DNA of 61,188 nt from an uncultured Candidatus Saccharibacteria bacterium (GTDB lineage: Bacteria; Patescibacteriota; Saccharimonadia; Saccharimonadales; Saccharimonadaceae): positions 1 through 61,188 of the forward strand of contig CAYUCN010000001.1 of the NCBI GenBank assembly GCA_964443395.1, read 5' to 3'. The position numbers were made by a program, and so were the translations under genes. The notes beneath the pieces were generated by a model that was not told the origin of the DNA, did no database searches, and was given only the letters and a program-made list of their open reading frames with translations. Positions 1 to 61,188 of this stretch are shown here, one piece after another. How positions within the stretch are numbered: position 1 is the first letter of the stretch; the number at the start of each line of letters is the position of its first letter.

Positions 1-88
1 GCAATCCCTATAACCGGCGGGCCCCGTGTTTGTGTGAGGTGGGTCGCGCTTCCGGGTCATCCGGAGTCGAACGACGATGCGTTGTAGG

Positions 89-141
89 GCCAAAAAGCTC
101 CTTTAGGTGAAGCCCACCCTTACCTAAAGGGGCTTTTTGGC
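89..141. terminator. Bidirectional intrinsic terminator-like hairpin
   Basis: GCCAAAAAGCTCCTTTAGGT pairs with ACCTAAAGGGGCTTTTTGGC; A/T tracts on both sides. Confidence 0.7.
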
Positions 142-210
142 TTTTCAGGAATTCTATGATATAATGTTAAAGACTACTTTAGTCGCACATTATTTTTAGG
201 AGGCCTCATC

Positions 211-678
211 ATGTATATCGACAGCCAAGAATTCTTCGAATTCCTCAAAGAACAAAGCGCAGCCTGCGGCGTTGATCTTATCGGTATCCTCGGCGCAGAC
301 GCCAACACACCCTTCTTCGTTGAAACCGTCTTTCTGGACGGCCTGAACCGCGAACTCAGCGAAGGCGCCGACGAAGACGGCCTGGACGAGTGGGAAGCCT
401 ACAGCTTCGCCCGCGACGGCCAGCCCTTCGTAGAAGTTCACCTTTCCTACCACGATAAACTCCAAGACTATATCGAGATTGTCTACATGGATCTCTACCC
501 CGACCCCGTCTACCCCGGCCGCTATGCTCTCCAAATTACCCGCAACGACAGCCTCATCTACGAACGCACCGCCAGCCAAGACGAACACACCGAGTGGCTC
601 ATCAACGGCATGGCCGAAGATCCCAATTACCAGGTTGACGGCGAAATCGCCTTTCATGGCGACACCACCAATATCTAG
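211..678 (+). CDS. Hypothetical acidic protein (155 aa)
   Basis: AGGAGG RBS, upstream TGATATAAT, C-ending codon bias, downstream terminator near 765-793. Confidence 0.7.
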   Translation: MYIDSQEFFEFLKEQSAACGVDLIGILGADANTPFFVETVFLDGLNRELSEGADEDGLDEWEAYSFARDGQPFVEVHLSYHDKLQDYIEIVYMDLYPDPVYPGRYALQITRNDSLIYERTASQDEHTEWLINGMAEDPNYQVDGEIAFHGDTTNI

Positions 679-955
679 CGTTTACCCTCAAGCACCGCCC
701 AGAACCACCAAGAGCCATCTCTAGAGAGGAACATCCAAAATTCAGCTTACCTCGGCAACTCCTTCTCCCCACCTACTCAGGTGGGGATTTTTATCTTTCT
801 TCACGCACGCTGCTTCCACTCATTAATAGCAGAGAAATATATTGGCTCCTACATTTAAGCAGCAATCCCATCACTCTCACGGTCCAGCAAAAATAGCTCC
901 AAATCTTCCAAAAACATAACTTTTTTGCATTTATCGCAAAATAACCATAAATAGA

Positions 956-986
956 CTAGACAAAACAGCAAAAGTGTGCTATAATG
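956..986 (+). promoter_or_regulatory. Sigma70-type promoter, nearly identical to 18637-18667
   Basis: TAGACA -35 and extended -10 TGCTATAAT. Confidence 0.7.
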
Positions 987-1071
987 GAAGTATAGGTTAT
1001 CACCTAAGCCCCTTATTAATTGGTTAAACAGCTTAGGTGAACAGTCTAGTATTAAAAAGGAGGGTCAACTC

Positions 1072-1737
1072 ATGGGTTCCCAGAAAAAAGCTGATCTGAT
1101 TACCAATGTCATCTTAATCGCATTGGTAGTCGCCACCATGGTGGTAGCCGCGATCTTCATCAGAAGTCGCTGGATTACTGCTCACCCCAAGCCCGACTCC
1201 GCCGCCGACACCTCTGCCACCAACACTACTTCCAGCGATGACACCGCAAACCCCGACTCCATCCCTACAGAAGCAAAGTCCACCCTACGAGTCTCCGCTA
1301 AAGTCGGCCAAGACGACAACTGGACCGACGATGCCATCCTAACTGTGGGCACCATGCTGCACTTGCGCACCTTCTGCGCCAACTGTAGCAGCGACGCCCA
1401 ACAGGTTTCTGTCCAAGTCAAGCTCCCCAGCGGTCTTCAGTATATTGACGGTACCAGTACCGCCAAATTCTCTGGAGACTCATCATACCTCGGTGTAGCC
1501 GAAGATACCCTCTGTAAGGAAGGTTTAGCACTTGGCCAACTGGCCGGCGCCGCCGACGGCGAGGACGAAGGCGAATATGTCTTCACTGAATGCGACATCC
1601 GCGTAAGAGACGATTCTACACCAATTGCCGGGCGCATCGCTATCACGTACTTTAGCGTCGATGCTAACGGCAATGAAAGCGAAGAAACCGCCATTATCCA
1701 GGTCGAATTCGCCGAACCCGCCAATGCCGCTGCTTAA
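1072..1737 (+). CDS. Membrane-anchored protein with Ser/Thr linker and DUF11-like Ig domain
   Basis: N-terminal TM, S/T/D-rich linker, LPSGLQYIDGTS motif typical of DUF11-like repeats; AAGGAGG RBS; terminator 1746-1770. Confidence 0.6.
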   Translation: MGSQKKADLITNVILIALVVATMVVAAIFIRSRWITAHPKPDSAADTSATNTTSSDDTANPDSIPTEAKSTLRVSAKVGQDDNWTDDAILTVGTMLHLRTFCANCSSDAQQVSVQVKLPSGLQYIDGTSTAKFSGDSSYLGVAEDTLCKEGLALGQLAGAADGEDEGEYVFTECDIRVRDDSTPIAGRIAITYFSVDANGNESEETAIIQVEFAEPANAAA

Positions 1738-1905
1738 CCCCCCTGGAGCGCTCCTTACGAGCGCTCCTTTTCCATCCCGCTAAACCCCTAGAGACACTGT
1801 CCATAACAAAATTTCCCAAGTAAAACTCACAATAATTTTTATCAAAATTCCTTCTAAAAATTAGGTCTTGTTTTTTCTCTCATTTTAGCGTAATGTAATA
1901 AATAT

Positions 1906-4281
1906 ATGCCTAAGAATTTAGTAATTGTAGAGTCTCCGGCCAAGGCTCATACTATTGAAAAATACCTAGGCCGAGATTTTCATGTCTTGGCGTCCGTTGG
2001 ACATATCCGCAAAGACACTAAAGTCGATAAAGAGACTTTCGATGTTACCTACGAAATCGACCCCGGACACAAAAACATCATTGCCGAACTCAAACGCGCC
2101 GCCAAAGCCGCCGAAACCATCTGGCTCGCTACCGACGAAGACCGCGAAGGCGAAGCAATTTCTTGGCATCTCACCGAGGTCCTTAATCTGCCCAAAAACA
2201 CACGTCGCATCACTTTTCATGAAATCACCAAGCCCGCTCTAGAAGCCGCCATCGCCCATCCCCGTACCGTCGATATGGATATGGTTGCCTCTCAGCAAGC
2301 CCGTCAGACTCTTGATATGCTAGTAGGTTACGACCTTTCTGGCGTAGTCCGGCGCAAAGTCCCCGGGGCAATCTCCGCTGGGCGTGTCCAGTCTCCCGCC
2401 CTACGCCTCATCGTTGAACGTGAAAAAGAAATCGCCAAATTTGAGACTAGCCCTAAGTTTAAGGTTACCGGCAAATTTACTACCACCGACGGCAGCGAAC
2501 TTACCGGCACCCTTAATCATAGCTTCACTACCGAAAAAACCGCCCAAAACTATCTCGAAAAAATCGCCAAGGCTAAATTTACCGTCGCCAACACTACCAA
2601 AACCCCTGGTGTCCGCCATCCCGCACCACCTTTTACTACCGCCAGCATGCAAATTGAAGCCAACTCGCGCCTTGGCTTCTCCACCAAGACTACCATGCAA
2701 GCCGCCCAGGCCCTCTACCAAGCCGGCCTCATTACTTATCACCGCACCGACAGCCTTAATCTATCCAAGCAAGCCATCGCCATGACTGCGCACTTCGTTG
2801 AGACCAATTATGGCAAAAACTATCTCAAAATCCGCAATTTTAAGACTAAATCCGCTGGCGCTCAAGAAGCTCACGAAGCCATCCGCCCCACTCATATCGA
2901 ACAAGAAGTTGCCGGCAAAAACGATTACGAACGCAAACTCTACAAGCTTATCCGTAGCCGCACCCTAGCCACTCAAATGGCCGATGCTCAGACCGAAAAA
3001 ACCGTCGTCACTATCTCTACTGATGCTGAACCGAAGTACGATTACGAAGCCAAAGGCGAAGTTATCGTTTTTGATGGCTTTTTACGTGTCACTGGCCGCA
3101 TGAAAGAAGAAGAACTCCCCGCTCTAAGCGTTGGCGACGTCCTAACTCGTCAATCTATCACTGCCCGCCAAAGCTTCTCTAAACCACCCGCCCGTTATAC
3201 CGAAGGCTCCCTAGTAAAAAAACTCGAGGAGCTCGGTATTGGTCGCCCTTCCACCTATGCTACCATCATGTCTGCCATTCAGACTCGCGGTTACGCCATC
3301 AAAGGTGATTCCGAAGGCGAACCGCGCGAAGTTGTTGAACTAACTTTAGATAAATCCAGCGTTAAACGTGCCCTCGTCACCGAAAAAACCGGCTCTACTA
3401 AAGGCAAGCTCATTCCTACACCCGTTGGCGAACTCCTAGCCGGCTTTCTCGTAGATAACTTTAATAACATTGTTGACTACAAGTTTACTGCTAATATCGA
3501 AGAAGACCTTGACAAAATCGCCGAAGCTAAGCTCGCTCGCGTCAAAATGCTTCGTGATTTTTACGGACCTTTCCAAAAAGAAGTTCTCAAATCCGACGAT
3601 GCCGCTCGCTACAACAACGCCAGGGAACTAGGCAAGGATCCTCAAACTGGCTTACCCATTTATGCTAAAATCGGCCGTCATGGCGGTTTTATTCAGCTCG
3701 GTGATAACGAGAAAGCCACTGGCGAAAAACCACGTTTCGCGCCACTTCCTAAAGGCAAAACCGAAAAAACCGTCACTTTACAAGAGGCTCTGAAACAGCT
3801 CGCTATGCCAGCCCTACCACGCGCGCTTGGCACCACCAAAGATGGCACCGAAATCATCGCCGCTAGCGGCCCATTTGGTCCATATCTTAAAGCCGGCAAA
3901 TACAACATCCAAATCAAAGACTACGACCCATACACTATTGATTTCGCTACTGCTAATAAGCTTTATCAAGACAAGATCAACTCTATCATCGCCGATTGGG
4001 GAGATATTATGATCATTATCGGTGCCTATGGCCCCTATATTAAAGGGCCAGGTCGCTTTAATAACGTCAAAATTCCCAAAGACCAAGACCCTAAAAAGAT
4101 TACCCTCACCGAAGCCAAAAAAATGCTCGAAGCTAAGCCGGCTCGCACCAGTCGTTTTGCCAAAAAAACTTCAGCAAAAACCAAAACTACTACCAAGTCA
4201 ACTACCAAAACTCGCAAAACCGCCAAAAAATCCACTACCGCCAAAAAGGCTTCTCCCAAAACCCGTCGAACTAAAAAGTAG
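1906..4281 (+). CDS. topA: DNA topoisomerase I (type IA) with C-terminal repeats and Lys-rich tail
   Basis: LVIVESPAKA, ATDEDREGEAI, SAGRVQS, ITYHRTDS (catalytic Tyr), AQEAHEAIRP, GIGRPSTY. Confidence 0.98.
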   Translation: MPKNLVIVESPAKAHTIEKYLGRDFHVLASVGHIRKDTKVDKETFDVTYEIDPGHKNIIAELKRAAKAAETIWLATDEDREGEAISWHLTEVLNLPKNTRRITFHEITKPALEAAIAHPRTVDMDMVASQQARQTLDMLVGYDLSGVVRRKVPGAISAGRVQSPALRLIVEREKEIAKFETSPKFKVTGKFTTTDGSELTGTLNHSFTTEKTAQNYLEKIAKAKFTVANTTKTPGVRHPAPPFTTASMQIEANSRLGFSTKTTMQAAQALYQAGLITYHRTDSLNLSKQAIAMTAHFVETNYGKNYLKIRNFKTKSAGAQEAHEAIRPTHIEQEVAGKNDYERKLYKLIRSRTLATQMADAQTEKTVVTISTDAEPKYDYEAKGEVIVFDGFLRVTGRMKEEELPALSVGDVLTRQSITARQSFSKPPARYTEGSLVKKLEELGIGRPSTYATIMSAIQTRGYAIKGDSEGEPREVVELTLDKSSVKRALVTEKTGSTKGKLIPTPVGELLAGFLVDNFNNIVDYKFTANIEEDLDKIAEAKLARVKMLRDFYGPFQKEVLKSDDAARYNNARELGKDPQTGLPIYAKIGRHGGFIQLGDNEKATGEKPRFAPLPKGKTEKTVTLQEALKQLAMPALPRALGTTKDGTEIIAASGPFGPYLKAGKYNIQIKDYDPYTIDFATANKLYQDKINSIIADWGDIMIIIGAYGPYIKGPGRFNNVKIPKDQDPKKITLTEAKKMLEAKPARTSRFAKKTSAKTKTTTKSTTKTRKTAKKSTTAKKASPKTRRTKK

Positions 4282-4484
4282 GCTTATCTATTTTTTAACT
4301 CTTTTTGTTGTATTTTTTACAACATATTTTCTTCGGTCCACCCCTAGACTTTAATGATCTTCACTATAAACGCCTAGACTTTTTTCCTCTTTTATTAGAT
4401 AATTGGCACATTGATATTCCGAATTTTAATTTCGGAAATCTGCACCTTATAATCTATGGTTAGTTATCAGAAAGGAAGTTATCC

Positions 4485-5513
4485 ATGAAACTCTCACAGA
4501 AATTCTGCCTTTATCTTGTTACTTTCACCCTGATCCTTAGTCTCTCGCCTACCGCGCAAGCCACTACTAACTACACCTCCGAACTCGCCACCCCGAGCAT
4601 GCTCATCGAAGCTATTGCCGACCATCTCAATGTCCCCGCCGATGTCGACACACTCGTCCAGCTTGGTGTTATTACCGACAATCCCGGCCTTTGGCAACGC
4701 GATACTATTTGTGTTTGCGAGCTCTACCCCAATCTCCTGCCACTTTACGGTATTTACCCCTATCCTGCAATCTTTTACCCTCACATTCTCCCCGGGGAAG
4801 ATCGCGCTCACAGCTCTTTCTGCGACGATGCTACTATTGCTGCCATCGTCACCGGATTAGCCACTCCCACCACTTACCTAGACATCAACTATGCCACCAA
4901 AGATCTCCTCGACAATCTAATTACTCGCCTCGAAACTGGCGATTATACCCCTCTTACTCCGCCTGCCGCCCTACCCGAAGACCTTGCCGATACCGTATGG
5001 AATCAATCTAATTTTAGCTATCGTAACACTGTCATGACCGCCGCCTACCATCTACCCGAAGGCTGGTTTGATCACTTCCAAGAACTTGGCTGGCACATTA
5101 GCTACGACATTCCTGAAAAATATGCCGCCAAGCGCAAAGACCGCCCCAACACTAAAACTATTGCCGTCACTTCTCGCCCCGATAAGACTATCTACTTCTT
5201 TGAGCCGCCCACCTATCAAACTATTATCCACGAATTTACCCATTTTGCCTCCATTAACCTCCCAAACGGCTATTCCGAAATGGAAGCCTGTTTCCAGTCC
5301 GAAGGTCCTGCCCTTACCGAAGGTCCTGCCCTTACCAAAATTCTACGCGAATACGCTCAAACTAATTGCCTAGAATATACCGCTTGTTTTATGGAGCATT
5401 GGATTATTCATCCCGAAAAACGTCTTACGCTCACCTCTAAGGCTCCGCAAACTGCCGCCCTTGCCTACAAGCTCACCCAAGATTACGTTGCCCTTACTCA
5501 CCCTCAAAACTAG
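4485..5513 (+). CDS. Secreted protein with HEXXH zinc-metallopeptidase motif
   Basis: Signal peptide; IIHEFTHF followed by a downstream YA..N..E motif; AGAAAGGA RBS; terminator 5525-5545. Confidence 0.6.
   Translation: MKLSQKFCLYLVTFTLILSLSPTAQATTNYTSELATPSMLIEAIADHLNVPADVDTLVQLGVITDNPGLWQRDTICVCELYPNLLPLYGIYPYPAIFYPHILPGEDRAHSSFCDDATIAAIVTGLATPTTYLDINYATKDLLDNLITRLETGDYTPLTPPAALPEDLADTVWNQSNFSYRNTVMTAAYHLPEGWFDHFQELGWHISYDIPEKYAAKRKDRPNTKTIAVTSRPDKTIYFFEPPTYQTIIHEFTHFASINLPNGYSEMEACFQSEGPALTEGPALTKILREYAQTNCLEYTACFMEHWIIHPEKRLTLTSKAPQTAALAYKLTQDYVALTHPQN
5301..5336 (+). repeat. Exact 18-bp in-frame tandem duplication (EGPALT x2)
   Basis: GAAGGTCCTGCCCTTACC repeated twice. Confidence 0.95.
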
Positions 5514-5759
5514 CCACATTTTCTGCGCCCCTACAGGGGCGCTTATCTTATATTTTTATCATAAGCAATATGTGCATAATTGTCAAAAATACATTCAAAT
5601 TTATGCAAAATTTCGCTAAAAAGTGGTATAATAAATATAGGAATTTAACAATTTTTAAGAAAAATCAAAATTCACTATTGACATCATAGATAAAACATGA
5701 TATCATTTAGTGAAGTACTAATATTAAACATAAGTTTGGATGGGAACGAAGGGAACCTG

Positions 5760-6794
5760 ATGGACCAAAACGCCAGTATCATAGAAAACGCCATTTTAGG
5801 TAGTTTAAATATCATTGAACAAGAGCGCGAACGTGAAATCATCTCGCGTCGATTTGGGATTACCGGACAAAGAGAGACTTTAGAGCAAATTGGCGAACTT
5901 TTAAATATCACGCGCGAGCGCGTACGTCAGCTCGAGAAAGCCATTCTTGTACGCCTGCGCATTGGCGCCGATGAAGGTCAAATCCCCGCCATTGCCCCCG
6001 CCGAAAAGCTCATGATTCGTCACCTTATCGAACTCGGTCGTGTCGCCCGCACCTCTACTCTTGCCGACCAACTCTACGGGCACAAATCTACCCCTAGCGA
6101 ACGCGCTAAACTTGTCTTCATTAGCGCGATTTCTAATAATCTCACCTGCATCGACGAGAATGACCTCTATCACTCCGCCATCGGCATTGCCGACTATGGC
6201 GACGCTTACCAAATCCGTGAGCGCGTCGACGAAATTGTCGATATTATCCGCCGTAACAAATCCCCTATGACTATTGATCAGCTCGATAGCGTCCTCGATT
6301 ACGAGCACCCTAGCTACATCCAAGCCATCGCCTCCATTTCTAAACAGCTCGCCTCACTTAACGGCCTCTGGGGCCTCACCAAATGGCCCACCGTTAACCC
6401 GCGCAACATCCGCGACAAGATCTTCGTCGTTCTTGAGGCTAAAAAAGAACCTATGCATTTCTCCGAAATCGCCGAAGCCATCTCTGCTTCAGATTTTCGC
6501 CGCAAAAACGTCACTATCCAGGCTATTCATAACGAACTAATTAAAGATTCTCGTTTTGTCCTCATCGGGCGCGGCATTTATGCTCTAAATACCTGGGGCT
6601 ACGCCAAAGGTACTGTCGCTGACATTATTACTAATATCCTCAAAGACGCCGGCCAGCCTCTTACCCGCGAAGAAATCGTCAAGCGCGTCCTTCATGCACG
6701 CAAGGTTAAGGAAACTACCGTCCTTCTCAACCTCCAAAATAAGAATCTGTTCACCAAAGTTGGCAAAGATTCTTACGATTTAGTTAATAAATAA
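5760..6794 (+). CDS. Sigma70 region-4 HTH plus HARE-HTH (RNAP delta-like) protein
   Basis: RETLEQIGELLNITRERVRQLE (sigma R4); PMHFSEIAE..IHNELIKDSRFVLIGRGIYAL; start placed at ATG 5760 after GAAGGGA. Confidence 0.8.
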   Translation: MDQNASIIENAILGSLNIIEQEREREIISRRFGITGQRETLEQIGELLNITRERVRQLEKAILVRLRIGADEGQIPAIAPAEKLMIRHLIELGRVARTSTLADQLYGHKSTPSERAKLVFISAISNNLTCIDENDLYHSAIGIADYGDAYQIRERVDEIVDIIRRNKSPMTIDQLDSVLDYEHPSYIQAIASISKQLASLNGLWGLTKWPTVNPRNIRDKIFVVLEAKKEPMHFSEIAEAISASDFRRKNVTIQAIHNELIKDSRFVLIGRGIYALNTWGYAKGTVADIITNILKDAGQPLTREEIVKRVLHARKVKETTVLLNLQNKNLFTKVGKDSYDLVNK

Positions 6795-6868
6795 TTCATC
6801 CTATTTTGCAAAATGTCCACGCTTTTATAATTGTGCCTTTTGCCAACATATAGTATAATAAAGTTATC

Positions 6869-9800
6869 ATGCTTTCGCAAATTATTCATTTTATTTTGCA
6901 ACCTTTTGTTTGGATACCGATTGTTGGTATTTTTGCTATTCTTTCCTACATCAATTATCGCAAGCTTAACCGTCTCAAAGTTCTCAATACCGATTCCGTG
7001 CTCCTGATGCTCGAAATTCCACGCACTAATGATAAAAAAGAACTCGCCGCTGAACAATTATTTGCAAGCCTACACGGCATTCTGCGCGATGCTTCCGAGC
7101 TCAAACAATCCGGCGGCGTCCAAGAACATCTTAGCTTCGAAATTGTCAGTACTAGCGGGCAAATTCGTTTTTATGTGTGGGTACCAAAAATCCTCCAGAG
7201 CTTCGTCGAAGGGCAAATTTACGCCCAATACCCCACTGTCCAAATTTACAAAATAAACGAAGATTATTGTGATGAGCGCGAAAAATACCCCGTCACTTAC
7301 TCCGCCGAGCTTACCCTAACCGAGAACGAAGCTCTCCCCATTAAAACTTTCGATACTTTTGAAGTCGACCCGCTCGCGGGCATTACTGGCACTCTTGCAA
7401 AACTTAATCCCGATGCCTCTGAAGAACTCTGGATTCAAATTTTAATTCGTCCCATCCCCGATGATTGGCACAAAGATACCACCGATAAATGGGTTAGCAA
7501 AGTCAAAGCTGGCAAGTCTGGCGGCGTAATCGACTGGGTCTGGCTCCGTCAAGCTCTCGGCGCATTCTTTACACCACCCACCGGTGGCACCCTTGACGAC
7601 AGCAAACCCGAGCTTTCCGAACGCGATAAGACTCGCATCGCCAAAGCCGAAGAAAAAGCTACTAAACTCGGCTATGAAGTCAAAATCCGTCTCGCTTACC
7701 TCGGCCAAGAACAAATCAACGCCAAACTCAATATGCAAGCTCTCGTCGGCACCTTTAAGCAATATAATTCTACTAATCTTAACGGTTTTAAGCTTACCGG
7801 CGGCAGCTTTAAGGCCGAAGATCTTGACGCCTACAAAATGCGTCAGTTCATCGGACGCGGCTTTATCCTCAATATTTCTGAGCTGGCTTCCGTCTACCAC
7901 CTTCCGCATACTTCCGTAGAAACCCCTAATATCGTCTGGGCTACCTCCAAGACTGCCGAACCACCCTCTACTCTCCCACTCATCACTGGCCAGCCTGCAC
8001 ATGATGAGAATATCTCCGCTTTCGGCCTTACCAACTTTCGTGGTATTAACCATCAATTCGGCATGCTCCGTCGTGACCGCTCCCGCCATGTTTACATCAT
8101 TGGTCAAACCGGTGCTGGTAAATCTGGTATGCTCGAACTTTTCGCGCTCTCTGACATCTTTTATAATCAAGGCTACTGCATTATCGATCCACACGGCGAT
8201 TTCGCCATTAATAATCTCCGCTTTGTCCCCGAAAGCCGCATCAAAGATGTAATTTATTTCAATCCCGCTGATACAGCTTACCCTGTCGCCTTTAATCCTC
8301 TCGAGCTCAGCGACCCTGCCCGCAAGCCTAACGTTTGTTCAGAAGTCATCGGCGTGCTTAAACGCATGTTTGGCGATTCTTGGGGTCCACGCCTAGAACA
8401 CATTCTAAGGTACACTTTGCTAGCTCTGCTCGATCGTCCAGAGACCACCTTGCTTGATATCTCCCGCATCCTCACCGACAAAGATTTTCGTAAAGAAACC
8501 CTTGACTATTGTACCGATGTCACCGTCTTACAATTCTGGAAGCACGAGTTTGGCCAATGGAACGAAAAACAAGTCAATGAGAGCATCGCCCCAGTACTTA
8601 ATAAGGTTGGCGCCTTCACCGCTAATCCTATCATTCGTAATATTATCGGCCAACCCAAATCCTCCTTCGACGTTCGCAAAATCATGGACGAAGGTAAAAT
8701 TCTCGTCGTCAATCTGTCCAAAGGTCTCATCGGCGAAGATAACGCTGGTATCCTCGGCGCCTTCCTCGTTACTAAAGTCCAGCTCGCTGCTATGAGCCGC
8801 TCCGATATCCCTAACGTCGCCGACCGTCGCCCGTTCTATCTCTATGTGGATGAGTTTCAGAACTTTGCCACCGACTCTTTCGCGGTTATCCTCTCTGAGG
8901 CACGTAAATATGGCCTAAATCTCACCGTTGCCAACCAGTATATTTCTCAAATGACTGATTCCGTCCGCGACGCCGTCTTTGGTAACGTTGGTACCACTAT
9001 TAGCTTCCGCGTTTCTGCCGATGACGCCCCTATCCTTTCTAAACAGTTTGAACCAACCTTCGATCAATCCGACCTTATCCAGATGAACAATCGCCACTTC
9101 GTTATCTCTATGATCATTAATGGCGAGAAAGTCCCCGCCTTCTCCGCCACCACATTATCTCTGCCAACCACACCAAAAGACAATTTCGACCAAATCGTCG
9201 AAAGCTCCCGCCGTGGCTACGCTCGCAACCGTGCCGAAGTCGAAGCCGAAATCCGCGAAACCATCGAGCAATCCGAAAAATACAAAAAAGAACTCTCAGA
9301 CAGCGGTCGCATGATTGACGAGCAAATCAGTAATAGTTATACTAGTCGCAATTATAGCGGGGAATCAGACGGTCGCAGAGAAGCAGGGAATTACACTCAA
9401 AACCGTACAAATACCGAACGCATCCCTAATTCTAGCCGAGAGGGAACTAAAAAATCCGCCTTCCAATACATCCCCACCCCTCAAGCCGATTTCAAAAAGC
9501 TCAAACTCTCACCTAATAGCGCCGAGGGGAAGCAAAGCCTAGGGCTCAAAGATCTCGGCAATCTCGTCAAAGCCAGGGAAACACGGCCAGAAAAAGCCTC
9601 ACAAGCCCCCGCAAAGAAAACACCTGAGTCTCATCCCACTAATACTGATAAACCCGCTAGCAGACCCCAAAATAGCCCTAAACGCGAAATCCGCTCATTC
9701 GAAGCATCAAAATCGGCACCAAATTCGCCTAAAACCCCCGCTAAATCCGCTTCGCAGGCGTCTCCATCTGCCACATCAAACGACCGCCTCAAGCAAGCTA

Positions 9801-9922
9801 ATCAGATCGTCTCACGCGAAGCCGCCCGACGCGCCGAAGCTAAATTTGTAGGCAAAGTGGCCAATCCCAAGCTCAAGTCCACCGGCAAAGCCGTTCTCAA
9901 GGCTGTCAATAAGCAAAAATAA
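6869..9922 (+). CDS. VirD4/TraD/HerA-like P-loop ATPase with N-terminal TM and low-complexity C-tail
   Basis: Walker A GQTGAGKS, IIDPHGD, Walker B LYVDEFQ, SEARKYGL..ANQ, FGNVGT. Confidence 0.85.
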   Translation: MLSQIIHFILQPFVWIPIVGIFAILSYINYRKLNRLKVLNTDSVLLMLEIPRTNDKKELAAEQLFASLHGILRDASELKQSGGVQEHLSFEIVSTSGQIRFYVWVPKILQSFVEGQIYAQYPTVQIYKINEDYCDEREKYPVTYSAELTLTENEALPIKTFDTFEVDPLAGITGTLAKLNPDASEELWIQILIRPIPDDWHKDTTDKWVSKVKAGKSGGVIDWVWLRQALGAFFTPPTGGTLDDSKPELSERDKTRIAKAEEKATKLGYEVKIRLAYLGQEQINAKLNMQALVGTFKQYNSTNLNGFKLTGGSFKAEDLDAYKMRQFIGRGFILNISELASVYHLPHTSVETPNIVWATSKTAEPPSTLPLITGQPAHDENISAFGLTNFRGINHQFGMLRRDRSRHVYIIGQTGAGKSGMLELFALSDIFYNQGYCIIDPHGDFAINNLRFVPESRIKDVIYFNPADTAYPVAFNPLELSDPARKPNVCSEVIGVLKRMFGDSWGPRLEHILRYTLLALLDRPETTLLDISRILTDKDFRKETLDYCTDVTVLQFWKHEFGQWNEKQVNESIAPVLNKVGAFTANPIIRNIIGQPKSSFDVRKIMDEGKILVVNLSKGLIGEDNAGILGAFLVTKVQLAAMSRSDIPNVADRRPFYLYVDEFQNFATDSFAVILSEARKYGLNLTVANQYISQMTDSVRDAVFGNVGTTISFRVSADDAPILSKQFEPTFDQSDLIQMNNRHFVISMIINGEKVPAFSATTLSLPTTPKDNFDQIVESSRRGYARNRAEVEAEIRETIEQSEKYKKELSDSGRMIDEQISNSYTSRNYSGESDGRREAGNYTQNRTNTERIPNSSREGTKKSAFQYIPTPQADFKKLKLSPNSAEGKQSLGLKDLGNLVKARETRPEKASQAPAKKTPESHPTNTDKPASRPQNSPKREIRSFEASKSAPNSPKTPAKSASQASPSATSNDRLKQANQIVSREAARRAEAKFVGKVANPKLKSTGKAVLKAVNKQK

Positions 9923-10398
9923 CCAGTATTTACGGTGGGAATAATCTAAAATTCCACACTAGGCAAAGCTTGCTCTAACATCCGCCTCAAAGAGGGAATT
10001 ATCACCTTTCAACTTTTTTCAATATCCTGTTATATAGTTCCCTGTAGCCCCTGTTTTACGCTTTTGCTTGCAAAAACGCCTTCTCTCTACGTCGTCAATC
10101 ACCCACAATGGCGCAACTGGTGGCCATTATCCACCTCTCCAGACCCTCTTAGCGATCTCACACTAGCCACTTGTGGCATCATCTACGCTTGTATCTATCT
10201 ATATCATAGCACCTGGCTCCAAGCTCTTATCTACGCCAGTGCCTAATGCATAATCCGTTGCGTCCGCCCTTATTCAACCTTGCAGCCAGCCCACCCAGGC
10301 TGGCTTTTTAAGCTCCAATAATCCACATACAATCCTAAAACACCCCCAAATCCAGCCGGGGAAGAGGTATAGACAATCGTCTTTTAGCTAGATTCTTA

Positions 10399-10426
10399 AT
10401 GTCGCACAATACATATTTTACGACAT
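10399..10426. other. dif/Xer-like 11-6-11 recombination site
   Basis: ATGTCGCACAA-TACATA-TTTTACGACAT, imperfect inverted arms around a 6-bp spacer. Confidence 0.45.
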
Positions 10427-10869
10427 TGTATAAGGGTAAGGCCTACCAATCCGACCCTCCACCCCTATAGCCGCCACGCCCACCTCTATACAGATTTTTT
10501 GTGATTTTCAAATTCCCTAGTCCCCTCTTTTTCATTTATTTCAACGCAATCAACTCGCACCTCATCACCGTGCAATCTCACAAAAATTGGATTTCATTTC
10601 AAAACACCCCTCCCCACCAACCCGAACATTACCAGAACTAAAATAGAATCACCAACAGGCATTTCTCGCTCTCATAAAGAGAACTCTCTAGCAATTCGCC
10701 TTCAGCAGACCGCGTAGCGCGTCTGCACTGAAGCACCCATTATCTTACTTACACCTCCGTTAAATCCTACAATATCTTACAGAACCCTTGATTTATGACG
10801 GTTTTTATGCTACAATATTACTATTCACCTAAATGTACCTTAATCATTTCCACACAAGGAGGCTATCGC

Positions 10870-11199
10870 ATGACTATTTCCCTTTCACTCATCAACGCAA
10901 TCCTTAAATACATCTGTATCTACGCCGCCGCTATCATTGGCGCTTGGCGCCTCATCCCAGACATCTCCCAGCTGCCCACCGTTGCGGATATCGCCGCCGC
11001 CAGCAGTTCCATCGTCCTTCGATCTATTATATTACTGGTCATCTTCACTATTGGCAACGCCACCCTCTGGGACGGTTATCCAGAGATTGTTAGCTTTCTT
11101 ACCTTTATGGCCTATGCCGCTCCACTCTTAGCCATAGCTGGCTATTGCGACCGTCAACTTGAACAGCTCGAACAATCCACTCCTCAAACACCTCTCTAA
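10870..11199 (+). CDS. Small integral membrane protein (about 3 TM)
   Basis: AAGGAGG before ATG 10870; hydrophobic segments; terminator 11207-11230. Confidence 0.65.
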   Translation: MTISLSLINAILKYICIYAAAIIGAWRLIPDISQLPTVADIAAASSSIVLRSIILLVIFTIGNATLWDGYPEIVSFLTFMAYAAPLLAIAGYCDRQLEQLEQSTPQTPL

Positions 11200-11388
11200 G
11201 CCCCTTCCGCCCCGCTCCAGGGGCGGTTTTCATCTCAAAAAAACACATACCCCACTTCCTAACTACATTACTTTCCCATCCTCTAAAAACTTATGTTTTA
11301 CCTCTTGACATTTTTAGCAAAGTGTGCTACAATGGTAGTATAACATTCCTTCAAAGGACGTACATTTTAGAAAGGTAGGTTCTATATC

Positions 11389-11737
11389 ATGAACACGGCT
11401 TTTATCTCCAACATTGCTAGCCTCCCCCCTCACTGCCGCCTGCGAGCTCATCCTCCTCCTTAGCGTTATCTACACCGTTTGTGGTTTCGTCGCTCCCGTT
11501 TTCTATGCCATCCATCACTACTACAACGACACCCCGCCCCAGTACACCGCTTGGCTCAGAGCCTTCATCACCGGTGACCTCACAGCTTTCGTCCTCTCCG
11601 CTCTCTTCTGTCGCATCCTTTACCAAGTCATCGTCCTCGACCCTTTCACGCTCGCCGTCCTCGTGTTCATCCAGTTCATTGTATCCATCTTTATTCCTCT
11701 CGTCGACAAATTCGAATCTACCAACGAAGCGCATTAA
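11389..11737 (+). pseudogene. Small membrane protein frameshifted at a C6 tract
   Basis: AGAAAGGTAGG then ATG 11389 is out of frame with the hydrophobic ORF ending 11737; removing one C from 11424-11429 restores the frame. Confidence 0.6.
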
Positions 11738-11822
11738 ACTGCGCAATAGCCCCAGTCCCACTGGGGCTTTCCCTGTCCTATCATTTTATCAATTTTAACT
11801 TAAAATCTGCTATAATGTGAGT

Positions 11823-13109
11823 ATGAGCAATAGCACTAATAACTCTCACTCTTCTAAACCAGCCCACTTTAAGAAAACCGAACATTCCCCTAACATCAAG
11901 TCCACCAAACCCACCTCCAAAATCACCAATTCCGGCCACGAAAACTCTCAGTTCCCTCTCTGGGCTAATATCATAATTGCCCTATTTATAGGCATCTTCT
12001 TCATCTATCCGTTAGCCGGTAGTCTTGTTTACCTTCTCACCATACCAGATGACTCCCACCCTATAGATATAGTGCTCAAATACCCCTTTATCGTCATTAT
12101 TACCGCCATACTTGCCCTTTGTATCGCCCTTCCTATTGGCGCCATCATTGGCAAACTCCGTGCTAAACGCAAGATTCTCCAGTCCCGCCGCCAAGTCCAA
12201 CTTACTAATCCATATCAATATTACAAAGAACTCCCTAATAATTTCGGTATCGGTGTTGCTACTCTTCTTGCCAATTCCACTATTGAGAACGAAAAAGACA
12301 TCACCGCTGCCCTACTCGACCTCTGCGCCCAAGGTTATCTCCGCCTCTCTCGGCACAGTGATCGCTACGTCATCCAAATCCTCCCGCCTCCGGCCCGCAC
12401 ACCTCTCTCTAACGAAGCTTACCTGCTCGACCTCATCCACAATAATTCCCTACACAAACTCGATTACCATAAATGGTACCAGCTTTGCGTTAATGATGGC
12501 GTTTCTTTAGGCCTCTTCCGCCCTATCAAATTCCCTGCCCCTGTCAAACAGCGCCTTACTAAATCTCAACGCAAAATCACCCAAGCTAAAGCCAAAAAAG
12601 CCGAAAAGATTGTCCAGCGCTGCCTCATTATCTATTTCATCCTCGGTTTTGCCCTCATACCCCTTAGTGCCTTCCTTCTACCTTCAGAAGTTGTAGGCAC
12701 CGTCGTTGGCATCTACATCTTTAGCGGCGTTATCGTCGTCATTACTCTACTAGCCATCTATCTTATCGTTATGGCCGGATTACAATTCCGAGAAGCCTCT
12801 ACTAATACTTACAAATCCACTCTCGAACGTCACCTCCAGCGCACCGACAAAGGCGTTACTGAACTTCAAAAGCTCCTCGCCTTTAAACAATTCCTTGCTC
12901 AGTTCAATACCTTTGTTGACAAAAATCCCGAAGCCGTCATTCTCTGGGATCACTATCTATCCTATGCTCAAGTGTTCGGGCTTGCTCAAGAAATTATGAA
13001 CTCCGGATATAATCAACTCATCGACAACGCCGCTTTCAAAATAGACGACATCAACCACATTACCAAAGATAATATCCAGATTTCCGCCAACCCCACCCCG
13101 TCGTCATAA
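11823..13109 (+). CDS. DUF2207-like membrane protein
   Basis: ITAALLDLCAQGYL and C-terminal LWDHYLSYAQVFG motifs; two TM pairs. Confidence 0.7.
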   Translation: MSNSTNNSHSSKPAHFKKTEHSPNIKSTKPTSKITNSGHENSQFPLWANIIIALFIGIFFIYPLAGSLVYLLTIPDDSHPIDIVLKYPFIVIITAILALCIALPIGAIIGKLRAKRKILQSRRQVQLTNPYQYYKELPNNFGIGVATLLANSTIENEKDITAALLDLCAQGYLRLSRHSDRYVIQILPPPARTPLSNEAYLLDLIHNNSLHKLDYHKWYQLCVNDGVSLGLFRPIKFPAPVKQRLTKSQRKITQAKAKKAEKIVQRCLIIYFILGFALIPLSAFLLPSEVVGTVVGIYIFSGVIVVITLLAIYLIVMAGLQFREASTNTYKSTLERHLQRTDKGVTELQKLLAFKQFLAQFNTFVDKNPEAVILWDHYLSYAQVFGLAQEIMNSGYNQLIDNAAFKIDDINHITKDNIQISANPTPSS

Positions 13110-13133
13110 TGCGGCTCGTCACAGCTACGCCGA

Positions 13134-13430
13134 CTACGATTCTCCCCCATCATCCCCATCATCCCCCTTATCTCTTCTCTCTTCTTCCGCCTTTTTCTTT
13201 TCTATTTCTAATATTTTTTCATATAGTCTCGCCAGCCACTTCAGCAACCGATTCCTCCATGTTGAATCGTCCAGCGCCTTAATCTCTTTCCAATCTACCT
13301 TCTCATCATCTTCATCATGCACTTCTACGTTTATCTTCACGATACCGCTCGCAAATAGCCCCACTATCAACAGCGCCAACACGCCGATTATTACCAAAAG
13401 CGCCATCCCCGGCTTCATTACGCCAAACAT
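13134..13430 (-). CDS. Small membrane-anchored hypothetical protein
   Basis: N-terminal TM, charged C-terminus, purine-rich RBS. Confidence 0.55.
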   Translation of the reverse strand: MFGVMKPGMALLVIIGVLALLIVGLFASGIVKINVEVHDEDDEKVDWKEIKALDDSTWRNRLLKWLARLYEKILEIEKKKAEEERRDKGDDGDDGGES

Positions 13431-13820
13431 TATCTCATCTCTCCCCTTTACTTACTTCGATTATACCACTGATTCCCTATTCTGCCCCAAAATCGCCCAT
13501 ATTTCTTTCCTAATCCCCTCTTTTTCTTCAATACACCCCTGTCACGCCCATAATACTTCTAACATTCGCCCTACTACTTCCCTATTGCGCCTCGTCTCCA
13601 CAATTGCCCTCTTGACATACTGCTAAAGCTATGCTATAATGGAGATATAGCTGGCTTTTTGTACGCAAAAAACCTAGTACTTTAAGAAAGGAAGGTATCA
13701 ACCCACACAGTTTATTTCAACGCCCCAAGCACTACTTAATGCCTAAATGCCTACATTCATCACTTAGACACTACCAAATCCCCCATTCCAAACCATCAGC
13801 ATGTAGAAAGGAGTCATTTC

Positions 13821-14528
13821 ATGAACACCTACATCGCCTTTTGCATCCAAATCCTCACCTTCGCCACCCTCCTGGCCGGCAGCGCCATCCTGCTGCTCTG
13901 GCTCTACAGCAAATACGGCAAATCTCCGCAGCTCCTCATCGGCGCCATCGCTTCCGTCTGGGTCACGCTGGTCGTCAACGTTGTTCTCAGTATCTTCGGC
14001 CTCCGCACCATGCTAGATGAGCTCATCGCCCACCCCATTTTCACGAGCCTCCTCATCGTCACCATCCATATTTCCATCATGGCCTATTTCATCAATCATA
14101 CTACTATGGTCACACGCGTTGTCTACTTTTGTAGCTGGTGTTTCGGCATGGCTGCGCTGCAATATCTCTGTCCCGTCCAATTCGGCGCACCTGAATACGA
14201 GGCCGACGAATCAATCATTACTTTTCTCTTCATGAGCATGGGAATTATTATTCAAATTTGCGCACAATTCTTCGCCAGACATATTAATGACGATGATGAA
14301 GATCCCGAGGACTTCGAAGACCCCGACCCCTCCGGATATGACACCAGTGCCTATGCAAATTCCACTCCCAACCCAAGTTCCATCCCTAACCCCGTCTTCA
14401 CCCGCCGCATCGTCTGGCAACGCCATTCTCGCACCACTCAAGCTCAGTCCGAACCCACCCCCATCACCGCCTTAACCAAAATCACCGAGGATTGTCTTAA
14501 AAACATCCCCGACGCGCCCAAACAATAG
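13821..14528 (+). CDS. Multi-pass membrane protein with acidic/Pro-rich tail
   Basis: AGAAAGGAG RBS; about 5 TM segments; TTGACA/TATAAT promoter near 13612-13640; terminator 14595-14620. Confidence 0.7.
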   Translation: MNTYIAFCIQILTFATLLAGSAILLLWLYSKYGKSPQLLIGAIASVWVTLVVNVVLSIFGLRTMLDELIAHPIFTSLLIVTIHISIMAYFINHTTMVTRVVYFCSWCFGMAALQYLCPVQFGAPEYEADESIITFLFMSMGIIIQICAQFFARHINDDDEDPEDFEDPDPSGYDTSAYANSTPNPSSIPNPVFTRRIVWQRHSRTTQAQSEPTPITALTKITEDCLKNIPDAPKQ

Positions 14529-14720
14529 CCGCCCCAAAGCCACCCGTTTAGCATCCACCGCATACCGCAGATGCACTACAAAACCTTCCCCGCCAAGCCG
14601 CCCCACCGGGCGGCTTTTTACTTCTTTGAACTCGAAATCTTCACTAGAGTAGCGCACAAATTTTCATCAGAGCATCTTCAGGCCAAACCTATATTATGCA
14701 ATTACAGTAGATAAATACGT

Positions 14721-14862
14721 AAGTCTCTAGCGCTTTCGCTATAAGTGAGCGTTTCCCGGCTGGAGCGGGTCTGATTCACGACATAGTACAAAGTACAAGT
14801 TTGGGCTAAAACGTGATGAAGAGAGCTCCACCGGTGAACGTTAGTGAAAGCGTTAGAGACTT
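14721..14862. repeat. MITE/REP-like foldback element, family A copy 1
   Basis: AAGTCTCTAGCGCTTTCGCTA...TAGTGAAAGCGTTAGAGACTT; same ends as 27853-28123. Confidence 0.75.
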
Positions 14863-14887
14863 CCTTACGAGGTAGCACCAACGCCAA

Positions 14888-16681
14888 CTAGGATTGTAGT
14901 TCATCTGCAAACTGCGAATTATATAATTCGGCATAAAATCCATCTTGCGCTAATAGCTCCTCATGGTTCCCCTGCTCTACAATCTGCCCTTCTTTCATCA
15001 CTAAGATTAGATCCGAATTCCGAATCGTTGACAGCCTATGTGCAATCACAAACGACGTCCGCCCATGCGTTAGCTTCGCAAAAGCATCTTGAATCAACTG
15101 CTCCGTCCTAGTATCTACATTAGAAGTCGCCTCATCCAGGATCATCATCGGCGGATTCGCCACCATCGCCCGTGCAATCGTCAACAACTGCTTCTCCCCT
15201 GCCGAGATATTGTCCGAATCCTCGCTAATTTGCGTTTTATAGCCATGCGGCAAAGATTCGATAAAGTGATGGATACTTGCCATCTTCGTCGCCTTCAAAA
15301 TATCTTCATGCGTGGCATCCTTGCGCCCATAGCGCAAATTTTCTTCTATCGTCCCCGAGAACAGCCACGTATCCTGCAATACCATTCCGAACAGCTTCCG
15401 TACATCTGCCCGCTTCATCTCCTTAGTCGGCACACCGTCGATCGAAATATATCCGCTCGTTGGGTCATAGAATCTCATCAAAAGGTTAATTATCGTCGTC
15501 TTCCCTGCTCCAGTCGGGCCCACAATCGCCACTTGCATTCCCGGTCTAATCTTCACCGAAAAGTTCTTAATAATCTCTTTCTCCGGGTTATAAGAAAAAT
15601 CTACATGATGGAATTCTACTCTGCCCTGCACGTCTGTAATTACTTGCGCTGGCTCTACGTCCGGAGTCTCCTCCTTCTCTTCTAAGAATCCAAACACTCG
15701 CTCTGCCGCCGCCATCGTTGACTGGATATTAGAAGCAATCTGCGACACCCCCTGGATTGGCTGGTTAAACTGGCTCACATACTGGATAAAAGCCTGAATC
15801 TGCCCAATCGCCAGCTTCCCCTTAATCACCATATCACCACCCAACACACAGATCACCGCATAGCTCAAATTCGTCAATACATGAATAATTGGATAAGCCA
15901 AAGCCGAGAAAAATTGCGCTTTCCATCCCGTCTCGTACAATCTCTGATTCGTCCTCTCGTACTTCGCTATCGAAATTTCCTCGTGCGAATTCGCCTTAAT
16001 AATCGATTGGCCAGTATAATCTTCTTCAATCGCATTATTCAGCTCGCCTAAAGTTACCCGGTTACTTCGGTATAGAGCTTGCGCCCGTTTCGCCAAGCCA
16101 CTAATTGACAGTAACGACAACGGCAAAATCAGCAACGCCACAAACGCTAGCGGCACCGAAATCGTCAACATCATCACGAAGATCCCAACAATCGTCACTA
16201 CATCTGACAACACTTCCGACAAAATCCTTGCCAAAGACCCCGTAATCGCGTCTACATCATTACTCATTCGGCTGAGCGTGTCGCCAAACTGATTCTTATC
16301 AAAATAAGAAATCGGCAACCTAGCAATCTTCGCCACAATCTCATTACGTAACTGTTTTCCATATTCTTCCGTAGCTATCGCCAACACCACACCTTGGATA
16401 TAGTTCAATACCGCCGACCCTAAATACAGTGCTACTAGCTCTATAATCAACGTTGTAATCACACCCCAGTCAATCGCCCCCGTACTCGTAAAGCTCGTCA
16501 CCGCTTCTGTTGTAATCTGCCCCAAAATCAACGGCCCAAACAGCGACAGGATCACCGACACAATTGTCAAGATTATTGACACAATAATCAGCACCCGCCA
16601 CCGTTTCAAGTCTTTCAGAAAAGTCCGAAATGTCTTACCAAAATTCTTTGGTTTTGCCGTCTCTTGCGTCATTCTAGGCAT
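14888..16681 (-). CDS. ABC exporter ATP-binding/permease subunit
   Basis: TM domain, GPTGAGKT, ISAGEKQ, ILDEATS, IAHRLST. Confidence 0.95.
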   Translation of the reverse strand: MPRMTQETAKPKNFGKTFRTFLKDLKRWRVLIIVSIILTIVSVILSLFGPLILGQITTEAVTSFTSTGAIDWGVITTLIIELVALYLGSAVLNYIQGVVLAIATEEYGKQLRNEIVAKIARLPISYFDKNQFGDTLSRMSNDVDAITGSLARILSEVLSDVVTIVGIFVMMLTISVPLAFVALLILPLSLLSISGLAKRAQALYRSNRVTLGELNNAIEEDYTGQSIIKANSHEEISIAKYERTNQRLYETGWKAQFFSALAYPIIHVLTNLSYAVICVLGGDMVIKGKLAIGQIQAFIQYVSQFNQPIQGVSQIASNIQSTMAAAERVFGFLEEKEETPDVEPAQVITDVQGRVEFHHVDFSYNPEKEIIKNFSVKIRPGMQVAIVGPTGAGKTTIINLLMRFYDPTSGYISIDGVPTKEMKRADVRKLFGMVLQDTWLFSGTIEENLRYGRKDATHEDILKATKMASIHHFIESLPHGYKTQISEDSDNISAGEKQLLTIARAMVANPPMMILDEATSNVDTRTEQLIQDAFAKLTHGRTSFVIAHRLSTIRNSDLILVMKEGQIVEQGNHEELLAQDGFYAELYNSQFADELQS

Positions 16682-18497
16682 ATCGCACTCCTTTCTTTAT
16701 CTCCTCTACTACTTCTATATTACCGTCCTCTTTTACTGCGCACCCCCTTACCTTTCCGCGCGCCAATTCTTCCTCAAACTCTTCCTCCGACAACTGTGAT
16801 TTTGCAATTTCGTGATATACTTTACAATCATGCAACAAATCACTATGTTTACCCTTCCCTACTACCTTACCATTGTTTAGCACCACAATTTGATCCGCAT
16901 CCTTGATCGTACTAATTCTTTGCGCCACGATCAAAGTCACCGCATCTCTAGTTACCGGCTTTAGCGCCTCCCTTAGTAGTGCATCCGTCTTCATATCTAG
17001 AGCCGAGAAAGAATCGTCAAAGATATAAATATCCGGGTTCTTCGCCACTGCTCGCGCTATCGACAATCGCTGCTTCTGCCCGCCCGATACATTGCTTCCC
17101 CCTTGCGCAATATGCGCATCATAACCTTTATCCAACTTTTCAATAAATTCATCCGCCTGCGCAATCCGTGCCGCTTTTTTCATCTCCTCTTCACTAATTT
17201 CTGGCGCACCAAACATAATATTACTTTTTACCGTCCCCGCGAACAACATTCCCTTTTGCGGCACATAGCCAATCCGCCACATCAAATCGTCCTTCGCATA
17301 ATCCTGAATCGGCAATCCGTTAATCTTTACCGTACCCTCAGTCGCCTCATAAAATCTCGGCACTAAGTTGATCAAAGTCGACTTCCCCGAGCCCGTCGAG
17401 CCGATAAAAGCCGTTGTCTCCCCCGCCTTCGCTATGAAGCTCACGTCATTCAAAACCTTCTCTTCCGCTTTTTCGTAAGCAAAGCTCACATGCTCAAACT
17501 CCACCGACGGCGTCAAATCTGCCTTTCCTACCGTCCGATCTTTCCAAACGATCGCCGTCTTCGTCATCAACACCTCGTTAATACGTTTAGCCGATACGTT
17601 CGCCCTTGGCAAGATCACGAACAGCATCGTCAAGAACAAGAACGACATAATCACTTGTATCGCATATTGCATAAATGCCATCATATTCCCTAGATACGCC
17701 ATATCCTTAGTGATCAAAGACACGCCTATCCAGATACACAAAATCGTCGTCCCGTTAAACACCAAATTAATCAGCGGGTTCTGTAAAGCCATCACCTTGT
17801 TTACCCAAATCGAAAGGTCTGTCAGCTCTGTATTTGTCTTATCAAATTTCTTCTGCTCTAGACTCTCATTATTAAACGCGCGGATCACCCTGAGACCGGT
17901 CAAATTCTCCCGCGTCAACATCGTAATTCTATCTACCAACTGCTGGAAGATCTTAAACTTCGGCATCACAATTCCCAAAATAATCGCTACCAACACTAAC
18001 AGCACCACCACCGCCAAAGCAATAATCCACGTCATATCCGGCGCCGTCGCCACCGCCTGCACTATCGCCATAATCGCCATAATCGGCGCTCTTAGCAACA
18101 TCGTTAAACACATCACAATCGCTTGCTGTACCTGCTGTACGTCATTCGTCGTCCGCGTAATTAGCGAAGCCGTCGAAAAATTCTTCATATCGCTCACCGA
18201 TAAACTCAAAACTTTTTTAAACACATCGTTGCGCAAATCTCGCGCAAACGCCGTCCCCACTATCGCCGCTAATAAATTCACTATTACCGCACATCCCGAA
18301 GCCACTAGTGCATATATCACCATCCGTACGCCCGCTTCCCAGATGTAATTAAGATTATTCGCGACGATTCCATCGTTCACGATGTCCGCCATAATTGCCG
18401 GCAATTGCATCACCGACCACGCCTGCGCTGCCACTGCTACTAGCAATATCAGCACCTGCCACCAATATGATTTTAGATAACGCAAAAGTTTTAACAT
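16674..18497 (-). CDS. ABC exporter ATP-binding/permease subunit (degenerate-site partner of the heterodimer)
   Basis: GSTGSGKS, VSGGQKQR, IFDDSFS (Asp for catalytic Glu), VAQRIS (Gln for His); overlaps partner gene by 8 bp. Confidence 0.95.
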   Translation of the reverse strand: MLKLLRYLKSYWWQVLILLVAVAAQAWSVMQLPAIMADIVNDGIVANNLNYIWEAGVRMVIYALVASGCAVIVNLLAAIVGTAFARDLRNDVFKKVLSLSVSDMKNFSTASLITRTTNDVQQVQQAIVMCLTMLLRAPIMAIMAIVQAVATAPDMTWIIALAVVVLLVLVAIILGIVMPKFKIFQQLVDRITMLTRENLTGLRVIRAFNNESLEQKKFDKTNTELTDLSIWVNKVMALQNPLINLVFNGTTILCIWIGVSLITKDMAYLGNMMAFMQYAIQVIMSFLFLTMLFVILPRANVSAKRINEVLMTKTAIVWKDRTVGKADLTPSVEFEHVSFAYEKAEEKVLNDVSFIAKAGETTAFIGSTGSGKSTLINLVPRFYEATEGTVKINGLPIQDYAKDDLMWRIGYVPQKGMLFAGTVKSNIMFGAPEISEEEMKKAARIAQADEFIEKLDKGYDAHIAQGGSNVSGGQKQRLSIARAVAKNPDIYIFDDSFSALDMKTDALLREALKPVTRDAVTLIVAQRISTIKDADQIVVLNNGKVVGKGKHSDLLHDCKVYHEIAKSQLSEEEFEEELARGKVRGCAVKEDGNIEVVEEIKKGVRYA

Positions 18498-18636
18498 ATC
18501 TTCTTATTGTAAACGCCACTTTTCGCAATGTCAAGCCCGCCACCGCCCATTTTCCCTCTCCATGGTTACATTTTTTGATTCTTTAAGCCTGATTTTAACT
18601 TTTTATTTGACAGAATTCACCCTGCACTTTTCACCT

Positions 18637-18667
18637 CTAGACAAAACAGTAAAAGTGTGCTATAATG
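18637..18667 (+). promoter_or_regulatory. Sigma70-type promoter of yhhQ
   Basis: CTAGACAAAACAGTAAAAGTGTGCTATAATG. Confidence 0.7.
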
Positions 18668-18755
18668 AAGATAAGACCTAATCTAGGCCTGTGTTAGGAT
18701 GCTAAAAATCTAACTATTTAGCATCAGTTCTTTCACATCGAGAGGAGGAATTCTT

Positions 18756-19634
18756 ATGCCCGGTCCCGGAGGATTCGGTGGCCCTGGTGGTTTTGGTGGT
18801 TTTGGTGGATTCGGTGGCCCTGGTGGTCATGGCGGAATGGGTCCGCCACCACCACCTCCACCCCCGCCTTGCGCGCCAATGTGCGCTGGTGGCCATCCCG
18901 GCCACAGCAGTGGCGGCATTGGTCAACACGATGACCCGCCATCTCCGCCCCCTAGCAACACTCGCCCTCACAAACCCCAGTTTTTCAGGAGCGAACAGCA
19001 GTACGCCATTGCCATTATCATCGGTCTGCTCGCCGCTCTGCAAGCTAGCACCATGGTCGTCTCCAACATCCTTGGCAGTAAACTCTGCCAAATCGGCCCT
19101 ATTCGGTTTGACAGCGGTATCGTGCTGTTCCCATTGACCTATATCGTCACCGATCTCACCGTCGAAGTCTTTGACGATCGCATCGCCAATCGCATCGACC
19201 TCTTTACCTGTTTCTGCAACATTATTGCACTAATCAGCTTCAAAATTGCCGATCTCATCCCCGCAGCCGCCGGTTCTGGCAGCGTACAATTTGGCGTCGC
19301 GCTCGGGTTATCTACCCGCGTGATGCTGGCCAGTACCATCGCCTATTACGTTAGTCATCGGATAGACGTCAAAGTCCATTGGCAACTCTTCGGCCTCACC
19401 AAAATCCACCAGCACAAATTCCGCAGTTTCGTAAGCTCAATCATCTCCAGAATTCCTGACTTAGCCCTTTTTAATCTCATTGCCTTCTGGGGGCGCCTCG
19501 GACTGTTGCAACTGCTCTGGAACTTCATCAGCAGCTACATTCTGGCAACTTTCGTCGAGCTCATCTTGATTATCCCCGCCGGCTGGCTAGTTAATAGTCT
19601 CCGCCGCAATCTCCAAAACACACCCAATACCTAA
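18756..19634 (+). CDS. yhhQ: Queuosine precursor transporter (YhhQ/VUT family) with Gly/Pro-rich N-extension
   Basis: VSNILGSK, GIVLFPLTYIVTDLTVEVF, RVMLASTIAY, RSFVSSIISRIPD..LF..IAF; adjacent to tgt. Confidence 0.85.
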   Translation: MPGPGGFGGPGGFGGFGGFGGPGGHGGMGPPPPPPPPPCAPMCAGGHPGHSSGGIGQHDDPPSPPPSNTRPHKPQFFRSEQQYAIAIIIGLLAALQASTMVVSNILGSKLCQIGPIRFDSGIVLFPLTYIVTDLTVEVFDDRIANRIDLFTCFCNIIALISFKIADLIPAAAGSGSVQFGVALGLSTRVMLASTIAYYVSHRIDVKVHWQLFGLTKIHQHKFRSFVSSIISRIPDLALFNLIAFWGRLGLLQLLWNFISSYILATFVELILIIPAGWLVNSLRRNLQNTPNT

Positions 19635-19709
19635 CCACCTCTCGCTTCAGCCTCCCCGCTCTGGGGAGGTTTTTCTATTACATACCCCAAAATGTGTTAT
19701 AATATACGC

Positions 19710-20987
19710 ATGGAATTTATCGTTGAGAAAACTTTACCCAACGGTCTTGGCCGCGCCGGTATCATTAAAACCGCCCACGGCGAAATCAAAACCCCAGCTT
19801 TTATGGCCGTCGGGACTCATGGCTATGTACGTTTTCTCTCTAGCGCCGATTTGCATGACATTGGTGCTCAAGCTATGCTCTCTAACGGCTACCATCTTCG
19901 CCGTCAATCTCCAGCTATCGCCCAAGCTGGCGGTCTCGCCCAATGGCAACCCATCGACCAGCCCAGCAGTCAGGCGCCCGAACAAGATAGCTCACCTCAT
20001 CGTCCAGACGGCCTCTCACCCGCCCCCTGGTTTGGCCCCACTCTTACCGACAGTGGCGGCTTTCAAGTCATGTCACTTGGCTCCGGCCTCGGCAAAGTCG
20101 TTTCTATGGAGAAAGAGCGCCACATTACCAATACCGCTCACACCGAGCGCCTTGCTCACATCACCGAAGACGGCGTCCACTTTACCGACCCTTTTGACGG
20201 CCAACCAGATTTTATCAGTCCTGAAGAATCTATGCAAATCCAATGTCGCATTGGTGCTGACATCCATATGGCTTATGACGAGCTTACCTCTCTCGCCGAC
20301 ACCTACGAATATAACATCGAAGCCATGGCACGTACCGAACGCTGGGCTGAACGCAGCCTGCGCGAACACCTCAAACACCGCGACGACCTCGGTTACCGCC
20401 AAAATCTTTACGGTGTTTTACAAGGTGGTCGCTGGGAAGATCTCCGCCGCCGCACTGCCCGCAATCTTGCTAAAATGTCCGTCGATGGCGTAGAATTCGA
20501 TGGCTTCGGTCTGGGCGGCGCCTTTCTTAAAGAAGACCTTGGCGACATCCTCCGCTGGTGCAATGAAGAGCTACCCTTAGAGAAGCCTCGGCATCTCCTT
20601 GGTCTCTCTCATCCCGACGACATCTTCATTGGTACCGAAATGGGCGCCGACACCTTTGACTGTGTTGCCCCTATGCGCGAAGCTCGTCATGGCAAAATTT
20701 ACACCCTAGACGGCAATCTCAACCTCCGCCAATTCCGCGACGTTAGCCGTTCACTCGACCCTGGCTGCGATTGTCCTACCTGTCGCGCCGGCTGGACCCT
20801 TGGCAGCCTCCGCGCGCTTTGGCGTTCTGGCGACTCTGACAAAAAATCTAAATTCTACCGCCTCGCCTCTGCCCATAACCTTCGCTTTATTATCCGCCTC
20901 ACCGAGAACATCCGCGCCTCTATCCTACAAGGCGACTTTAATCAGTACAAAATCGCTTTCCTTACACGCTATTATGCTCAAAAATGA
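19710..20987 (+). CDS. tgt: tRNA-guanine transglycosylase
   Basis: HGEIKTPAFMAVGT, TDSGGFQ, GVLQGG, KPRHLLG, GADTFDCV, zinc site CDCPTC..H. Confidence 0.95.
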   Translation: MEFIVEKTLPNGLGRAGIIKTAHGEIKTPAFMAVGTHGYVRFLSSADLHDIGAQAMLSNGYHLRRQSPAIAQAGGLAQWQPIDQPSSQAPEQDSSPHRPDGLSPAPWFGPTLTDSGGFQVMSLGSGLGKVVSMEKERHITNTAHTERLAHITEDGVHFTDPFDGQPDFISPEESMQIQCRIGADIHMAYDELTSLADTYEYNIEAMARTERWAERSLREHLKHRDDLGYRQNLYGVLQGGRWEDLRRRTARNLAKMSVDGVEFDGFGLGGAFLKEDLGDILRWCNEELPLEKPRHLLGLSHPDDIFIGTEMGADTFDCVAPMREARHGKIYTLDGNLNLRQFRDVSRSLDPGCDCPTCRAGWTLGSLRALWRSGDSDKKSKFYRLASAHNLRFIIRLTENIRASILQGDFNQYKIAFLTRYYAQK

Positions 20988-21165
20988 TCTCTAATGGTAA
21001 AGTCTAAACCCCAAAGCTTGCATTACTATTATACCTAAAAAATAACCTTCCCTTCTCACTCCGTCTATGATACAATAAGAATATCACTGAGGATATTGTT
21101 TGAGCATTTTCCAACCGCTGTCTTAGATACTGCTCAAACCAAGTTCCCCTAAGCACGGAGGCATC

Positions 21166-22266
21166 ATGAACAATAAAAAAATCATTGAAGTTGATACCAA
21201 AACTTTTGTCCGTTTTTGGCTAGTGATTTTAGCCCTTGGGCTACTTGGACTCTTTATTTGGAAGGCTCTACCCGGCCTCATTATCGTTGGTATTGCCATC
21301 TTTTTAGCTATCGCCATTCAGCCCCTCGCCGCCCGCATCAATCGCCTTACTAAAAAAGACCACTCTTCCTTCTCCTCCGTACTCGCTTATGGTATTATTG
21401 TCATCGTTTTAGGTATTATTATTTCTGTCATCTTACCAGTCGTCATCGACGAATCCGTCCAATTCGTTCGCCAGCTTCCCGATACCTTCGAGAATACCAT
21501 TGGTGGATGGGATGGCATCAATAGCTTCGGCCAAACGATCGGCATCGACAACCTCCAAAAAGAAATCCTCACCGGCGTAGAGAATTTTTCCAACAGTTTC
21601 GTCAATGACTTTGGCAATATCCTTGTCTCTAGCGTCGGCACCGTCGCCCAAGTCGCCACCAACGTTGTCTTGGTTTTAGTGCTCACCCTACTCTTCTCTC
21701 TAGAAGGCCCCACCCTCGTCAAACAATTTTGGGCTACTATCGAAGGCAAACATAAGAATGATTCCATACGTAGCTGGCAGAAACTTGCTACTCGTATCGC
21801 CGAAGTCATTAGTACTTATGTCTCCAAACAAGTCACCGTAGCCGTTCTAGATGGTGCCGTCACTACCGTAGCTGTACTCTTGCTCTCTATTACTTGCGGT
21901 TTCTCCAGCAGCCTCGCCTTACCTATGGGCCTCATCGCCCTCGTCTTTTACCTCATCCCCATGTTTGGTCCCATTATCAGCTGCATCCTTATTACCATGC
22001 TTCTCTTCTTCAGCTCCCCAGTCGCTGCTATTATCTTCCTTATCTTCTATATCCTCTATGAACAAATTGAAAATAACTTCATCGCACCTAAGATCCAGGG
22101 CGATGCTCTCAATCTCCCTACTGCCCTCATCCTTACCGCTATCGTCATCGGCATGTACATGTTTGGCCTCATTGGCGCCATTATCGCCATTCCTATCGCC
22201 GGCTGCATTAAAGTCATCCTTGAAGAACTCCCCAATCTCCGCGAAGCCGGTATCCAAATCAGCTAG
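21166..22266 (+). CDS. AI-2E family transporter
   Basis: Multi-TM; LIPMFGP, YEQIENNFIAPKIQG, GLIGAIIAIP. Confidence 0.9.
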   Translation: MNNKKIIEVDTKTFVRFWLVILALGLLGLFIWKALPGLIIVGIAIFLAIAIQPLAARINRLTKKDHSSFSSVLAYGIIVIVLGIIISVILPVVIDESVQFVRQLPDTFENTIGGWDGINSFGQTIGIDNLQKEILTGVENFSNSFVNDFGNILVSSVGTVAQVATNVVLVLVLTLLFSLEGPTLVKQFWATIEGKHKNDSIRSWQKLATRIAEVISTYVSKQVTVAVLDGAVTTVAVLLLSITCGFSSSLALPMGLIALVFYLIPMFGPIISCILITMLLFFSSPVAAIIFLIFYILYEQIENNFIAPKIQGDALNLPTALILTAIVIGMYMFGLIGAIIAIPIAGCIKVILEELPNLREAGIQIS

Positions 22267-22443
22267 GATTATCACGCTTCGCGCTGGGCACATAACGAAC
22301 CTCTGACTTTCAGCTTAGCAGGATTATACCTTGCTAACGCAATGTATTTCGTTGGGCGTCACCTCGGAAGAGGAAACTAGTTCCCTCTTCACTCGGTTCC
22401 TACAACGACCGAACCTACGGTTCTCATCCAACCACTCCGTAGC

Positions 22444-22482
22444 ATAGAAAAAGCACAACCCAAGGGTTATGCTTTTTCTATG
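22444..22482 (-). terminator. Terminator hairpin directly after tRNA-Gln
   Basis: CATAGAAAAAGCACAACCC / GGGTTATGCTTTTTCTATG. Confidence 0.75.
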
Positions 22483-22555
22483 GCTGGACCGGCAGGATTC
22501 GAACCTGCGAATGCTGGGACCAAAACCCAGTGCCTTACCGCTTGGCGACGGTCCA
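22481..22555 (-). tRNA. tRNA-Gln (anticodon TTG)
   Basis: TGGACCGTCGCCAAGCGGTAAGGCACTGGGTTTTGGTCCCAGCATTCGCAGGTTCGAATCCTGCCGGTCCAGCCA; cloverleaf with encoded CCA. Confidence 0.97.
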
Positions 22556-22764
22556 ATACCACCTTAGTATACCACACTCTTCTCTTTTTGCCTAGCCCCA
22601 ATCCTCGAATCACAATACATCAAATTGTCAAAACTAACAAACTTGTGCTTGTTAATCTTGTTTAATATATGCTACAATGCCCATCAGAGCACAGGTTTAG
22701 CTTGTTATTTTACAGTTTAGTAGGGTGTGGAGTTGTATTTTGGAGGAAAGGAATCGGAGATACG

Positions 22765-22896
22765 ATGAATAAAATCAAACAACTGGTAGAGTTAGTAAGG
22801 GGTTTATTCCAACGCAAGGAAGAACCCGTTACAAAACAAAAAGATACTACTTCTAATGTTGGCATTATCAATATTAATGTCAACATTAAGAAGTAG
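22765..22896 (+). CDS. 43-aa small protein inside a foldback transcript
   Basis: GGAGGAAAGGA/GGAG upstream of ATG; TGCTACAAT near 22670. Confidence 0.5.
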   Translation: MNKIKQLVELVRGLFQRKEEPVTKQKDTTSNVGIININVNIKK

Positions 22897-23023
22897 CACT
22901 CTTCTTATTTCTCTAATTTAATTTTACTAAACTTATGCGTTTTATGCAAGCATATTTCTTAGGGAAATACTGCGAGAGCAGACTTGTGCTCTAATTTTAG
23001 CTGATCTTAATCAATCCTTACAA

Positions 23024-24667
23024 TTATCTCATCACACATCGTATTGGCAACCCCAGTGTTGCTGCATTAGAAAAACTCTGATTCGTCTGAGCAGCACCTG
23101 ACGTAATAAGCATATATGCTTTCTTCTTTCCATTAGGCTGTTCAGAAGCAGCAGCCGTAGATGAATAATATATAGCATTCTGAGATGCAAATGCTATCTG
23201 AGTGCTCACCTGTCCGGCAGTAACGAAATAATATGGAGCCACACGTACATCAACGTCATCGATTCTAGGGTCTGCTGCAAAAAGCCCATTAAAAGACCCG
23301 GCAGTTGTCACATCTTTGCCAGATAAGGGAAGGTTCCAGCCGCTCGGACATATACTGCCGCTAGCATTACTCTCCGCGGTGAGATCCTTGCCAGTACCAT
23401 TAGTAGCTGCAATAAAATTATAATATTTTCCTACAGCATAATGCTCGTAAGCTTGCGCGCTTAAGGCCGGAGCAAATGCAGAATACATTCTGCATGGTAT
23501 ATAATCTGATGTCATATCGCCATAATACCCTGGTGTCTTTGTACAACTCATTTTACCGTCGTTGCTAATGTACGAAGTCGCAGCAATAAAATCTTTATCA
23601 TATGTCTTAATCCAAGAAGAATCAATTTTGAAGGCTGGTATATCAGAAGTATTGACTTCCGACGCTAATTTCCATCCAAAACCAGTGCACGCAGAAAGGC
23701 TATTTGGATATTGACTCATGATACAGTTCTGCGATATGGTTGGATTAGCTAATACGTACTTTCCAGGATCGTAATAATAAGCATCTGAATCGGAACTTAT
23801 CCAATTGGATAGCGGATCAGTAATCTTAGTTCCTCCGCCATCGTAATCTAAATTTTGTGTCATCCAACATAGTCCGTCAGATTGTCTAGCAACCCAATAC
23901 CATTTATTATCACGAGTATCTTTCAGTCGGCCCTCGGTACCGATTGGAATAGTATTGCATTGAGCTTTTGTAAATCCCTGCATATTAGTATAGTTACCAA
24001 ACTGATTCCAATTTGCCACTTCCTCCACCCCCGCCACGGCAGAAAGCAGTATTCCAGTAGTATAATGTCCTGGTGTCGCATTGGCTCCAAACTTAGTAGC
24101 AAAGTTAATGGTAAAGTTTCTGGTTTCTCCTGTGGACGTAGAAGAATATGCTGGGTTTAGTGCTGTAGTAGCACTATCTGGTACTGGATTATACTTTAAG
24201 TTCTCTGGTGTTGCTCCTGTACTATCTACCGCATATCCCCAAGTATTATCCGTGAACTCACTTGTTGGTGTATCTACCTTTACAAAGTCTACTGTAAGGC
24301 TTCCATTTGTGAGTTTATTCGTACTTCCAGGAGCCGTTTGTACATATACATTATATCCATCTACATTAGCTGTAGTAACTGTAAACCCACTACTTATATA
24401 GTTTACTTGTCCTGTCTTAGAATTATTCGTTAATGTATTCGCATCACCATCCATCCTTAGCGATACACTCATTCCGTCTGCTTGTGTACTAATCCCTTCT
24501 TCCGCATAAGCACTTCCATTACTACCTATACCACCATTCATACTATTGCTAAGCCCAGTAGGATTAATACATATCCCGCCTAACAAAAGCAAAGCAAGCA
24601 TGCAACCAATTGGAATACTATGAACAATTTTTCTTCGTTTAAAGTTATTATTCTTTTTATAGCGCAT
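23024..24667 (-). CDS. Surface protein: signal peptide, WxL-like domain, FISUMP (Fib_succ_major) domain
   Basis: DTRDNKWY..CWMTQNL, GKYYNF, SICPSGWNLP, C-terminal IRCV; AAGGAGG RBS. Confidence 0.85.
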   Translation of the reverse strand: MRYKKNNNFKRRKIVHSIPIGCMLALLLLGGICINPTGLSNSMNGGIGSNGSAYAEEGISTQADGMSVSLRMDGDANTLTNNSKTGQVNYISSGFTVTTANVDGYNVYVQTAPGSTNKLTNGSLTVDFVKVDTPTSEFTDNTWGYAVDSTGATPENLKYNPVPDSATTALNPAYSSTSTGETRNFTINFATKFGANATPGHYTTGILLSAVAGVEEVANWNQFGNYTNMQGFTKAQCNTIPIGTEGRLKDTRDNKWYWVARQSDGLCWMTQNLDYDGGGTKITDPLSNWISSDSDAYYYDPGKYVLANPTISQNCIMSQYPNSLSACTGFGWKLASEVNTSDIPAFKIDSSWIKTYDKDFIAATSYISNDGKMSCTKTPGYYGDMTSDYIPCRMYSAFAPALSAQAYEHYAVGKYYNFIAATNGTGKDLTAESNASGSICPSGWNLPLSGKDVTTAGSFNGLFAADPRIDDVDVRVAPYYFVTAGQVSTQIAFASQNAIYYSSTAAASEQPNGKKKAYMLITSGAAQTNQSFSNAATLGLPIRCVMR

Positions 24668-24970
24668 ACTTGCCCTCCTTGGTTTAGTTTTACATAAACC
24701 CTTAAAGTAGTGCTGCAGAATATTTAGAGCATCAAAAACTATGCTTGAGTTTTATTCTTCTATAGAAGATATATTATAGAATAGATCTTTATATCATAAG
24801 CCTCAATGAGTTATATACATAGATATATGACATAAAGGAATACTATGATATGTCATATATACTCATTTTACTTTGCTAAAAGACTTCTTCTGAACAGTAT
24901 CTCCTATAATCTTTCCTCAAGATTTATTGCTTCTTAGTTTTTGTATATAAGTAATAGAGTTTACCCTAAA

Positions 24971-25116
24971 TACAAAAACAGCACCACAAGGGTGTTAAAG
25001 CAATCACTGAGAGACCTGTCGGTTCACCAATAATTAGCGCCTTATGGTGCTGTCCTCACGGTGAAAACGACGCAGATTTCCTAACAAAAATCCGACAAAC
25101 AATGATTGCTTTAACA
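24971..25116 (-). ncRNA. Structured leader RNA upstream of FISUMP gene, copy 1
   Basis: Starts just after TAGGCG-17-TATAAT (25150-25122); P1 TGTTAAAGCAATCATTG/CAGTGATTGCTTTAACA; loop ACAGCACCATAAGG complementary to tail CCTTGTGGTGCTGT; U-tract. Confidence 0.7.
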
Positions 25117-25232
25117 ATTCCATTATACCAAACTTTCGCGCCTGCGCCTAGTCTTGTAAATAACAATAATCATTATATAACATTCTTCATTCCCCGCCCT
25201 CTCCTCCTACTTAAGTATAGGAAAAGGTATAA

Positions 25233-26009
25233 TTATCTAGCGACACAGCGGACGGAGCTGCCGTCGTAGCGATAGAGGCTGCCGGACGGGGTAAAGTTAC
25301 TAATATTGAAGCTCAAGAGGTATGCGTTGTAGGAATCGATGGCTGTAGAGGACCAATAGTACCCGCTGGAGTTAGCGTAGTTCAGAGAGCTATTATTGAC
25401 ATATCCGCCAAAGAAGAAACTAAGTGGAGTTTGAGTTAATTTGCCACCGTTACTACCTATACTATAAGTTGTAGTTAGTTTACCAAAAGGCTTTTGGTTA
25501 GCATCAGTATTGTTGTTAGTAGGTAATTGCCAGCCCTTGGGGCAAATGCTAGATGGGGCGTTTCCACTAGTAATCTTAGCATCGCCCGTACCAGCCGTAG
25601 CTGCAAACCAAGAATAATGTGCGCCATAGGTAGTATTGTTATTATAGTACACCCTAGACTGATAAGTGTCATTGTTAGAAAAGTACTGTGGGGTATCATT
25701 AGCTGGAGTTTTATCTAAAGCTACGGATGCAGGTAGATAGTAATTGCCTGTAACGTCAGAATCATCCGGAGTAAGCAGCTTGCTGACAATTCTTAGGTTT
25801 TGGGTCATCCAACAGTTACCATCAGCCAACTTGGCAATAGTATAAGTACTGCCATCCCTAGAATCAGTCAATGTCTTAGTAGGTACAGTAGTAGCACTAG
25901 CAGCTGGTGTAGCTTGGCTATTGCAAGCTGACGGGTTCATATCTTGCATATAGACTAGTTGATCCCAAGTTTTAGCTGTCTCCTGCGCTCCCGCGGCGAT
26001 ACCCATCAC
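25233..26009 (-). pseudogene. 5'-truncated FISUMP gene (no signal peptide) with DGR-like variable C-terminus
   Basis: Close paralog of the C-half of 32544-34109 (KTWD.LVYMQDMNPSAC, DGNCWMT, SICPKGWQLP, SVRCVAR); no RBS or secretion signal. Confidence 0.7.
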
Positions 26010-26097
26010 AACAAGATAAGAAGTCCTTACATGCCGCAGCTTCCAATTTTATATTTTTAGACTATCCAAGACCACCAGTTTCGTGATACAATAGAAA

Positions 26098-26248
26098 TGT
26101 TTAAACAGTTTATCGAATACAACAAGCCTCAGACTTTTATTATAGTCTACAGCTTTCACCACGGAAACAGCACCATAAGGTGGCAATTCGGTGAATCTGT
26201 ATGGTTTGTCGATAAGCTGTTTAAACACCCTTGTGGTGCTGTTTTTGT
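26098..26248 (+). ncRNA. Structured leader RNA upstream of FISUMP gene, copy 2
   Basis: TGATACAAT just upstream; P1 TGTTTAAACAGTTTATCGA/TCGATAAGCTGTTTAAACA; TTCACC/GGTGAA stem; same loop-tail complementarity. Confidence 0.7.
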
Positions 26249-26358
26249 ATTTAGAAATAATTATAAAAATGGCAAAACGCGCTATAAACGCATAAGCTAT
26301 GCCATCTTTTTGATACCCACAATCTCACCACACCCAAACCATAAACAGGAGGAGATTA

Positions 26359-27795
26359 ATGCTAAAATTACAAAATACCAAACATAAACTAGGAATGACG
26401 ATATGTTCTATCGGAATAATCAATCTTTCCTTTTGGAGTTTTCTTAACCTTAGTTATGCTCCAAAATACGCCCATGCCACCGAAGACACCAAAACCATCG
26501 ACGACATCAAATATATGCAAGAAATGTCTCCGCACGTCTGTGAATCTATGAAAGAATCCACTGCTACAGTAGATAATCAAAAACGACTAATCGACCATCG
26601 CGATGGTAAAAGCTATTGGGTAGCAAAGTTTAAGGATGGTAGATGCTGGATGACACAAAATCTCGATTTAGGCCTCTGGAAAGGAGATAATGAAACCGGT
26701 AGTGGCAGTATACTAACTAGTGCAGATTCCGATATAATTAGTGACTGGACTTCAACTACTGGAGCTTCGACATTATGGACGGGGAGCCTCGATAATCCTA
26801 ATATAATAAAATATTATGATCCAGGAAATAAATACTGCACCAATAATAGAACGGACAAATGCGATTTAATTACCAGTAATAATAACGGCCATGACAGTCA
26901 AGGTAATTATTATAGTTGGGGAGCAGCGACAGTCGGTACGACTTCTAATATGAATAACGATGGTGATATTACGTCTTCTAGTATTTGCCCTAAGGGTTGG
27001 AAATTACCGCTAAGTGGAGCACGCTATAGTAACGGCATCTATTCTAACGATACCGTAAGTGGATCATTTAAATACTTAATGACTCATCAAGGTATTACGA
27101 CGGATGATGCAGCAGCTAGCTCCGCCTTGCTTTCTGCGCCATTATATTTCATTTATAGCGGATACGTTACCGACAATCTTCTAGGCGGCGTTGGTTCTGG
27201 CGGCCATTATTGGTCATCTACAGTTACCAACACTATTAGCATATATAGCTTAGTATTCATAGGTAGCTCCGCCAATCCATCCAATAACAGTATTCGTTTT
27301 AGCGGACATTCTATCCGCTGCGTGAATAGCGACACTTTTTATGATTGGCAAGCCCCAGAAGAAGATAACGCTAATATAAATGTCACTATACCTACAATAT
27401 TAACCGTAGAAGCCTCAAGTAATGTAGATCCTAATATAACTCCTAATAATATTACTGATGGTACTATTACCGCTACAGTAAGCAGCAATACAGAATACAA
27501 TATATTCTTAAGCGCCGACCAACCTAATCTAATTAATAGTAAGAACCCAGAAGGACCTAATATCCCCGCCAACATTAATGTATCTCCAAATACTAATGCT
27601 TGGGCTATCAAGGATGACAGTACAGGCAATACCTATAAAGCCATCAAAACTGCTACCGATACTTTCTATAATACTAAAACTACAGACACTCTAGGCAATG
27701 ATATCTATACCTATGGCCTCGGCATCTCCATTGCACCCTCGTTGCCTGCTGGTACTTATAGTACTACCGTCACCATCACCGCCTCTACGAAATGA
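26359..27795 (+). CDS. Surface protein: signal peptide, FISUMP domain, C-terminal WxL-like domain
   Basis: DHRDGKSY..CWMTQNL, GNYYSW, SICPKGWKLP, YWSST, SIRCV; ends PAGTYSTTVTITA. Confidence 0.85.
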   Translation: MLKLQNTKHKLGMTICSIGIINLSFWSFLNLSYAPKYAHATEDTKTIDDIKYMQEMSPHVCESMKESTATVDNQKRLIDHRDGKSYWVAKFKDGRCWMTQNLDLGLWKGDNETGSGSILTSADSDIISDWTSTTGASTLWTGSLDNPNIIKYYDPGNKYCTNNRTDKCDLITSNNNGHDSQGNYYSWGAATVGTTSNMNNDGDITSSSICPKGWKLPLSGARYSNGIYSNDTVSGSFKYLMTHQGITTDDAAASSALLSAPLYFIYSGYVTDNLLGGVGSGGHYWSSTVTNTISIYSLVFIGSSANPSNNSIRFSGHSIRCVNSDTFYDWQAPEEDNANINVTIPTILTVEASSNVDPNITPNNITDGTITATVSSNTEYNIFLSADQPNLINSKNPEGPNIPANINVSPNTNAWAIKDDSTGNTYKAIKTATDTFYNTKTTDTLGNDIYTYGLGISIAPSLPAGTYSTTVTITASTK

Positions 27796-27852
27796 TAACT
27801 AAATAAACTACGTACGTAGTCTTTCTGGAGCATCCGAAGATTGCAAAGCCAT

Positions 27853-28123
27853 AAGTCTCTAGCACTTTCACTATAAGTGAGCGTTTTCAAAATAAACGGA
27901 TATAAGCTAGACCTATGCTATACAATTTTAGCGAGCATAGACCACCTTCTTTGCGAGTAATGTATATTCCTGACGCAGCCGACAGGTTCGCCCGTAGGGC
28001 GGTTCTGCCGGACTGCCAGAGTATGACATTACGAACAAAGATGGCATGAGATAAAATTCGTATAGCATAGGTCTAGCTTTTTGTAACGTTGCCGGTGAAC
28101 ATCAGCGAAAGTGCTAGAGATTT
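27853..28123. repeat. MITE/REP-like foldback element, family A copy 2, with nested hairpin 27904-28079
   Basis: Same ends as 14721-14862; inner perfect 20-bp IR AAGCTAGACCTATGCTATAC. Confidence 0.75.
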
Positions 28124-28677
28124 TATTTATAGTACACCCTACCCTCCACTCTAATATCAGCATACGCCGGCTCCAAATTATGTTCTTTCAGATAGCGCAA
28201 CACCCTATCCGCATCTTCCGCCGTCACCGCCGTATCTCTATCCGTATTCACTTTTAGGTAAGTATTATATCCTTCCAAATCCACATATAATTCCCTGCTC
28301 ATCCCCGTCGGTAGAATCACCTGCGTAATCGTATAGCCTAAATCTTGCATATCTTGTTCTAGCTGCGCAATGTAACTTTTTGTCCGGCTAGAAATCTGCC
28401 CGCGGTTGTCTTCATCCACAATAGTCGCCCGCATAATATATTCTGCCGTCTGAGTTTTATTTTCGCTTTCGTATTGCTCGTACACATTTTTACCAGTCGT
28501 ATACGCCAGCAACGCCAAAACCGCCAACACCAACGCTGCCATTACTACCGACGTCTTATGCTTACGCCTCTGCCGCTCATGTTCTTGCAGCCGTTCCGAG
28601 TCCGACTCTGCCCGTTCGCGCTCTGCTACTATCGTCTGACCGCGCTTTAGCCGCTTCATTTTATTTTGCCCACGCAT
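28123..28677 (-). CDS. ftsQ: FtsQ-like cell division protein
   Basis: Basic N-terminus, single TM, C-terminal YADIRVEGRVYYK; follows murG. Confidence 0.6.
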   Translation of the reverse strand: MRGQNKMKRLKRGQTIVAERERAESDSERLQEHERQRRKHKTSVVMAALVLAVLALLAYTTGKNVYEQYESENKTQTAEYIMRATIVDEDNRGQISSRTKSYIAQLEQDMQDLGYTITQVILPTGMSRELYVDLEGYNTYLKVNTDRDTAVTAEDADRVLRYLKEHNLEPAYADIRVEGRVYYK

Positions 28678-28686
28678 TTTTACTTT

Positions 28687-30018
28687 TTATTTCCTTTTCG
28701 TCTTCGCTCTCTTCACTTGCTTCTTCTGTATCCTCTTTGCATTCTTATCTTCCACTTTCTTCAATTTCGCTTGCTCCTTTTCCGCTACTCTCTGCTCGCT
28801 CACGTCTATAAGGATTTGCGCCAACCTCTCCGCCGCATCCGGCGTCGCCTGCGCATGTAGCTTCTCTGCCAAAGATCTCCGCACTTTTGGCGACCGTACT
28901 AAACGTCGTATCTCATTTAGTAAGATTTGCGGCTTCCTGCGCATCTTCTCATCCGGTACCATTACTACTGCCTCTAAATCTTTCAATTTCTCCGCATTCT
29001 TCAGCTGATGCGCCCCCGGCAGCCGCTCAAACGGCACTAATATCACCGCCTTCTTTAGCGCTGCCAACTCCGCAATCGTCGTCGCCCCCGCCCGGCTCAC
29101 TACTACATCCGCCGCCCCCATCAGCTCATGCATCGCCGAGTTAAACTCCCACATCCTAAAGTTTGACTGCAGCTTTGCCTTATCCCACTCCTCATACCGC
29201 TTTAAATCCACCACTTCTTCATAATATTTTCGCCCCGCCACTAATCCCACGCTCGTATATTTCAATAACTCTGGCAAAATTTCATGCACCGCCTGGTCAA
29301 TATTCTGCGACCCTTGGCTACCCCCCGTTATTACCACTAGCGGACGTTCTGAATCATAGCCAAAACCCTTCTTCAAATTTCTCTGCTGCGCTTCCGTCAC
29401 TACTTTAAACTCCGGCGCCACTGGCACACCTACGTTTACCACACAGCCGCCTTCTACCTTTAATCCATCCCAGCCGCTCGCAATCACCGCCGCATGCTTC
29501 ATTAACACTCTGTTTGCTAAACCTGGCACCATATCCGACTCATGTACTACATATGGTATCTTAAACCAACTCGCCACTAAGCCCACCGGCAGCCCTACAA
29601 ATCCCCCTTTCAAAAAGATCACATTAGGACGCTTACTCGGCAACAATAACCTCCAAAAACTCTGCATAATCCCCCCTACAAACCCAAAGAATCCAACAAT
29701 ATTTCCAAAAATCAAATCCTTAAACACTATTCCTAGATGTTTCAGCCAATCTTTCCATGTCCACCCCGCATACCGACGGAACTTCCCTGACCAGATCTTC
29801 CTTACCCGTATATATGGAATCCGTCGGTTTCCTTCTTGTGCATGCGACCCCCAACGTACTCCGATTTCTGTTGTAATTTTTACAACATTTTTATAATACT
29901 TCCTATCCGTCCAAAATTCCACCTTCGTTCCGGGCAGTTTTTTCAATAATTCTCTCACCACCGCCACTGCCGGCGTAATATGACCACCGCTGCCACCACC
30001 TACTACTAAAACCTTCAT
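28687..30018 (-). CDS. murG: Lipid II N-acetylglucosaminyltransferase MurG
   Basis: GGGSGGHITP, KGGFV, HESD..PGLAN, GGSQGS, SRAGA, HQLKNA. Confidence 0.95.
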   Translation of the reverse strand: MKVLVVGGGSGGHITPAVAVVRELLKKLPGTKVEFWTDRKYYKNVVKITTEIGVRWGSHAQEGNRRIPYIRVRKIWSGKFRRYAGWTWKDWLKHLGIVFKDLIFGNIVGFFGFVGGIMQSFWRLLLPSKRPNVIFLKGGFVGLPVGLVASWFKIPYVVHESDMVPGLANRVLMKHAAVIASGWDGLKVEGGCVVNVGVPVAPEFKVVTEAQQRNLKKGFGYDSERPLVVITGGSQGSQNIDQAVHEILPELLKYTSVGLVAGRKYYEEVVDLKRYEEWDKAKLQSNFRMWEFNSAMHELMGAADVVVSRAGATTIAELAALKKAVILVPFERLPGAHQLKNAEKLKDLEAVVMVPDEKMRRKPQILLNEIRRLVRSPKVRRSLAEKLHAQATPDAAERLAQILIDVSEQRVAEKEQAKLKKVEDKNAKRIQKKQVKRAKTKRK

Positions 30019-31199
30019 TCCATTCTCCTTCTCAGTATATTAACATTCGCACTCGCTAATTTCTCCTTGCGTGGCTCTCTGCTCGTATAGCAAGATAGTT
30101 GTAAAGCAATCCCCAACGCCGCCGCCGTGAACAACATACTTGTACCGCCATAGCTAAGTAACGGCAAAGTGATCCCTGTCAACGGCACCAATCCCGTCAT
30201 CGCCGCAATATTCACAATTACATGTGCCGCCGCCCACGCAAACACCCCCACCACCACTAGCGACTCTTCATCATTTTCTAGATAGTTTGCCGTCCGGAGA
30301 AGCCTCAATAATAACGCTGTAAAGCATCCTATTACCAATAGCAATCCAAAGAATCCAAACGTCTCCCCCATAATCGCAAATACCGAGTCGTTAATCGATT
30401 CCGGCAAATAACCCGTCGCCTGCACACTGTTTCCAATCCCCACCCCAAACATACCACCTGTGCCTATCGCAATCATCGCGTTCTCGATATGATACGCATC
30501 ACTCGAATCTTCCGAGCTAAACGTCATAATTCTTTCCAACCTATGCGGAGACACCACAATCGACGCCACTCCCGCCGCAAGTGCCACCGCCACTACTATC
30601 AAGAAATACTGCATTTTTACCCCGCTCATATATAACATCGCCAAAATAATCGCTGCAATCGCAATCCCCGTACCTAAATCCTTCTGCAGAACTATCACCA
30701 ACCCCAAACTCAGCACGCTCACCACCGCAAATGGTATCCAAAAATCACTACTATTTAATTTCCCTTCTGCCTTACGTTCTGCCATCAGTTGCGCTAAGTA
30801 CAATACTAGACCTAACTTCAGTATCTCCGCCGGCTGCAGACTAAATCCCTGCACTACTATCCATCTACATGCTCCTAGCTCACACTTCGCAAAGCGACTT
30901 CCTACTGCCGCCAATATCGCTAACAATACACACAGTGCTATCCCGCCAAACATCACTAGCTTTGCATACTTACGCATATATTTATACGGTATCTTAAACG
31001 CCAATACTAATACCACCAACGACATAATCACATTCCGTAATTGCTGGATAAAAAACGTATTCTCGCTCAAATTCGTCCCATACACCGAGTTCATCACATT
31101 CGCCCGCATCGGCCCAATCGCATAAATCACAATCAGCCCTACACACAGCAGGACTAGCGTCAAAGCTCCAATTACCCGATCACTCTTATGTCTGCGCAT
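30015..31199 (-). CDS. ftsW: SEDS family peptidoglycan polymerase FtsW
   Basis: GACRW, QPAEILK, QKDLGT, YLPESINDSVF, PLTGITLPLLSYGGTS; start 31199 after GGAGGAG. Confidence 0.93.
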   Translation of the reverse strand: MRRHKSDRVIGALTLVLLCVGLIVIYAIGPMRANVMNSVYGTNLSENTFFIQQLRNVIMSLVVLVLAFKIPYKYMRKYAKLVMFGGIALCVLLAILAAVGSRFAKCELGACRWIVVQGFSLQPAEILKLGLVLYLAQLMAERKAEGKLNSSDFWIPFAVVSVLSLGLVIVLQKDLGTGIAIAAIILAMLYMSGVKMQYFLIVVAVALAAGVASIVVSPHRLERIMTFSSEDSSDAYHIENAMIAIGTGGMFGVGIGNSVQATGYLPESINDSVFAIMGETFGFFGLLLVIGCFTALLLRLLRTANYLENDEESLVVVGVFAWAAAHVIVNIAAMTGLVPLTGITLPLLSYGGTSMLFTAAALGIALQLSCYTSREPRKEKLASANVNILRRRME

Positions 31200-32307
31200 G
31201 GTCTCCTCCAGAATCTTCAATTTCTTGATTCGAGTTCTCGCCTCGTACAAAATCATCTACTTGCTGCATCCTCTCTTGGCTCACAATCCCACCTTGTATC
31301 GCCAAGAACACCCCCACAATCGCAAATACTCCCGCAATCACCCAAAACCTCATCACAATCTTCGCTTCCCCCCAACCTTGCGCTTCTAGGTGATGATGTA
31401 TCGGCGCCGAGATAAACAATTTCTTATGAAACACCTTCTTCCAAAAAATCTGTATCAGCGACGACCCCGCCTCCACCACAAACAAAATTCCAATAATCGG
31501 CAACAAGAAAAACGCATTCGTCATCATCGCCACCACACCTAACCCCGCACCCAGCGCAAACGACCCCGTATCCCCCATCATAAACCGTGCCGGCGGCACA
31601 TTAAACCAAATATACGAAAGTAACCATCCCGCCACCGTCAAACAAAACCCCGTTAGCATCCATTGCCCCTGAAACAGCGCAATAATCCCATACGCTCCAT
31701 ACGCAATCATCGCCAATCCCCCCGCCAGCCCATCTAATCCATCCGAAATATTTACCGCATTGCTTGTCGCTACTACCGCAAATGCAAAAATCAGCATCAT
31801 CCCCACCGCACCTACTTGGAAGTCTCCAAAAAATGGAATCTCGATACTCGTCCAGCCCAATTTACAAGCAAACCACCACCCCAGCCAAATCCCAATCGAA
31901 GTAATCATCGCAAATTTCACCGGCGCTCTTAAGCCTGCCGCACCCTTACCGCTACCAAAAATATTAATAATATCATCAATAAAGCCTACAATACTGCCTC
32001 CCAAAAATCCCGCCAACGGCAACCAAGTCTGCTCACGGTTTAGATTACAAATACAAGTCACCACCGTTACCGTCACCACACCAATCACCCCCGCCATCGT
32101 CGGGAAGTGCCGCGCAAACTTCTTAGCATGCAGCTTCGTCATCACAGGCAAAGCTTCGCCCGTTAAAGTCTCTTTCTTCTGTTTTTTCCAAAACTTATAT
32201 TTATAAGCAAAATAAGTATAGACTGGCGTCAAAAAAGTCGCCAAACAAAACGCCGACAGCGCCAAAAGCAAACCGTAAAATGTTTCGTTGTTCAACGTAT
32301 CGGTCAT
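31186..32307 (-). CDS. mraY: Phospho-N-acetylmuramoyl-pentapeptide transferase
   Basis: PTMAG, GFIDD, NAVNISDGLDGLA, MGDTGS, APIHHHLE. Confidence 0.96.
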   Translation of the reverse strand: MTDTLNNETFYGLLLALSAFCLATFLTPVYTYFAYKYKFWKKQKKETLTGEALPVMTKLHAKKFARHFPTMAGVIGVVTVTVVTCICNLNREQTWLPLAGFLGGSIVGFIDDIINIFGSGKGAAGLRAPVKFAMITSIGIWLGWWFACKLGWTSIEIPFFGDFQVGAVGMMLIFAFAVVATSNAVNISDGLDGLAGGLAMIAYGAYGIIALFQGQWMLTGFCLTVAGWLLSYIWFNVPPARFMMGDTGSFALGAGLGVVAMMTNAFFLLPIIGILFVVEAGSSLIQIFWKKVFHKKLFISAPIHHHLEAQGWGEAKIVMRFWVIAGVFAIVGVFLAIQGGIVSQERMQQVDDFVRGENSNQEIEDSGGDHAQT

Positions 32308-32543
32308 ACTAATCCTATTATATCACAAATCCGCCCGCTCTATGCATTTTTCGTCCCGCTCTCGTCCGCCGCACGCCCCGCACTAAGCCATGCTTACAAA
32401 AATATCGTAGCACCGCCGTCGACGTCCCCAAAATTCCACTAGCTTGTTTAATCGTATAGTATTCCCGCTCTTCCATAACCTCATTATAGCAGATTATGGC
32501 AGAGTCAGGAATATTAACTTAAGGTTTTTATATCCTTCTTATT

Positions 32544-34109
32544 TTAGCGAGCCACACAGCGGACGGAGAAGCCGAGGTAGCGATGGTAGTAGCTGGACGG
32601 GTTAACATTACCACTGGCGAAGCTCAAGTTGTATGCGTTAGTAGCCGCATTGGCCGTAGATGACCAATAGCGACCAAATACACCGACAGGGCTCATAGAG
32701 CCATCGGTGGCGAAACCTGCGTAAACAAAGCTGAGCGGAGCTGTCCTTAACTTTTCACTACCGTCTGCGTCACTACCAATATTATAAGCCGTAGTTAATC
32801 CGCTAAATGACTTTTGCTTAGCGTCAGTATTATTACTAGTAGGTAATTGCCACCCTTTAGGACAAATACTAGATGTGGCATTTTGATCTGCTGGTACTAT
32901 AGTAGTATTAGCTACATTCCCAGCATTGCCTGCATTACTGCTATTAGGAATAATATCAACATATGCTCCTTGTAGGCATGTTCCTGCTGTAGCAGCACAC
33001 CAAGAATAGTATGCTCCGTATTTCTTAGTATCAGGATTAGCTGGATTTCTGACTTGCTGGTTAGGATAAGTAGCTGTACTATTTTTGTCATTTACTTGGG
33101 TACTGCTAAACCCTCCATTTGTCGCTACAGGCAAAGTATAAGTCTTACTTATATCGGTAAATACACTCATATCCAAATCACTATCGTTAATAGTTAGCGT
33201 CGTTCCTCCTGGCAAAGCCAAGTTATCCGTCATCCAGCAATTACCATCAGCTAGTTTACTAATCGTATACTTATTACCATCTCTACTATCCGCAAGAGTC
33301 TTAGTAGGTACAGTAGTAGCACTAGCGGCTGGTGTAGTTTGACTACTACAAGCTGATGGGTTCATGTCTTGCATATACACTAGCTCATCCCAAGTTTTGA
33401 GTAGCTCTTTTGGTTCTATGGCTAATGACAATAGCACACTCGTAGTATAATGCCCACTAGGAATGTTATCGGAGAAGTTAGCAGCAAAGGATAACTTATT
33501 ACTAGTATCAATAGTATTATTAGTAGGAGTATCAGAAGCTAGTAAGCCTGTGCTGATGGTGGTACCTACACTTCCGTAAGCGGGCAAGGTGTAGTAGGTC
33601 ATGGAGTCTTCAGTAGCGTTCTCTGCTCCCCAGGCATAACCCCATGTGTTAGTAGGCATATTGCTACCTACTACACCGCCCGCTCCCGGAATGGTAGTAT
33701 TACCACCATCAAGCTTTAGTTCACTAGTACCATTACTACTAGCAGAGATTTGTAAGGTATATGATTCTACATTAGCAGCTTTGATCTTAATATTATGGCT
33801 TTTATAATTCACTCCGCTTTCTGCTAGTATCACATCCTCGATATTACCATCATCTACGATCAAAGCTGCTGATGTGTCATTAGTACTAGATGTTAACTCT
33901 GCGGCATAGGCTTTATTACTACTACCCATATTACCTAGACTATCATTCATACCATTACTAATACCATTACTAAACCCAGCAGGATTAAGTAAACTACATC
34001 CTAACAAAAGTAAGGCAAGTATGCAGCCAATGGGCATACTATGATATAGTAACTTATTACTATCTAGTATTCTTCCTTTATCCTTTTGATATTTCCTTAT
34101 TTGGCGCAT
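32544..34109 (-). CDS. Surface protein: signal peptide, WxL-like domain, FISUMP domain with DGR-like variable C-terminus
   Basis: DSRDGNKY..CWMTDNL, YGAYYSW, SICPKGWQLP, YWSST, GFSVRCVAR; inserted between ftsI and mraY. Confidence 0.87.
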   Translation of the reverse strand: MRQIRKYQKDKGRILDSNKLLYHSMPIGCILALLLLGCSLLNPAGFSNGISNGMNDSLGNMGSSNKAYAAELTSSTNDTSAALIVDDGNIEDVILAESGVNYKSHNIKIKAANVESYTLQISASSNGTSELKLDGGNTTIPGAGGVVGSNMPTNTWGYAWGAENATEDSMTYYTLPAYGSVGTTISTGLLASDTPTNNTIDTSNKLSFAANFSDNIPSGHYTTSVLLSLAIEPKELLKTWDELVYMQDMNPSACSSQTTPAASATTVPTKTLADSRDGNKYTISKLADGNCWMTDNLALPGGTTLTINDSDLDMSVFTDISKTYTLPVATNGGFSSTQVNDKNSTATYPNQQVRNPANPDTKKYGAYYSWCAATAGTCLQGAYVDIIPNSSNAGNAGNVANTTIVPADQNATSSICPKGWQLPTSNNTDAKQKSFSGLTTAYNIGSDADGSEKLRTAPLSFVYAGFATDGSMSPVGVFGRYWSSTANAATNAYNLSFASGNVNPSSYYHRYLGFSVRCVAR

Positions 34110-34178
34110 ACTTGCCCTCCTTTTGTAATAAATATATTTATTCCCCGGCGATACTGTAAGTTTTTAGGGTATCAAAAA

Positions 34179-34420
34179 ACAGGCTTTGATACATAATCTC
34201 AGTCTTGTTCTGCAAATATGGAATTATCTTTGCCTATCACGAGGCCCTTATGAGAAATCCTAAAATCTAGTAAAAGTCAGCGCAAGAGTTTGCGGAACTT
34301 TTACGGCGGCTTTAGCCGAAGATTCTAGGATTTCTCATCAGGCGATGAGTGATCCAGCAAATATAATTCCTATATTTGCGAAACAAGGCTCGCTATATGA
34401 TATATAACTATCAGGCCTGT
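34179..34420. repeat. About 240-nt imperfect foldback hairpin in the FISUMP leader
   Basis: ACAGGC/GCCTGT, AGTCTTGTT/AACAAGGCT, GCAAATAT/ATATTTGC, GGAATTAT/ATAATTCC, ATGAGAAATCCTA/TAGGATTTCTCAT. Confidence 0.8.
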
Positions 34421-34440
34421 CTTATTGAATTATCTCTAAC

Positions 34441-34592
34441 AACAAAACAGCACCGCTTAACGGTGTTAAGAAAGCTAAATGACAAGTCTCTGCTCACCAA
34501 GTAACTTAGCCGCAAGCGATGCTGTTTTATCCTGGCGAACAAAGCCGTATCATAAAAAGATACTTGCCGTTTTATATTTAGCTTTCTTAACA
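34441..34592 (-). ncRNA. Structured leader RNA upstream of FISUMP gene, copy 3
   Basis: TAGGCA-17-TATAAT (34626-34598); P1 TGTTAAGAAAGCTAAAT/ATTTAGCTTTCTTAACA; loop AAAACAGCATCGCTTGCGG pairs with tail CCGTTAAGCGGTGCTGTTTT. Confidence 0.7.
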
Positions 34593-34905
34593 ACTTCATT
34601 ATATCAAACTTTCACGCGCATGCCTAGACTTGTAAATGACTAACAATCATTACGTGGTATTTTCTCCTCCTACCCCACACCTCAAGATAATTGATTACAC
34701 AAGAAAATACCATACTCATCCATGTTAAAAACATAAATATATTAAAAATTTTATGTAAGATGGAATACTTAGTCTTATTACTTCCGAAACCGACTAAAAG
34801 AACCGTATAGTAAACCAATAAGTTATTATGATTTGATATAAGATATAATTACGTGTCGGTTGAGGGAGTGAGAAGACTAAGTATTCCATTCCTCTTCGCT
34901 AAAAA

Positions 34906-36645
34906 TTATTCTTTTACCTCTGCAGGCGCCACCCTCAAATACTTTTGCACATATTCGTTCAACGCATTAAACACCGGCAACGCATGCTCTTGCCCGCCAG
35001 CTAATTTCCCTTCTTCCCATACTCGCACCATAATCACATAACTAGGTAGTTCCCCTGCCGTCCCGCCTACACCCACATAAGTCGCTTGTGTCTCGTCCAT
35101 AGAATATTTACCATCTTTAATTACCTGCGCCGTACCGGTCTTACCGCCCACATAATAGCCTTCCTTATCAAAACCGTTTTTCCGCCATGCTGACCGCGTA
35201 TTATACAACATCTCACGCATCGCCGCACTCGTCTCCTCGCTCACCGTCTGCCTCGCCGCCTCTTGCGGCTCGTTCTTTACAAACTCCCCGTTAACCATCT
35301 TCCCTGCCACCACCGTCGGAGTATAATATTTTCCGCCATTCACGATCGACGCTACCGCCGCCACCACCTGAATCATCGTCGCCTGCATATTCTGCCCAAA
35401 AGTCATATTTGCATAGAGTGATGCCAAGCCATACATATCCGCATTTGGCTCTATCAATAGTCCTGGCGATTCTATTAGCTCTATTCCTGTATAGTGACCC
35501 AATCCAAAATGCCGGTAATAGTAATCGTACAGCTTCTCGCGCGCCTCATCCGTAATCTCCGTCTCACTCCCGCCCATCCAACGCAGCGCCTGGGTTGAAC
35601 CCGTATTCAAAGAATAATTAAACGCCGTCTGCATCGTCTGTGTCCCAAGTAAGTAGCTCCCCTGTTCTGCATTCCGAATCGGCCATCCGTCTATTGTAAT
35701 CTCCCCAAAATTTGTAAAGGTCTTATCTGCCGTCATCACCCCTAAATCCGTCGCCGCCGCAAACGTAAAAGTCTTACACACACTCGCCGGCTCAAACGGA
35801 TCTTCCACTACATGGTTCACATATACCGCCGCACTCTCCACATTACCATAATCTGCCGGATCATAGCTCGGATAATTTGCCATCGCCAGTACTTCGCCAT
35901 TATTCGGATCCATTACTATGGCACTCATATTCTTAAACCCTAGTTCATCCGATTTCTGCCCTAAAATCTTCTCTACGTTATATTGCAAAGTTTTATCAAT
36001 TGTCAGCACAATATTATCACCGTCCACCGCCGGAGTTTTTACATTACTATCACCAATCGATAACGCCACATTATTAATGTCCTTCACCGTTTTCAATAGT
36101 CCATCCGTCCCAGACAATTCCTCATTCAGCGCCCCTTCTATGCCATATTGGCCAATTCCGTCTGCATTCACAAACCCCAGCACACCCGCCGCTAGCGTCC
36201 CTTCTGGGTAAATCCGCTTCGTGTTCGACTGCAACCACACCCCCGCCATCTCCAGCTCCGCTATCTGCTCTGCTGCTTTACGTTCTACATTCTTTGCAAC
36301 TATATAATATCGACGATTCTTATCCGCAAACACATCCGCCCACTCCGCAATTCTCTTATCGCCTAGTAACGCATCCAATTCTTTTTCCGCCGTCTCTTGG
36401 CTTGTCAACATCGGATCTACTATCACTGTATATACTGTCGCATTCATCACTACCGCCGTCGGCTCACTCCCATCCATCATATAGATTTCCCCGCGCTTCG
36501 CCGGCAATACATTCTGCATCGTTTGCTGTGCCGCCGCCTTCTCTGCCCACTCGTCATGCTGAATAATCTGAATAAAAAACAACCGCACCACGATCACCCC
36601 CATCGCCGCCAGCAAGCCCAATCGCATTACCTTATTTCTGGTCAT
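34906..36645 (-). CDS. ftsI: Class B penicillin-binding protein (FtsI)
   Basis: AKRGEI, RIYP, GQYGIE, EPASVCK (SxxK), SLN, KTGT. Confidence 0.92.
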   Translation of the reverse strand: MTRNKVMRLGLLAAMGVIVVRLFFIQIIQHDEWAEKAAAQQTMQNVLPAKRGEIYMMDGSEPTAVVMNATVYTVIVDPMLTSQETAEKELDALLGDKRIAEWADVFADKNRRYYIVAKNVERKAAEQIAELEMAGVWLQSNTKRIYPEGTLAAGVLGFVNADGIGQYGIEGALNEELSGTDGLLKTVKDINNVALSIGDSNVKTPAVDGDNIVLTIDKTLQYNVEKILGQKSDELGFKNMSAIVMDPNNGEVLAMANYPSYDPADYGNVESAAVYVNHVVEDPFEPASVCKTFTFAAATDLGVMTADKTFTNFGEITIDGWPIRNAEQGSYLLGTQTMQTAFNYSLNTGSTQALRWMGGSETEITDEAREKLYDYYYRHFGLGHYTGIELIESPGLLIEPNADMYGLASLYANMTFGQNMQATMIQVVAAVASIVNGGKYYTPTVVAGKMVNGEFVKNEPQEAARQTVSEETSAAMREMLYNTRSAWRKNGFDKEGYYVGGKTGTAQVIKDGKYSMDETQATYVGVGGTAGELPSYVIMVRVWEEGKLAGGQEHALPVFNALNEYVQKYLRVAPAEVKE

Positions 36646-36746
36646 ACGTCCATTATATCATAAGTATTATTAAAATAGTCTTTACTTAAACCCCAAAAAT
36701 CAGAATCCTTATTATAGAGTAATCTAAGACAAAGCCTCAGGCAGCC

Positions 36747-37100
36747 TTACTCTGTAGCGTACCCGCTCGCCCCCGCATTCTCCATCGTACTCGCCACTTC
36801 ACTGTTTTCCGACGCCGCAATCGACGTCAACCGCGCCTTCTCCACGGCTAAATCTTCCTTTTTCGCCTGCAAATCGGCAATCTCATCATCAATGGCGGAT
36901 AGCTCGTAGTCATAATTTGTCGCTTGTGTACTCTGCGCCACATAAATCAATCCTACTACCAACACGCATAGACCTACCAAGAACGTATACGCTAATGGCC
37001 CTATCGTCTTCTGAGTATGACGTACCGTATTATAATTTCGCGACCATGTTCCCGTAGTGGTCGCCACATTACGCCTAGACGTATACACTTGTGGTCTCAT
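36747..37100 (-). CDS. ftsL: FtsL-like cell division protein
   Basis: TM followed by coiled coil; located between rsmH and ftsI. Confidence 0.65.
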   Translation of the reverse strand: MRPQVYTSRRNVATTTGTWSRNYNTVRHTQKTIGPLAYTFLVGLCVLVVGLIYVAQSTQATNYDYELSAIDDEIADLQAKKEDLAVEKARLTSIAASENSEVASTMENAGASGYATE

Positions 37101-37427
37101 TAATAATCCTCGCAGTTTATTTTTGTTTTATTTTTCTTTTTAAATTGACGTTGTTAAATCAGCCGCCCAGCAAAATCTCATACATTACCCTGCGCCAAAC
37201 ATAGACCAGGAGTCTTATACCTTAGGACAAAACGGCACAAGCTCCTGGGAAGGTCATGTATTTTTCTAAACACTCTCGGTCTTAACTCATCAACCGTTGG
37301 TGAGCCAGAACTGGCCCATATCACGAGGCGCCGCCCATATTTACACTTTTTAGCGCCTCGCGGATTTCTAGTCAAGCTCAGCCAAAATGCCAAACTCAGC
37401 TCGACCTTTCGATATTACTACCGTACT

Positions 37428-37496
37428 TTAGCGAAAGTGAACTTTCACCTTCTGTGCGCGTGAACGGTTGCTAGTTACAATAATTTGACGTGGCAT
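37428..37496 (-). CDS. 22-aa basic small peptide MPRQIIVTSNRSRAQKVKVHFR
   Basis: AAAAAGGAGG RBS with normal spacing to ATG; below the ORF-track cutoff. Confidence 0.55.
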   Translation of the reverse strand: MPRQIIVTSNRSRAQKVKVHFR

Positions 37497-37716
37497 AATA
37501 TTTGCCTCCTTTTTATTTTTTGTTTTATATTTATTAAACACCCGCTATTTCTAGCGTATGCCGCACATCCTCCAGAATTCTCCAGAGGACGTTACTTTTA
37601 TCAACGATAGCCAAAATCCCGCAAGTTCACCATTTAGTACTTCCCTGCTTCATCCAGCTATCATCCGCCCAGCACTGCACTCCATTACTCCTACCATCTC
37701 GCAAAGTCTCCACACT

Positions 37717-38592
37717 CTACATTTTTCTGGCAGCTCGCAATTTTGCACTCCGTGCCCGCGGGTTGATAACCAACTCCTCACTCTCCGCTAGCATTGGCTT
37801 CTTTGTAATCACTGATAATTCTGACTCCTCGCCATATCCAGAAGCTTCCTTCAGCCAATTCTTCACTAGCCGATCCTCTAAGCTATGAAACGTAATCATC
37901 GCCACCCTACCGCCAGGTTTCAATAACCTTGGTATTAACGGCAACGTTCGCTCTATTTCACCTAGCTCATCGTTTACGGCTATGCGTATCGCCTGAAAAG
38001 TCCGCGTTGCCGGATGAATTTTACCACCCCGCCCGTACTTACTCAGCGCACTACCCAACTGCCCCGTCGACTTCCACGGTCGCCCATGTACTATCGCCCG
38101 CGCAATCAGTCTTGCAAAGCCCGGTTTCTCCTCGCCATAACGCTCCAAAATCTCCACAAGTCTTTTCTCGCTCCACTTGTTTATGACTATATCTGCACTC
38201 AGCTCTTGCCTCTGATCCATCCTCATATCTAGCGGACCATCCTTTGCAAAAGAGAATCCTCTCTCGGCTCTATCTAGCTGCGGAGAAGACACTCCAAAAT
38301 CCATTAATATCATATCAAAAGCGTTTCCACACTCAATTTCCTGTAACACCGCACTATAAAAATCCGTATGCAATAGAGTCAATCCTTTTCCTCTAAATTT
38401 ATCTTCTAAGACTTCTATTGCATGCTCATCCCTGTCCACTAAGACAGAAGCATTATAATTCCGTGTTACATCCAAAATCTCACTAGCATGCCCAGCATAA
38501 CCCGCCGTCAAGTCTAAATACGACTCACCCAGCTTCGGCTGTAGCACCGCTAATACTTCTGATAATAATACCGGTTTATGAAGTTCTTCCAT
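37717..38592 (-). CDS. rsmH: 16S rRNA m4C1402 methyltransferase
   Basis: HKPVLLSEV, DLTAGYAGH, DFGVSSPQLD..RGFSF..DGPLDMRM, FQAIRIAVNDE, FHSLEDR, NPRARSAKLR. Confidence 0.97.
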   Translation of the reverse strand: MEELHKPVLLSEVLAVLQPKLGESYLDLTAGYAGHASEILDVTRNYNASVLVDRDEHAIEVLEDKFRGKGLTLLHTDFYSAVLQEIECGNAFDMILMDFGVSSPQLDRAERGFSFAKDGPLDMRMDQRQELSADIVINKWSEKRLVEILERYGEEKPGFARLIARAIVHGRPWKSTGQLGSALSKYGRGGKIHPATRTFQAIRIAVNDELGEIERTLPLIPRLLKPGGRVAMITFHSLEDRLVKNWLKEASGYGEESELSVITKKPMLAESEELVINPRARSAKLRAARKM

Positions 38593-38612
38593 GTATATAT
38601 TATACATCGTTC

Positions 38613-39049
38613 GTTTGAGATCGTTCAACTAGAAATTTTCACGTTTTTGTGTTTTTTGTAGTTTTTGTTTAAAGAATGCTGATATACGATATGTATCTAC
38701 CACAATTCGACAAGCACAAAGCCCATCATACAATTATGGCCGTTGAGAGACTTATAACGTAATAATGAGTGGGTTGTTCGGCCTCAGCATAAGGGACCAA
38801 TAGAGTTAATTGGGAGGTGTTTGTTAAAGAAGTACTTATTGGATTCGGTTTCGCGTATCCCAAACGCGCGCAAAAACTCCTAGTTGGTCGATCTCAAACT
38901 CTGTTAATTTACCTTATCTTTGTTTTGATAATCTTCTCGTGGCCCCCGCACTTCACTTGTATTTCTACATTTATTTTACGTTTTATTTTTTGAGTAAAAT
39001 TGTTTATTTTTATGTAGTTTTTACTTGTTTGTGTGGGTTTTCGTCCACT
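38613..39049 (-). ncRNA. Candidate long ncRNA or leader at the usual mraZ position
   Basis: TTGCGT-17-TATACT promoter (39084-39056), no long ORF on this strand, long-range pairing 38613-38639 with 38872-38899. Confidence 0.4.
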
Positions 39050-39171
39050 GACTTAAGTATAAAGGATTATTTCCAAAAACGCAAGCACTTTTATAAACAT
39101 TTTTCTTATTTTCTCCAAAAAGTTTTCCACAGGCCATCTCGACTTTTAAAAGCTGCGGCCTCAGCCGCAGC

Positions 39172-39515
39172 TTATATATTAATGATTCTCACTTCTTTTA
39201 TTTCCATCGCACAGAGTTTCCAGTCCAATAAGCGCCCCATCAGCGCCAACTCCAGATTATTGCTCGGCAGATCTCCTTGAAAGACTGCATTCGTTGGGTT
39301 GTACCACTTCGGGCACTCCAGCCGCAGCTTCTCATTCCACTCCAGCTGCAAACCTTCGCAGTGGCGCACCTCTTGCACCGCCAAATGCCATGCAATCCCC
39401 CGTTCTTCCGCGCGTTCCTGCTCTTCTGCCAAAAATCCGAATTCAGCACCAACCCTGGTATCGCCGTCACCGGATAATGCTGATCAGGCAAGCGATAAGT
39501 TACTATACGACTCAT
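39172..39515 (-). pseudogene. Hypothetical protein frameshifted at a T5 tract
   Basis: GGGGGA RBS and MSRIVTYRLP... join LAEEQERAEE... if one T is added at 39431-39435. Confidence 0.45.
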
Positions 39516-39819
39516 CTTTAGTATCCCCCACTTCACAAAATTTAAGGTGCAAAAGTACCCTAAGGCACCAAAAGCACCCCAGTATCCCCATATTATACCA
39601 CACATGCCTATTTTATCAAGTCATTCCACCGCTTGCATTATCAATTACATTATTATATAATTTCATCACCATGTTCGCTACCAAAGTTGTCATTTTTATG
39701 TCATAATATATCATCTCCGCGCTTGGCTTTATAAAAAATTATGTCATAATAAAATATTGCTTCGCCTCCATTCTTCTGCTATAATGTACCTAATATTCTT
39801 TGGAGGTAAATAGATATTT

Positions 39820-41127
39820 ATGGATACAGATTCCGAAAAACCAGCAACAACATCAGCCGATACCGCCGTAACGTCTGATACACTAGAGACAGCAGCCGAT
39901 GCAGCTCTTAATACGCTTGGTCAGATTGCTAATTCCGCTAATAGCGCCAGTGACAACCAAGATATCACTAATGAATCTTTCGATACGTCAGATAATACCG
40001 CTAACGAATCTTCTCCCAAATCTTCCGAAGCAGACTCTACAAATTCTAGCCTACCCGACGACGTCGCTAACATGCAAATCAACGACCACGCCGCCGCCGT
40101 CGCCGGCAACGATGACGACACCGAGCCCGAACCAACTTACTATCGCTCTGATAATCCGGCCTTCGATGTCTTCCATTGGGCTAACGAAATCGACGAAGTT
40201 AAAAATAATGTCTCCGTAGAATTATTCTTATTTAACAAAAATTATACACCTTTCCGCGTCCGTTATTCCGATAAGCTTACTGCCAGCGTCAAAGCCATGT
40301 TTATGCAAGAAGCCACTGGCTATATCATCAAAGAAGCCGACAAAGGTCTCGAATGTCGTGAATATGAAAAATCAGATGGTGAAGACCGCGTCATCTACCG
40401 CACTAAACTCAGCAACGTCGGTCGCGCCGAGACTTTAATTCATCTTATCGAACATGAATATCGCAACATCGACTCCTGGAACGATCATGTCGACGAATTT
40501 AAAAAAGTTAAAGGCATCATTGCTAAATTTACTTACCCTGGCGAAGACGGCGAGACTAAAGTCTTCTACATTGCCAAAGCTCTCTCTCCCTCCTCCGCTC
40601 TCAAAGGCGGCACCAGCTGGGAACTAAATGGTGAGAGCTTCGAACCTTTCTCTGCCGAAGTCGCCCTTAAAATGCCCGACGATAATCAAGTTGCCATCAT
40701 CGACGGCACCGTTGTCATCTTTAATCAAAGCAAATTCGAAAACTTATTTCAGTACGACTACAAATCTCAAGTTATTGCCGACGAAAAAGCCAAAGAACTA
40801 ACAAATAAATATAAGCTCTCCTTCGCCGAAGGCCTCACGCTTAATACGCTTTTGCAGGATAAAAAGCCTCTTGTCAAAAAACTCCAATCCCTCGATATCG
40901 CCGCCGAAATGCCCCAAGACAAACTCATCGACTACGCCGACGAAATGCAACTCGAACTCATGACCGACGACGACGGCTCCATCATCATCATGGACGATAA
41001 AGATCTTACTATGTTCGTCAATCTCTTAGCCGAAGATTACTTCATCTCGCCCGTCAACGGTCGCCGCTACGAAATCAAATCTAAAAAACTCCTCTCCGAA
41101 CCCGAAGGAGAGCCGCCACGAGGATAG
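39820..41127 (+). CDS. DUF4868/KwaB-like protein with acidic N-terminal extension
   Basis: VIFNQSKFENLFQY and FVNLLAEDYFISPVNGRRYE resemble DUF4868 (Kiwa KwaB); GGAGG RBS. Confidence 0.6.
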   Translation: MDTDSEKPATTSADTAVTSDTLETAADAALNTLGQIANSANSASDNQDITNESFDTSDNTANESSPKSSEADSTNSSLPDDVANMQINDHAAAVAGNDDDTEPEPTYYRSDNPAFDVFHWANEIDEVKNNVSVELFLFNKNYTPFRVRYSDKLTASVKAMFMQEATGYIIKEADKGLECREYEKSDGEDRVIYRTKLSNVGRAETLIHLIEHEYRNIDSWNDHVDEFKKVKGIIAKFTYPGEDGETKVFYIAKALSPSSALKGGTSWELNGESFEPFSAEVALKMPDDNQVAIIDGTVVIFNQSKFENLFQYDYKSQVIADEKAKELTNKYKLSFAEGLTLNTLLQDKKPLVKKLQSLDIAAEMPQDKLIDYADEMQLELMTDDDGSIIIMDDKDLTMFVNLLAEDYFISPVNGRRYEIKSKKLLSEPEGEPPRG

Positions 41128-41165
41128 ACCTACAAAAAATTAGCTTATGTTTTTGTTTTATTGTA

Positions 41166-41290
41166 TGGAAATAGTGCGAATCTCTTTGCGAAAGACTAAA
41201 AGAGCGAGCACACGCGCAGCGAGGAGTGAGCGCCCCGTGTGGACGGGCGCGCGAACGGGTCTTGAGCAAAGATGGTTCGCACTGTTTCCA
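41166..41290. repeat. REP-like hairpin repeat, family B copy 1
   Basis: 99-bp core 96/99 identical to 43237-43335, with its own closing stem. Confidence 0.9.
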
Positions 41291-41336
41291 TTACATTGAC
41301 AACCATAATCATAAAAGGTGATATAATATATAGTAT

Positions 41337-43184
41337 ATGAGCAAAATCCTAATCATCGGCAACGTCCTCAAAGACGTTTATATCAAACTAGACGATCGTC
41401 AAAACGATTACGAAACCGACGAACATGGTATCGATTGGCTTAACCTCGGTTTTAACGGCGCTGCACACAGTTTCTTTCGTCGTACAAGTGTCTATGGTGG
41501 CGCCGCCGTTTCGCTCACTACCTTACAAAGATTAGGTCTTAATGCCGAGATTCTTAACTCTCGCACTTCCGTCAAGGATGGCGAAATCGTTTGGTCTGAT
41601 GAACCAGTTAACTATCGTTACATCTTCTGCCATAAAGAAGAAATTACCTATTTTGTTCCTAGCAGTCGCCGCGTCACAGATTGGTCCATGCCCGATGGCA
41701 CGCCCGAATGGATTCTAGTCGATCGCTCCGCTAACATTTCTACTCGCCTTGTTGATGAAATCAAAAACTTCCTCAATTTCTCCCCTACTACCAAGCTTGC
41801 CGTTCACGGCGAACGCCATACCACCCCGGCCGGCAAACGCCTGCAAGACATGGCCAACATTCTCTTCCGTGAAGACGAGCCCGCCCTACACCCCACCGTC
41901 GAAATCGTTGATAAATCCCCCTTAGATAAACCAAACACTCAGCTCGTTTGCCATATTAGCCCCCGCAAAATCATCCTCAGCGACGCCGAAGAAAGCTGGT
42001 CTCTTAGCAAGACCGATATGATGACTCACCTTACCGTCTATTCCACTATTGTTGCCACTATTCTCGGCGTTATCTCTATAGGTGGCTCCGCCGCCGACGC
42101 CGTCCTCTGGGCTAGACTTAATGCCGAGCAAGCTACCATCGCCGGATCCCTTTCCGCTAAAAAACTCCAAGAACTCGCTACAATCGAACGTGGGAAACGT
42201 GCCAACCTACCCTTCATCGCTAAACTTATTATGGCTCCCAAAAAAGGCATCCTCGCCATGGACGAATCTGATAACAAACTTACTGCGCGTCTCGTTAAGC
42301 ACGGCATCGCCGGTAATGAATCTCAGCGCAAGGCTTATCGCGAACTTATTCTTACTACGCCAGATTTAGAACGATACATTAGCGCCGTCATTCTCAGTGA
42401 TAGCAGTGCCAAGCAAAAGATCAAACGCGGCCAGCCAATTAGCAGCTACATCACTAGTAAAGGCATTATACCTGGAATTAAGCTCGATCAAGGTCTTGCT
42501 GAGATTATTCAAACCGGAGAAACTTACACTTATGGCTCCCAAGGCCTCTACGAGCGCGCTCGTGATGCCTATAATAACGGCTTTCGTTTTGCCAAATGGC
42601 GCGCCCAGTTCGAAATCCGCAAAAACCAACCCAGTTTTATCGCCGTAGAAAAGAACGCTAAACTCCTAGCTAGCTTCGCTAAAGAATGTCAGCTTGCCGG
42701 CATCGTCCCCATTATCGAATCCGATATCCTCTGGGCTGGAGACTACACCATCGAAGATTGCGCCGCCGTCACCGACCGCGTCCTCTGCACTATCTTCGAG
42801 AAACTTCAACAACGCTATGTAGACTTATCTGGCTGCATTCTCAAGACCAATATGGTCATCAGTGGCGAAGATTCAAATCAACCTGCTACTAGCAGCGAAA
42901 TCGGCATGGCCACCGCCGCCATCATTCGTCACGCCGTACCTAGATATACCGCCGGAGTACTATTTCTTAGTGGCGGCCAAGAGCCTAAAATCGCCACTCA
43001 AAATTTCACTGCCATCTGTCAAAACGCCCCATACCCTTGGCCAGTTAGTTTTGCTTTTGGGCGTGCTTTGCAAGAACCAGCCATGAAGCTCTGGAAGGGT
43101 AAATCAGAAAACATCGTCTCCGCTCAAGCTGCACTCAAGCGTTACCTAGAAGCCGACACCGACGCCCTGCGCTACCTCCGCTAA
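41337..43184 (+). CDS. fba: PfkB-like domain fused to class I fructose-bisphosphate aldolase
   Basis: C-half: KGILAMDES, GIIPGIKLDQG, FAKWRA, VPIIE, ILKTNMV (Schiff-base Lys), FLSGGQ, FAFGRALQ; N-half: IIGNVLKD, GGAA..SL..LQRLG. Confidence 0.85.
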   Translation: MSKILIIGNVLKDVYIKLDDRQNDYETDEHGIDWLNLGFNGAAHSFFRRTSVYGGAAVSLTTLQRLGLNAEILNSRTSVKDGEIVWSDEPVNYRYIFCHKEEITYFVPSSRRVTDWSMPDGTPEWILVDRSANISTRLVDEIKNFLNFSPTTKLAVHGERHTTPAGKRLQDMANILFREDEPALHPTVEIVDKSPLDKPNTQLVCHISPRKIILSDAEESWSLSKTDMMTHLTVYSTIVATILGVISIGGSAADAVLWARLNAEQATIAGSLSAKKLQELATIERGKRANLPFIAKLIMAPKKGILAMDESDNKLTARLVKHGIAGNESQRKAYRELILTTPDLERYISAVILSDSSAKQKIKRGQPISSYITSKGIIPGIKLDQGLAEIIQTGETYTYGSQGLYERARDAYNNGFRFAKWRAQFEIRKNQPSFIAVEKNAKLLASFAKECQLAGIVPIIESDILWAGDYTIEDCAAVTDRVLCTIFEKLQQRYVDLSGCILKTNMVISGEDSNQPATSSEIGMATAAIIRHAVPRYTAGVLFLSGGQEPKIATQNFTAICQNAPYPWPVSFAFGRALQEPAMKLWKGKSENIVSAQAALKRYLEADTDALRYLR

Positions 43185-43223
43185 CTTCTTCGAATAAAGA
43201 ATGGCGAAGGACGATAATAATAA

Positions 43224-43348
43224 GGGCGGTGGTGTAAATCTCTTTGCGAAAGACTAAAAGAGCGAGCACACGCGCAGCGAGGAATGAGCGCCCCGTGTGG
43301 ACGGGCGCGCGAGCGGGTCTTGAGCGAAGATGGTTTACACCACCGCCC
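43224..43348. repeat. REP-like hairpin repeat, family B copy 2
   Basis: Direct repeat of 41166-41290 with a different outer stem. Confidence 0.9.
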
Positions 43349-43353
43349 AACCA

Positions 43354-43384
43354 AATAATCCCTCCTTCCGAAGGGATTATTTTT
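43354..43384. terminator. Bidirectional terminator between fba and rplY
   Basis: AAATAATCCCT / AGGGATTATTT. Confidence 0.75.
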
Positions 43385-43397
43385 GTATCTAGTGGCA

Positions 43398-44048
43398 TTA
43401 CTCAGCTTTATTCTCTTCCGCTGGCGCCGCCTCTTCCTCGGTCGCGTTCTCCACCTTTGCATCTTCAGCTTCGCGTGCTGCTGCTTCGGCCGCTGGATCA
43501 TATACGTTCGCAATCACCGTCTCCGCCGCCAATTCTTTATCAGCCAACTCTACACCATTAGGTAATTGCAAATCCGCAATAGTTAGCTTATCGTCGGTAC
43601 TAACTAGCTTAGCGCCATCCACTACCAACTCACTCGGCAAATCCGAAGGCTTCGCCTTTACCGATACTTCTTCCACTACTTGCAAAATCACATAGTGGAA
43701 CTTAGCTGCCTCTGATTGTTCAAAATTCACAATCACAATCGGCGTCGATGCCTCTACGATCTCGTCCGCCGAAACCGCCTGGAATTCCACGTTAATAATC
43801 CTACGATTCACCGGATTCACAGCTACATTCTTCACGATCGCCAATTGCTTCTTGCCATCAATATCTAGCTCTACCGGTGAATGATAACCAGCTTCTTTTA
43901 GCACTTTATCCGTCGCGTTATAAGCTGAACTCGCCAAAATTGGCTCGCCAGCACCATACACCACCGACGGAATCAAACCCGCCTCGCGCAGAGCCTTTAC
44001 CTTATGTCCCTGCTCAGTCCGTTTGTTCAAAGCTAATTGTATCGACAT
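43398..44048 (-). CDS. rplY: 50S ribosomal protein L25/Ctc
   Basis: LREAGLIPSVVYG, RIINVEF, C-terminal TL5-like domain, acidic tail. Confidence 0.93.
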   Translation of the reverse strand: MSIQLALNKRTEQGHKVKALREAGLIPSVVYGAGEPILASSAYNATDKVLKEAGYHSPVELDIDGKKQLAIVKNVAVNPVNRRIINVEFQAVSADEIVEASTPIVIVNFEQSEAAKFHYVILQVVEEVSVKAKPSDLPSELVVDGAKLVSTDDKLTIADLQLPNGVELADKELAAETVIANVYDPAAEAAAREAEDAKVENATEEEAAPAEENKAE

Positions 44049-44179
44049 CTTCTTAATAACTCCTTTTACTAAAAAATAATTCTACCTTTATACCATTTTA
44101 CTACATTCTTCCCTGTTTTGCAATAATACCATAGACGCACATTGCATCAACCCTAAACACAGATTACATCAAATACCCA

Positions 44180-44788
44180 TCAAAACTTCAACAAGTCTAT
44201 CAGCCCATCTACGTCCGTAGTAGGCCCATCATCTAATACATTATCACCATAAACTCTACGTAACCTTTTTGCCTCCTCGCTAGCTAATGCTATTGTTTCA
44301 ACTGTTACTGTTTCATCGGCAATAAGCTTTGCATTCTTTCCCCTCAATAAGCCTAAATCCTCCGCCATTCTCTGTGCATTCTTTCTATCCCGAGCTTCAG
44401 CCGTCACCAACATCTTATGACACAAGAGCCACACCTCAAATGATTCATGCGAGCATAAAGGAATAATATGTTTTTTACGAGCCTCTCCCAATAATTCTTC
44501 AAACGATACACGGTTATTCGCATTCTTACAGTGTTCGTCTATGTCGCAAACAATAAAAACACTATCATAATTACCATTACTCATCATCCTTAGTGCAACA
44601 CGCACCAAATCCTTGAAATGCTTCACCGACTCCACTATAATCACATCCTTCGACAACCGATTGAGTCGCTCAAAATATGATGTCTCGGTTATCCTACCAT
44701 CGGTTACCACCAAATAACGATTGGCCTCCTCCCTAGAACACCGATCACGCATAATTTTAATGGTCCTATTATGCATCAACATCATCAT
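44180..44788 (-). CDS. rloB: RloB/AbiLii-like TOPRIM-fold protein
   Basis: YLVVTDG..TE.SYF, VFIVCDID, SHESFEVWLLCH, P.TDV..L; overlaps the end of the ATPase gene. Confidence 0.8.
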   Translation of the reverse strand: MMMLMHNRTIKIMRDRCSREEANRYLVVTDGRITETSYFERLNRLSKDVIIVESVKHFKDLVRVALRMMSNGNYDSVFIVCDIDEHCKNANNRVSFEELLGEARKKHIIPLCSHESFEVWLLCHKMLVTAEARDRKNAQRMAEDLGLLRGKNAKLIADETVTVETIALASEEAKRLRRVYGDNVLDDGPTTDVDGLIDLLKF

Positions 44789-46163
44789 GCTCCATCCAAT
44801 AAGCCCCTACTCTAGAAGCAATCGACACTCTCGGTACAGCACCATAACGCCCCTCGACATATTTACGATATAAGTTATCATCCTTCCTCGTCGTCTTTTT
44901 AATATCGGTTAACGGATATAATTCAGATACTCCGTCTTGCCCTTTCTCTACAAACCATACTTCATCTCTGCCTAAAATCTCTTTTCCATAAATAGTCTTA
45001 TCCAGCAAGGAAATATCATGTGTCGTAAAAATCAATTGCGCTCCATGCGGGTTTAGTTCAAGATTATTAAATATATTCACTATTTGAGATACTAACATCG
45101 GATGCAGACTACATTCTAGCTCATCTACAACAAATACCATCCCCATCGCTAAAATCGGGATTAGCTGCGCAAATAACGCCGTCGCAGATAGCGTACCACG
45201 CGATTCCTGTTCAATATCAAAATCCGTATAAACGTTATTCACTAAATGACCAAAAAAAAGCTTTAATTCCTTCTTCGATACAACACCAAGCCTCTCGTCT
45301 AGCTCTCCATCCGTAATGTCAGGCTTCTCCAATCTAATCACGCTTTTCAGAGCTTCAACCATTATTGATTGTTGCTCCGCAGATAAAAACCGATTATCCG
45401 CATCTACTTCCTTTGTATCAACTTGCATAATTCCAAAATCAGCAGCAGGCAATATCATATTTAACCAACTTCTAGCATCTTGATACTTATTTAGAACACT
45501 AGGAATACCCTCGATCGAAGAACTCGCTTCGGAAGCCGTACGCATAAATATCTTATTCATAAAGTAATCATAAACTATAGATATGTGCTCGTTTGAAGCC
45601 TCTTTCGTATCGTGCAAAAAGCCTAACAGGCTAAGAGTAACTTTATTCTTCAGAAAATTCGGTATTGCGTTTCTTTGATCTCTAGGAAAATCCTTATCCA
45701 ACTTCATTAGCTCTCCCCCCTGTTTCTTTTTATTATATTGCCGCTCAAAGACTGCAGTCGGACGCGACGACAGATACACTAAAAGAGATTCATACTCAAT
45801 ATAATCATCATTATAGCGCACCTCATAAGAATACCTCCGCCGTTCTTTTCCGGCTATAAAAACAAGCTTAAACTCTATAGGGTCACTATTCTCGTCAGCA
45901 AATTTATATTTCCGGCCATATTTCACATCTCCATCTTCCTTTCGCTCCGTTGTCGTAGCCTTCTCGCGCAAAGCATCTAGTGCCTCCAATACGCCAGTTT
46001 TTCCAGCTGCATTTGCACCATAAATCGCCGCCACATAAACAGCATCATTAAAAGCTGTATCCGATATTAAATTCTCCGTTGTAATATTAGTTCTCTGTCT
46101 CATCGATAAACGCTGCGTATTTTTAAAACTTTTAAAATTAGAGAACTCAAAATCCAATAACAT
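44769..46163 (-). CDS. rloA: RloA/AbiLi-like AAA_21 ATPase
   Basis: FSNFKSF, IYGANAAGKT, ESRGT, VVDELECSLHP, QLIFTTHD, RDEVWFVEK, Y.EGRYGAVP. Confidence 0.88.
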   Translation of the reverse strand: MLLDFEFSNFKSFKNTQRLSMRQRTNITTENLISDTAFNDAVYVAAIYGANAAGKTGVLEALDALREKATTTERKEDGDVKYGRKYKFADENSDPIEFKLVFIAGKERRRYSYEVRYNDDYIEYESLLVYLSSRPTAVFERQYNKKKQGGELMKLDKDFPRDQRNAIPNFLKNKVTLSLLGFLHDTKEASNEHISIVYDYFMNKIFMRTASEASSSIEGIPSVLNKYQDARSWLNMILPAADFGIMQVDTKEVDADNRFLSAEQQSIMVEALKSVIRLEKPDITDGELDERLGVVSKKELKLFFGHLVNNVYTDFDIEQESRGTLSATALFAQLIPILAMGMVFVVDELECSLHPMLVSQIVNIFNNLELNPHGAQLIFTTHDISLLDKTIYGKEILGRDEVWFVEKGQDGVSELYPLTDIKKTTRKDDNLYRKYVEGRYGAVPRVSIASRVGAYWMEHDDVDA

Positions 46164-46361
46164 AACCTCGTATCCTACTTACATTTACCATTTTCTTGCT
46201 ATCATTATACTATAAATGCTGCTAAAATCAACACAAGATTGCATTTTTTGCAGTTTTTCTGCATTTTTCTCATTTCCACTATTGATCTTTACCGCGCTCA
46301 AAATATCACTAGCCACAAAGCTAGCAGACTGTCAGACCGAAGCTCCCAATATACCATTCCA

Positions 46362-48089
46362 CTATTTCAAAGCGTTTATCTTGCCATTTTTACTATAAAC
46401 CAAATGTTCGTTTTCAAAAAGCTGATTAAATACCGCACAAAATTGCGCCCCCGAACTAACCCCCATATTACTTAAATCGCAAGTCACCAACGTATCCTTC
46501 AAATCTCGTAAAGTTATTCCAAGCTTGTTCCAATTTTCCCCCGCAAAATTAAAAATCCATCCTTCCACCGTATCCCGATACACTTCATCCGTAAAGCATG
46601 AAGCCACAGCTCCTTCTCCACGATTATACCGTGCAATAGTCTTAGCCAATATTCCGTCGTACTTATACAGTATATTATTAAAAATCTGCTCGAACCGTTT
46701 CATGCGACTTAACCCATCGCTGCATGGAACATACTTACCTTTAGCCACATCACTGTTTAAAGAATTTACCAACCCTCGTTCAACTTTACCCAGTATCAAA
46801 GCCGAAACATCACTAATACCACGAGGTAATCCCCATTCCATATGAAATGGATCGCTATCAGACATTACGTTCCAAGCTACTTCCCCCTTCCAATTATCCA
46901 TATCGCCTTCTAAAATATCTACCAGGCATTTTATTAGTACCGCTGCCAACACCGCTCTATATCTGTAGACGCCCCTATCATACTCACCAGCCTGCCTGCG
47001 AATCTGCCTCAATAGAATCTCCTCCACTATTTGAAATTGAGATCTCAACTTCACAGCATATTGTTCCGGCAAATACTTATTCAAGTATTTCTCTGGATGA
47101 TAAATCTGCATTTTCTCCAACTGTTGAATTACTGCCTTTGTTTCCATCGGAATAATAATCTTTACAAACGTAAATCTTCGTAAAACCGACAATAGGGATA
47201 ATATTCGTATTATATCTTCACCTAACACACGATCCATATCGTCAATAATAATTATTAGCTGTGGTCGACTAGCCTGCTTCTCTTTTTTAAAGGCTTTTAC
47301 ATAGGAATTATTGATCCCGTAAATCAATTCCTCAGTTATTAGCATCTCTTTCGAATTTATCACCGCCTTGAGCATTTCAATTACCGTCTTTGACATGTCT
47401 GATTCAAGATTATTAAGAAGTGCTGCAAAGCCTTTTCGATCCTCTATCCCCCACTCCAACAATACGTCCTCTAGACTCTTAATAATATCTCGATTAAATT
47501 CCCTGATTCCATTCGTATATCTAAAAGCTGAAGCATAAATATATCGACGATTCACCTGGATATCATATCCCAAGCTATCTACCGCCATTAGTACATTTGA
47601 AGTTTTACCATCACCCCACGGTGCGCTTACTACTAACACATCCCGGTCCATAACATCTGTCATCAAAAACTCCCGAATCGGCTCAAAATTTCTTCGTAAT
47701 AATTGCCCTACTTCTCTCTGCGCCTCTCCCGAACTTTTTGAGCCCAACATCGTCAACGTCGCCTCAAGCACTGATACGATGGCGATTCTTTTATTTTGTG
47801 AGCGTAACACACCCTGCACATACTGTAGATCATGCGTAATAGGCTTCTTCAATACCATTCGTCCTAACGCCACCACTAAAGCGCACCAAAACACTAATAG
47901 TATTCCTACGCCTACCATATAATAATTTTTATAGCTTACCCAACTCACGTTTAATCCATTCGGGATAAGTTCTTCAATCACTACTCTCGACACCTCTGCA
48001 AAGCTAGTCAAAAAAGTCAGCCCCACTACTAGCAACAATGCAGTCATGCAAGTTGCCGCAACCATAAAACAAGCTTTTCTTCGCATCAT
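46362..48089 (-). CDS. KAP-family P-loop NTPase with two N-terminal TM segments
   Basis: VVSAPWGDGKTS, IIIIDDMDR, YLNKY. Confidence 0.8.
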   Translation of the reverse strand: MMRRKACFMVAATCMTALLLVVGLTFLTSFAEVSRVVIEELIPNGLNVSWVSYKNYYMVGVGILLVFWCALVVALGRMVLKKPITHDLQYVQGVLRSQNKRIAIVSVLEATLTMLGSKSSGEAQREVGQLLRRNFEPIREFLMTDVMDRDVLVVSAPWGDGKTSNVLMAVDSLGYDIQVNRRYIYASAFRYTNGIREFNRDIIKSLEDVLLEWGIEDRKGFAALLNNLESDMSKTVIEMLKAVINSKEMLITEELIYGINNSYVKAFKKEKQASRPQLIIIIDDMDRVLGEDIIRILSLLSVLRRFTFVKIIIPMETKAVIQQLEKMQIYHPEKYLNKYLPEQYAVKLRSQFQIVEEILLRQIRRQAGEYDRGVYRYRAVLAAVLIKCLVDILEGDMDNWKGEVAWNVMSDSDPFHMEWGLPRGISDVSALILGKVERGLVNSLNSDVAKGKYVPCSDGLSRMKRFEQIFNNILYKYDGILAKTIARYNRGEGAVASCFTDEVYRDTVEGWIFNFAGENWNKLGITLRDLKDTLVTCDLSNMGVSSGAQFCAVFNQLFENEHLVYSKNGKINALK

Positions 48090-48202
48090 TCTCCTTTCTT
48101 TTCCACTCTAATAATACTACCTTATTATCCCATCATCGTCAATAAGCCTAAATAATCCCCGACCAACTCGAGGATTATTTATAGCTAGCTTAGATTATCG
48201 CT

Positions 48203-49123
48203 CTACGCTTCTTTCTTCCGTCTCACCACCCGGCTCACAATCCAGAATATCGCGCAGAAAATAATCAATAGCACAATAAACAAGAACCAAATCGGACAAA
48301 GAAAGACCAATTTTTCTTCTACACTCTCACTATCGAAGATCTTCACCGTCTGCCGCACTTTAAAAATCCCCAGCTGCGGCGCCCCTTCCCATTCTATCTG
48401 ATTAAATCGCTTTGTTCCAGGGAAAACAATACTATCCTCTGGTTCTTCCTCATTGGTATATACCTCCTCATCACTAAATAGCGGAAACACTTGCAAATAA
48501 TATTTAGCAATCGCATAAACGTTTCCTGTATTCTCGACTACTGACGTGGCTGAAATTGGTGGATTAAACAAGAATCCAGACACTTTATTCTCCACGACCT
48601 TTCCAGTCTCAATCAAATCACCATTGACGTTCGCATAAATCAAATACGCCACCCGATTCGTAGCTTGTATGGCATTCTCGTCAATCTCGCCACTCTCCGC
48701 AATCTGAGTAATAATAGCCGCACTTTGAAATCCACCATGCATATCATCCGGCACGTCTATAGTATATGATATCTTTTTTTCTTCATTCGGCTCCAATAAT
48801 CCAGAATCGATATCTAACGTAATCCAATTTGTTATCTCAGTATAAGTAGATTCTGCACTAAAATCCGCTGAGTAGTGATCATCTTTTACAGAATATGGAG
48901 CTATGACAGTCTCAAAATTAAACGCCTTGCTGCCAGTATTCTTCACTGTAAACGACCCTTCGTGCACCTCTCCAGATTTTAATTCTTCGATTCGCTCTTT
49001 TGCCGGAGAAATCCGCAATCGATAATCCGGCGTATCCTCTGCATATGTAATATGATTACAGAACATGCACCCTACACTTAAACACAGCATCAACACCATT
49101 AAAATTTTACAAAACCTCTTCAT
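48203..49123 (-). CDS. DUF916-like WxL-associated membrane-anchored protein
   Basis: Signal peptide, ISP..., VKNTG, NWI, YTIDVP, VENTGN, C-terminal TM and basic tail. Confidence 0.7.
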   Translation of the reverse strand: MKRFCKILMVLMLCLSVGCMFCNHITYAEDTPDYRLRISPAKERIEELKSGEVHEGSFTVKNTGSKAFNFETVIAPYSVKDDHYSADFSAESTYTEITNWITLDIDSGLLEPNEEKKISYTIDVPDDMHGGFQSAAIITQIAESGEIDENAIQATNRVAYLIYANVNGDLIETGKVVENKVSGFLFNPPISATSVVENTGNVYAIAKYYLQVFPLFSDEEVYTNEEEPEDSIVFPGTKRFNQIEWEGAPQLGIFKVRQTVKIFDSESVEEKLVFLCPIWFLFIVLLIIFCAIFWIVSRVVRRKKEA

Positions 49124-49226
49124 TTACCTCCTTCTTGTTTCTTATTACATTCTATCATACTTTTTTATAATAGTAAAATCGCCCCATTCACAGAGGCGAC
49201 TTTTACTAGATTATATCTCACATAAG

Positions 49227-49853
49227 TTAAGCAGCTGGATTCGCAGCAGCAGTAACAACTACAGTATCCACATAAGTACCAGGATGCTGATCATTTGATA
49301 CAGACACACCAAAACCAATCGTAGCAGTATCACCAGTCTTAGTAATAGTAGACTTATCAGAGTTTACAATTGTCGTTGCAGCACCAGTCGCAGGCATAGC
49401 GGTATAATCAGTCACCGCAGCACCAGTCTGAGTAGCTCCATCAGCAACAGTAATATCAAACACCTTATAGCCCCAATGTGATTCACCAATCACAGGTTTA
49501 CCGGTCGGGATATTGTCAGTGTCGCTCACTAAATTAGTATCAGCATCCGCATCCGCAATAGTCAAAGTATATCCAGTAGCATTGTTCGTAACAACCGTCG
49601 AAGTCAAAGTACCTTCAGCAATCTTAGTAGAATCAACCGTCCCCAAGTTTACAACCTGAAGAGCATCAGTTGATTCGTTATCAGCGTCATTATTAGACTT
49701 CAAAGTCAATTCCAAAGACTCTTGAACCGTCGTCTTCACCTGAGCATTCTTAGAAACATCAGCAGGCGCAGCATAAGTACTCAGCGGCAAAGCAGTCACA
49801 CCAAGAGCAGCTACTACGCCAAGAACAGCAATTGTTTTTGACATTTTAGACAT
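49227..49853 (-). CDS. WxL-like secreted surface or pilin-like protein
   Basis: Signal peptide; TNNATGYTLTI, WGY, FGVSV...PGTYVDTVVVTA; AAGGAG RBS; terminator 49172-49208. Confidence 0.7.
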   Translation of the reverse strand: MSKMSKTIAVLGVVAALGVTALPLSTYAAPADVSKNAQVKTTVQESLELTLKSNNDADNESTDALQVVNLGTVDSTKIAEGTLTSTVVTNNATGYTLTIADADADTNLVSDTDNIPTGKPVIGESHWGYKVFDITVADGATQTGAAVTDYTAMPATGAATTIVNSDKSTITKTGDTATIGFGVSVSNDQHPGTYVDTVVVTAAANPAA

Positions 49854-50088
49854 AATAAATTTTCTCCTTTTATTTGTCTTTAATTGTTTATATTACGATC
49901 TCCTTGAATCTAGTTTACCATAACCATCTTCCCCGCGTCAACCCACTTTTTATATTTCACGCTAAGTTTTCCACACAACTACTTTATAACTCATTCTCTT
50001 GTCTCACTCGATTAAATAGCGCAATGCTTATTGACTATATACCAGATCAATGATATGATATAAGCAAAGACCTATTTATAAGGATTAT

Positions 50089-50682
50089 ATGAAACCTATC
50101 ATTCGCAAAACCCTAATTGGAATCATCTCCGTAGCAATAGCCGGAGCCGCTATTGGCTTTAGTGACAACTACCCATCTCAAGCCGACAGTCCTATTAATC
50201 CCGCTCCTCAATCCGAACATCTCCCCCTTTGCGATGGCATTAATATAACCCAAAATTGCCAAGACGACGCCGGCATTGCCTATAAGACATATCTGTACCA
50301 CGAAGCAGTCGCAGAAACCACCAAAGAAATCACCCATCCTGCCACACCAGCCGTCACAGAAACCATCCAACATCCCGCCGTAACCAATACTCGCCAAATT
50401 CGTGATTGCATTCGTACCTCAATTTCTTATAAAGAAGGTACTTGTGCCCTCTCACAATGTAACGATGGATCCTATTCTGGCTCAACCGGCCAAGGCACTT
50501 GCAGCCATCATGGCGGAGTTGCTCGCAGCGATGGTCCATGGTATACCTACGTTACCGAAACCTACGTTATTACACCAGCATGGACCGAAACCATCGAAAT
50601 TACACCAGCCAAACCCGCATGGACCGAGACCGTTATTGATACCCCTGCCCAGCCAGCTTATCTCGAAAAAGTCCCAATGTAA
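50089..50682 (+). CDS. Secreted DUF3761-like protein on a Thr/Pro-rich stalk
   Basis: CNDGSYS...GTCSHHGGV flanked by TET..I.PA repeats. Confidence 0.7.
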   Translation: MKPIIRKTLIGIISVAIAGAAIGFSDNYPSQADSPINPAPQSEHLPLCDGINITQNCQDDAGIAYKTYLYHEAVAETTKEITHPATPAVTETIQHPAVTNTRQIRDCIRTSISYKEGTCALSQCNDGSYSGSTGQGTCSHHGGVARSDGPWYTYVTETYVITPAWTETIEITPAKPAWTETVIDTPAQPAYLEKVPM

Positions 50683-50692
50683 ACATATTGCC

Positions 50693-51262
50693 CTACTCTT
50701 CCGGTAGAAAATATGGCTGCTCCGGATTACTAAATAAATCAAAATACGCCTGCATCGTAAATGTCTCCTGTCCTAACATTCGCAAAATATTAAACAAATC
50801 ATTCCGCAACAAATCTACCGGCTCACCTTCGCTTAATTCCGCTTCCAGCTTCATGTAATAGTTATTCAGCCCCTCCACTTTATCTACATAAAGCACTGTC
50901 TTATCATCCAGCCACAGCTCTTGCCGTTGCCGGCTAATCTCCGCCGCCTTCCTAAATCCCAACTGATGCACTATCCCTGAAGCCTCCGTATAATCCGTCA
51001 CGTTAGTAAAATTCATCCAATCGATCCCGCTATCTTCTATATGCCGCTTCAAATATAAAGAATACACCGCCGACTGATCCGTAGCTCGTACTTCTGTCCG
51101 CATCACTAAGCGTGGATAGTTCATATTCGGCTTAAAATCATGCGGGAGATACACCCGCTCATGCTGCCATATCACCGGAGATAATTCCATCCCGATTCCT
51201 TCCAGCTGCTGATCTAATGCCGTACGGTCAGGCAATTGACTTTTTACAATCAATTTCTTCAT
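50693..51262 (-). CDS. CYTH-domain protein
   Basis: LVMR, LYLK, LGF...ISRQR, YVDKVEGL..YMKLE, Y.DL. Confidence 0.7.
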   Translation of the reverse strand: MKKLIVKSQLPDRTALDQQLEGIGMELSPVIWQHERVYLPHDFKPNMNYPRLVMRTEVRATDQSAVYSLYLKRHIEDSGIDWMNFTNVTDYTEASGIVHQLGFRKAAEISRQRQELWLDDKTVLYVDKVEGLNNYYMKLEAELSEGEPVDLLRNDLFNILRMLGQETFTMQAYFDLFSNPEQPYFLPEE

Positions 51263-51361
51263 AACACCATTATAACACAACCGCTTTTAAAAAAGCAAAC
51301 TTTCTTTTATCTTTCTACCAGAGATATGTTATAATTAGTAAAAGAAAGAAGAGGAGTTATT

Positions 51362-52108
51362 ATGATACTTTTTATTTGCATTATCCTTGCAATCATTCTA
51401 CTAATTATTATTCCCGGCGTTCGCATTATTAACCAATACGAACGCGGCGTAGTTTTACGCTTAGGACGCTACTCACGCACACTTAATCCCGGCTTCCGCA
51501 TCATTATCCCTTATATTGACCACATGATCAAAGTAGATGTCCGTACCACCCCTATGGATATTCCTAAACAAGAAGTCATTACTCGCGATAACGTTACCGT
51601 CAATGTCGACGCCATCGTCTATTTCCGCGTCATCGACGCGCCCAAAGCCGTTCTCGAGACTACTAATTTCTCCTATGCTACCAGCACCTTTGCTCAAACC
51701 GCCTTGCGTGATGTCACCGGTAATTTCGATCTCGACGAAATCCTCAGCAAACGCGACGAAATCTCCGCCCAAATCCGGCAGATTGTCGACACACAGACCG
51801 ACAAATGGGGCATCGACATCGAAAGCGTAAAGCTCCAAAACATTGAACTCCCTGCCGACATGAAACGCGCCATGGCCAAACAAGCCGAAGCCGAACGCGA
51901 ACGCCGCGCTGCCATCATTAGTGCCGAGGGCGAGAAAGCCTCCGCCGCCGCCGTTTCCGAAGCCGCACGCATGCTCGCCACCACTCCAGGCGCCCTCAAT
52001 ATTCGTACTCTCCAGACTTTAGAAAAAATCAGTACCGATCCTTCCCAAAAAACTGTTATCCTACTTCCTAATGATCTTGTCGACAGCCTTTCTAAATTCT
52101 CTCGCTAG
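51362..52108 (+). CDS. SPFH/stomatin (slipin) family protein
   Basis: QYERGVVLRLG, QEVITRDNV, AQTALRDV, RAMAKQAEAERERRA..I.AEGE. Confidence 0.95.
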   Translation: MILFICIILAIILLIIIPGVRIINQYERGVVLRLGRYSRTLNPGFRIIIPYIDHMIKVDVRTTPMDIPKQEVITRDNVTVNVDAIVYFRVIDAPKAVLETTNFSYATSTFAQTALRDVTGNFDLDEILSKRDEISAQIRQIVDTQTDKWGIDIESVKLQNIELPADMKRAMAKQAEAERERRAAIISAEGEKASAAAVSEAARMLATTPGALNIRTLQTLEKISTDPSQKTVILLPNDLVDSLSKFSR

Positions 52109-52141
52109 CTATCCCATATCGACAATTCACAATTTTCTACC

Positions 52142-52176
52142 AAAATATTGACCTAGCTCTCTAGGTCAATATTTTA
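52142..52176. terminator. Bidirectional terminator
   Basis: AAAATATTGACCTAG / CTAGGTCAATATTTT between convergent genes. Confidence 0.8.
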
Positions 52177-52190
52177 TTTAGCAGAATAAC

Positions 52191-53081
52191 CTAACGTTTC
52201 TTCTTACTTCTAAGTAGTAATACTGTCGCCCCTGCCGTCGCTATCACTACGGACGCCCCCGCAATCGCCAACATTGGCGCATTTGCTTTACTTTCATTCG
52301 TCCTTGGTACGGCTACTTTTTGTTGTTCTTTCTCCGCCTCAGCTGTTTTTTTCTCATCATCCTGAGTTGTATCTTCTACGGCCGTTTCCCCATCATCTTC
52401 AGGCGCAATATCATTCTCGGTTACCCGCACGACATTATTCTGCGCCGCCTGCTGTCTTTGATATTCTTTTAATAGCTCCGGCGACACCGTTCCTGTATCC
52501 GGAGTTTTTGCGTCGTCCTTCTCCGATACATAAAAAGATACCGGCAACTTAGTATCCTTCACCACCGCTAGCTCTGCTGTATCTTTACGATCAACGCCTA
52601 GCAATAAATTCGCACCTTCTGCACCTTCGTTTAACGCCGCCAGTAATTCACGATATTCCGCTTCCGAAGTCGTACCATTATTAGCCTTTTCTAGTAGTCC
52701 CTCTAGGTAATTCTTAATGCCCGGATAAGTCGTAGACTCACACCCATCTTCACGATCTACTAATTTCTGCACCGCATCCATTGCTTGCTGTAATTCTTGC
52801 GGACGGCTCGCGCCAGCTGACTTTGTACTTTCCGCTGCATTATTTCCAGCTACGTTATCCGTCGCTGCAGCCGTCTCTATTGCCGTACTCGCCGTATCAC
52901 TAGATTCACGCACCATATTTACTATATTGCTAGTCATGCCAGCTTCACTCACCGTGCTTGCGCTCTCCGCTACGGCTACTGCAGCTGTTCCCTGCCCCTC
53001 TTCCGCAAAAGTTAAATTGGTATTGATGATCGCCAAAGCCATCGCTAGCCCCAGCGCACCCATGAGTTGCGTCTTACTCAC
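52191..53081 (-). CDS. Surface protein with sortase-like sorting signal
   Basis: Signal peptide; C-terminal VPRTN, hydrophobic helix, RSKKKR. Confidence 0.6.
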   Translation of the reverse strand: MSKTQLMGALGLAMALAIINTNLTFAEEGQGTAAVAVAESASTVSEAGMTSNIVNMVRESSDTASTAIETAAATDNVAGNNAAESTKSAGASRPQELQQAMDAVQKLVDREDGCESTTYPGIKNYLEGLLEKANNGTTSEAEYRELLAALNEGAEGANLLLGVDRKDTAELAVVKDTKLPVSFYVSEKDDAKTPDTGTVSPELLKEYQRQQAAQNNVVRVTENDIAPEDDGETAVEDTTQDDEKKTAEAEKEQQKVAVPRTNESKANAPMLAIAGASVVIATAGATVLLLRSKKKR

Positions 53082-53177
53082 TATCTTCTCCCAAAAATTA
53101 TAGTTAGTATTTTACCTCTAACTACATTTTAGCAGAAGCTCCCCATTCTATCAAGCATAAGCACATAAAACGAGTAT

Positions 53178-53597
53178 TCAGTCAAGGCGATAGCCTTGCC
53201 TAGCCTTATTGGCCCACTCATCCGCAAATTCGTTCATCTCTGTGCCAACATGCCCCCTCACCCATACCAACTTCACATTTCCCCGCTCATATAGACCATA
53301 CAACTTCTGCACAATATCCAAGTTCTTGATCTCCCCTCTAGATTTCTTCCAGCCTTTTGCCTTCCACCCTGGAGCCCATTTCGTTAATACATTAATCCAG
53401 AATTCCGAATCACTATGGATTTCGCAGTTTTCGCCGTTAGCATACTCTATCGCCGCAATCATCGCCAATCCTTCCATCCGGATATTCGTCGACATCTTCT
53501 CACTACCAAGCACTACTGGCTTACCATCTTCTAACACCGCAAATCCCCCTGGCCCCGGATTAGGGCTAGCGCTGCCGTCCGTCCATAGTACCTTCAT
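53178..53597 (-). CDS. rnhA: Ribonuclease HI
   Basis: TDGSASPNPGPGG, TNIRME, SDS, WVRGHVG..NE.AD. Confidence 0.95.
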   Translation of the reverse strand: MKVLWTDGSASPNPGPGGFAVLEDGKPVVLGSEKMSTNIRMEGLAMIAAIEYANGENCEIHSDSEFWINVLTKWAPGWKAKGWKKSRGEIKNLDIVQKLYGLYERGNVKLVWVRGHVGTEMNEFADEWANKARQGYRLD

Positions 53598-54226
53598 TAT
53601 GCTACCTCTTTCAATTTCACGTAAATATCATACCAACTATACACTCTTACGCCATTCACCGGCTCCACTTCACGATTATACGGCTGATTATAAATCAAAA
53701 CTTTCGTCGTCTCATCGAAAGTATCCAAATATTCTGGTAAATCCTCTATCATTACCGTTATGCCATTCTTCCGACAGAACGTCCCCTTATCATCCGGTGC
53801 CGGTCTACCTAGGTCAAAAGCAATCTCATTATATTCTATCTTATTCCTAGCTAGCCAATCTTTCGTCACTTCTTCCCAGCTCTCTCCCTCTGGCATACCT
53901 TTTATCCACATGTCACGATTATTCCTACCCGTCACAATCCAGATCTCATGTCCTTCTTCTCGCAACTTCCGTATCACTTCTGCCGCAAATTGCACCGCCG
54001 GGCATTCTATCATCTGATACCGACCATACTCATACCAAAACTCATCTCTTGTTACCCTATCCCAGCCAAACATCTCGCTTAAATGATGCGCCAAAGGCTC
54101 CACCAAACTCCCTTTGCCAGTTTCCGCACAAAACTTCGTCCCATATGCCAACAAAATCTCCTCCCGGTAATTCAGTACTCCGTCAATATCTACTCCAATG
54201 CGCATCATTCCTCCTTTTTCTTTCAT
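53597..54226 (-). CDS. HAD-family 5'(3')-deoxyribonucleotidase-like protein
   Basis: [22 protein letters not shown]. Confidence 0.85.
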
Positions 54227-54819
54227 TTAATCACTTCATCCACAATCCCGTATTCCTTCGCCTCCTCCGCACTCATCCAGTTATCCCGATCCATATCCTT
54301 CTCTACTTGTTTCAAATCCTTCCCGGTGTTCTCCGCAAAAATTTCCGCCAACCGCTTCTTCAGATAAATCCCTTCTTTCAAAGCAATCTCCTGGTCCGTA
54401 ATCTTCCCTTCCGTTCCAGAACTTGGCTGATGAATCATAATCCTTGCATTTGGCAGCACAAATCTCTTTCCTTTTGTACCACAGCTCAGCAACATCGCCC
54501 CCATCGAAGCTTGCAAACCAATCCCAATCGTTTGCACATCTGGCTTAATATAATTCATTGTATCAATAATTGCCAGCCCATCATACACTGACCCGCCAGG
54601 AGAGTTAATATATAGCTTAATGTCCCGTTTTGGGTCCTCATTTGCTAAATACAACAACTGTGCCACTACTAAGTTTGCCGTATGTGCATCCACTTGTTCC
54701 CCTAAAAACACAATTCTATCATTCAGCAAACGTGAATAAATATCATACGCCCGCTCACCCTTTGGTGTCTCTTCTACTACCGTTGGTACTAAATAATCTT
54801 TACTTAAAATCTCTTTCAT
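54223..54819 (-). CDS. clpP: ATP-dependent Clp protease proteolytic subunit
   Basis: [35 protein letters not shown]. Confidence 0.98.
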
Positions 54820-54828
54820 CTTTTCTCC

Positions 54829-55827
54829 TTATTGCTCTTCATTATCATATGGCTCATGTATAGTGTAATGCGAATTCAACGCATCCCCTAGCTCACCTAA
54901 ATCTTTTTGATTCATCTTATACTCCTCTACTAAATTATTATTCCTCTCTATTTCCTTATTTAAGCTCTCCCGCATTTCGTCTAGACTCACTCGTTCTGCT
55001 TCCAACTGCGCCCGCTTTGCCCTAAAATCCGCTTCATCCACAAAACACCCTGCTTGCGCTGCACACGCATTAAACTCTTCAATCGCCTGTTCTAACGCAC
55101 TAATTCTCGTCTGATAGGCCTTTTGCCCCTGTGCTAATTCTTCTTGTAGCTTATCCAACTCCTCTTTAATTTCTTCGTTCTTTTGTTTCAGCTTGTCAAA
55201 CGGCGCCTGATAATTCTCATAGAAATCTACAATTACCAATCTATCTTCAAAATACTCTTTATAATGCTCTTCTAAACCATTAGGAATCTCGCGTAATTTC
55301 GTCCCCACCCGAGTATATAGCTCTTCTAGTTTCGCTTCATCTGCATATAATCTTAGTTCCTCTGCTGCCCACTCCGCTTGCTGTTGCGAAACCTCCTCTA
55401 GCCAACCTTTTACCTTCTCTCTTTCACCATTATTCATCCGCTTCCACGCTGCATGTAATAGTTCATGCGCCGCCGTCACTTTGTTAGAGTCCTTTAAGTC
55501 TTCTCGTGTAACTTCATAGATATAGATTCTATCATTTACATAGCACCCCAATAGCGCTACTTCCATCTTCTCATTTTGGCAATGCTCATTAAAACTCGTT
55601 GCCGACTCTAACGCTGGCTGAGTAGCCAAGAAAATCCGCCTGCCCTTGCTTGTTAATGCCAAATCCTGCCGCAGAGTACGTATTTCATCGCTTTCTTGAT
55701 ATTGCATGCTCTTCAGCGTATCTCGCACTAGCGTCGTCTGTGCTACCGCATATACCCCTAATAGCACTAGCGACGTCACCAAAACCGCCACGATCTCTCG
55801 ACTTCTGCTTTTGTTCTCTACCGGCAT
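54829..55827 (-). CDS. Membrane-anchored HEXXH protein with C-terminal coiled coil
   Basis: TM, LGCY, AAHELLHAAW, EEL, heptad-rich tail. Confidence 0.7.
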   Translation of the reverse strand: MPVENKSRSREIVAVLVTSLVLLGVYAVAQTTLVRDTLKSMQYQESDEIRTLRQDLALTSKGRRIFLATQPALESATSFNEHCQNEKMEVALLGCYVNDRIYIYEVTREDLKDSNKVTAAHELLHAAWKRMNNGEREKVKGWLEEVSQQQAEWAAEELRLYADEAKLEELYTRVGTKLREIPNGLEEHYKEYFEDRLVIVDFYENYQAPFDKLKQKNEEIKEELDKLQEELAQGQKAYQTRISALEQAIEEFNACAAQAGCFVDEADFRAKRAQLEAERVSLDEMRESLNKEIERNNNLVEEYKMNQKDLGELGDALNSHYTIHEPYDNEEQ

Positions 55828-55828
55828 T

Positions 55829-58321
55829 TTACCCGTTTACTACCTTCAAAGTTAACTTTCGCTCACCATCTTTCGTCTTTTCTCGTGCCAAACCAATCTT
55901 TGCAATATTTCCCTTCTCTAAGCTACCGCTAATCATTGCCTCCGCTAGCACAGTCTCTATTTTATCCTCGATTACCCTGCGGAGCGGCCTTGCTCCATTC
56001 TTCGGGTCATAACCCTTTTCTATTAGGTATTTCCGCACTTCTGGCGTTACCTGCAACCCTAACCCCTTGGTCGCCAAGCGCTTCTTTAATTCCTCTATCA
56101 TATTATCAAAGATCTTTTCCACGTTCTCTTGCGTCAACGGATGAAACACCAAAATCGCATCTAGGCGGTTAATTAGCTCTGGCTTCATTACTTTCTTCAG
56201 CTCACGCTGCGCCACTTCGCGGCTTTCTTCATACTCATCTTCCAGTTTCTTCTTATCACGCAAAGATCCCGCCGTAAATCCAAACTCATTATCCTTATAC
56301 ATCTCATTCGCCCCCAGATTAGAAGTTAGAATCACGATCGTATTATTAAACTTTACTTTATTCCCTTGGCCGTCAGTCAATACACCATCCTCCAAGATCT
56401 GCAAAAGCATATTAAAGACCTCTGGATGCGCCTTCTCAATCTCGTCAAATAATACTACCGAGTATGGTTTCCTCCGCACCGCTTCAGTCAATTTTCCACC
56501 ATCTTCATAACCCACATAGCCCGCAGGCGCCCCTACTAGTCGCGATACGTTATGCTTCTCGCCAAACTCACTCATATCTATCTTAATCAAAGCATTCTCC
56601 CCGCCAAACACTTCTCTTGCAATCACCCTAGCAAGTTCCGTCTTGCCCACACCTGTCGGCCCCATAAAGAGAAAACTCCCAATCGGACGTTCTGGATCCG
56701 CAATTCCGCTTCTTCCCCGCCGAATCGCCTTTGCCACCGCCTTTACTGCCTCATTCTGCCCTACTACCGACTTTTTAATATGATCTTCTAGCTTACCTAA
56801 TAGCTCCAGCTCCGACCCATGCACCTTCGCTACTGGTATACCAGTTTTCAAAGAAATCGCCAATGCTAAATCATCTTCCGTCAACACCGGCGGCTTCTCC
56901 GCACCATTTTTCTGCAAATCTTTCAGCTCTTTCTTAATTTGCTCAGCCAAAGTCTTCAGGTTCGCTGCCCGCTCAAAGTCCTCATTCTCCGCAGCTTCTT
57001 CCATTTCTTCTTCATGCTTCTTCAGCTGCACTTTCAATTTCTTTATATCCGAACCACCATTTTTATCCGCCGAAACTTTCGCAATTGCCGCTGCCTCATC
57101 TAATATATCTATTACCTTATCCGGCATAAATCTATCATTAATATATCTACCCGACATATTAATTGCCGTCTCCAGCATTTCGTCTGGAATTTCCACACCA
57201 TGATGTTTCTCGTAATGCTTCTTAATGCCTTTCAAAATCTTCAGCGTTGTCTCGCGACTCGGTTCCTCTACCATCACCGTCTGGAACCGCCGCGCCAAAG
57301 CTTTATCTTTCTCAATATATTTACGGTATTCATCCATCGTCGTCGCGCCAATTAATTGCAATTGTCCCCGTGCTAGCGCTGGTTTCAAGATATTTGCTGC
57401 ATCCATCGTCCCCTCACTTGACCCTGCACCCGAAAGTAAATGCAGCTCATCAATAAAAAGGATAATATCATCATTCGCCACTGCTTCATCAATAATCCCC
57501 TTTATTCGCTCTTCAAATTCTCCCCGAAACTTCGTCCCTGCCACAAGGTTTGACAAATCAATCTGGAAGATCCGCTTCCCTACCAATATCCCCGGCACAT
57601 CATCCTTTACAATCCGCTCCGCCAGACCTTCCACAATCGCCGTTTTACCTACACCAGCTTCACCAATTAATACCGGATTAGACTTCGTCCGCCGGCTCAG
57701 CACTGTCACTACGCGCTCAATTTCACGTTCCCGCCCAATCACCGTATCCAGCTTGTCATCCTTAGCCATTTCTGTCAAATCTTGGCCATATTTCTTTAAC
57801 CATCTTAGCTGCCCACCCTTACGGTATTCTTTCTTCTGCTCTTGGTTGCGCTCATGTTCCGCCTGCTCATCTAGGACTTTTTCTACTTCTTCCGCCAGTT
57901 CATCTAAATCTACCCCCATTTTACTCAGCAATACCGCCCCCCGCGAGCTCTGCTGATTCACCAAAGCGCTTAAAATATATTCTGTACCAATCGTCCGTGA
58001 ACCCTTCTCCGTCGCAAAATGATCCGCCATCCTTAGCGTCAATACTGCCGACTCCGACAGCGACATCATCGCCATCGCCGACCCACCATTCACTTCCGCC
58101 GCATCCTGGCCCAAAGCTTTCTCTGCTTTCTGGATATCCACATCATATTTAGCCAAAATCCGCGCCCCCTCACTTGCATCCTGCGCCAACACCCCCATCA
58201 GGATGTGTTCTGTCCCCATATAACCATTATTATATTTCTTGCTAAATAAATCCGCCTTCTGCAGCGCAAACCGCGCGTCTTCCGACAGCCGATTCATCAT
58301 TTCACTAAATTCATTTTCCAT
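55829..58321 (-). CDS. clpC: Clp ATPase ClpC
   Basis: Clp-N repeats, GEAGVGKT, UVR motif EDFERAA, GPTGVGKT, RLVGAPAGYVGY, GARPLRR. Confidence 0.95.
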   Translation of the reverse strand: MENEFSEMMNRLSEDARFALQKADLFSKKYNNGYMGTEHILMGVLAQDASEGARILAKYDVDIQKAEKALGQDAAEVNGGSAMAMMSLSESAVLTLRMADHFATEKGSRTIGTEYILSALVNQQSSRGAVLLSKMGVDLDELAEEVEKVLDEQAEHERNQEQKKEYRKGGQLRWLKKYGQDLTEMAKDDKLDTVIGREREIERVVTVLSRRTKSNPVLIGEAGVGKTAIVEGLAERIVKDDVPGILVGKRIFQIDLSNLVAGTKFRGEFEERIKGIIDEAVANDDIILFIDELHLLSGAGSSEGTMDAANILKPALARGQLQLIGATTMDEYRKYIEKDKALARRFQTVMVEEPSRETTLKILKGIKKHYEKHHGVEIPDEMLETAINMSGRYINDRFMPDKVIDILDEAAAIAKVSADKNGGSDIKKLKVQLKKHEEEMEEAAENEDFERAANLKTLAEQIKKELKDLQKNGAEKPPVLTEDDLALAISLKTGIPVAKVHGSELELLGKLEDHIKKSVVGQNEAVKAVAKAIRRGRSGIADPERPIGSFLFMGPTGVGKTELARVIAREVFGGENALIKIDMSEFGEKHNVSRLVGAPAGYVGYEDGGKLTEAVRRKPYSVVLFDEIEKAHPEVFNMLLQILEDGVLTDGQGNKVKFNNTIVILTSNLGANEMYKDNEFGFTAGSLRDKKKLEDEYEESREVAQRELKKVMKPELINRLDAILVFHPLTQENVEKIFDNMIEELKKRLATKGLGLQVTPEVRKYLIEKGYDPKNGARPLRRVIEDKIETVLAEAMISGSLEKGNIAKIGLAREKTKDGERKLTLKVVNG

Positions 58322-58367
58322 ACTCTATATCTCATTTTATCATAATTATGCCACTTTGCTCCACACT

Positions 58368-58487
58368 GGACGTAGTTAGTTTCGGTGCAGTACAAGGAGG
58401 CGGCGAAGCGCGGAACGAGCCGTACTAGAAGTACGGTGAGTGAGCACTGAAGCCTCTGACGCAGTAATGCGCGAAAATAACACGTCC
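58368..58487. repeat. REP-like foldback element, family C copy 1
   Basis: GGACGT..ACGTCC ends; central CCGTACT-AGA-AGTACGG; ends TGACGCAGTAATG. Confidence 0.7.
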
Positions 58488-58497
58488 GCTTAATAGC

Positions 58498-58535
58498 ATT
58501 ATAGCTTACTAGCACTCATAAGTCAAGAGTGCTAA
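58498..58535 (-). promoter_or_regulatory. CIRCE (HrcA operator) overlapping a TTGACT-17-TATAAT promoter upstream of clpC
   Basis: TTAGCACTC-TTGACTTAT-GAGTGCTAG matches TTAGCACTC-N9-GAGTGCTAA at 17 of 18 positions. Confidence 0.88.
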
Positions 58536-58574
58536 TTTAATCTTCTATTATAGTCTGTTCTCAATGTTTGATAC

Positions 58575-58693
58575 CTTTTGTGTAGAATAGTCTAGTACGA
58601 AGAAAAGTTGAAGCACGGAATGAGACATACTAAATGGTACGTCGAATGAGTACTGGAGACTTTGACGAAGTAATAGGCCGTTATTCGCAAAAG
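58575..58693. repeat. REP-like foldback element, family C copy 2
   Basis: Diverged copy: AGTACGAAGA..GAAGCACGGAATGAGACATAC..GTACGTCG..GAGTACTG..TGACGAAGTAAT. Confidence 0.65.
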
Positions 58694-58712
58694 CCCTCAG
58701 TAATTAACAGAG

Positions 58713-60866
58713 CTATACTCTGTTAATTACTGGAATAACTATTGGAGTATGGCCAGTAGCATCAAAGAGAATATGCGTCACATCTTCCTTAATTTCCTCC
58801 TTAAACGCCTTCATATCGTCACCCTGTAATTTCTCCGTCCGTACCCGCAAATAATGCCGAATCTTCGCTACCAGCTCTTCCGAATTATCTAGATAAATAA
58901 AGGCTCGCGACACAATATCCGGCGTCTTCACCAAGCGATTATTTTTCTTACTCATCGTCAAGACAATCACAAAGATCCCCTCACGCGAAATATGAATCCG
59001 GTCTTTTACCACCGCCTCATGCACCGGCTTGTCCGCATCATCGTATAGCTTATTGCCTACATGGATCCGTCCATTTTTCCGAATTGTCTGGTCCGGTAAT
59101 AACTCCACAATATCTCCATCATCCGTCACCAAAATCCGCTCGCGTTTCATGCCCACCACGTTCTCCGCCATTTCCGCATTATGCTCTAGCATATAGAACT
59201 CTCCGTGATATGGCACGTAATTAGCTGGATGTAATCTCTGCACGAACTCCACATGATCCTCAAAATACGCATGTCCAGAAAGATGCAATGGCCCCAAATT
59301 AGTAATATGCGTTTTACCATTTTGGATCACTTCCGCGCCCTCACGCAACAAACCGTCCACCGTGTTCACCACATGCGGCTCGTTTCCCGGAATCGGATTA
59401 CTGGAGAAGACTATTACATCGCTACTTTTAATCTTGATATACTTATGCGCGCCACTCACCATCCGGTTCAGCACCGCATTTAGCTCCCCCTGCGACCCCG
59501 TACATACCACTGTCACTTTATCGTCCGGCAATTTTACGATATCCTCCATCTTCATAATGGTATCCTTCGGCACTTTTATCACTCCCGTACGCAAAGCCAC
59601 CTCTACGTTGTTCAGCATCGAGAACCCCGCAAAAGCCACTTTCCGCCCACGCTTTGCCGCCTCCTCTAGTACTAGCTCAATCCTCTTAATCTGGCTAGAA
59701 AAACAGCTCACAATCACCCGACCATTCGCGTAATGGTCCATCACTCGCCCTAGATTCTCTCCTACATCATATTCTGAATGCGGATGCCGCCCCGGGCTAT
59801 CAATATTCGTGCTTTCATTTACCAATAGCGCAATCCCCTCTTTCTTCACAATCTCATCAATCCGCTTAAAGTCTGTTTGCGTACCTAGCGGCTTCTCTTC
59901 CCGGCGCCAGTCCCCACTAAAATAAATCACTCCGTTTGGCGTCCGCACCACGATCGCCGTATTTCCCGGAATCGAGTGTAGCGTATGAATAAACTCCACG
60001 CTAAGATGCTCACTCACCTTAATTACTTCATTCTTTAATGGATCTACTGGCTGATAATTTAACTCCGGCACATCGTCCAGCTCTGCCATCTGCCGCTGAA
60101 TCATCCCAATTGTAAACGGCGTCGCATAAATCGGCGTCAACGCTCCAAACTTTGGCAACAAATGTCTACACGCCCCAATATGATCTAGATGAGCATGGGT
60201 AAAACAAATCGCCTTTACCTTGTCTTTATTGTCCTCTAAATACTGAATATCTGGTACCATATAGTTCACCCCTGGATAATCCGCCCCGGCAAACAACGAT
60301 CCCATATCAATAATGATAATCTCCCCCTTGTACTCTAAGATAGTCATATTTTTGCCGATACCAAACTCCCCCACCCCGCCCATCGGGATAATCCGCACCG
60401 CCTCTGGGTCTGGCCGCGCCGCTCTCAACTGCGCATTTGTCACCTGATTACCGTTATAACCATTATATCGGCTTTTATTCACCGGCACTCCAATGATATG
60501 CTGCGTCGCCTGTGCGTTCACATCCTGCGATAGCATCCGCTGGTGATGCACCATTTCCCCCTTGCGCACCGACACGCCTAAGCCTACCTTCTTATTCGCA
60601 CTAGCCGACTGCGCTTGACCTTTCTGACCAGCACTCTTCGCGCCCTTGCGCGGCGTCGCTTTAGCCTTTGCGCTACTTTTAGATGTTTTACTAGCCGCCT
60701 TGCTCGCGTTACGCCGTTTTACCAAGGCCGCATCCTTTCCCCCCTCTGCAAAATTTGAGTTAAAATTACGCTTCTGCGCCTCCTCAAACTGTTTCTTAAT
60801 ATCTGGCAACCGCTCATCACGCATTTTCATCAAACGAGCACGTCGCTCTGCTTCTCTATTATTCAT
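58713..60866 (-). CDS. rnj: Ribonuclease J with basic N-terminal extension
   Basis: IIPMGG..IGKNM, THAHLDHIG, HSIP, SGDW, ESTN, TGSQGE, HLSGH, PYHGE; start placed at ATG 60866 after GAGGA. Confidence 0.96.
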   Translation of the reverse strand: MNNREAERRARLMKMRDERLPDIKKQFEEAQKRNFNSNFAEGGKDAALVKRRNASKAASKTSKSSAKAKATPRKGAKSAGQKGQAQSASANKKVGLGVSVRKGEMVHHQRMLSQDVNAQATQHIIGVPVNKSRYNGYNGNQVTNAQLRAARPDPEAVRIIPMGGVGEFGIGKNMTILEYKGEIIIIDMGSLFAGADYPGVNYMVPDIQYLEDNKDKVKAICFTHAHLDHIGACRHLLPKFGALTPIYATPFTIGMIQRQMAELDDVPELNYQPVDPLKNEVIKVSEHLSVEFIHTLHSIPGNTAIVVRTPNGVIYFSGDWRREEKPLGTQTDFKRIDEIVKKEGIALLVNESTNIDSPGRHPHSEYDVGENLGRVMDHYANGRVIVSCFSSQIKRIELVLEEAAKRGRKVAFAGFSMLNNVEVALRTGVIKVPKDTIMKMEDIVKLPDDKVTVVCTGSQGELNAVLNRMVSGAHKYIKIKSSDVIVFSSNPIPGNEPHVVNTVDGLLREGAEVIQNGKTHITNLGPLHLSGHAYFEDHVEFVQRLHPANYVPYHGEFYMLEHNAEMAENVVGMKRERILVTDDGDIVELLPDQTIRKNGRIHVGNKLYDDADKPVHEAVVKDRIHISREGIFVIVLTMSKKNNRLVKTPDIVSRAFIYLDNSEELVAKIRHYLRVRTEKLQGDDMKAFKEEIKEDVTHILFDATGHTPIVIPVINRV

Positions 60867-61069
60867 ATCTTTCCTCGTTATTTTTATCCAATCCCCCAAA
60901 GTCCAATCAGATATTACTATTTTAGCAAATTTTCGCCCAAAACACAAGGTTTGCCCACCTCTATTCTACTTATAAAATCACTCTAGTTTTTCTATTCTTT
61001 ATCTTAATTTTATCAAGAAAGTCAAAATCAAACCTTGACGTCAGACTCAAATCCGCGTCTTATGCCTTC

Positions 61070-61098
61070 ATTCTAGCACACTCTCCGTCATTTGTCAA
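61070..61098 (-). promoter_or_regulatory. rnj promoter
   Basis: TTGACA-17-TAGAAT with TG extension. Confidence 0.7.
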
Positions 61099-61188
61099 GT
61101 ACTTAAGCCCATATCGGTCTTGTTTCTCAATTAACAATAAAAATGAGTAGTTTATGCTTAAGTTATGAAGACACAAACAAAAACTACT

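What the first reader, a model, noticed from the sequence alone, without database searches (positions are those of the whole stretch)
24971..34592. Unrecognised ~150-nt switch-like RNA ahead of all three full-length FISUMP adhesin genes
Seen: three copies (24971-25116 minus, 26098-26248 plus, 34441-34592 minus), each starting 5 nt after a -10 box. All have the same architecture: a 17-19 bp P1 (TGTT(T)AA...TTAA(A)CA), an inner stem, a small variable hairpin, and a TTCRCC/GGTGAR stem. The loop of that stem (ACAGCACCATAAGG; AAAACAGCATCGCTTGCGG in copy 3) is complementary over 14-19 nt to the tail just after P1 (CCTTGTGGTGCTGT; CCGTTAAGCGGTGCTGTTTT), which ends in a U-tract. P1 sequences differ strongly between copies yet keep pairing, and the non-Watson-Crick pairs are G-U on the sense strand, which points to selection on RNA. 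Inference: a loop-tail helix longer than one turn is hard to form with P1 closed, so there may be two alternative folds, one terminator-like. That would make it an attenuator or riboswitch (or a stand-alone sRNA) controlling surface lectins. I do not recognise it as a named riboswitch or ribozyme class.
Basis: partly seen in the sequence, partly recalled or inferred. Interest (0 to 1): 0.9.

Follow-up and report, generated by a model that had tools for sequence, protein, structure and literature searches.

The report
Leader RNA switch for adhesin choice
The three repeats belong to a folded leader RNA family, not in Rfam, that precedes almost every surface-protein gene of a large family in gut Saccharibacteria; it likely keeps those genes off by early termination, and the read-through messages carry stretches complementary to the ribosome-binding site of the one leader-less family member, which they would likely silence.

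Summary
The genome holds 58 copies in two classes. All 33 full-length FISUMP genes with intact upstream DNA have one. Homologues occur in 67 of 151 genomes of the genus and sparsely elsewhere in the order. There is no Rfam match. Stems covary strongly and favour G-U over A-C, so selection acts on RNA. The 11-16 bp loop:tail helix always abuts the U-tract, competes with the P1-P4 fold at similar energy, and the tail often has a second partner downstream. This fits a transcription attenuator; a ligand riboswitch is unlikely, and the trigger is unknown. It ranks 1 of 794, 1 of 268 and 2-19 of 639 start regions in three genomes, was found by prediction in a fourth, and target and sites change together between lineages. 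Here the master is also the likely expression locus for 22-25 silent cassettes. No RNA data were available. The scan had already noted this family on other DNA (e1-5245392).

The parts
25122..25130 (-). extended -10 box, copy 1
   Evidence: sequence
24974..25115 (-). copy 1 leader switch: inferred +1 G 25115; P1 25100-25115 with 24994-25009; P4 25060-25065 with 25023-25028; loop L 25040-25053; tail T 24978-24991; U-tract 24974-24978
24943..24959 (-). antisense site 1 against the master-gene 5' UTR, just after the U-tract
   Evidence: (predicted duplex -23.5 kcal/mol)
24835..24848 (-). antisense site 2 (covers master SD and start codon), in the loop of a long AU-rich hairpin
   Evidence: (-26.6 kcal/mol)
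24730..24741 (-). second U-tract and 3' arm of a possible second terminator, copy 1
   Evidence: inferred
24706..24715 (-). L', downstream partner of the tail, copy 1
   Evidence: (z -4.9)
24611..24622 (-). antisense site 3 inside the coding region (HSIP codons)
   Evidence: (-22.9 kcal/mol)
23024..24667 (-). full-length FISUMP-family surface protein gene (547 aa) after copy 1
   Evidence: (E 6.5e-4, below cut-off)
25233..26000 (-). start-less FISUMP-domain cassette; 5' box about 25980-26000, 3' box about 25198-25256
26084..26092 (+). extended -10 box, copy 2
   Evidence: sequence
26099..26246 (+). copy 2 leader switch: P1 26099-26116 with 26209-26226; L 26167-26180; T 26229-26242; U-tract 26242-26246
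26269..26311 (+). possible second terminator (arms 26269-26274 and 26300-26305, then U-tract); its 5' arm is taken by tail plus U-tract in the read-through fold. No master-antisense site was found in this copy.
   Evidence: inferred
26359..27795 (+). full-length FISUMP-family gene (478 aa) after copy 2
   Evidence: no Pfam hit at 0.001
34598..34606 (-). extended -10 box, copy 3
   Evidence: sequence
34444..34591 (-). copy 3 leader switch: P1 34576-34591 with 34465-34480; L 34513-34525; T 34447-34459; U-tract 34444-34447
34148..34423 (-). downstream leader domain of copy 3: long-range helix 34415-34423 with 34173-34184 plus U-tract, a long inserted hairpin, and L' at 34148-34156
   Evidence: (L' p 0.07)
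34033..34043 (-). weaker antisense site in the coding region (HSMP codons)
   Evidence: (-17.0 kcal/mol)
32544..34109 (-). full-length FISUMP gene (521 aa) after copy 3
   Evidence: PF09603 E 8.7e-11

Best explanation
The element is a conserved two-state leader RNA in front of dozens of paralogous surface-protein genes; it likely stops transcription at its U-tract when the internal loop pairs with the tail, and when read through, the message would likely both make its adhesin and block translation of the single leader-less 'master' paralogue by pairing with its ribosome-binding site. Shown: promoter-like spacing with +1 G closing P1; covarying P1/P4 and loop:tail helices; a helix end fixed at the U-tract; two folds of similar energy; a second tail partner (L') about 47-51 nt before the end of the start codon in 55 of 108 leaders; complementarity to the master start region in six genomes. 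Inferred: (1) P1-P4 folds first; (2) the emerging tail nucleates on loop L and must zip to the U-tract, which needs P4 to open at least partly because the spare linkers are short, and success releases a ~145-nt RNA (OFF); (3) if polymerase escapes first, the tail is captured by L' or by the arm of a second terminator, leaving the SD free (ON); (4) the ON RNA occludes the master SD and start codon, so the cell would trade its default adhesin for an alternative. The trigger of read-through is unknown; a kinetic or stochastic race, possibly biased by pausing or a protein, is my best guess. Step odds: functional RNA 0.97, cis gate 0.75, termination 0.6, trans pairing 0.7, direction 0.55.
For: 58 copies, and 33 of 33 full-length FISUMP genes with upstream DNA are led by one. 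Loop:tail is 11-16 bp and ends at the U-tract in 30 of 30, 24 of 24 and 29 of 29 copies. Class A loop:tail: 97.9% of cells paired, 43 double changes against 14.3 shuffled, 0 of 500. Class B read-through fold: 18 of 31 pairs compensate, 88 cells against 27.3. A pattern specifying neither P1 nor promoter returned 61 Saccharibacteria hits, of which 59 have P1 and 59 a -10 box. The two folds lie within 10 kcal/mol in 26 of 30, 23 of 24 and 20 of 29. An antisense oligo pairing close to a U-tract causes release in vitro (PMC3351154, passages), so a distant strand can stand in for the hairpin arm. No Rho was found in this 92% complete genome. The master start region ranks 1 of 794 (class A), 1 of 268 (G073, partial) and 2 of 639 (G131, first 45 nt). 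In G164 one exact sense copy was predicted and found at a leader-less family gene; its mean z of -2.72 beats the best of 542 other start regions, -1.64. A different master sequence in G131/G144/G055 is matched by different sites (12 of 12 pairs in G144 and G055), and cross-lineage pairing is near background.
Against: There are no expression or termination data. In class A the non-terminating fold has the lower energy in 29 of 30 copies (28 of 29 in relatives), so OFF as the default rests on a pseudoknot or on kinetics that were not modelled. Six of 61 homologues have a C-A mismatch one pair from the U-tract. A standard scan finds no terminator here. L' is significant in only about half of the leaders. 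A second terminator passes a strict test in only 12 of 26 and 8 of 22. The class B switch helices are invariant, so they give no covariation. The master link is partial: 20 of 30 class A and 8 of 25 class B leaders have a site by a loose rule whose cross-controls give 5 of 35 and 8 of 30; class B ranks the master 80 of 794 and the long G131 window 19 of 639; un-normalised energies did not rank it first; window copy 2 has no site. There is no G-U excess inside the G131 sites (2 G-U, 14 A-C from one recurrent mismatch). No exact master motif was found in G023, G045, G085 or G094. Single copies in mobile islands precede unrelated small membrane proteins, where no master logic was tested.
Confidence: 0.5

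Rival explanations
1. Same pairing, opposite direction: the abundant master mRNA 5' end is the regulator, binding nascent paralogue RNA to promote the second terminator, block early translation or trigger RNase III decay, in the manner of pT181-type antisense attenuation but from another locus.
For: Up to three sites per paralogue, including early coding sequence. In copy 1, site 1 lies in a hairpin that holds an arm of the possible second terminator. RNase III is present.
Against: The duplex covers the master's own SD and start codon. A unit with promoter, both sites and a terminal U-tract but no gene follows (G000 C12 about 24575-24853), which fits site-bearing RNA as the regulator. Most leaders in relatives are short and lack a second terminator. 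The two directions need not exclude each other.
Confidence: 0.17
2. The leader does not terminate. It is a pseudoknotted 5' cap that shields the message from RNase J, while tail:L' pairing sets translation.
For: +1 G is paired at the end of a 14-26 bp P1. The pseudoknot is favourable before penalties (median -14 to -21 kcal/mol). RNase J is encoded in the window. In some short leaders L' could alternatively cover the SD.
Against: The helix end is fixed at a U4-6 tract in all copies scored. Spare linkers as short as 1-4 nt cannot span 14 bp without opening P4.
Confidence: 0.12
3. Each copy is a constitutive terminator that yields a stable ~145-nt sRNA, and the genes behind it are a silent reservoir used by recombination.
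For: Both ends would be buried in helices. The genome has a cassette system.
Against: The led genes keep their SD, start codon and N-terminal hydrophobic segment. Pairings across the U-tract covary. The true silent cassettes lack starts and have their own boxes. No reverse transcriptase or IS110 recombinase was found.
Confidence: 0.08
4. A metabolite-sensing riboswitch or protein-bound attenuator, in which a ligand locks the P1-P4 fold.
For: A multi-stem domain upstream of a terminator-like helix, two near-equal folds, and enriched TTNTTT.
Against: Junction and loop sequences are poorly conserved; P1 identity between copies is 42-52%; the helix count varies. A structure-recognising protein remains possible as the trigger within the best explanation.
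Confidence: 0.07
5. The shared master-like site is an operator for a DNA-binding protein, or the whole element is a DNA repeat whose pairings come from quasi-palindrome repair.
For: The site sits just downstream of the master promoter. There is no G-U excess inside the trans sites in G131.
Against: The sites are antisense near elements (27 exact 8-mer hits; 28 one-mismatch copies against one exact sense copy in G164), sit in hairpin loops, and change with the master between lineages. The cis helices show a strand-specific G-U bias.
Confidence: 0.06

Closest known systems
Transcription attenuators with intrinsic terminators (riboswitch expression platforms, trp-type leaders)
   Same: 5' leader, competing folds, and a helix ending at a U-tract ahead of the gene.
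   Different: The terminator's 5' arm sits in the loop of another stem about 35-60 nt away, with nested helices in between; there is no local GC hairpin, no recognisable aptamer, and up to 58 diverged copies per genome.
Antisense-RNA-mediated attenuation of pT181/pIP501 (PMC5415839, passages seen)
   Same: RNA-RNA pairing linked to a leader that can terminate.
   Different: The partner here is another gene's mRNA start region, not a counter-transcript; an antisense extended -10 lies downstream of only 1 of 55 elements.
UTR-derived trans regulators and mRNA-mRNA pairing (Listeria SreA, Streptococcus mutans irvA-gbpC; recalled, from no call)
   Same: A leader or message acts in trans on another mRNA's 5' region.
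   Different: Many-to-one design across a paralogue family, sites also written into signal-peptide codons, and a target that is the family's own leader-less member.
Silent-cassette antigenic variation (Borrelia vls/vmp, Neisseria pilE/pilS; search listing and abstract starts)
   Same: One expression locus plus many start-less cassettes bounded by conserved boxes.
   Different: Combined here with an RNA-gated set of complete paralogues; recombination was not shown; the boxes were found in no other of 150 genus genomes.
Earlier scan note e1-5245392, 'Pseudoknotted terminator leader RNA family'
   Same: The same ~145-nt family in gut Saccharibacteria, with a loop:tail terminator-like helix gating surface-protein genes.
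   Different: The lines shown do not mention class B, the downstream tail partner, the master-antisense sites or the cassette system.

Membership tests
Any Rfam 15 family | covariance-model score at or above the gathering threshold | tested here: not met
   Whole window: only a tRNA. Permissive scans: best E 0.19 and 0.22, far below gathering.
Canonical intrinsic terminator | local GC-rich hairpin with a 3-8 nt loop | tested here: not met
   0 found in 24600-26420; a local 4-bp hairpin only, 6-9 bp in some distant homologues.
Canonical intrinsic terminator | helix ending directly at a U-rich tract | tested here: met
   30 of 30, 24 of 24 and 29 of 29 copies.
Canonical intrinsic terminator | RNA release at the U-tract | not testable with these tools
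   No RNA holder was listed; needs Term-seq or in vitro transcription.
Transcription attenuator | lies between promoter and regulated gene, with mutually exclusive folds | tested here: met
   alternative partners for the tail and for the class B GCGAG segment.
Transcription attenuator | a signal shifts read-through | not testable with these tools
   No trigger identified; no convincing trans L-like or T-like RNA in G131.
Metabolite riboswitch | conserved unpaired nucleotides forming a ligand pocket | tested here: not met
   High conservation only at +1 G and at paired L and T positions in 114 elements.
Metabolite riboswitch | ligand binding | not testable with these tools
   Needs in-line probing.
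pT181/pIP501 antisense attenuator | cis-encoded counter-transcript from a convergent promoter | tested here: not met
   Antisense extended -10 within 300 nt downstream of 1 of 55 elements; weaker promoters not excluded.
Leader-peptide attenuator | conserved upstream ORF with regulatory codons | not tested
   A 96-codon frame overlaps copy 2 only; not examined across copies.
Self-cleaving ribozyme | known catalytic fold or conserved core | tested here: not met
   No Rfam hit; no conserved unpaired core. Cleavage itself is untestable here.
Retron, DGR or IS110 bridge RNA | cognate reverse transcriptase or DEDD recombinase in the genome | tested here: not met
   No PF00078 or PF01548 match in a 92% complete genome.
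Trans-acting antisense regulator of translation | complementarity covering target SD and start codon, conserved with compensatory change | tested here: met
   met for class A and five related genomes, not for class B (rank 80 of 794).
Trans-acting antisense regulator of translation | measured repression of the target | not testable with these tools
   Needs reporter or toeprint assays.
Silent-cassette gene conversion system | start-less cassettes with shared 5' and 3' boxes and one expression locus | tested here: met
   26 5' boxes, one in frame behind a full N-terminus at a contig end; 29 3' boxes; 22 boxed cassettes.
Silent-cassette gene conversion system | observed switching at the expression locus | not testable with these tools
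   No DNA reads of this organism were listed.

The most novel reading that the evidence does not exclude
Gut Saccharibacteria choose which of dozens of host-binding surface proteins to display with an RNA-only circuit. Each paralogue is gated by a topologically limited loop:tail terminator whose outcome is a zipping race, and whichever message escapes silences the default master adhesin by mRNA-mRNA pairing written into its leader and even its signal-peptide codons. In this genome the circuit is layered on cassette switching at the master locus.
Probability: 0.35. Interest if true: 0.93.

Novelty: new variant of a known kind. Interest (0 to 1): 0.82.

Why it matters
How Patescibacteria regulate their life cycle and host attachment is described as virtually unknown, and no inducible expression system exists for them (PMC11665869, passages). 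This is a high-copy native regulatory RNA on their largest surface-protein family, and every step can be tested in vitro with short RNAs. If the terminator is really built from a loop and a distant tail, terminator finders miss a whole class. If the many-to-one antisense link holds, it is a bacterial route to exclusive surface-protein choice that needs neither DNA inversion nor a transcription factor.

Tried and rejected
RNA evidence: no RNA holder was listed and four host-labelled runs laid no reads, so this is no test. Single-sequence AlphaFold of the cassette protein failed (pLDDT 28.6) and no PDB relative was found, so the lectin fold is untested. Raw duplex energies favoured G-rich start regions and were replaced by shuffle-normalised scores. 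The 45-nt window was chosen after seeing G000 site 1 and the G131 leaders. One search was mis-registered by one column and repeated. In one search the printed L' strings are offset; distances refer to the L' start. The degenerate master pattern missed G000 itself and is uninformative; one search gave background-level hits. One class B copy was dropped (mis-delimited) and one (C33) was left out of those sets. Cross-paralogue loop:tail pairing as a general mechanism was rejected for G000 (cognate median -22.3, non-cognate -11.3), though G131 tails are nearly uniform. FISUMP presence does not predict the element: 140 of 151 genus genomes have FISUMP matches and 67 of 151 the element. Of six non-Saccharibacteria pattern hits, four lack P1 and promoter; two pass the model, and one of these precedes a FISUMP-type gene and is probably misbinned. 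Literature searches listed no description of this element; most subscription papers and all supplements of large ncRNA surveys were unseen and could hold it.
Full report
Observation. Each begins five bases after a TATAAT or TACAAT box preceded by TG, folds far better than shuffles (z -4.2, -6.1, -4.5), and has P1, inner stems, a loop L complementary to the tail T, and a U-tract. Rfam gives nothing at gathering level in the window except a tRNA; permissive scans of the region and of ten other copies give best E 0.19 and 0.22.

The family in this genome. A profile from the three copies finds 29 copies at E 1e-4 or better; the reversed genome gives best E 0.55. A descriptor scan adds a shorter class B with a 7-bp P1 and a 14-bp loop:tail helix. 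I count 58 elements: 30 class A, 26 class B and 2 variants. All 33 full-length FISUMP genes with upstream DNA have one. Of 51 downstream frames called, 44 resemble FISUMP-family frames, 6 are cut by contig ends and 1 is unrelated; 7 elements had no start within 400 nt.

Distribution. A covariance model hits 67 of 151 genus genomes, with only 19 candidates scored per genome. Deeper scans give 57, 40, 21, 5 and 4 copies in five genomes and 37 in 772 kb of G131. In the order, 6 of 150 other genomes have single weak hits. These keep the architecture and lie next to serine recombinase, integrase or DUF5659 genes, mostly ahead of small membrane proteins. In a phylum draw, 1 of 150 hits, in the same family. 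Although P1 and promoter were not in the pattern, 59 of 61 have at least 11 of 12 P1 pairs and 59 of 61 a -10 box. Two viral contigs also carry it. These sets overlap in part with the handle genomes, and kin are not independent.

Selection on RNA. Across 29 aligned class A copies the loop:tail helix is 97.9% paired, with 43 double changes against 14.3 in shuffles (0 of 500; the count of pairs with a double change is not significant, 144 of 500). In 14 class B copies the P1/P4 and read-through pairs show 18 of 31 compensating pairs and the loop:tail fold 3 of 23. G-U outnumbers A-C 38:3, 19:0 and 48:3 in loop:tail, and 23:4 and 21:1 in class A-type P1. These controls do not correct for phylogeny.

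Two states. The loop:tail helix is 11-16 bp and ends at the U-tract in every copy scored. The P1-P4 fold and the loop:tail fold differ by medians of -5.7, +6.1 and -8.8 kcal/mol (class A, class B, relatives). The P4 loop has a median of 23-26 nt and spare linkers as short as 1-4 nt, so a full 14-bp helix needs P4 to open at least partly; with polymerase on the 3' end, more than one turn cannot be threaded (inference). The tail has a second partner, L', downstream in 55 of 108 leaders at p 0.05 or less, at a median 47-51 nt before the end of the start codon. In class B an invariant GCGAG segment can pair upstream in the loop:tail state or downstream with the arm of a second terminator-like helix. 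A second U-tract with a helix passes a strict test in 12 of 26 and 8 of 22 leaders. A standard scan finds no terminator in 24600-26420, but an antisense oligo placed within 11 nt of the release point raises termination in vitro (PMC3351154, passages), so L can in principle act as the missing arm. One NusG and one RNase III were found, and no Rho. Sequence conservation in 114 elements is limited to +1 G and paired L and T bases, plus TTNTTT in 39 against 15.7 expected (the link to NusG pausing is recalled). That argues against an aptamer.

The master link. Past the U-tract, many class A RNAs carry sites complementary to the 5' UTR, SD and start codon of one family gene on contig C24 that has no element. 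Ranking every called start region by shuffle-normalised pairing puts it 1 of 794 for class A (mean z -2.69; background -0.16, sd 0.34) but 80 of 794 for class B. Un-normalised energies did not single it out. An orthologous leader-less gene is the only one among 27 FISUMP genes in 357 kb of G073 and ranks 1 of 268; there the sites lie in HSIP and YSIP codons. In G131 a leader-less gene with a different UTR is matched by different sites right after the U-tract: rank 2 of 639 for the first 45 nt and 19 of 639 for the long window. G144 and G055 orthologues pair 12 of 12 with one leader each. In 710 kb of G164 all 30 FISUMP genes were element-led. A search for the predicted sense motif then found one exact copy, on an unfetched contig, at the start of a leader-less family gene; its mean z of -2.72 exceeds the best of 542 others, -1.64. 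Masters pair within their lineage block and near background across it. Against: only 20 of 30 class A, 8 of 25 class B and 23 of 35 G131 leaders have a site by a loose rule with cross-controls of 5 of 35 and 8 of 30; G-U is not enriched inside G131 sites; four of five genomes had no exact motif. In the window, copy 1 has three sites, copy 3 one weak site and copy 2 none. Direction is not determined. The duplex covers the master SD and start codon, and a gene-less unit on C12 carries both sites, so I favour leader-to-master repression.

Cassettes. Twenty-six places carry a 21-nt box; 25 have unrelated upstream DNA and one, the master, is in frame behind a full N-terminus at a contig end. Twenty-two cassettes end in a shared ~55-nt box. 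The 25233-26009 frame in the window is one of them. No reverse transcriptase or IS110 recombinase was found; three tyrosine-recombinase matches were. The 5' box was found in none of 150 other genus genomes. This resembles Borrelia and Neisseria cassette systems (listing only); switching was not observed.

Comparison and verdict. It works like an attenuator coupled to a trans antisense regulator, but it fails membership in every Rfam family, in canonical terminators by hairpin shape, in riboswitches by conserved pocket, and in pT181-type systems by counter-promoter. Ten literature searches listed no description. Papers seen as passages only: PMC3351154, PMC11665869, PMC11109978 (no mention of Saccharibacteria; one other motif where a terminator loop may form a pseudoknot that prevents termination, the opposite sign to my model), PMC5415839 and PMC11661182 (FISUMP domain in 43 DGR targets). 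No supplements were read. No RNA data could be laid. Verdict: a real, uncatalogued RNA family; likely a termination gate; likely part of a many-to-one adhesin control circuit; trigger unknown.

Noticed in passing
window 25198-26000 (minus); G000 C24 1-666: Silent-cassette system: 22-25 start-less FISUMP cassettes with shared 5' and 3' boxes and one likely expression locus, whose contig breaks exactly at the 5' box.
   Followed up: partly
G000 C12 about 24575-24853 (+): A promoter followed by a ~280-nt structured unit with both master-antisense sites and a terminal U-tract but no gene; candidate stand-alone sRNA.
   Followed up: partly
L226, L222, L223, L225, L359 upstream of the master genes: Master promoters have a canonical -35 and share a spacer motif (TGCT-N-ATGC), unlike the CTAG-type -35 region of element promoters in G000; possible factor site.
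   Followed up: no
G131 (L179-L218): Nearly all 37 elements share one tail sequence while P1 and P4 differ, unlike G000; suggests concerted evolution or a factor reading L or T.
   Followed up: partly
L091-L096, L045, L178: Single elements in recombinase or integrase islands and a phage contig, ahead of small membrane proteins, often with a stronger local terminator hairpin; possible origin of the family in mobile DNA.
   Followed up: partly
window about 27905-28078; G000 C6 and C31: A 19-bp inverted repeat with arms 136-214 nt apart, ending in a T run, after FISUMP gene ends.
   Followed up: no
G000 C10, C12, C20, C27 upstream of cassettes: An 11-13 bp inverted repeat about 215 nt apart ending in a T run just before several cassette 5' boxes; possible small inserted element.
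   Followed up: no
window 34190-34390 (minus): A long, nearly perfect inserted hairpin in the leader of copy 3; similar insertions occur in G164 leaders.
   Followed up: no
G000 C19 1108-1673: Two divergent elements with the same P1 start, one expanded to 239 nt and one with only a local hairpin.
   Followed up: no
L113 660-1100: Tandem short FISUMP C-terminal segments upstream of an element-led gene, on a contig binned outside Saccharibacteria.
   Followed up: no
window 18756-20987: Vut_1 transporter next to queuine tRNA-ribosyltransferase, a queuosine salvage pair.
   Followed up: no
window 39820-41127 and 44769-48089: KwaB-like, AAA_21 and KAP NTPase genes, a probable defence cluster.
   Followed up: no
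G131 C1 near 240350 (+): A second leader-less FISUMP gene whose purine-rich start region may pair with the fixed DFFYY codons of element-led genes; seen by eye only.
   Followed up: no

What the first reader, a model, noticed from the sequence alone, without database searches (positions are those of the whole stretch)
25243..32639. DGR-type hypermutation signature in two FISUMP C-termini, with no TR or RT in the window
Seen: 25243-25328 and 32554-32639 align without gaps over 86 nt (AAC GCA TAC nnC TTG AGC TTC ... CCG TCC nnC nnC nnC nAT CGC TAC nnC GGC nnC TCC GTC CGC TGT GT). Of 20 differences, 18 are at codon positions 1-2 of C/T-ending codons and only one is synonymous. The shared upstream part of the same genes instead differs largely by synonymous third-position changes. 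Known: DGRs mutagenise adenines of AAY codons in C-terminal C-type-lectin-fold variable regions, and Fib_succ_major domains are among the targets. Inference: both genes are remote targets of one DGR elsewhere in the genome, diversifying host-binding adhesins. The other two FISUMP genes have drifted at the invariant codons.
Basis: partly seen in the sequence, partly recalled or inferred. Interest (0 to 1): 0.85.

Follow-up and report, generated by a model that had tools for sequence, protein, structure and literature searches.

The report
Hypermutated adhesin with silent cassette archive
A tiny Saccharibacteria genome carries one mutation-generating retroelement and 23 scattered, headless spare copies of the binding domain of the surface protein it mutates, which are likely swapped into a single expressed gene, so two known ways of varying a surface protein appear to be stacked on one gene.

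Summary
The predicted template exists: contig C45 holds one reverse transcriptase and one template repeat (TR), and 16 of the 20 differences lie opposite TR adenines. At least 25 loci carry the signature, more than any published count I saw.

The 'two remote target genes' reading is only partly right. Window 25233-25997 is one of 23 dispersed, headless FISUMP cassettes. They start with one 17-nt motif and 22 end with one non-coding element. Both ends copy one gene: a signal-peptide, pilin-like head after infB (C24), whose 3' flank is inferred to lie 1.15 kb from the TR (C45). The assembly breaks at the first variable base on each side. Two other species repeat this layout with their own motifs; a fourth has the locus assembled. 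Cassettes are open, mosaic and under purifying selection (dN/dS 0.10-0.28), yet none has a ribosome-site-backed start.

Best reading: the DGR mutates one expression site, and a silent archive exchanges whole lectin domains with it by gene conversion. Swapping is inferred; reads did not show it. The window's two repeats look like older, frozen copies.

The parts
25233..25997 (-). Headless FISUMP (C-type-lectin-fold) cassette, 254 codons plus stop, from the 5' junction motif to the stop; no signal peptide or head domain
25981..25997 (-). 17-nt 5' junction motif (reads AAGAQ), identical to the end of the head gene on C24; 25 copies within one mismatch in the genome
25239..25400 (-). Variable repeat 1; fits the C45 TR in its 3' 90 nt (12 of 28 A changed, 3 of 62 non-A), degenerate further 5'
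25239..25257 (-). G+C-rich invariant end shared with the TR (IMH-type end; role inferred)
25197..25232 (-). Non-coding 3' element after the stop, shared by the cassettes and by the right end of the RT/TR contig C45; 28 copies within 3 mismatches
32544..34109 (-). Full-length family gene, 521 aa: hydrophobic signal-like N-terminus, pilin-like Ig head, FISUMP/CLec domain; has neither cassette end motif
32550..32711 (-). Variable repeat 2; fits the TR in its 3' 90 nt (12 of 28 A, 4 of 62 non-A), degenerate further 5'
23024..24667 (-). Full-length family gene, 547 aa, with a related head junction (AVAGVEE) and no VR signature
26359..27795 (+). Family gene, 478 aa, in the other domain order (signal-like N-terminus, FISUMP, C-terminal domain of about 150 aa); no VR signature
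24966..25066 (-). About 100-nt element upstream of the 23024 gene, inverted copy of 26151-26260; brackets the cassette, role unexplained
26151..26260 (+). Inverted partner of 24966-25066, upstream of the 26359 gene

Best explanation
This genome has one diversity-generating retroelement and 23 dispersed headless copies of a lectin-fold domain whose two ends match one gene, the likely expression site, with which they likely exchange whole domains by gene conversion while the retroelement likely rewrites the domain's tip. Shown: one RT and TR on C45; adenine-specific variable repeats at 25 or more loci; 23 cassettes with a shared 5' motif, 22 with the shared 3' element; a unique head gene after infB on C24 that ends in the motif; the C45 end that begins inside the 3' element. 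Inferred from synteny with G126, G212 and G290: C24 and C45 flank one gene, the DGR's ancestral neighbouring target. Inferred: copies of that gene's domain-plus-tail are written out to new sites with ragged ends (enzyme unknown), recombine segmentally with each other and with the family's full-length genes, and return to the expression site by homologous recombination between the 5' motif and the VR/3' element (RecA is present). Predicted: the product is a secreted pilin-like head carrying a swappable, hypermutable lectin tip, probably for binding a host cell surface. The window's cassette and the 32544 gene are older products of this traffic.
For: TR and RT; 11 best VRs have 214 changes at 506 TR-adenine sites against 19 at 1276 other sites. 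Cassettes: 23 with the 5' motif, 22 open to the stop; 14 of 23 have no in-frame ATG/GTG/TTG upstream and 0 of 23 a Shine-Dalgarno-backed start, while the C24 head has a promoter-like site and AGAGGA before its ATG. Their bodies are diverse (46-69% aa identity to the window cassette among 10 aligned) but their ends share 0-10 nt with the C24 head and 2-12 nt with the C45 flank beyond the core motifs; G212 shows the same (0-12 and 4-29 nt). C24 stops at the last invariant base of the motif and C45 at the one polymorphic base of the 3' element, sharing only 27 and 30 nt elsewhere, whereas 69 of 128 contig ends are 54-55-nt repeat overlaps; G212 C26 stops one base after its motif. infB lies upstream of the head in G000, G212, G290 and G126; the RT contigs of G212 and G290 end in the 3' element or a VR; in G126 the locus is assembled and its VR has 13 A and 0 non-A differences in 174 nt. 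Motif copies: 27 in G212, 20 in G290, each species with its own motif. dN/dS outside the VR is 0.10-0.28 in 9 cassette-cassette pairs, and 60-nt blocks switch closest partner along a cassette. In G212 and G290 a second full-length gene with a different head carries both cassette ends in frame.
Against: No read or contig shows two different domains joined to the C24 head: in 2 of 2 runs one contig ran 5 nt past the break and stopped, which a 30-nt repeat could also cause. Low dN/dS could be inherited from full-length ancestors. Mosaic blocks could in part be chimeric short-read assembly of repeats. 34 of 128 contig ends share 12-53 nt elsewhere, so an end without a 55-nt overlap is not rare in itself; the argument rests on the exact position. 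In G290 the 3' flanks diverge within 0-7 nt of the anchor, so the downstream homology is weaker there. No dedicated recombinase was identified, no empty insertion site was found, and the end motifs fold no better than shuffles. The window cassette has an in-frame GTG/ATG 4 and 3 codons upstream.
Confidence: 0.6

Rival explanations
1. One-way overflow: copies of the DGR's neighbouring target are written out to new sites as a by-product (for example of DGR homing or repair) and never return, so the cassettes are a fossil record of past variants.
For: Ragged ends that copy the expression-site flanks show outward flow directly. Cassette VRs range from 1 to 41 non-A mismatches, as ageing copies would. 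One cassette is truncated and C42 has a short relic. The window cassette's VR showed no other letters in 4 runs.
Against: 22 of 23 remain open; dN/dS 0.10-0.28 at dS 0.2-0.7 among start-less copies; very different bodies carry identical ends, which needs those bodies to have passed through or recombined with the site; breaks at the first variable base in two species; the layout recurs in three species with different motifs.
Confidence: 0.2
2. One reading: the loci are independent genes, each expressed (the short ones from an internal or nearby start) and each mutated in trans by the one DGR.
For: 8 of the 25 VR-positive loci are not cassettes (full-length, internal-VR or 5'-open genes), among them C35 with 19 A and 1 non-A difference. 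Remote targets are known (Wu 2018, PMC5758913; Nimkulrat 2016, PMC4891356). Cassettes keep the IMH-type end, so trans mutagenesis is possible. The 11 best VRs differ from each other at 16-31 adenine sites.
Against: No shared start, no signal peptide and no ribosome site in 23 cassettes, while the frame from the junction to the first Met is kept. It does not explain why the ends equal the flanks of one gene. It may hold for the full-length VR genes alongside the best explanation.
Confidence: 0.12
3. The cassettes are a non-autonomous mobile element or site-specific recombination cassette (integron- or shufflon-like) moved by a recombinase that recognises the two end motifs.
For: Conserved motifs at both ends, dispersed single insertions, some in repeated intergenic sequence; tyrosine recombinases are present.
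Against: Ends are ragged, with no fixed boundary, terminal inverted repeat or visible target duplication; the motifs differ between species and track the expression gene's own sequence; relatives without seen cassettes have the same 1-2 recombinases.
Confidence: 0.06
4. Assembly or binning artefact: several strains merged into one bin.
For: The genome is a 64-contig assembly and 64 of 128 contig ends lie in or resemble family genes.
Against: Contamination is 0.18%; cassettes sit inside long contigs among housekeeping genes; independent assemblies of two other species show the same layout.
Confidence: 0.02

Closest known systems
DGRs with CLec2 / category 'd' targets (DUF1566, DUF823, Fib_succ_major) and CPR-type avd-RT-TR order, Wu et al. 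2018 (PMC5758913; passages and section 18 read)
   Same: RT plus adenine-rich TR, VR at the end of a Fib_succ_major domain, changes at codon positions 1-2, G+C-rich invariant end; internal VRs also occur.
   Different: Wu reports at most 8 tandem and 7 non-adjacent targets and says CPR DGRs tend to have one target. Here one TR matches at least 25 loci in 1.03 Mb, most of them headless cassettes. The passages I read mention no such archive.
Treponema denticola DGR with remote TvpA-like targets (PMC4891356; passages read)
   Same: One RT/TR, several dispersed VR genes, a few truncated; TvpA is a top fold match (Z 7.5).
   Different: 2-7 targets, full genes; at most one truncated copy per isolate, with no shared junction described.
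Thiohalocapsa PB-PSB1 (PMC10907252; section 5 and passages read) and Trichodesmium (PMC8867640; passages read)
   Same: Many targets per genome (15 from nine loci; 18 loci with TR/VR homology from two RTs), some mutated in trans.
   Different: Several DGRs in large genomes, complete genes, proposed conflict or signalling roles; no expression site plus archive in what I read.
Silent-cassette gene conversion: Borrelia hermsii vlp/vsp (UHS and DHS), Anaplasma msp2/p44 functional pseudogenes, Borrelia vlsE (review PMC4534519; passages read)
   Same: One expression site; dispersed silent copies with conserved 5' and 3' homology, including a non-coding downstream element; mosaics among archived alleles.
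   Different: No retroelement is involved there. Here the expression site is a DGR target, the swapped unit is a whole lectin domain, the organism is a Saccharibacterium, and switching has not been observed.
Chaperone-usher / archaic pilin domains (FimA, CfaB/CfaE, Csu) and Bacteroides DGR-diversified pilus tips (bioRxiv 10.1101/2024.11.15.621889; passages read)
   Same: The head folds like these pilin domains; a pilin domain plus a lectin domain is a tip-adhesin layout.
   Different: Identity is 10-15%, Z about 7; no usher or chaperone was looked for; filament formation is untested.

Membership tests
Diversity-generating retroelement | Reverse transcriptase next to a TR | tested here: met
   C45:3750-4964, RVT_1 37.3 bits over cut-off 29.6, YVDD motif, TR about 230 nt downstream. 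Placement in the DGR clade by a tree was not done.
Diversity-generating retroelement | TR-VR pairs differing almost only at TR adenines | tested here: met
   214 of 506 adenine sites against 19 of 1276 others in the 11 best VRs; 8 VRs with 0 of 62 non-A differences in the 3' 90 nt.
Diversity-generating retroelement | TR adenines at codon positions 1-2, no stop codon reachable | tested here: met
   45 of 46 adenines at positions 1-2; no stop possible; about 10^26.6 protein variants.
Diversity-generating retroelement | IMH / IMH* ends: shared G+C-rich end, then divergence | tested here: met
   TR and VRs share the G+C-rich end and diverge just after it; function not tested.
Diversity-generating retroelement | Accessory Avd protein | tested here: inconclusive
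   A 308-aa gene overlaps the RT start and has homologues at relatives' RT loci; no Pfam hit for it; 1 of 14 homologues hits bAvd at E 0.024, below cut-off; no PDB match.
Diversity-generating retroelement | Hairpin downstream of IMH (not universal: 34% in Wu 2018) | tested here: not met
   The 3' element folds no better than shuffles (z -0.13 and -0.60).
Diversity-generating retroelement | VR in a C-type-lectin-fold domain | tested here: met
   Model pLDDT 87.3; residues 186-451 match PvdO Z 8.1, TvpA Z 7.5, TaqVP Z 5.3, Mtd Z 5.2. Middling Z values, but consistent.
Diversity-generating retroelement | Ongoing adenine-site variation in a population | tested here: inconclusive
Silent-cassette gene conversion system (vlp/vsp, msp2, vls, pilS type) | One complete expression gene with promoter and start | tested here: inconclusive
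   Head with promoter-like site, ribosome site and signal-like N-terminus on C24; the join to C45 is inferred from synteny; G212 and G290 each have a further full-length gene with both motifs.
Silent-cassette gene conversion system (vlp/vsp, msp2, vls, pilS type) | Many silent, partial copies with conserved 5' and 3' homology to the expression site | tested here: met
   23 cassettes in G000; 27 and 20 motif copies in G212 and G290. Silence is judged from sequence only.
Silent-cassette gene conversion system (vlp/vsp, msp2, vls, pilS type) | Donor sequence observed replacing the expressed sequence, non-reciprocally | tested here: inconclusive
   Indirect only: break positions and mosaics; one search did not resolve it.
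Silent-cassette gene conversion system (vlp/vsp, msp2, vls, pilS type) | Dependence on host recombination proteins | not testable with these tools
   RecA is present in 8 of 8 genomes searched; RuvAB and RecFOR were not searched.
Integron / shufflon-type site-specific cassettes | Fixed recombination sites with precise boundaries and a linked recombinase | tested here: not met
   Ragged boundaries; the tyrosine recombinase hits are not at the RT or head loci.

The most novel reading that the evidence does not exclude
A two-tier adaptive repertoire in a 1-Mb bacterium: a DGR hypermutates one expressed pilin-lectin gene, its variants are written out as silent whole-domain cassettes across the chromosome, and they are recalled by gene conversion. 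This gives the retroelement a heritable memory of past binding variants and lets it work on many different lectin scaffolds.
Probability: 0.45. Interest if true: 0.92.

Novelty: new variant of a known kind. Interest (0 to 1): 0.8.

Why it matters
DGRs overwrite their target and are thought to keep no record of earlier variants; cassette-conversion systems keep an archive but have no targeted mutator. Here both seem to act on one gene, in an uncultured Saccharibacteria lineage where family ORFs fill about 9% of the genome (stop-to-stop lengths). It gives a candidate for how these small bacteria track host surfaces, and a single PCR-sized locus (infB-side head to TR-side flank) where switching and mutation can be read directly. 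It also warns that DGR surveys on short contigs will miss the true target, because the assembly breaks there, and may count archive copies as remote targets.

Tried and rejected
Family search for RVT_1 in the own genome returned 0; this was a miss of the first-look filter, since hmmscan and the protein search found the RT. First structure model (10 sequences) was unusable, pLDDT 42. PDB sequence searches for the cassette and accessory alignments gave nothing meaningful. Rfam found only tRNAs in 5 sources. Hairpins at either cassette end are not significant. No empty insertion site was found by pairing 5' and 3' flanks. The promoter scan around the window cassette gave 8 sites against 5.4 expected. 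Laying contigs on the C24 end gave one contig per run running 5 nt past the break: inconclusive. The G000 3' element was not found in 200 other genus genomes. A degenerate 5' pattern over 324 genomes found only G212, G093 and three single hits, and as written could not match the G000 or G290 motifs, so it is no prevalence estimate. Metagenome scan for the 5' motif: 10 of 10 hits were high-G+C chance matches. The head protein found no locus in genome contigs and 2 longer proteins. G023: none of the 14 VR loci fetched showed a shared headless junction, but several were cut by contig or locus ends. Short frames in G102, G126, G144, G220, G036 and others were contig-end fragments or carried extra domains. 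The script used the wrong frame and was rerun. The array translation was out of frame and is not used. Paul et al. 2017 (PMC5436926) is not held and was not seen.
Full report
Observation. The two stretches align without gaps over 86 nt with 20 differences, 18 at codon positions 1-2 and one synonymous codon; the shared upstream block differs mostly at third positions. Both lie at the end of Fib_succ_major domains. The window is contig C1 of a 1.03-Mb, 64-contig genome, 92% complete, 0.18% contamination. Records with the closest RTs are titled uncultured Candidatus Saccharibacteria; no call names the genus.

The DGR. C45 carries a 308-aa gene, an RT (3750-4964; RVT_1 37.3 bits) and this TR, all on one strand. 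It is the only RT match in the genome. An ungapped scan gave 32 hits besides the TR; 11 have 1-3 non-adenine mismatches in 162 nt, with 214 changes at 506 adenine sites against 19 at 1276 other sites. My FISUMP profile hit 86 six-frame ORFs, including the TR and fragments. Of 80 with a recognisable end, 25 pass a VR test on the 3' 90 nt (at most 6 non-A mismatches, p below 0.01): 17 cassettes, 4 full-length-type genes, 3 genes with an internal VR, 1 cut at a contig end. The filter skipped one more cassette (C7), which has 23 A and 2 non-A differences. The window repeats pass, but their 5' halves have drifted (15 and 21 non-A mismatches of 116). RT relatives were found in 30 of 36 genus genomes, some weak, and FISUMP matches in 186 of 200.

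Headless cassettes. The best VRs lie mostly in short frames that begin with the same peptide, AAGAQ(E/D), with unrelated sequence upstream. There are 23 such units; each begins with one 17-nt motif and 22 run open for 756-963 nt to a stop followed by one non-coding element. Window 25233-25997 is one of them. Fourteen have no in-frame start upstream and none has a Shine-Dalgarno-like site before an upstream start or the first Met; the window cassette does have a GTG and an ATG just upstream. Bodies are diverse (46-69% identity among 10 aligned), evolve under purifying selection outside the VR (dN/dS 0.10-0.28 in 9 cassette pairs, 0.10-0.18 in 3 cassette-gene pairs), and look mosaic: C13's codons 61-80 are identical to two cassettes and its codons 141-160 to a third. 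Short-read chimeras could mimic part of that.

The expression site. Of 25 motif copies, one ends a different kind of ORF: a unique head gene after infB on C24, with promoter-like site, ribosome site and signal-like N-terminus. C24 stops at the last invariant base of the motif. C45 stops 1151 nt after the TR, inside the 3' element, at its one polymorphic base. These ends share only 27 and 30 nt with other places, whereas 69 of 128 contig ends are 54-55-nt repeat overlaps; 34 others share 12-53 nt and 25 share less. Stopping at the first variable base on both sides is what several alternative inserts would cause; this is inference. Cassette ends are ragged copies of these two flanks, sharing 0-10 nt upstream and 2-12 nt downstream of the core motifs. 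Contigs from two runs ran 5 nt past the C24 break and stopped, which decides nothing.

Other species. G212 (RT 77% identical) has 27 copies of its own motif (AAGAGEV) and, in the loci I fetched, 22 VRs with its own 3' element; G290 (74%) has 20 copies of AANPGEV and 16 such VRs. In both, a head gene after infB ends at a contig end at or shortly after the motif, and the RT contig ends in the 3' element or a VR facing the RT. G212's head contig stops one base after the motif; G290's runs 31 nt into sequence identical to two cassettes. In G126 the locus is assembled in the order accessory gene, RT, TR, then the target and infB on the other strand; its VR has 13 adenine and 0 other differences in 174 nt. 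This supports joining C24 to C45. Against a tidy picture: G212 and G290 have 5 and 7 dispersed TR copies, their VRs fit the best TR more loosely (1-22 non-A mismatches in most, some over 35), G290's 3' flanks diverge quickly, and each has a further full-length gene with both cassette ends. These genomes are kin and were chosen by similarity, so this is replication of a layout, not a prevalence estimate. G023's fetched VR loci showed no shared junction.

The protein. A model of the 32544 gene product without its first 70 residues (137 sequences; pLDDT 87.3, pTM 0.78) has two domains. Residues 3-165 match chaperone-usher and archaic pilin domains (Foldseek E 1.9e-4; CfaE Z 7.3, Csu Z 7.1). Residues 186-451 match the FGE/C-type-lectin fold (PvdO Z 8.1, TvpA 7.5, TaqVP 5.3, Mtd 5.2). 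The tool warns that Z under 8 may be only a common arrangement. The cassette junction falls at the boundary of the two domains, so a cassette is one whole lectin domain. Adhesion is a prediction.

Mechanism. Shown: RT, TR, adenine-specific repeats, cassettes, shared ends, synteny in relatives. Inferred: mutagenic homing at the infB-linked gene; outward copying of domain plus tail by an unknown enzyme; return by homologous recombination (RecA present in 8 of 8 genomes); segmental exchange among cassettes and paralogues, which would also explain old VRs in full-length genes such as 32544-34109. Whether cassettes are also mutated in place is open. I put 0.6 on two-way exchange, 0.2 on one-way copies, 0.12 on independent expressed targets.

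What is known. Wu 2018 (PMC5758913; passages and section 18) lists Fib_succ_major among CLec2 targets and gives maxima of 8 tandem and 7 non-adjacent targets. Nimkulrat 2016 (PMC4891356; passages) gives 2-7 in Treponema. Dore 2024 (PMC10907252; section 5, passages) gives 15 targets from nine loci. Paul and Eren 2022 (PMC8867640; passages) give 18 loci for two RTs. Carrasco-Villanueva 2024 (PMC11661182; passages) gives up to 6 per MAG. Roux 2021 (PMC8144416; passages) states that remote targets were not detectable. The 2024 Bacteroides preprint (passages) had no hit for 'silent' or 'remote'. The review PMC4534519 (passages) describes the UHS/DHS and msp2 archives. Eight literature searches (listings and abstract starts) showed no paper joining a DGR to a silent-cassette archive. 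The library lacks most subscription papers, Paul 2017 on CPR DGRs was not held, and I opened no supplements; Wu's Table S1 and Roux's data files may bear on the count. Author names and years are partly from recall; the ids are from the calls. Unchecked notes of this scan describe VR-only or truncated cassette stores in other Saccharibacteria; they agree but are not independent.

Verdict. A real DGR, and a variant not found in my searches: one hypermutated expression site with a dispersed archive of whole binding domains. The archive is shown; its recall is inferred and is testable with one amplicon.

Noticed in passing
G093 C26:1749-2704, C10:9761-10333, C10:26924-27527, C16:5696-6283, C37:4675-5240 and others (L157, L160, L177, L179, L183, L184): Tandem arrays of about 190-nt VR-only units, each starting with the same short word, a second kind of archive; G093 also has two strong RT matches and two head genes ending in the G212-type motif.
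   Followed up: partly
G212 (L072, L090-L093) and G290 (L126, L127, L142, L227-L230): 5 and 7 dispersed TR copies with flanking sequence, differing at AAY codons; in G212 no TR follows the RT on its contig.
   Followed up: partly
G000 C17:16989-18422, C10:12369-13871, C36:8341-9804, C16:8344-9663: Genes with the VR in the middle, followed by a domain of about 150 aa; two have only 1 non-A mismatch in the 3' 90 nt.
   Followed up: partly
window 24966-25066 and 26151-26260: About 100-nt inverted pair upstream of two divergent family genes, with partial copies on C30, C7, C4 and C13; no Rfam match; possible regulatory leader or invertible-segment ends.
   Followed up: partly
L001:2837-3763: The RT-overlapping accessory gene is 260-350 aa in this genus, with no clear Pfam or PDB match; not folded.
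   Followed up: partly
window 14713-14867, 27845-28079, 34760-34889, 38613-38899: Intergenic inverted-repeat elements; two families recur genome-wide and flank several cassettes on their 3' side.
   Followed up: partly
window 39820-41127 and 46362-48089: KwaB-like gene and KAP-family P-loop NTPase, possible defence genes.
   Followed up: no
window 41174-41282 and 43232-43340: 109-nt direct repeat (94%) bracketing a 615-aa gene with a class I aldolase domain.
   Followed up: no
window 18756-20987: Queuosine salvage pair (Vut_1 transporter with a Gly/Pro/Phe-repeat N-terminus, then tgt).
   Followed up: no
L102 (G212:C30:3819-4100): A short gene of different type, in a phage-like context by eye, with a VR-like stretch resembling the G212 TRs.
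   Followed up: no
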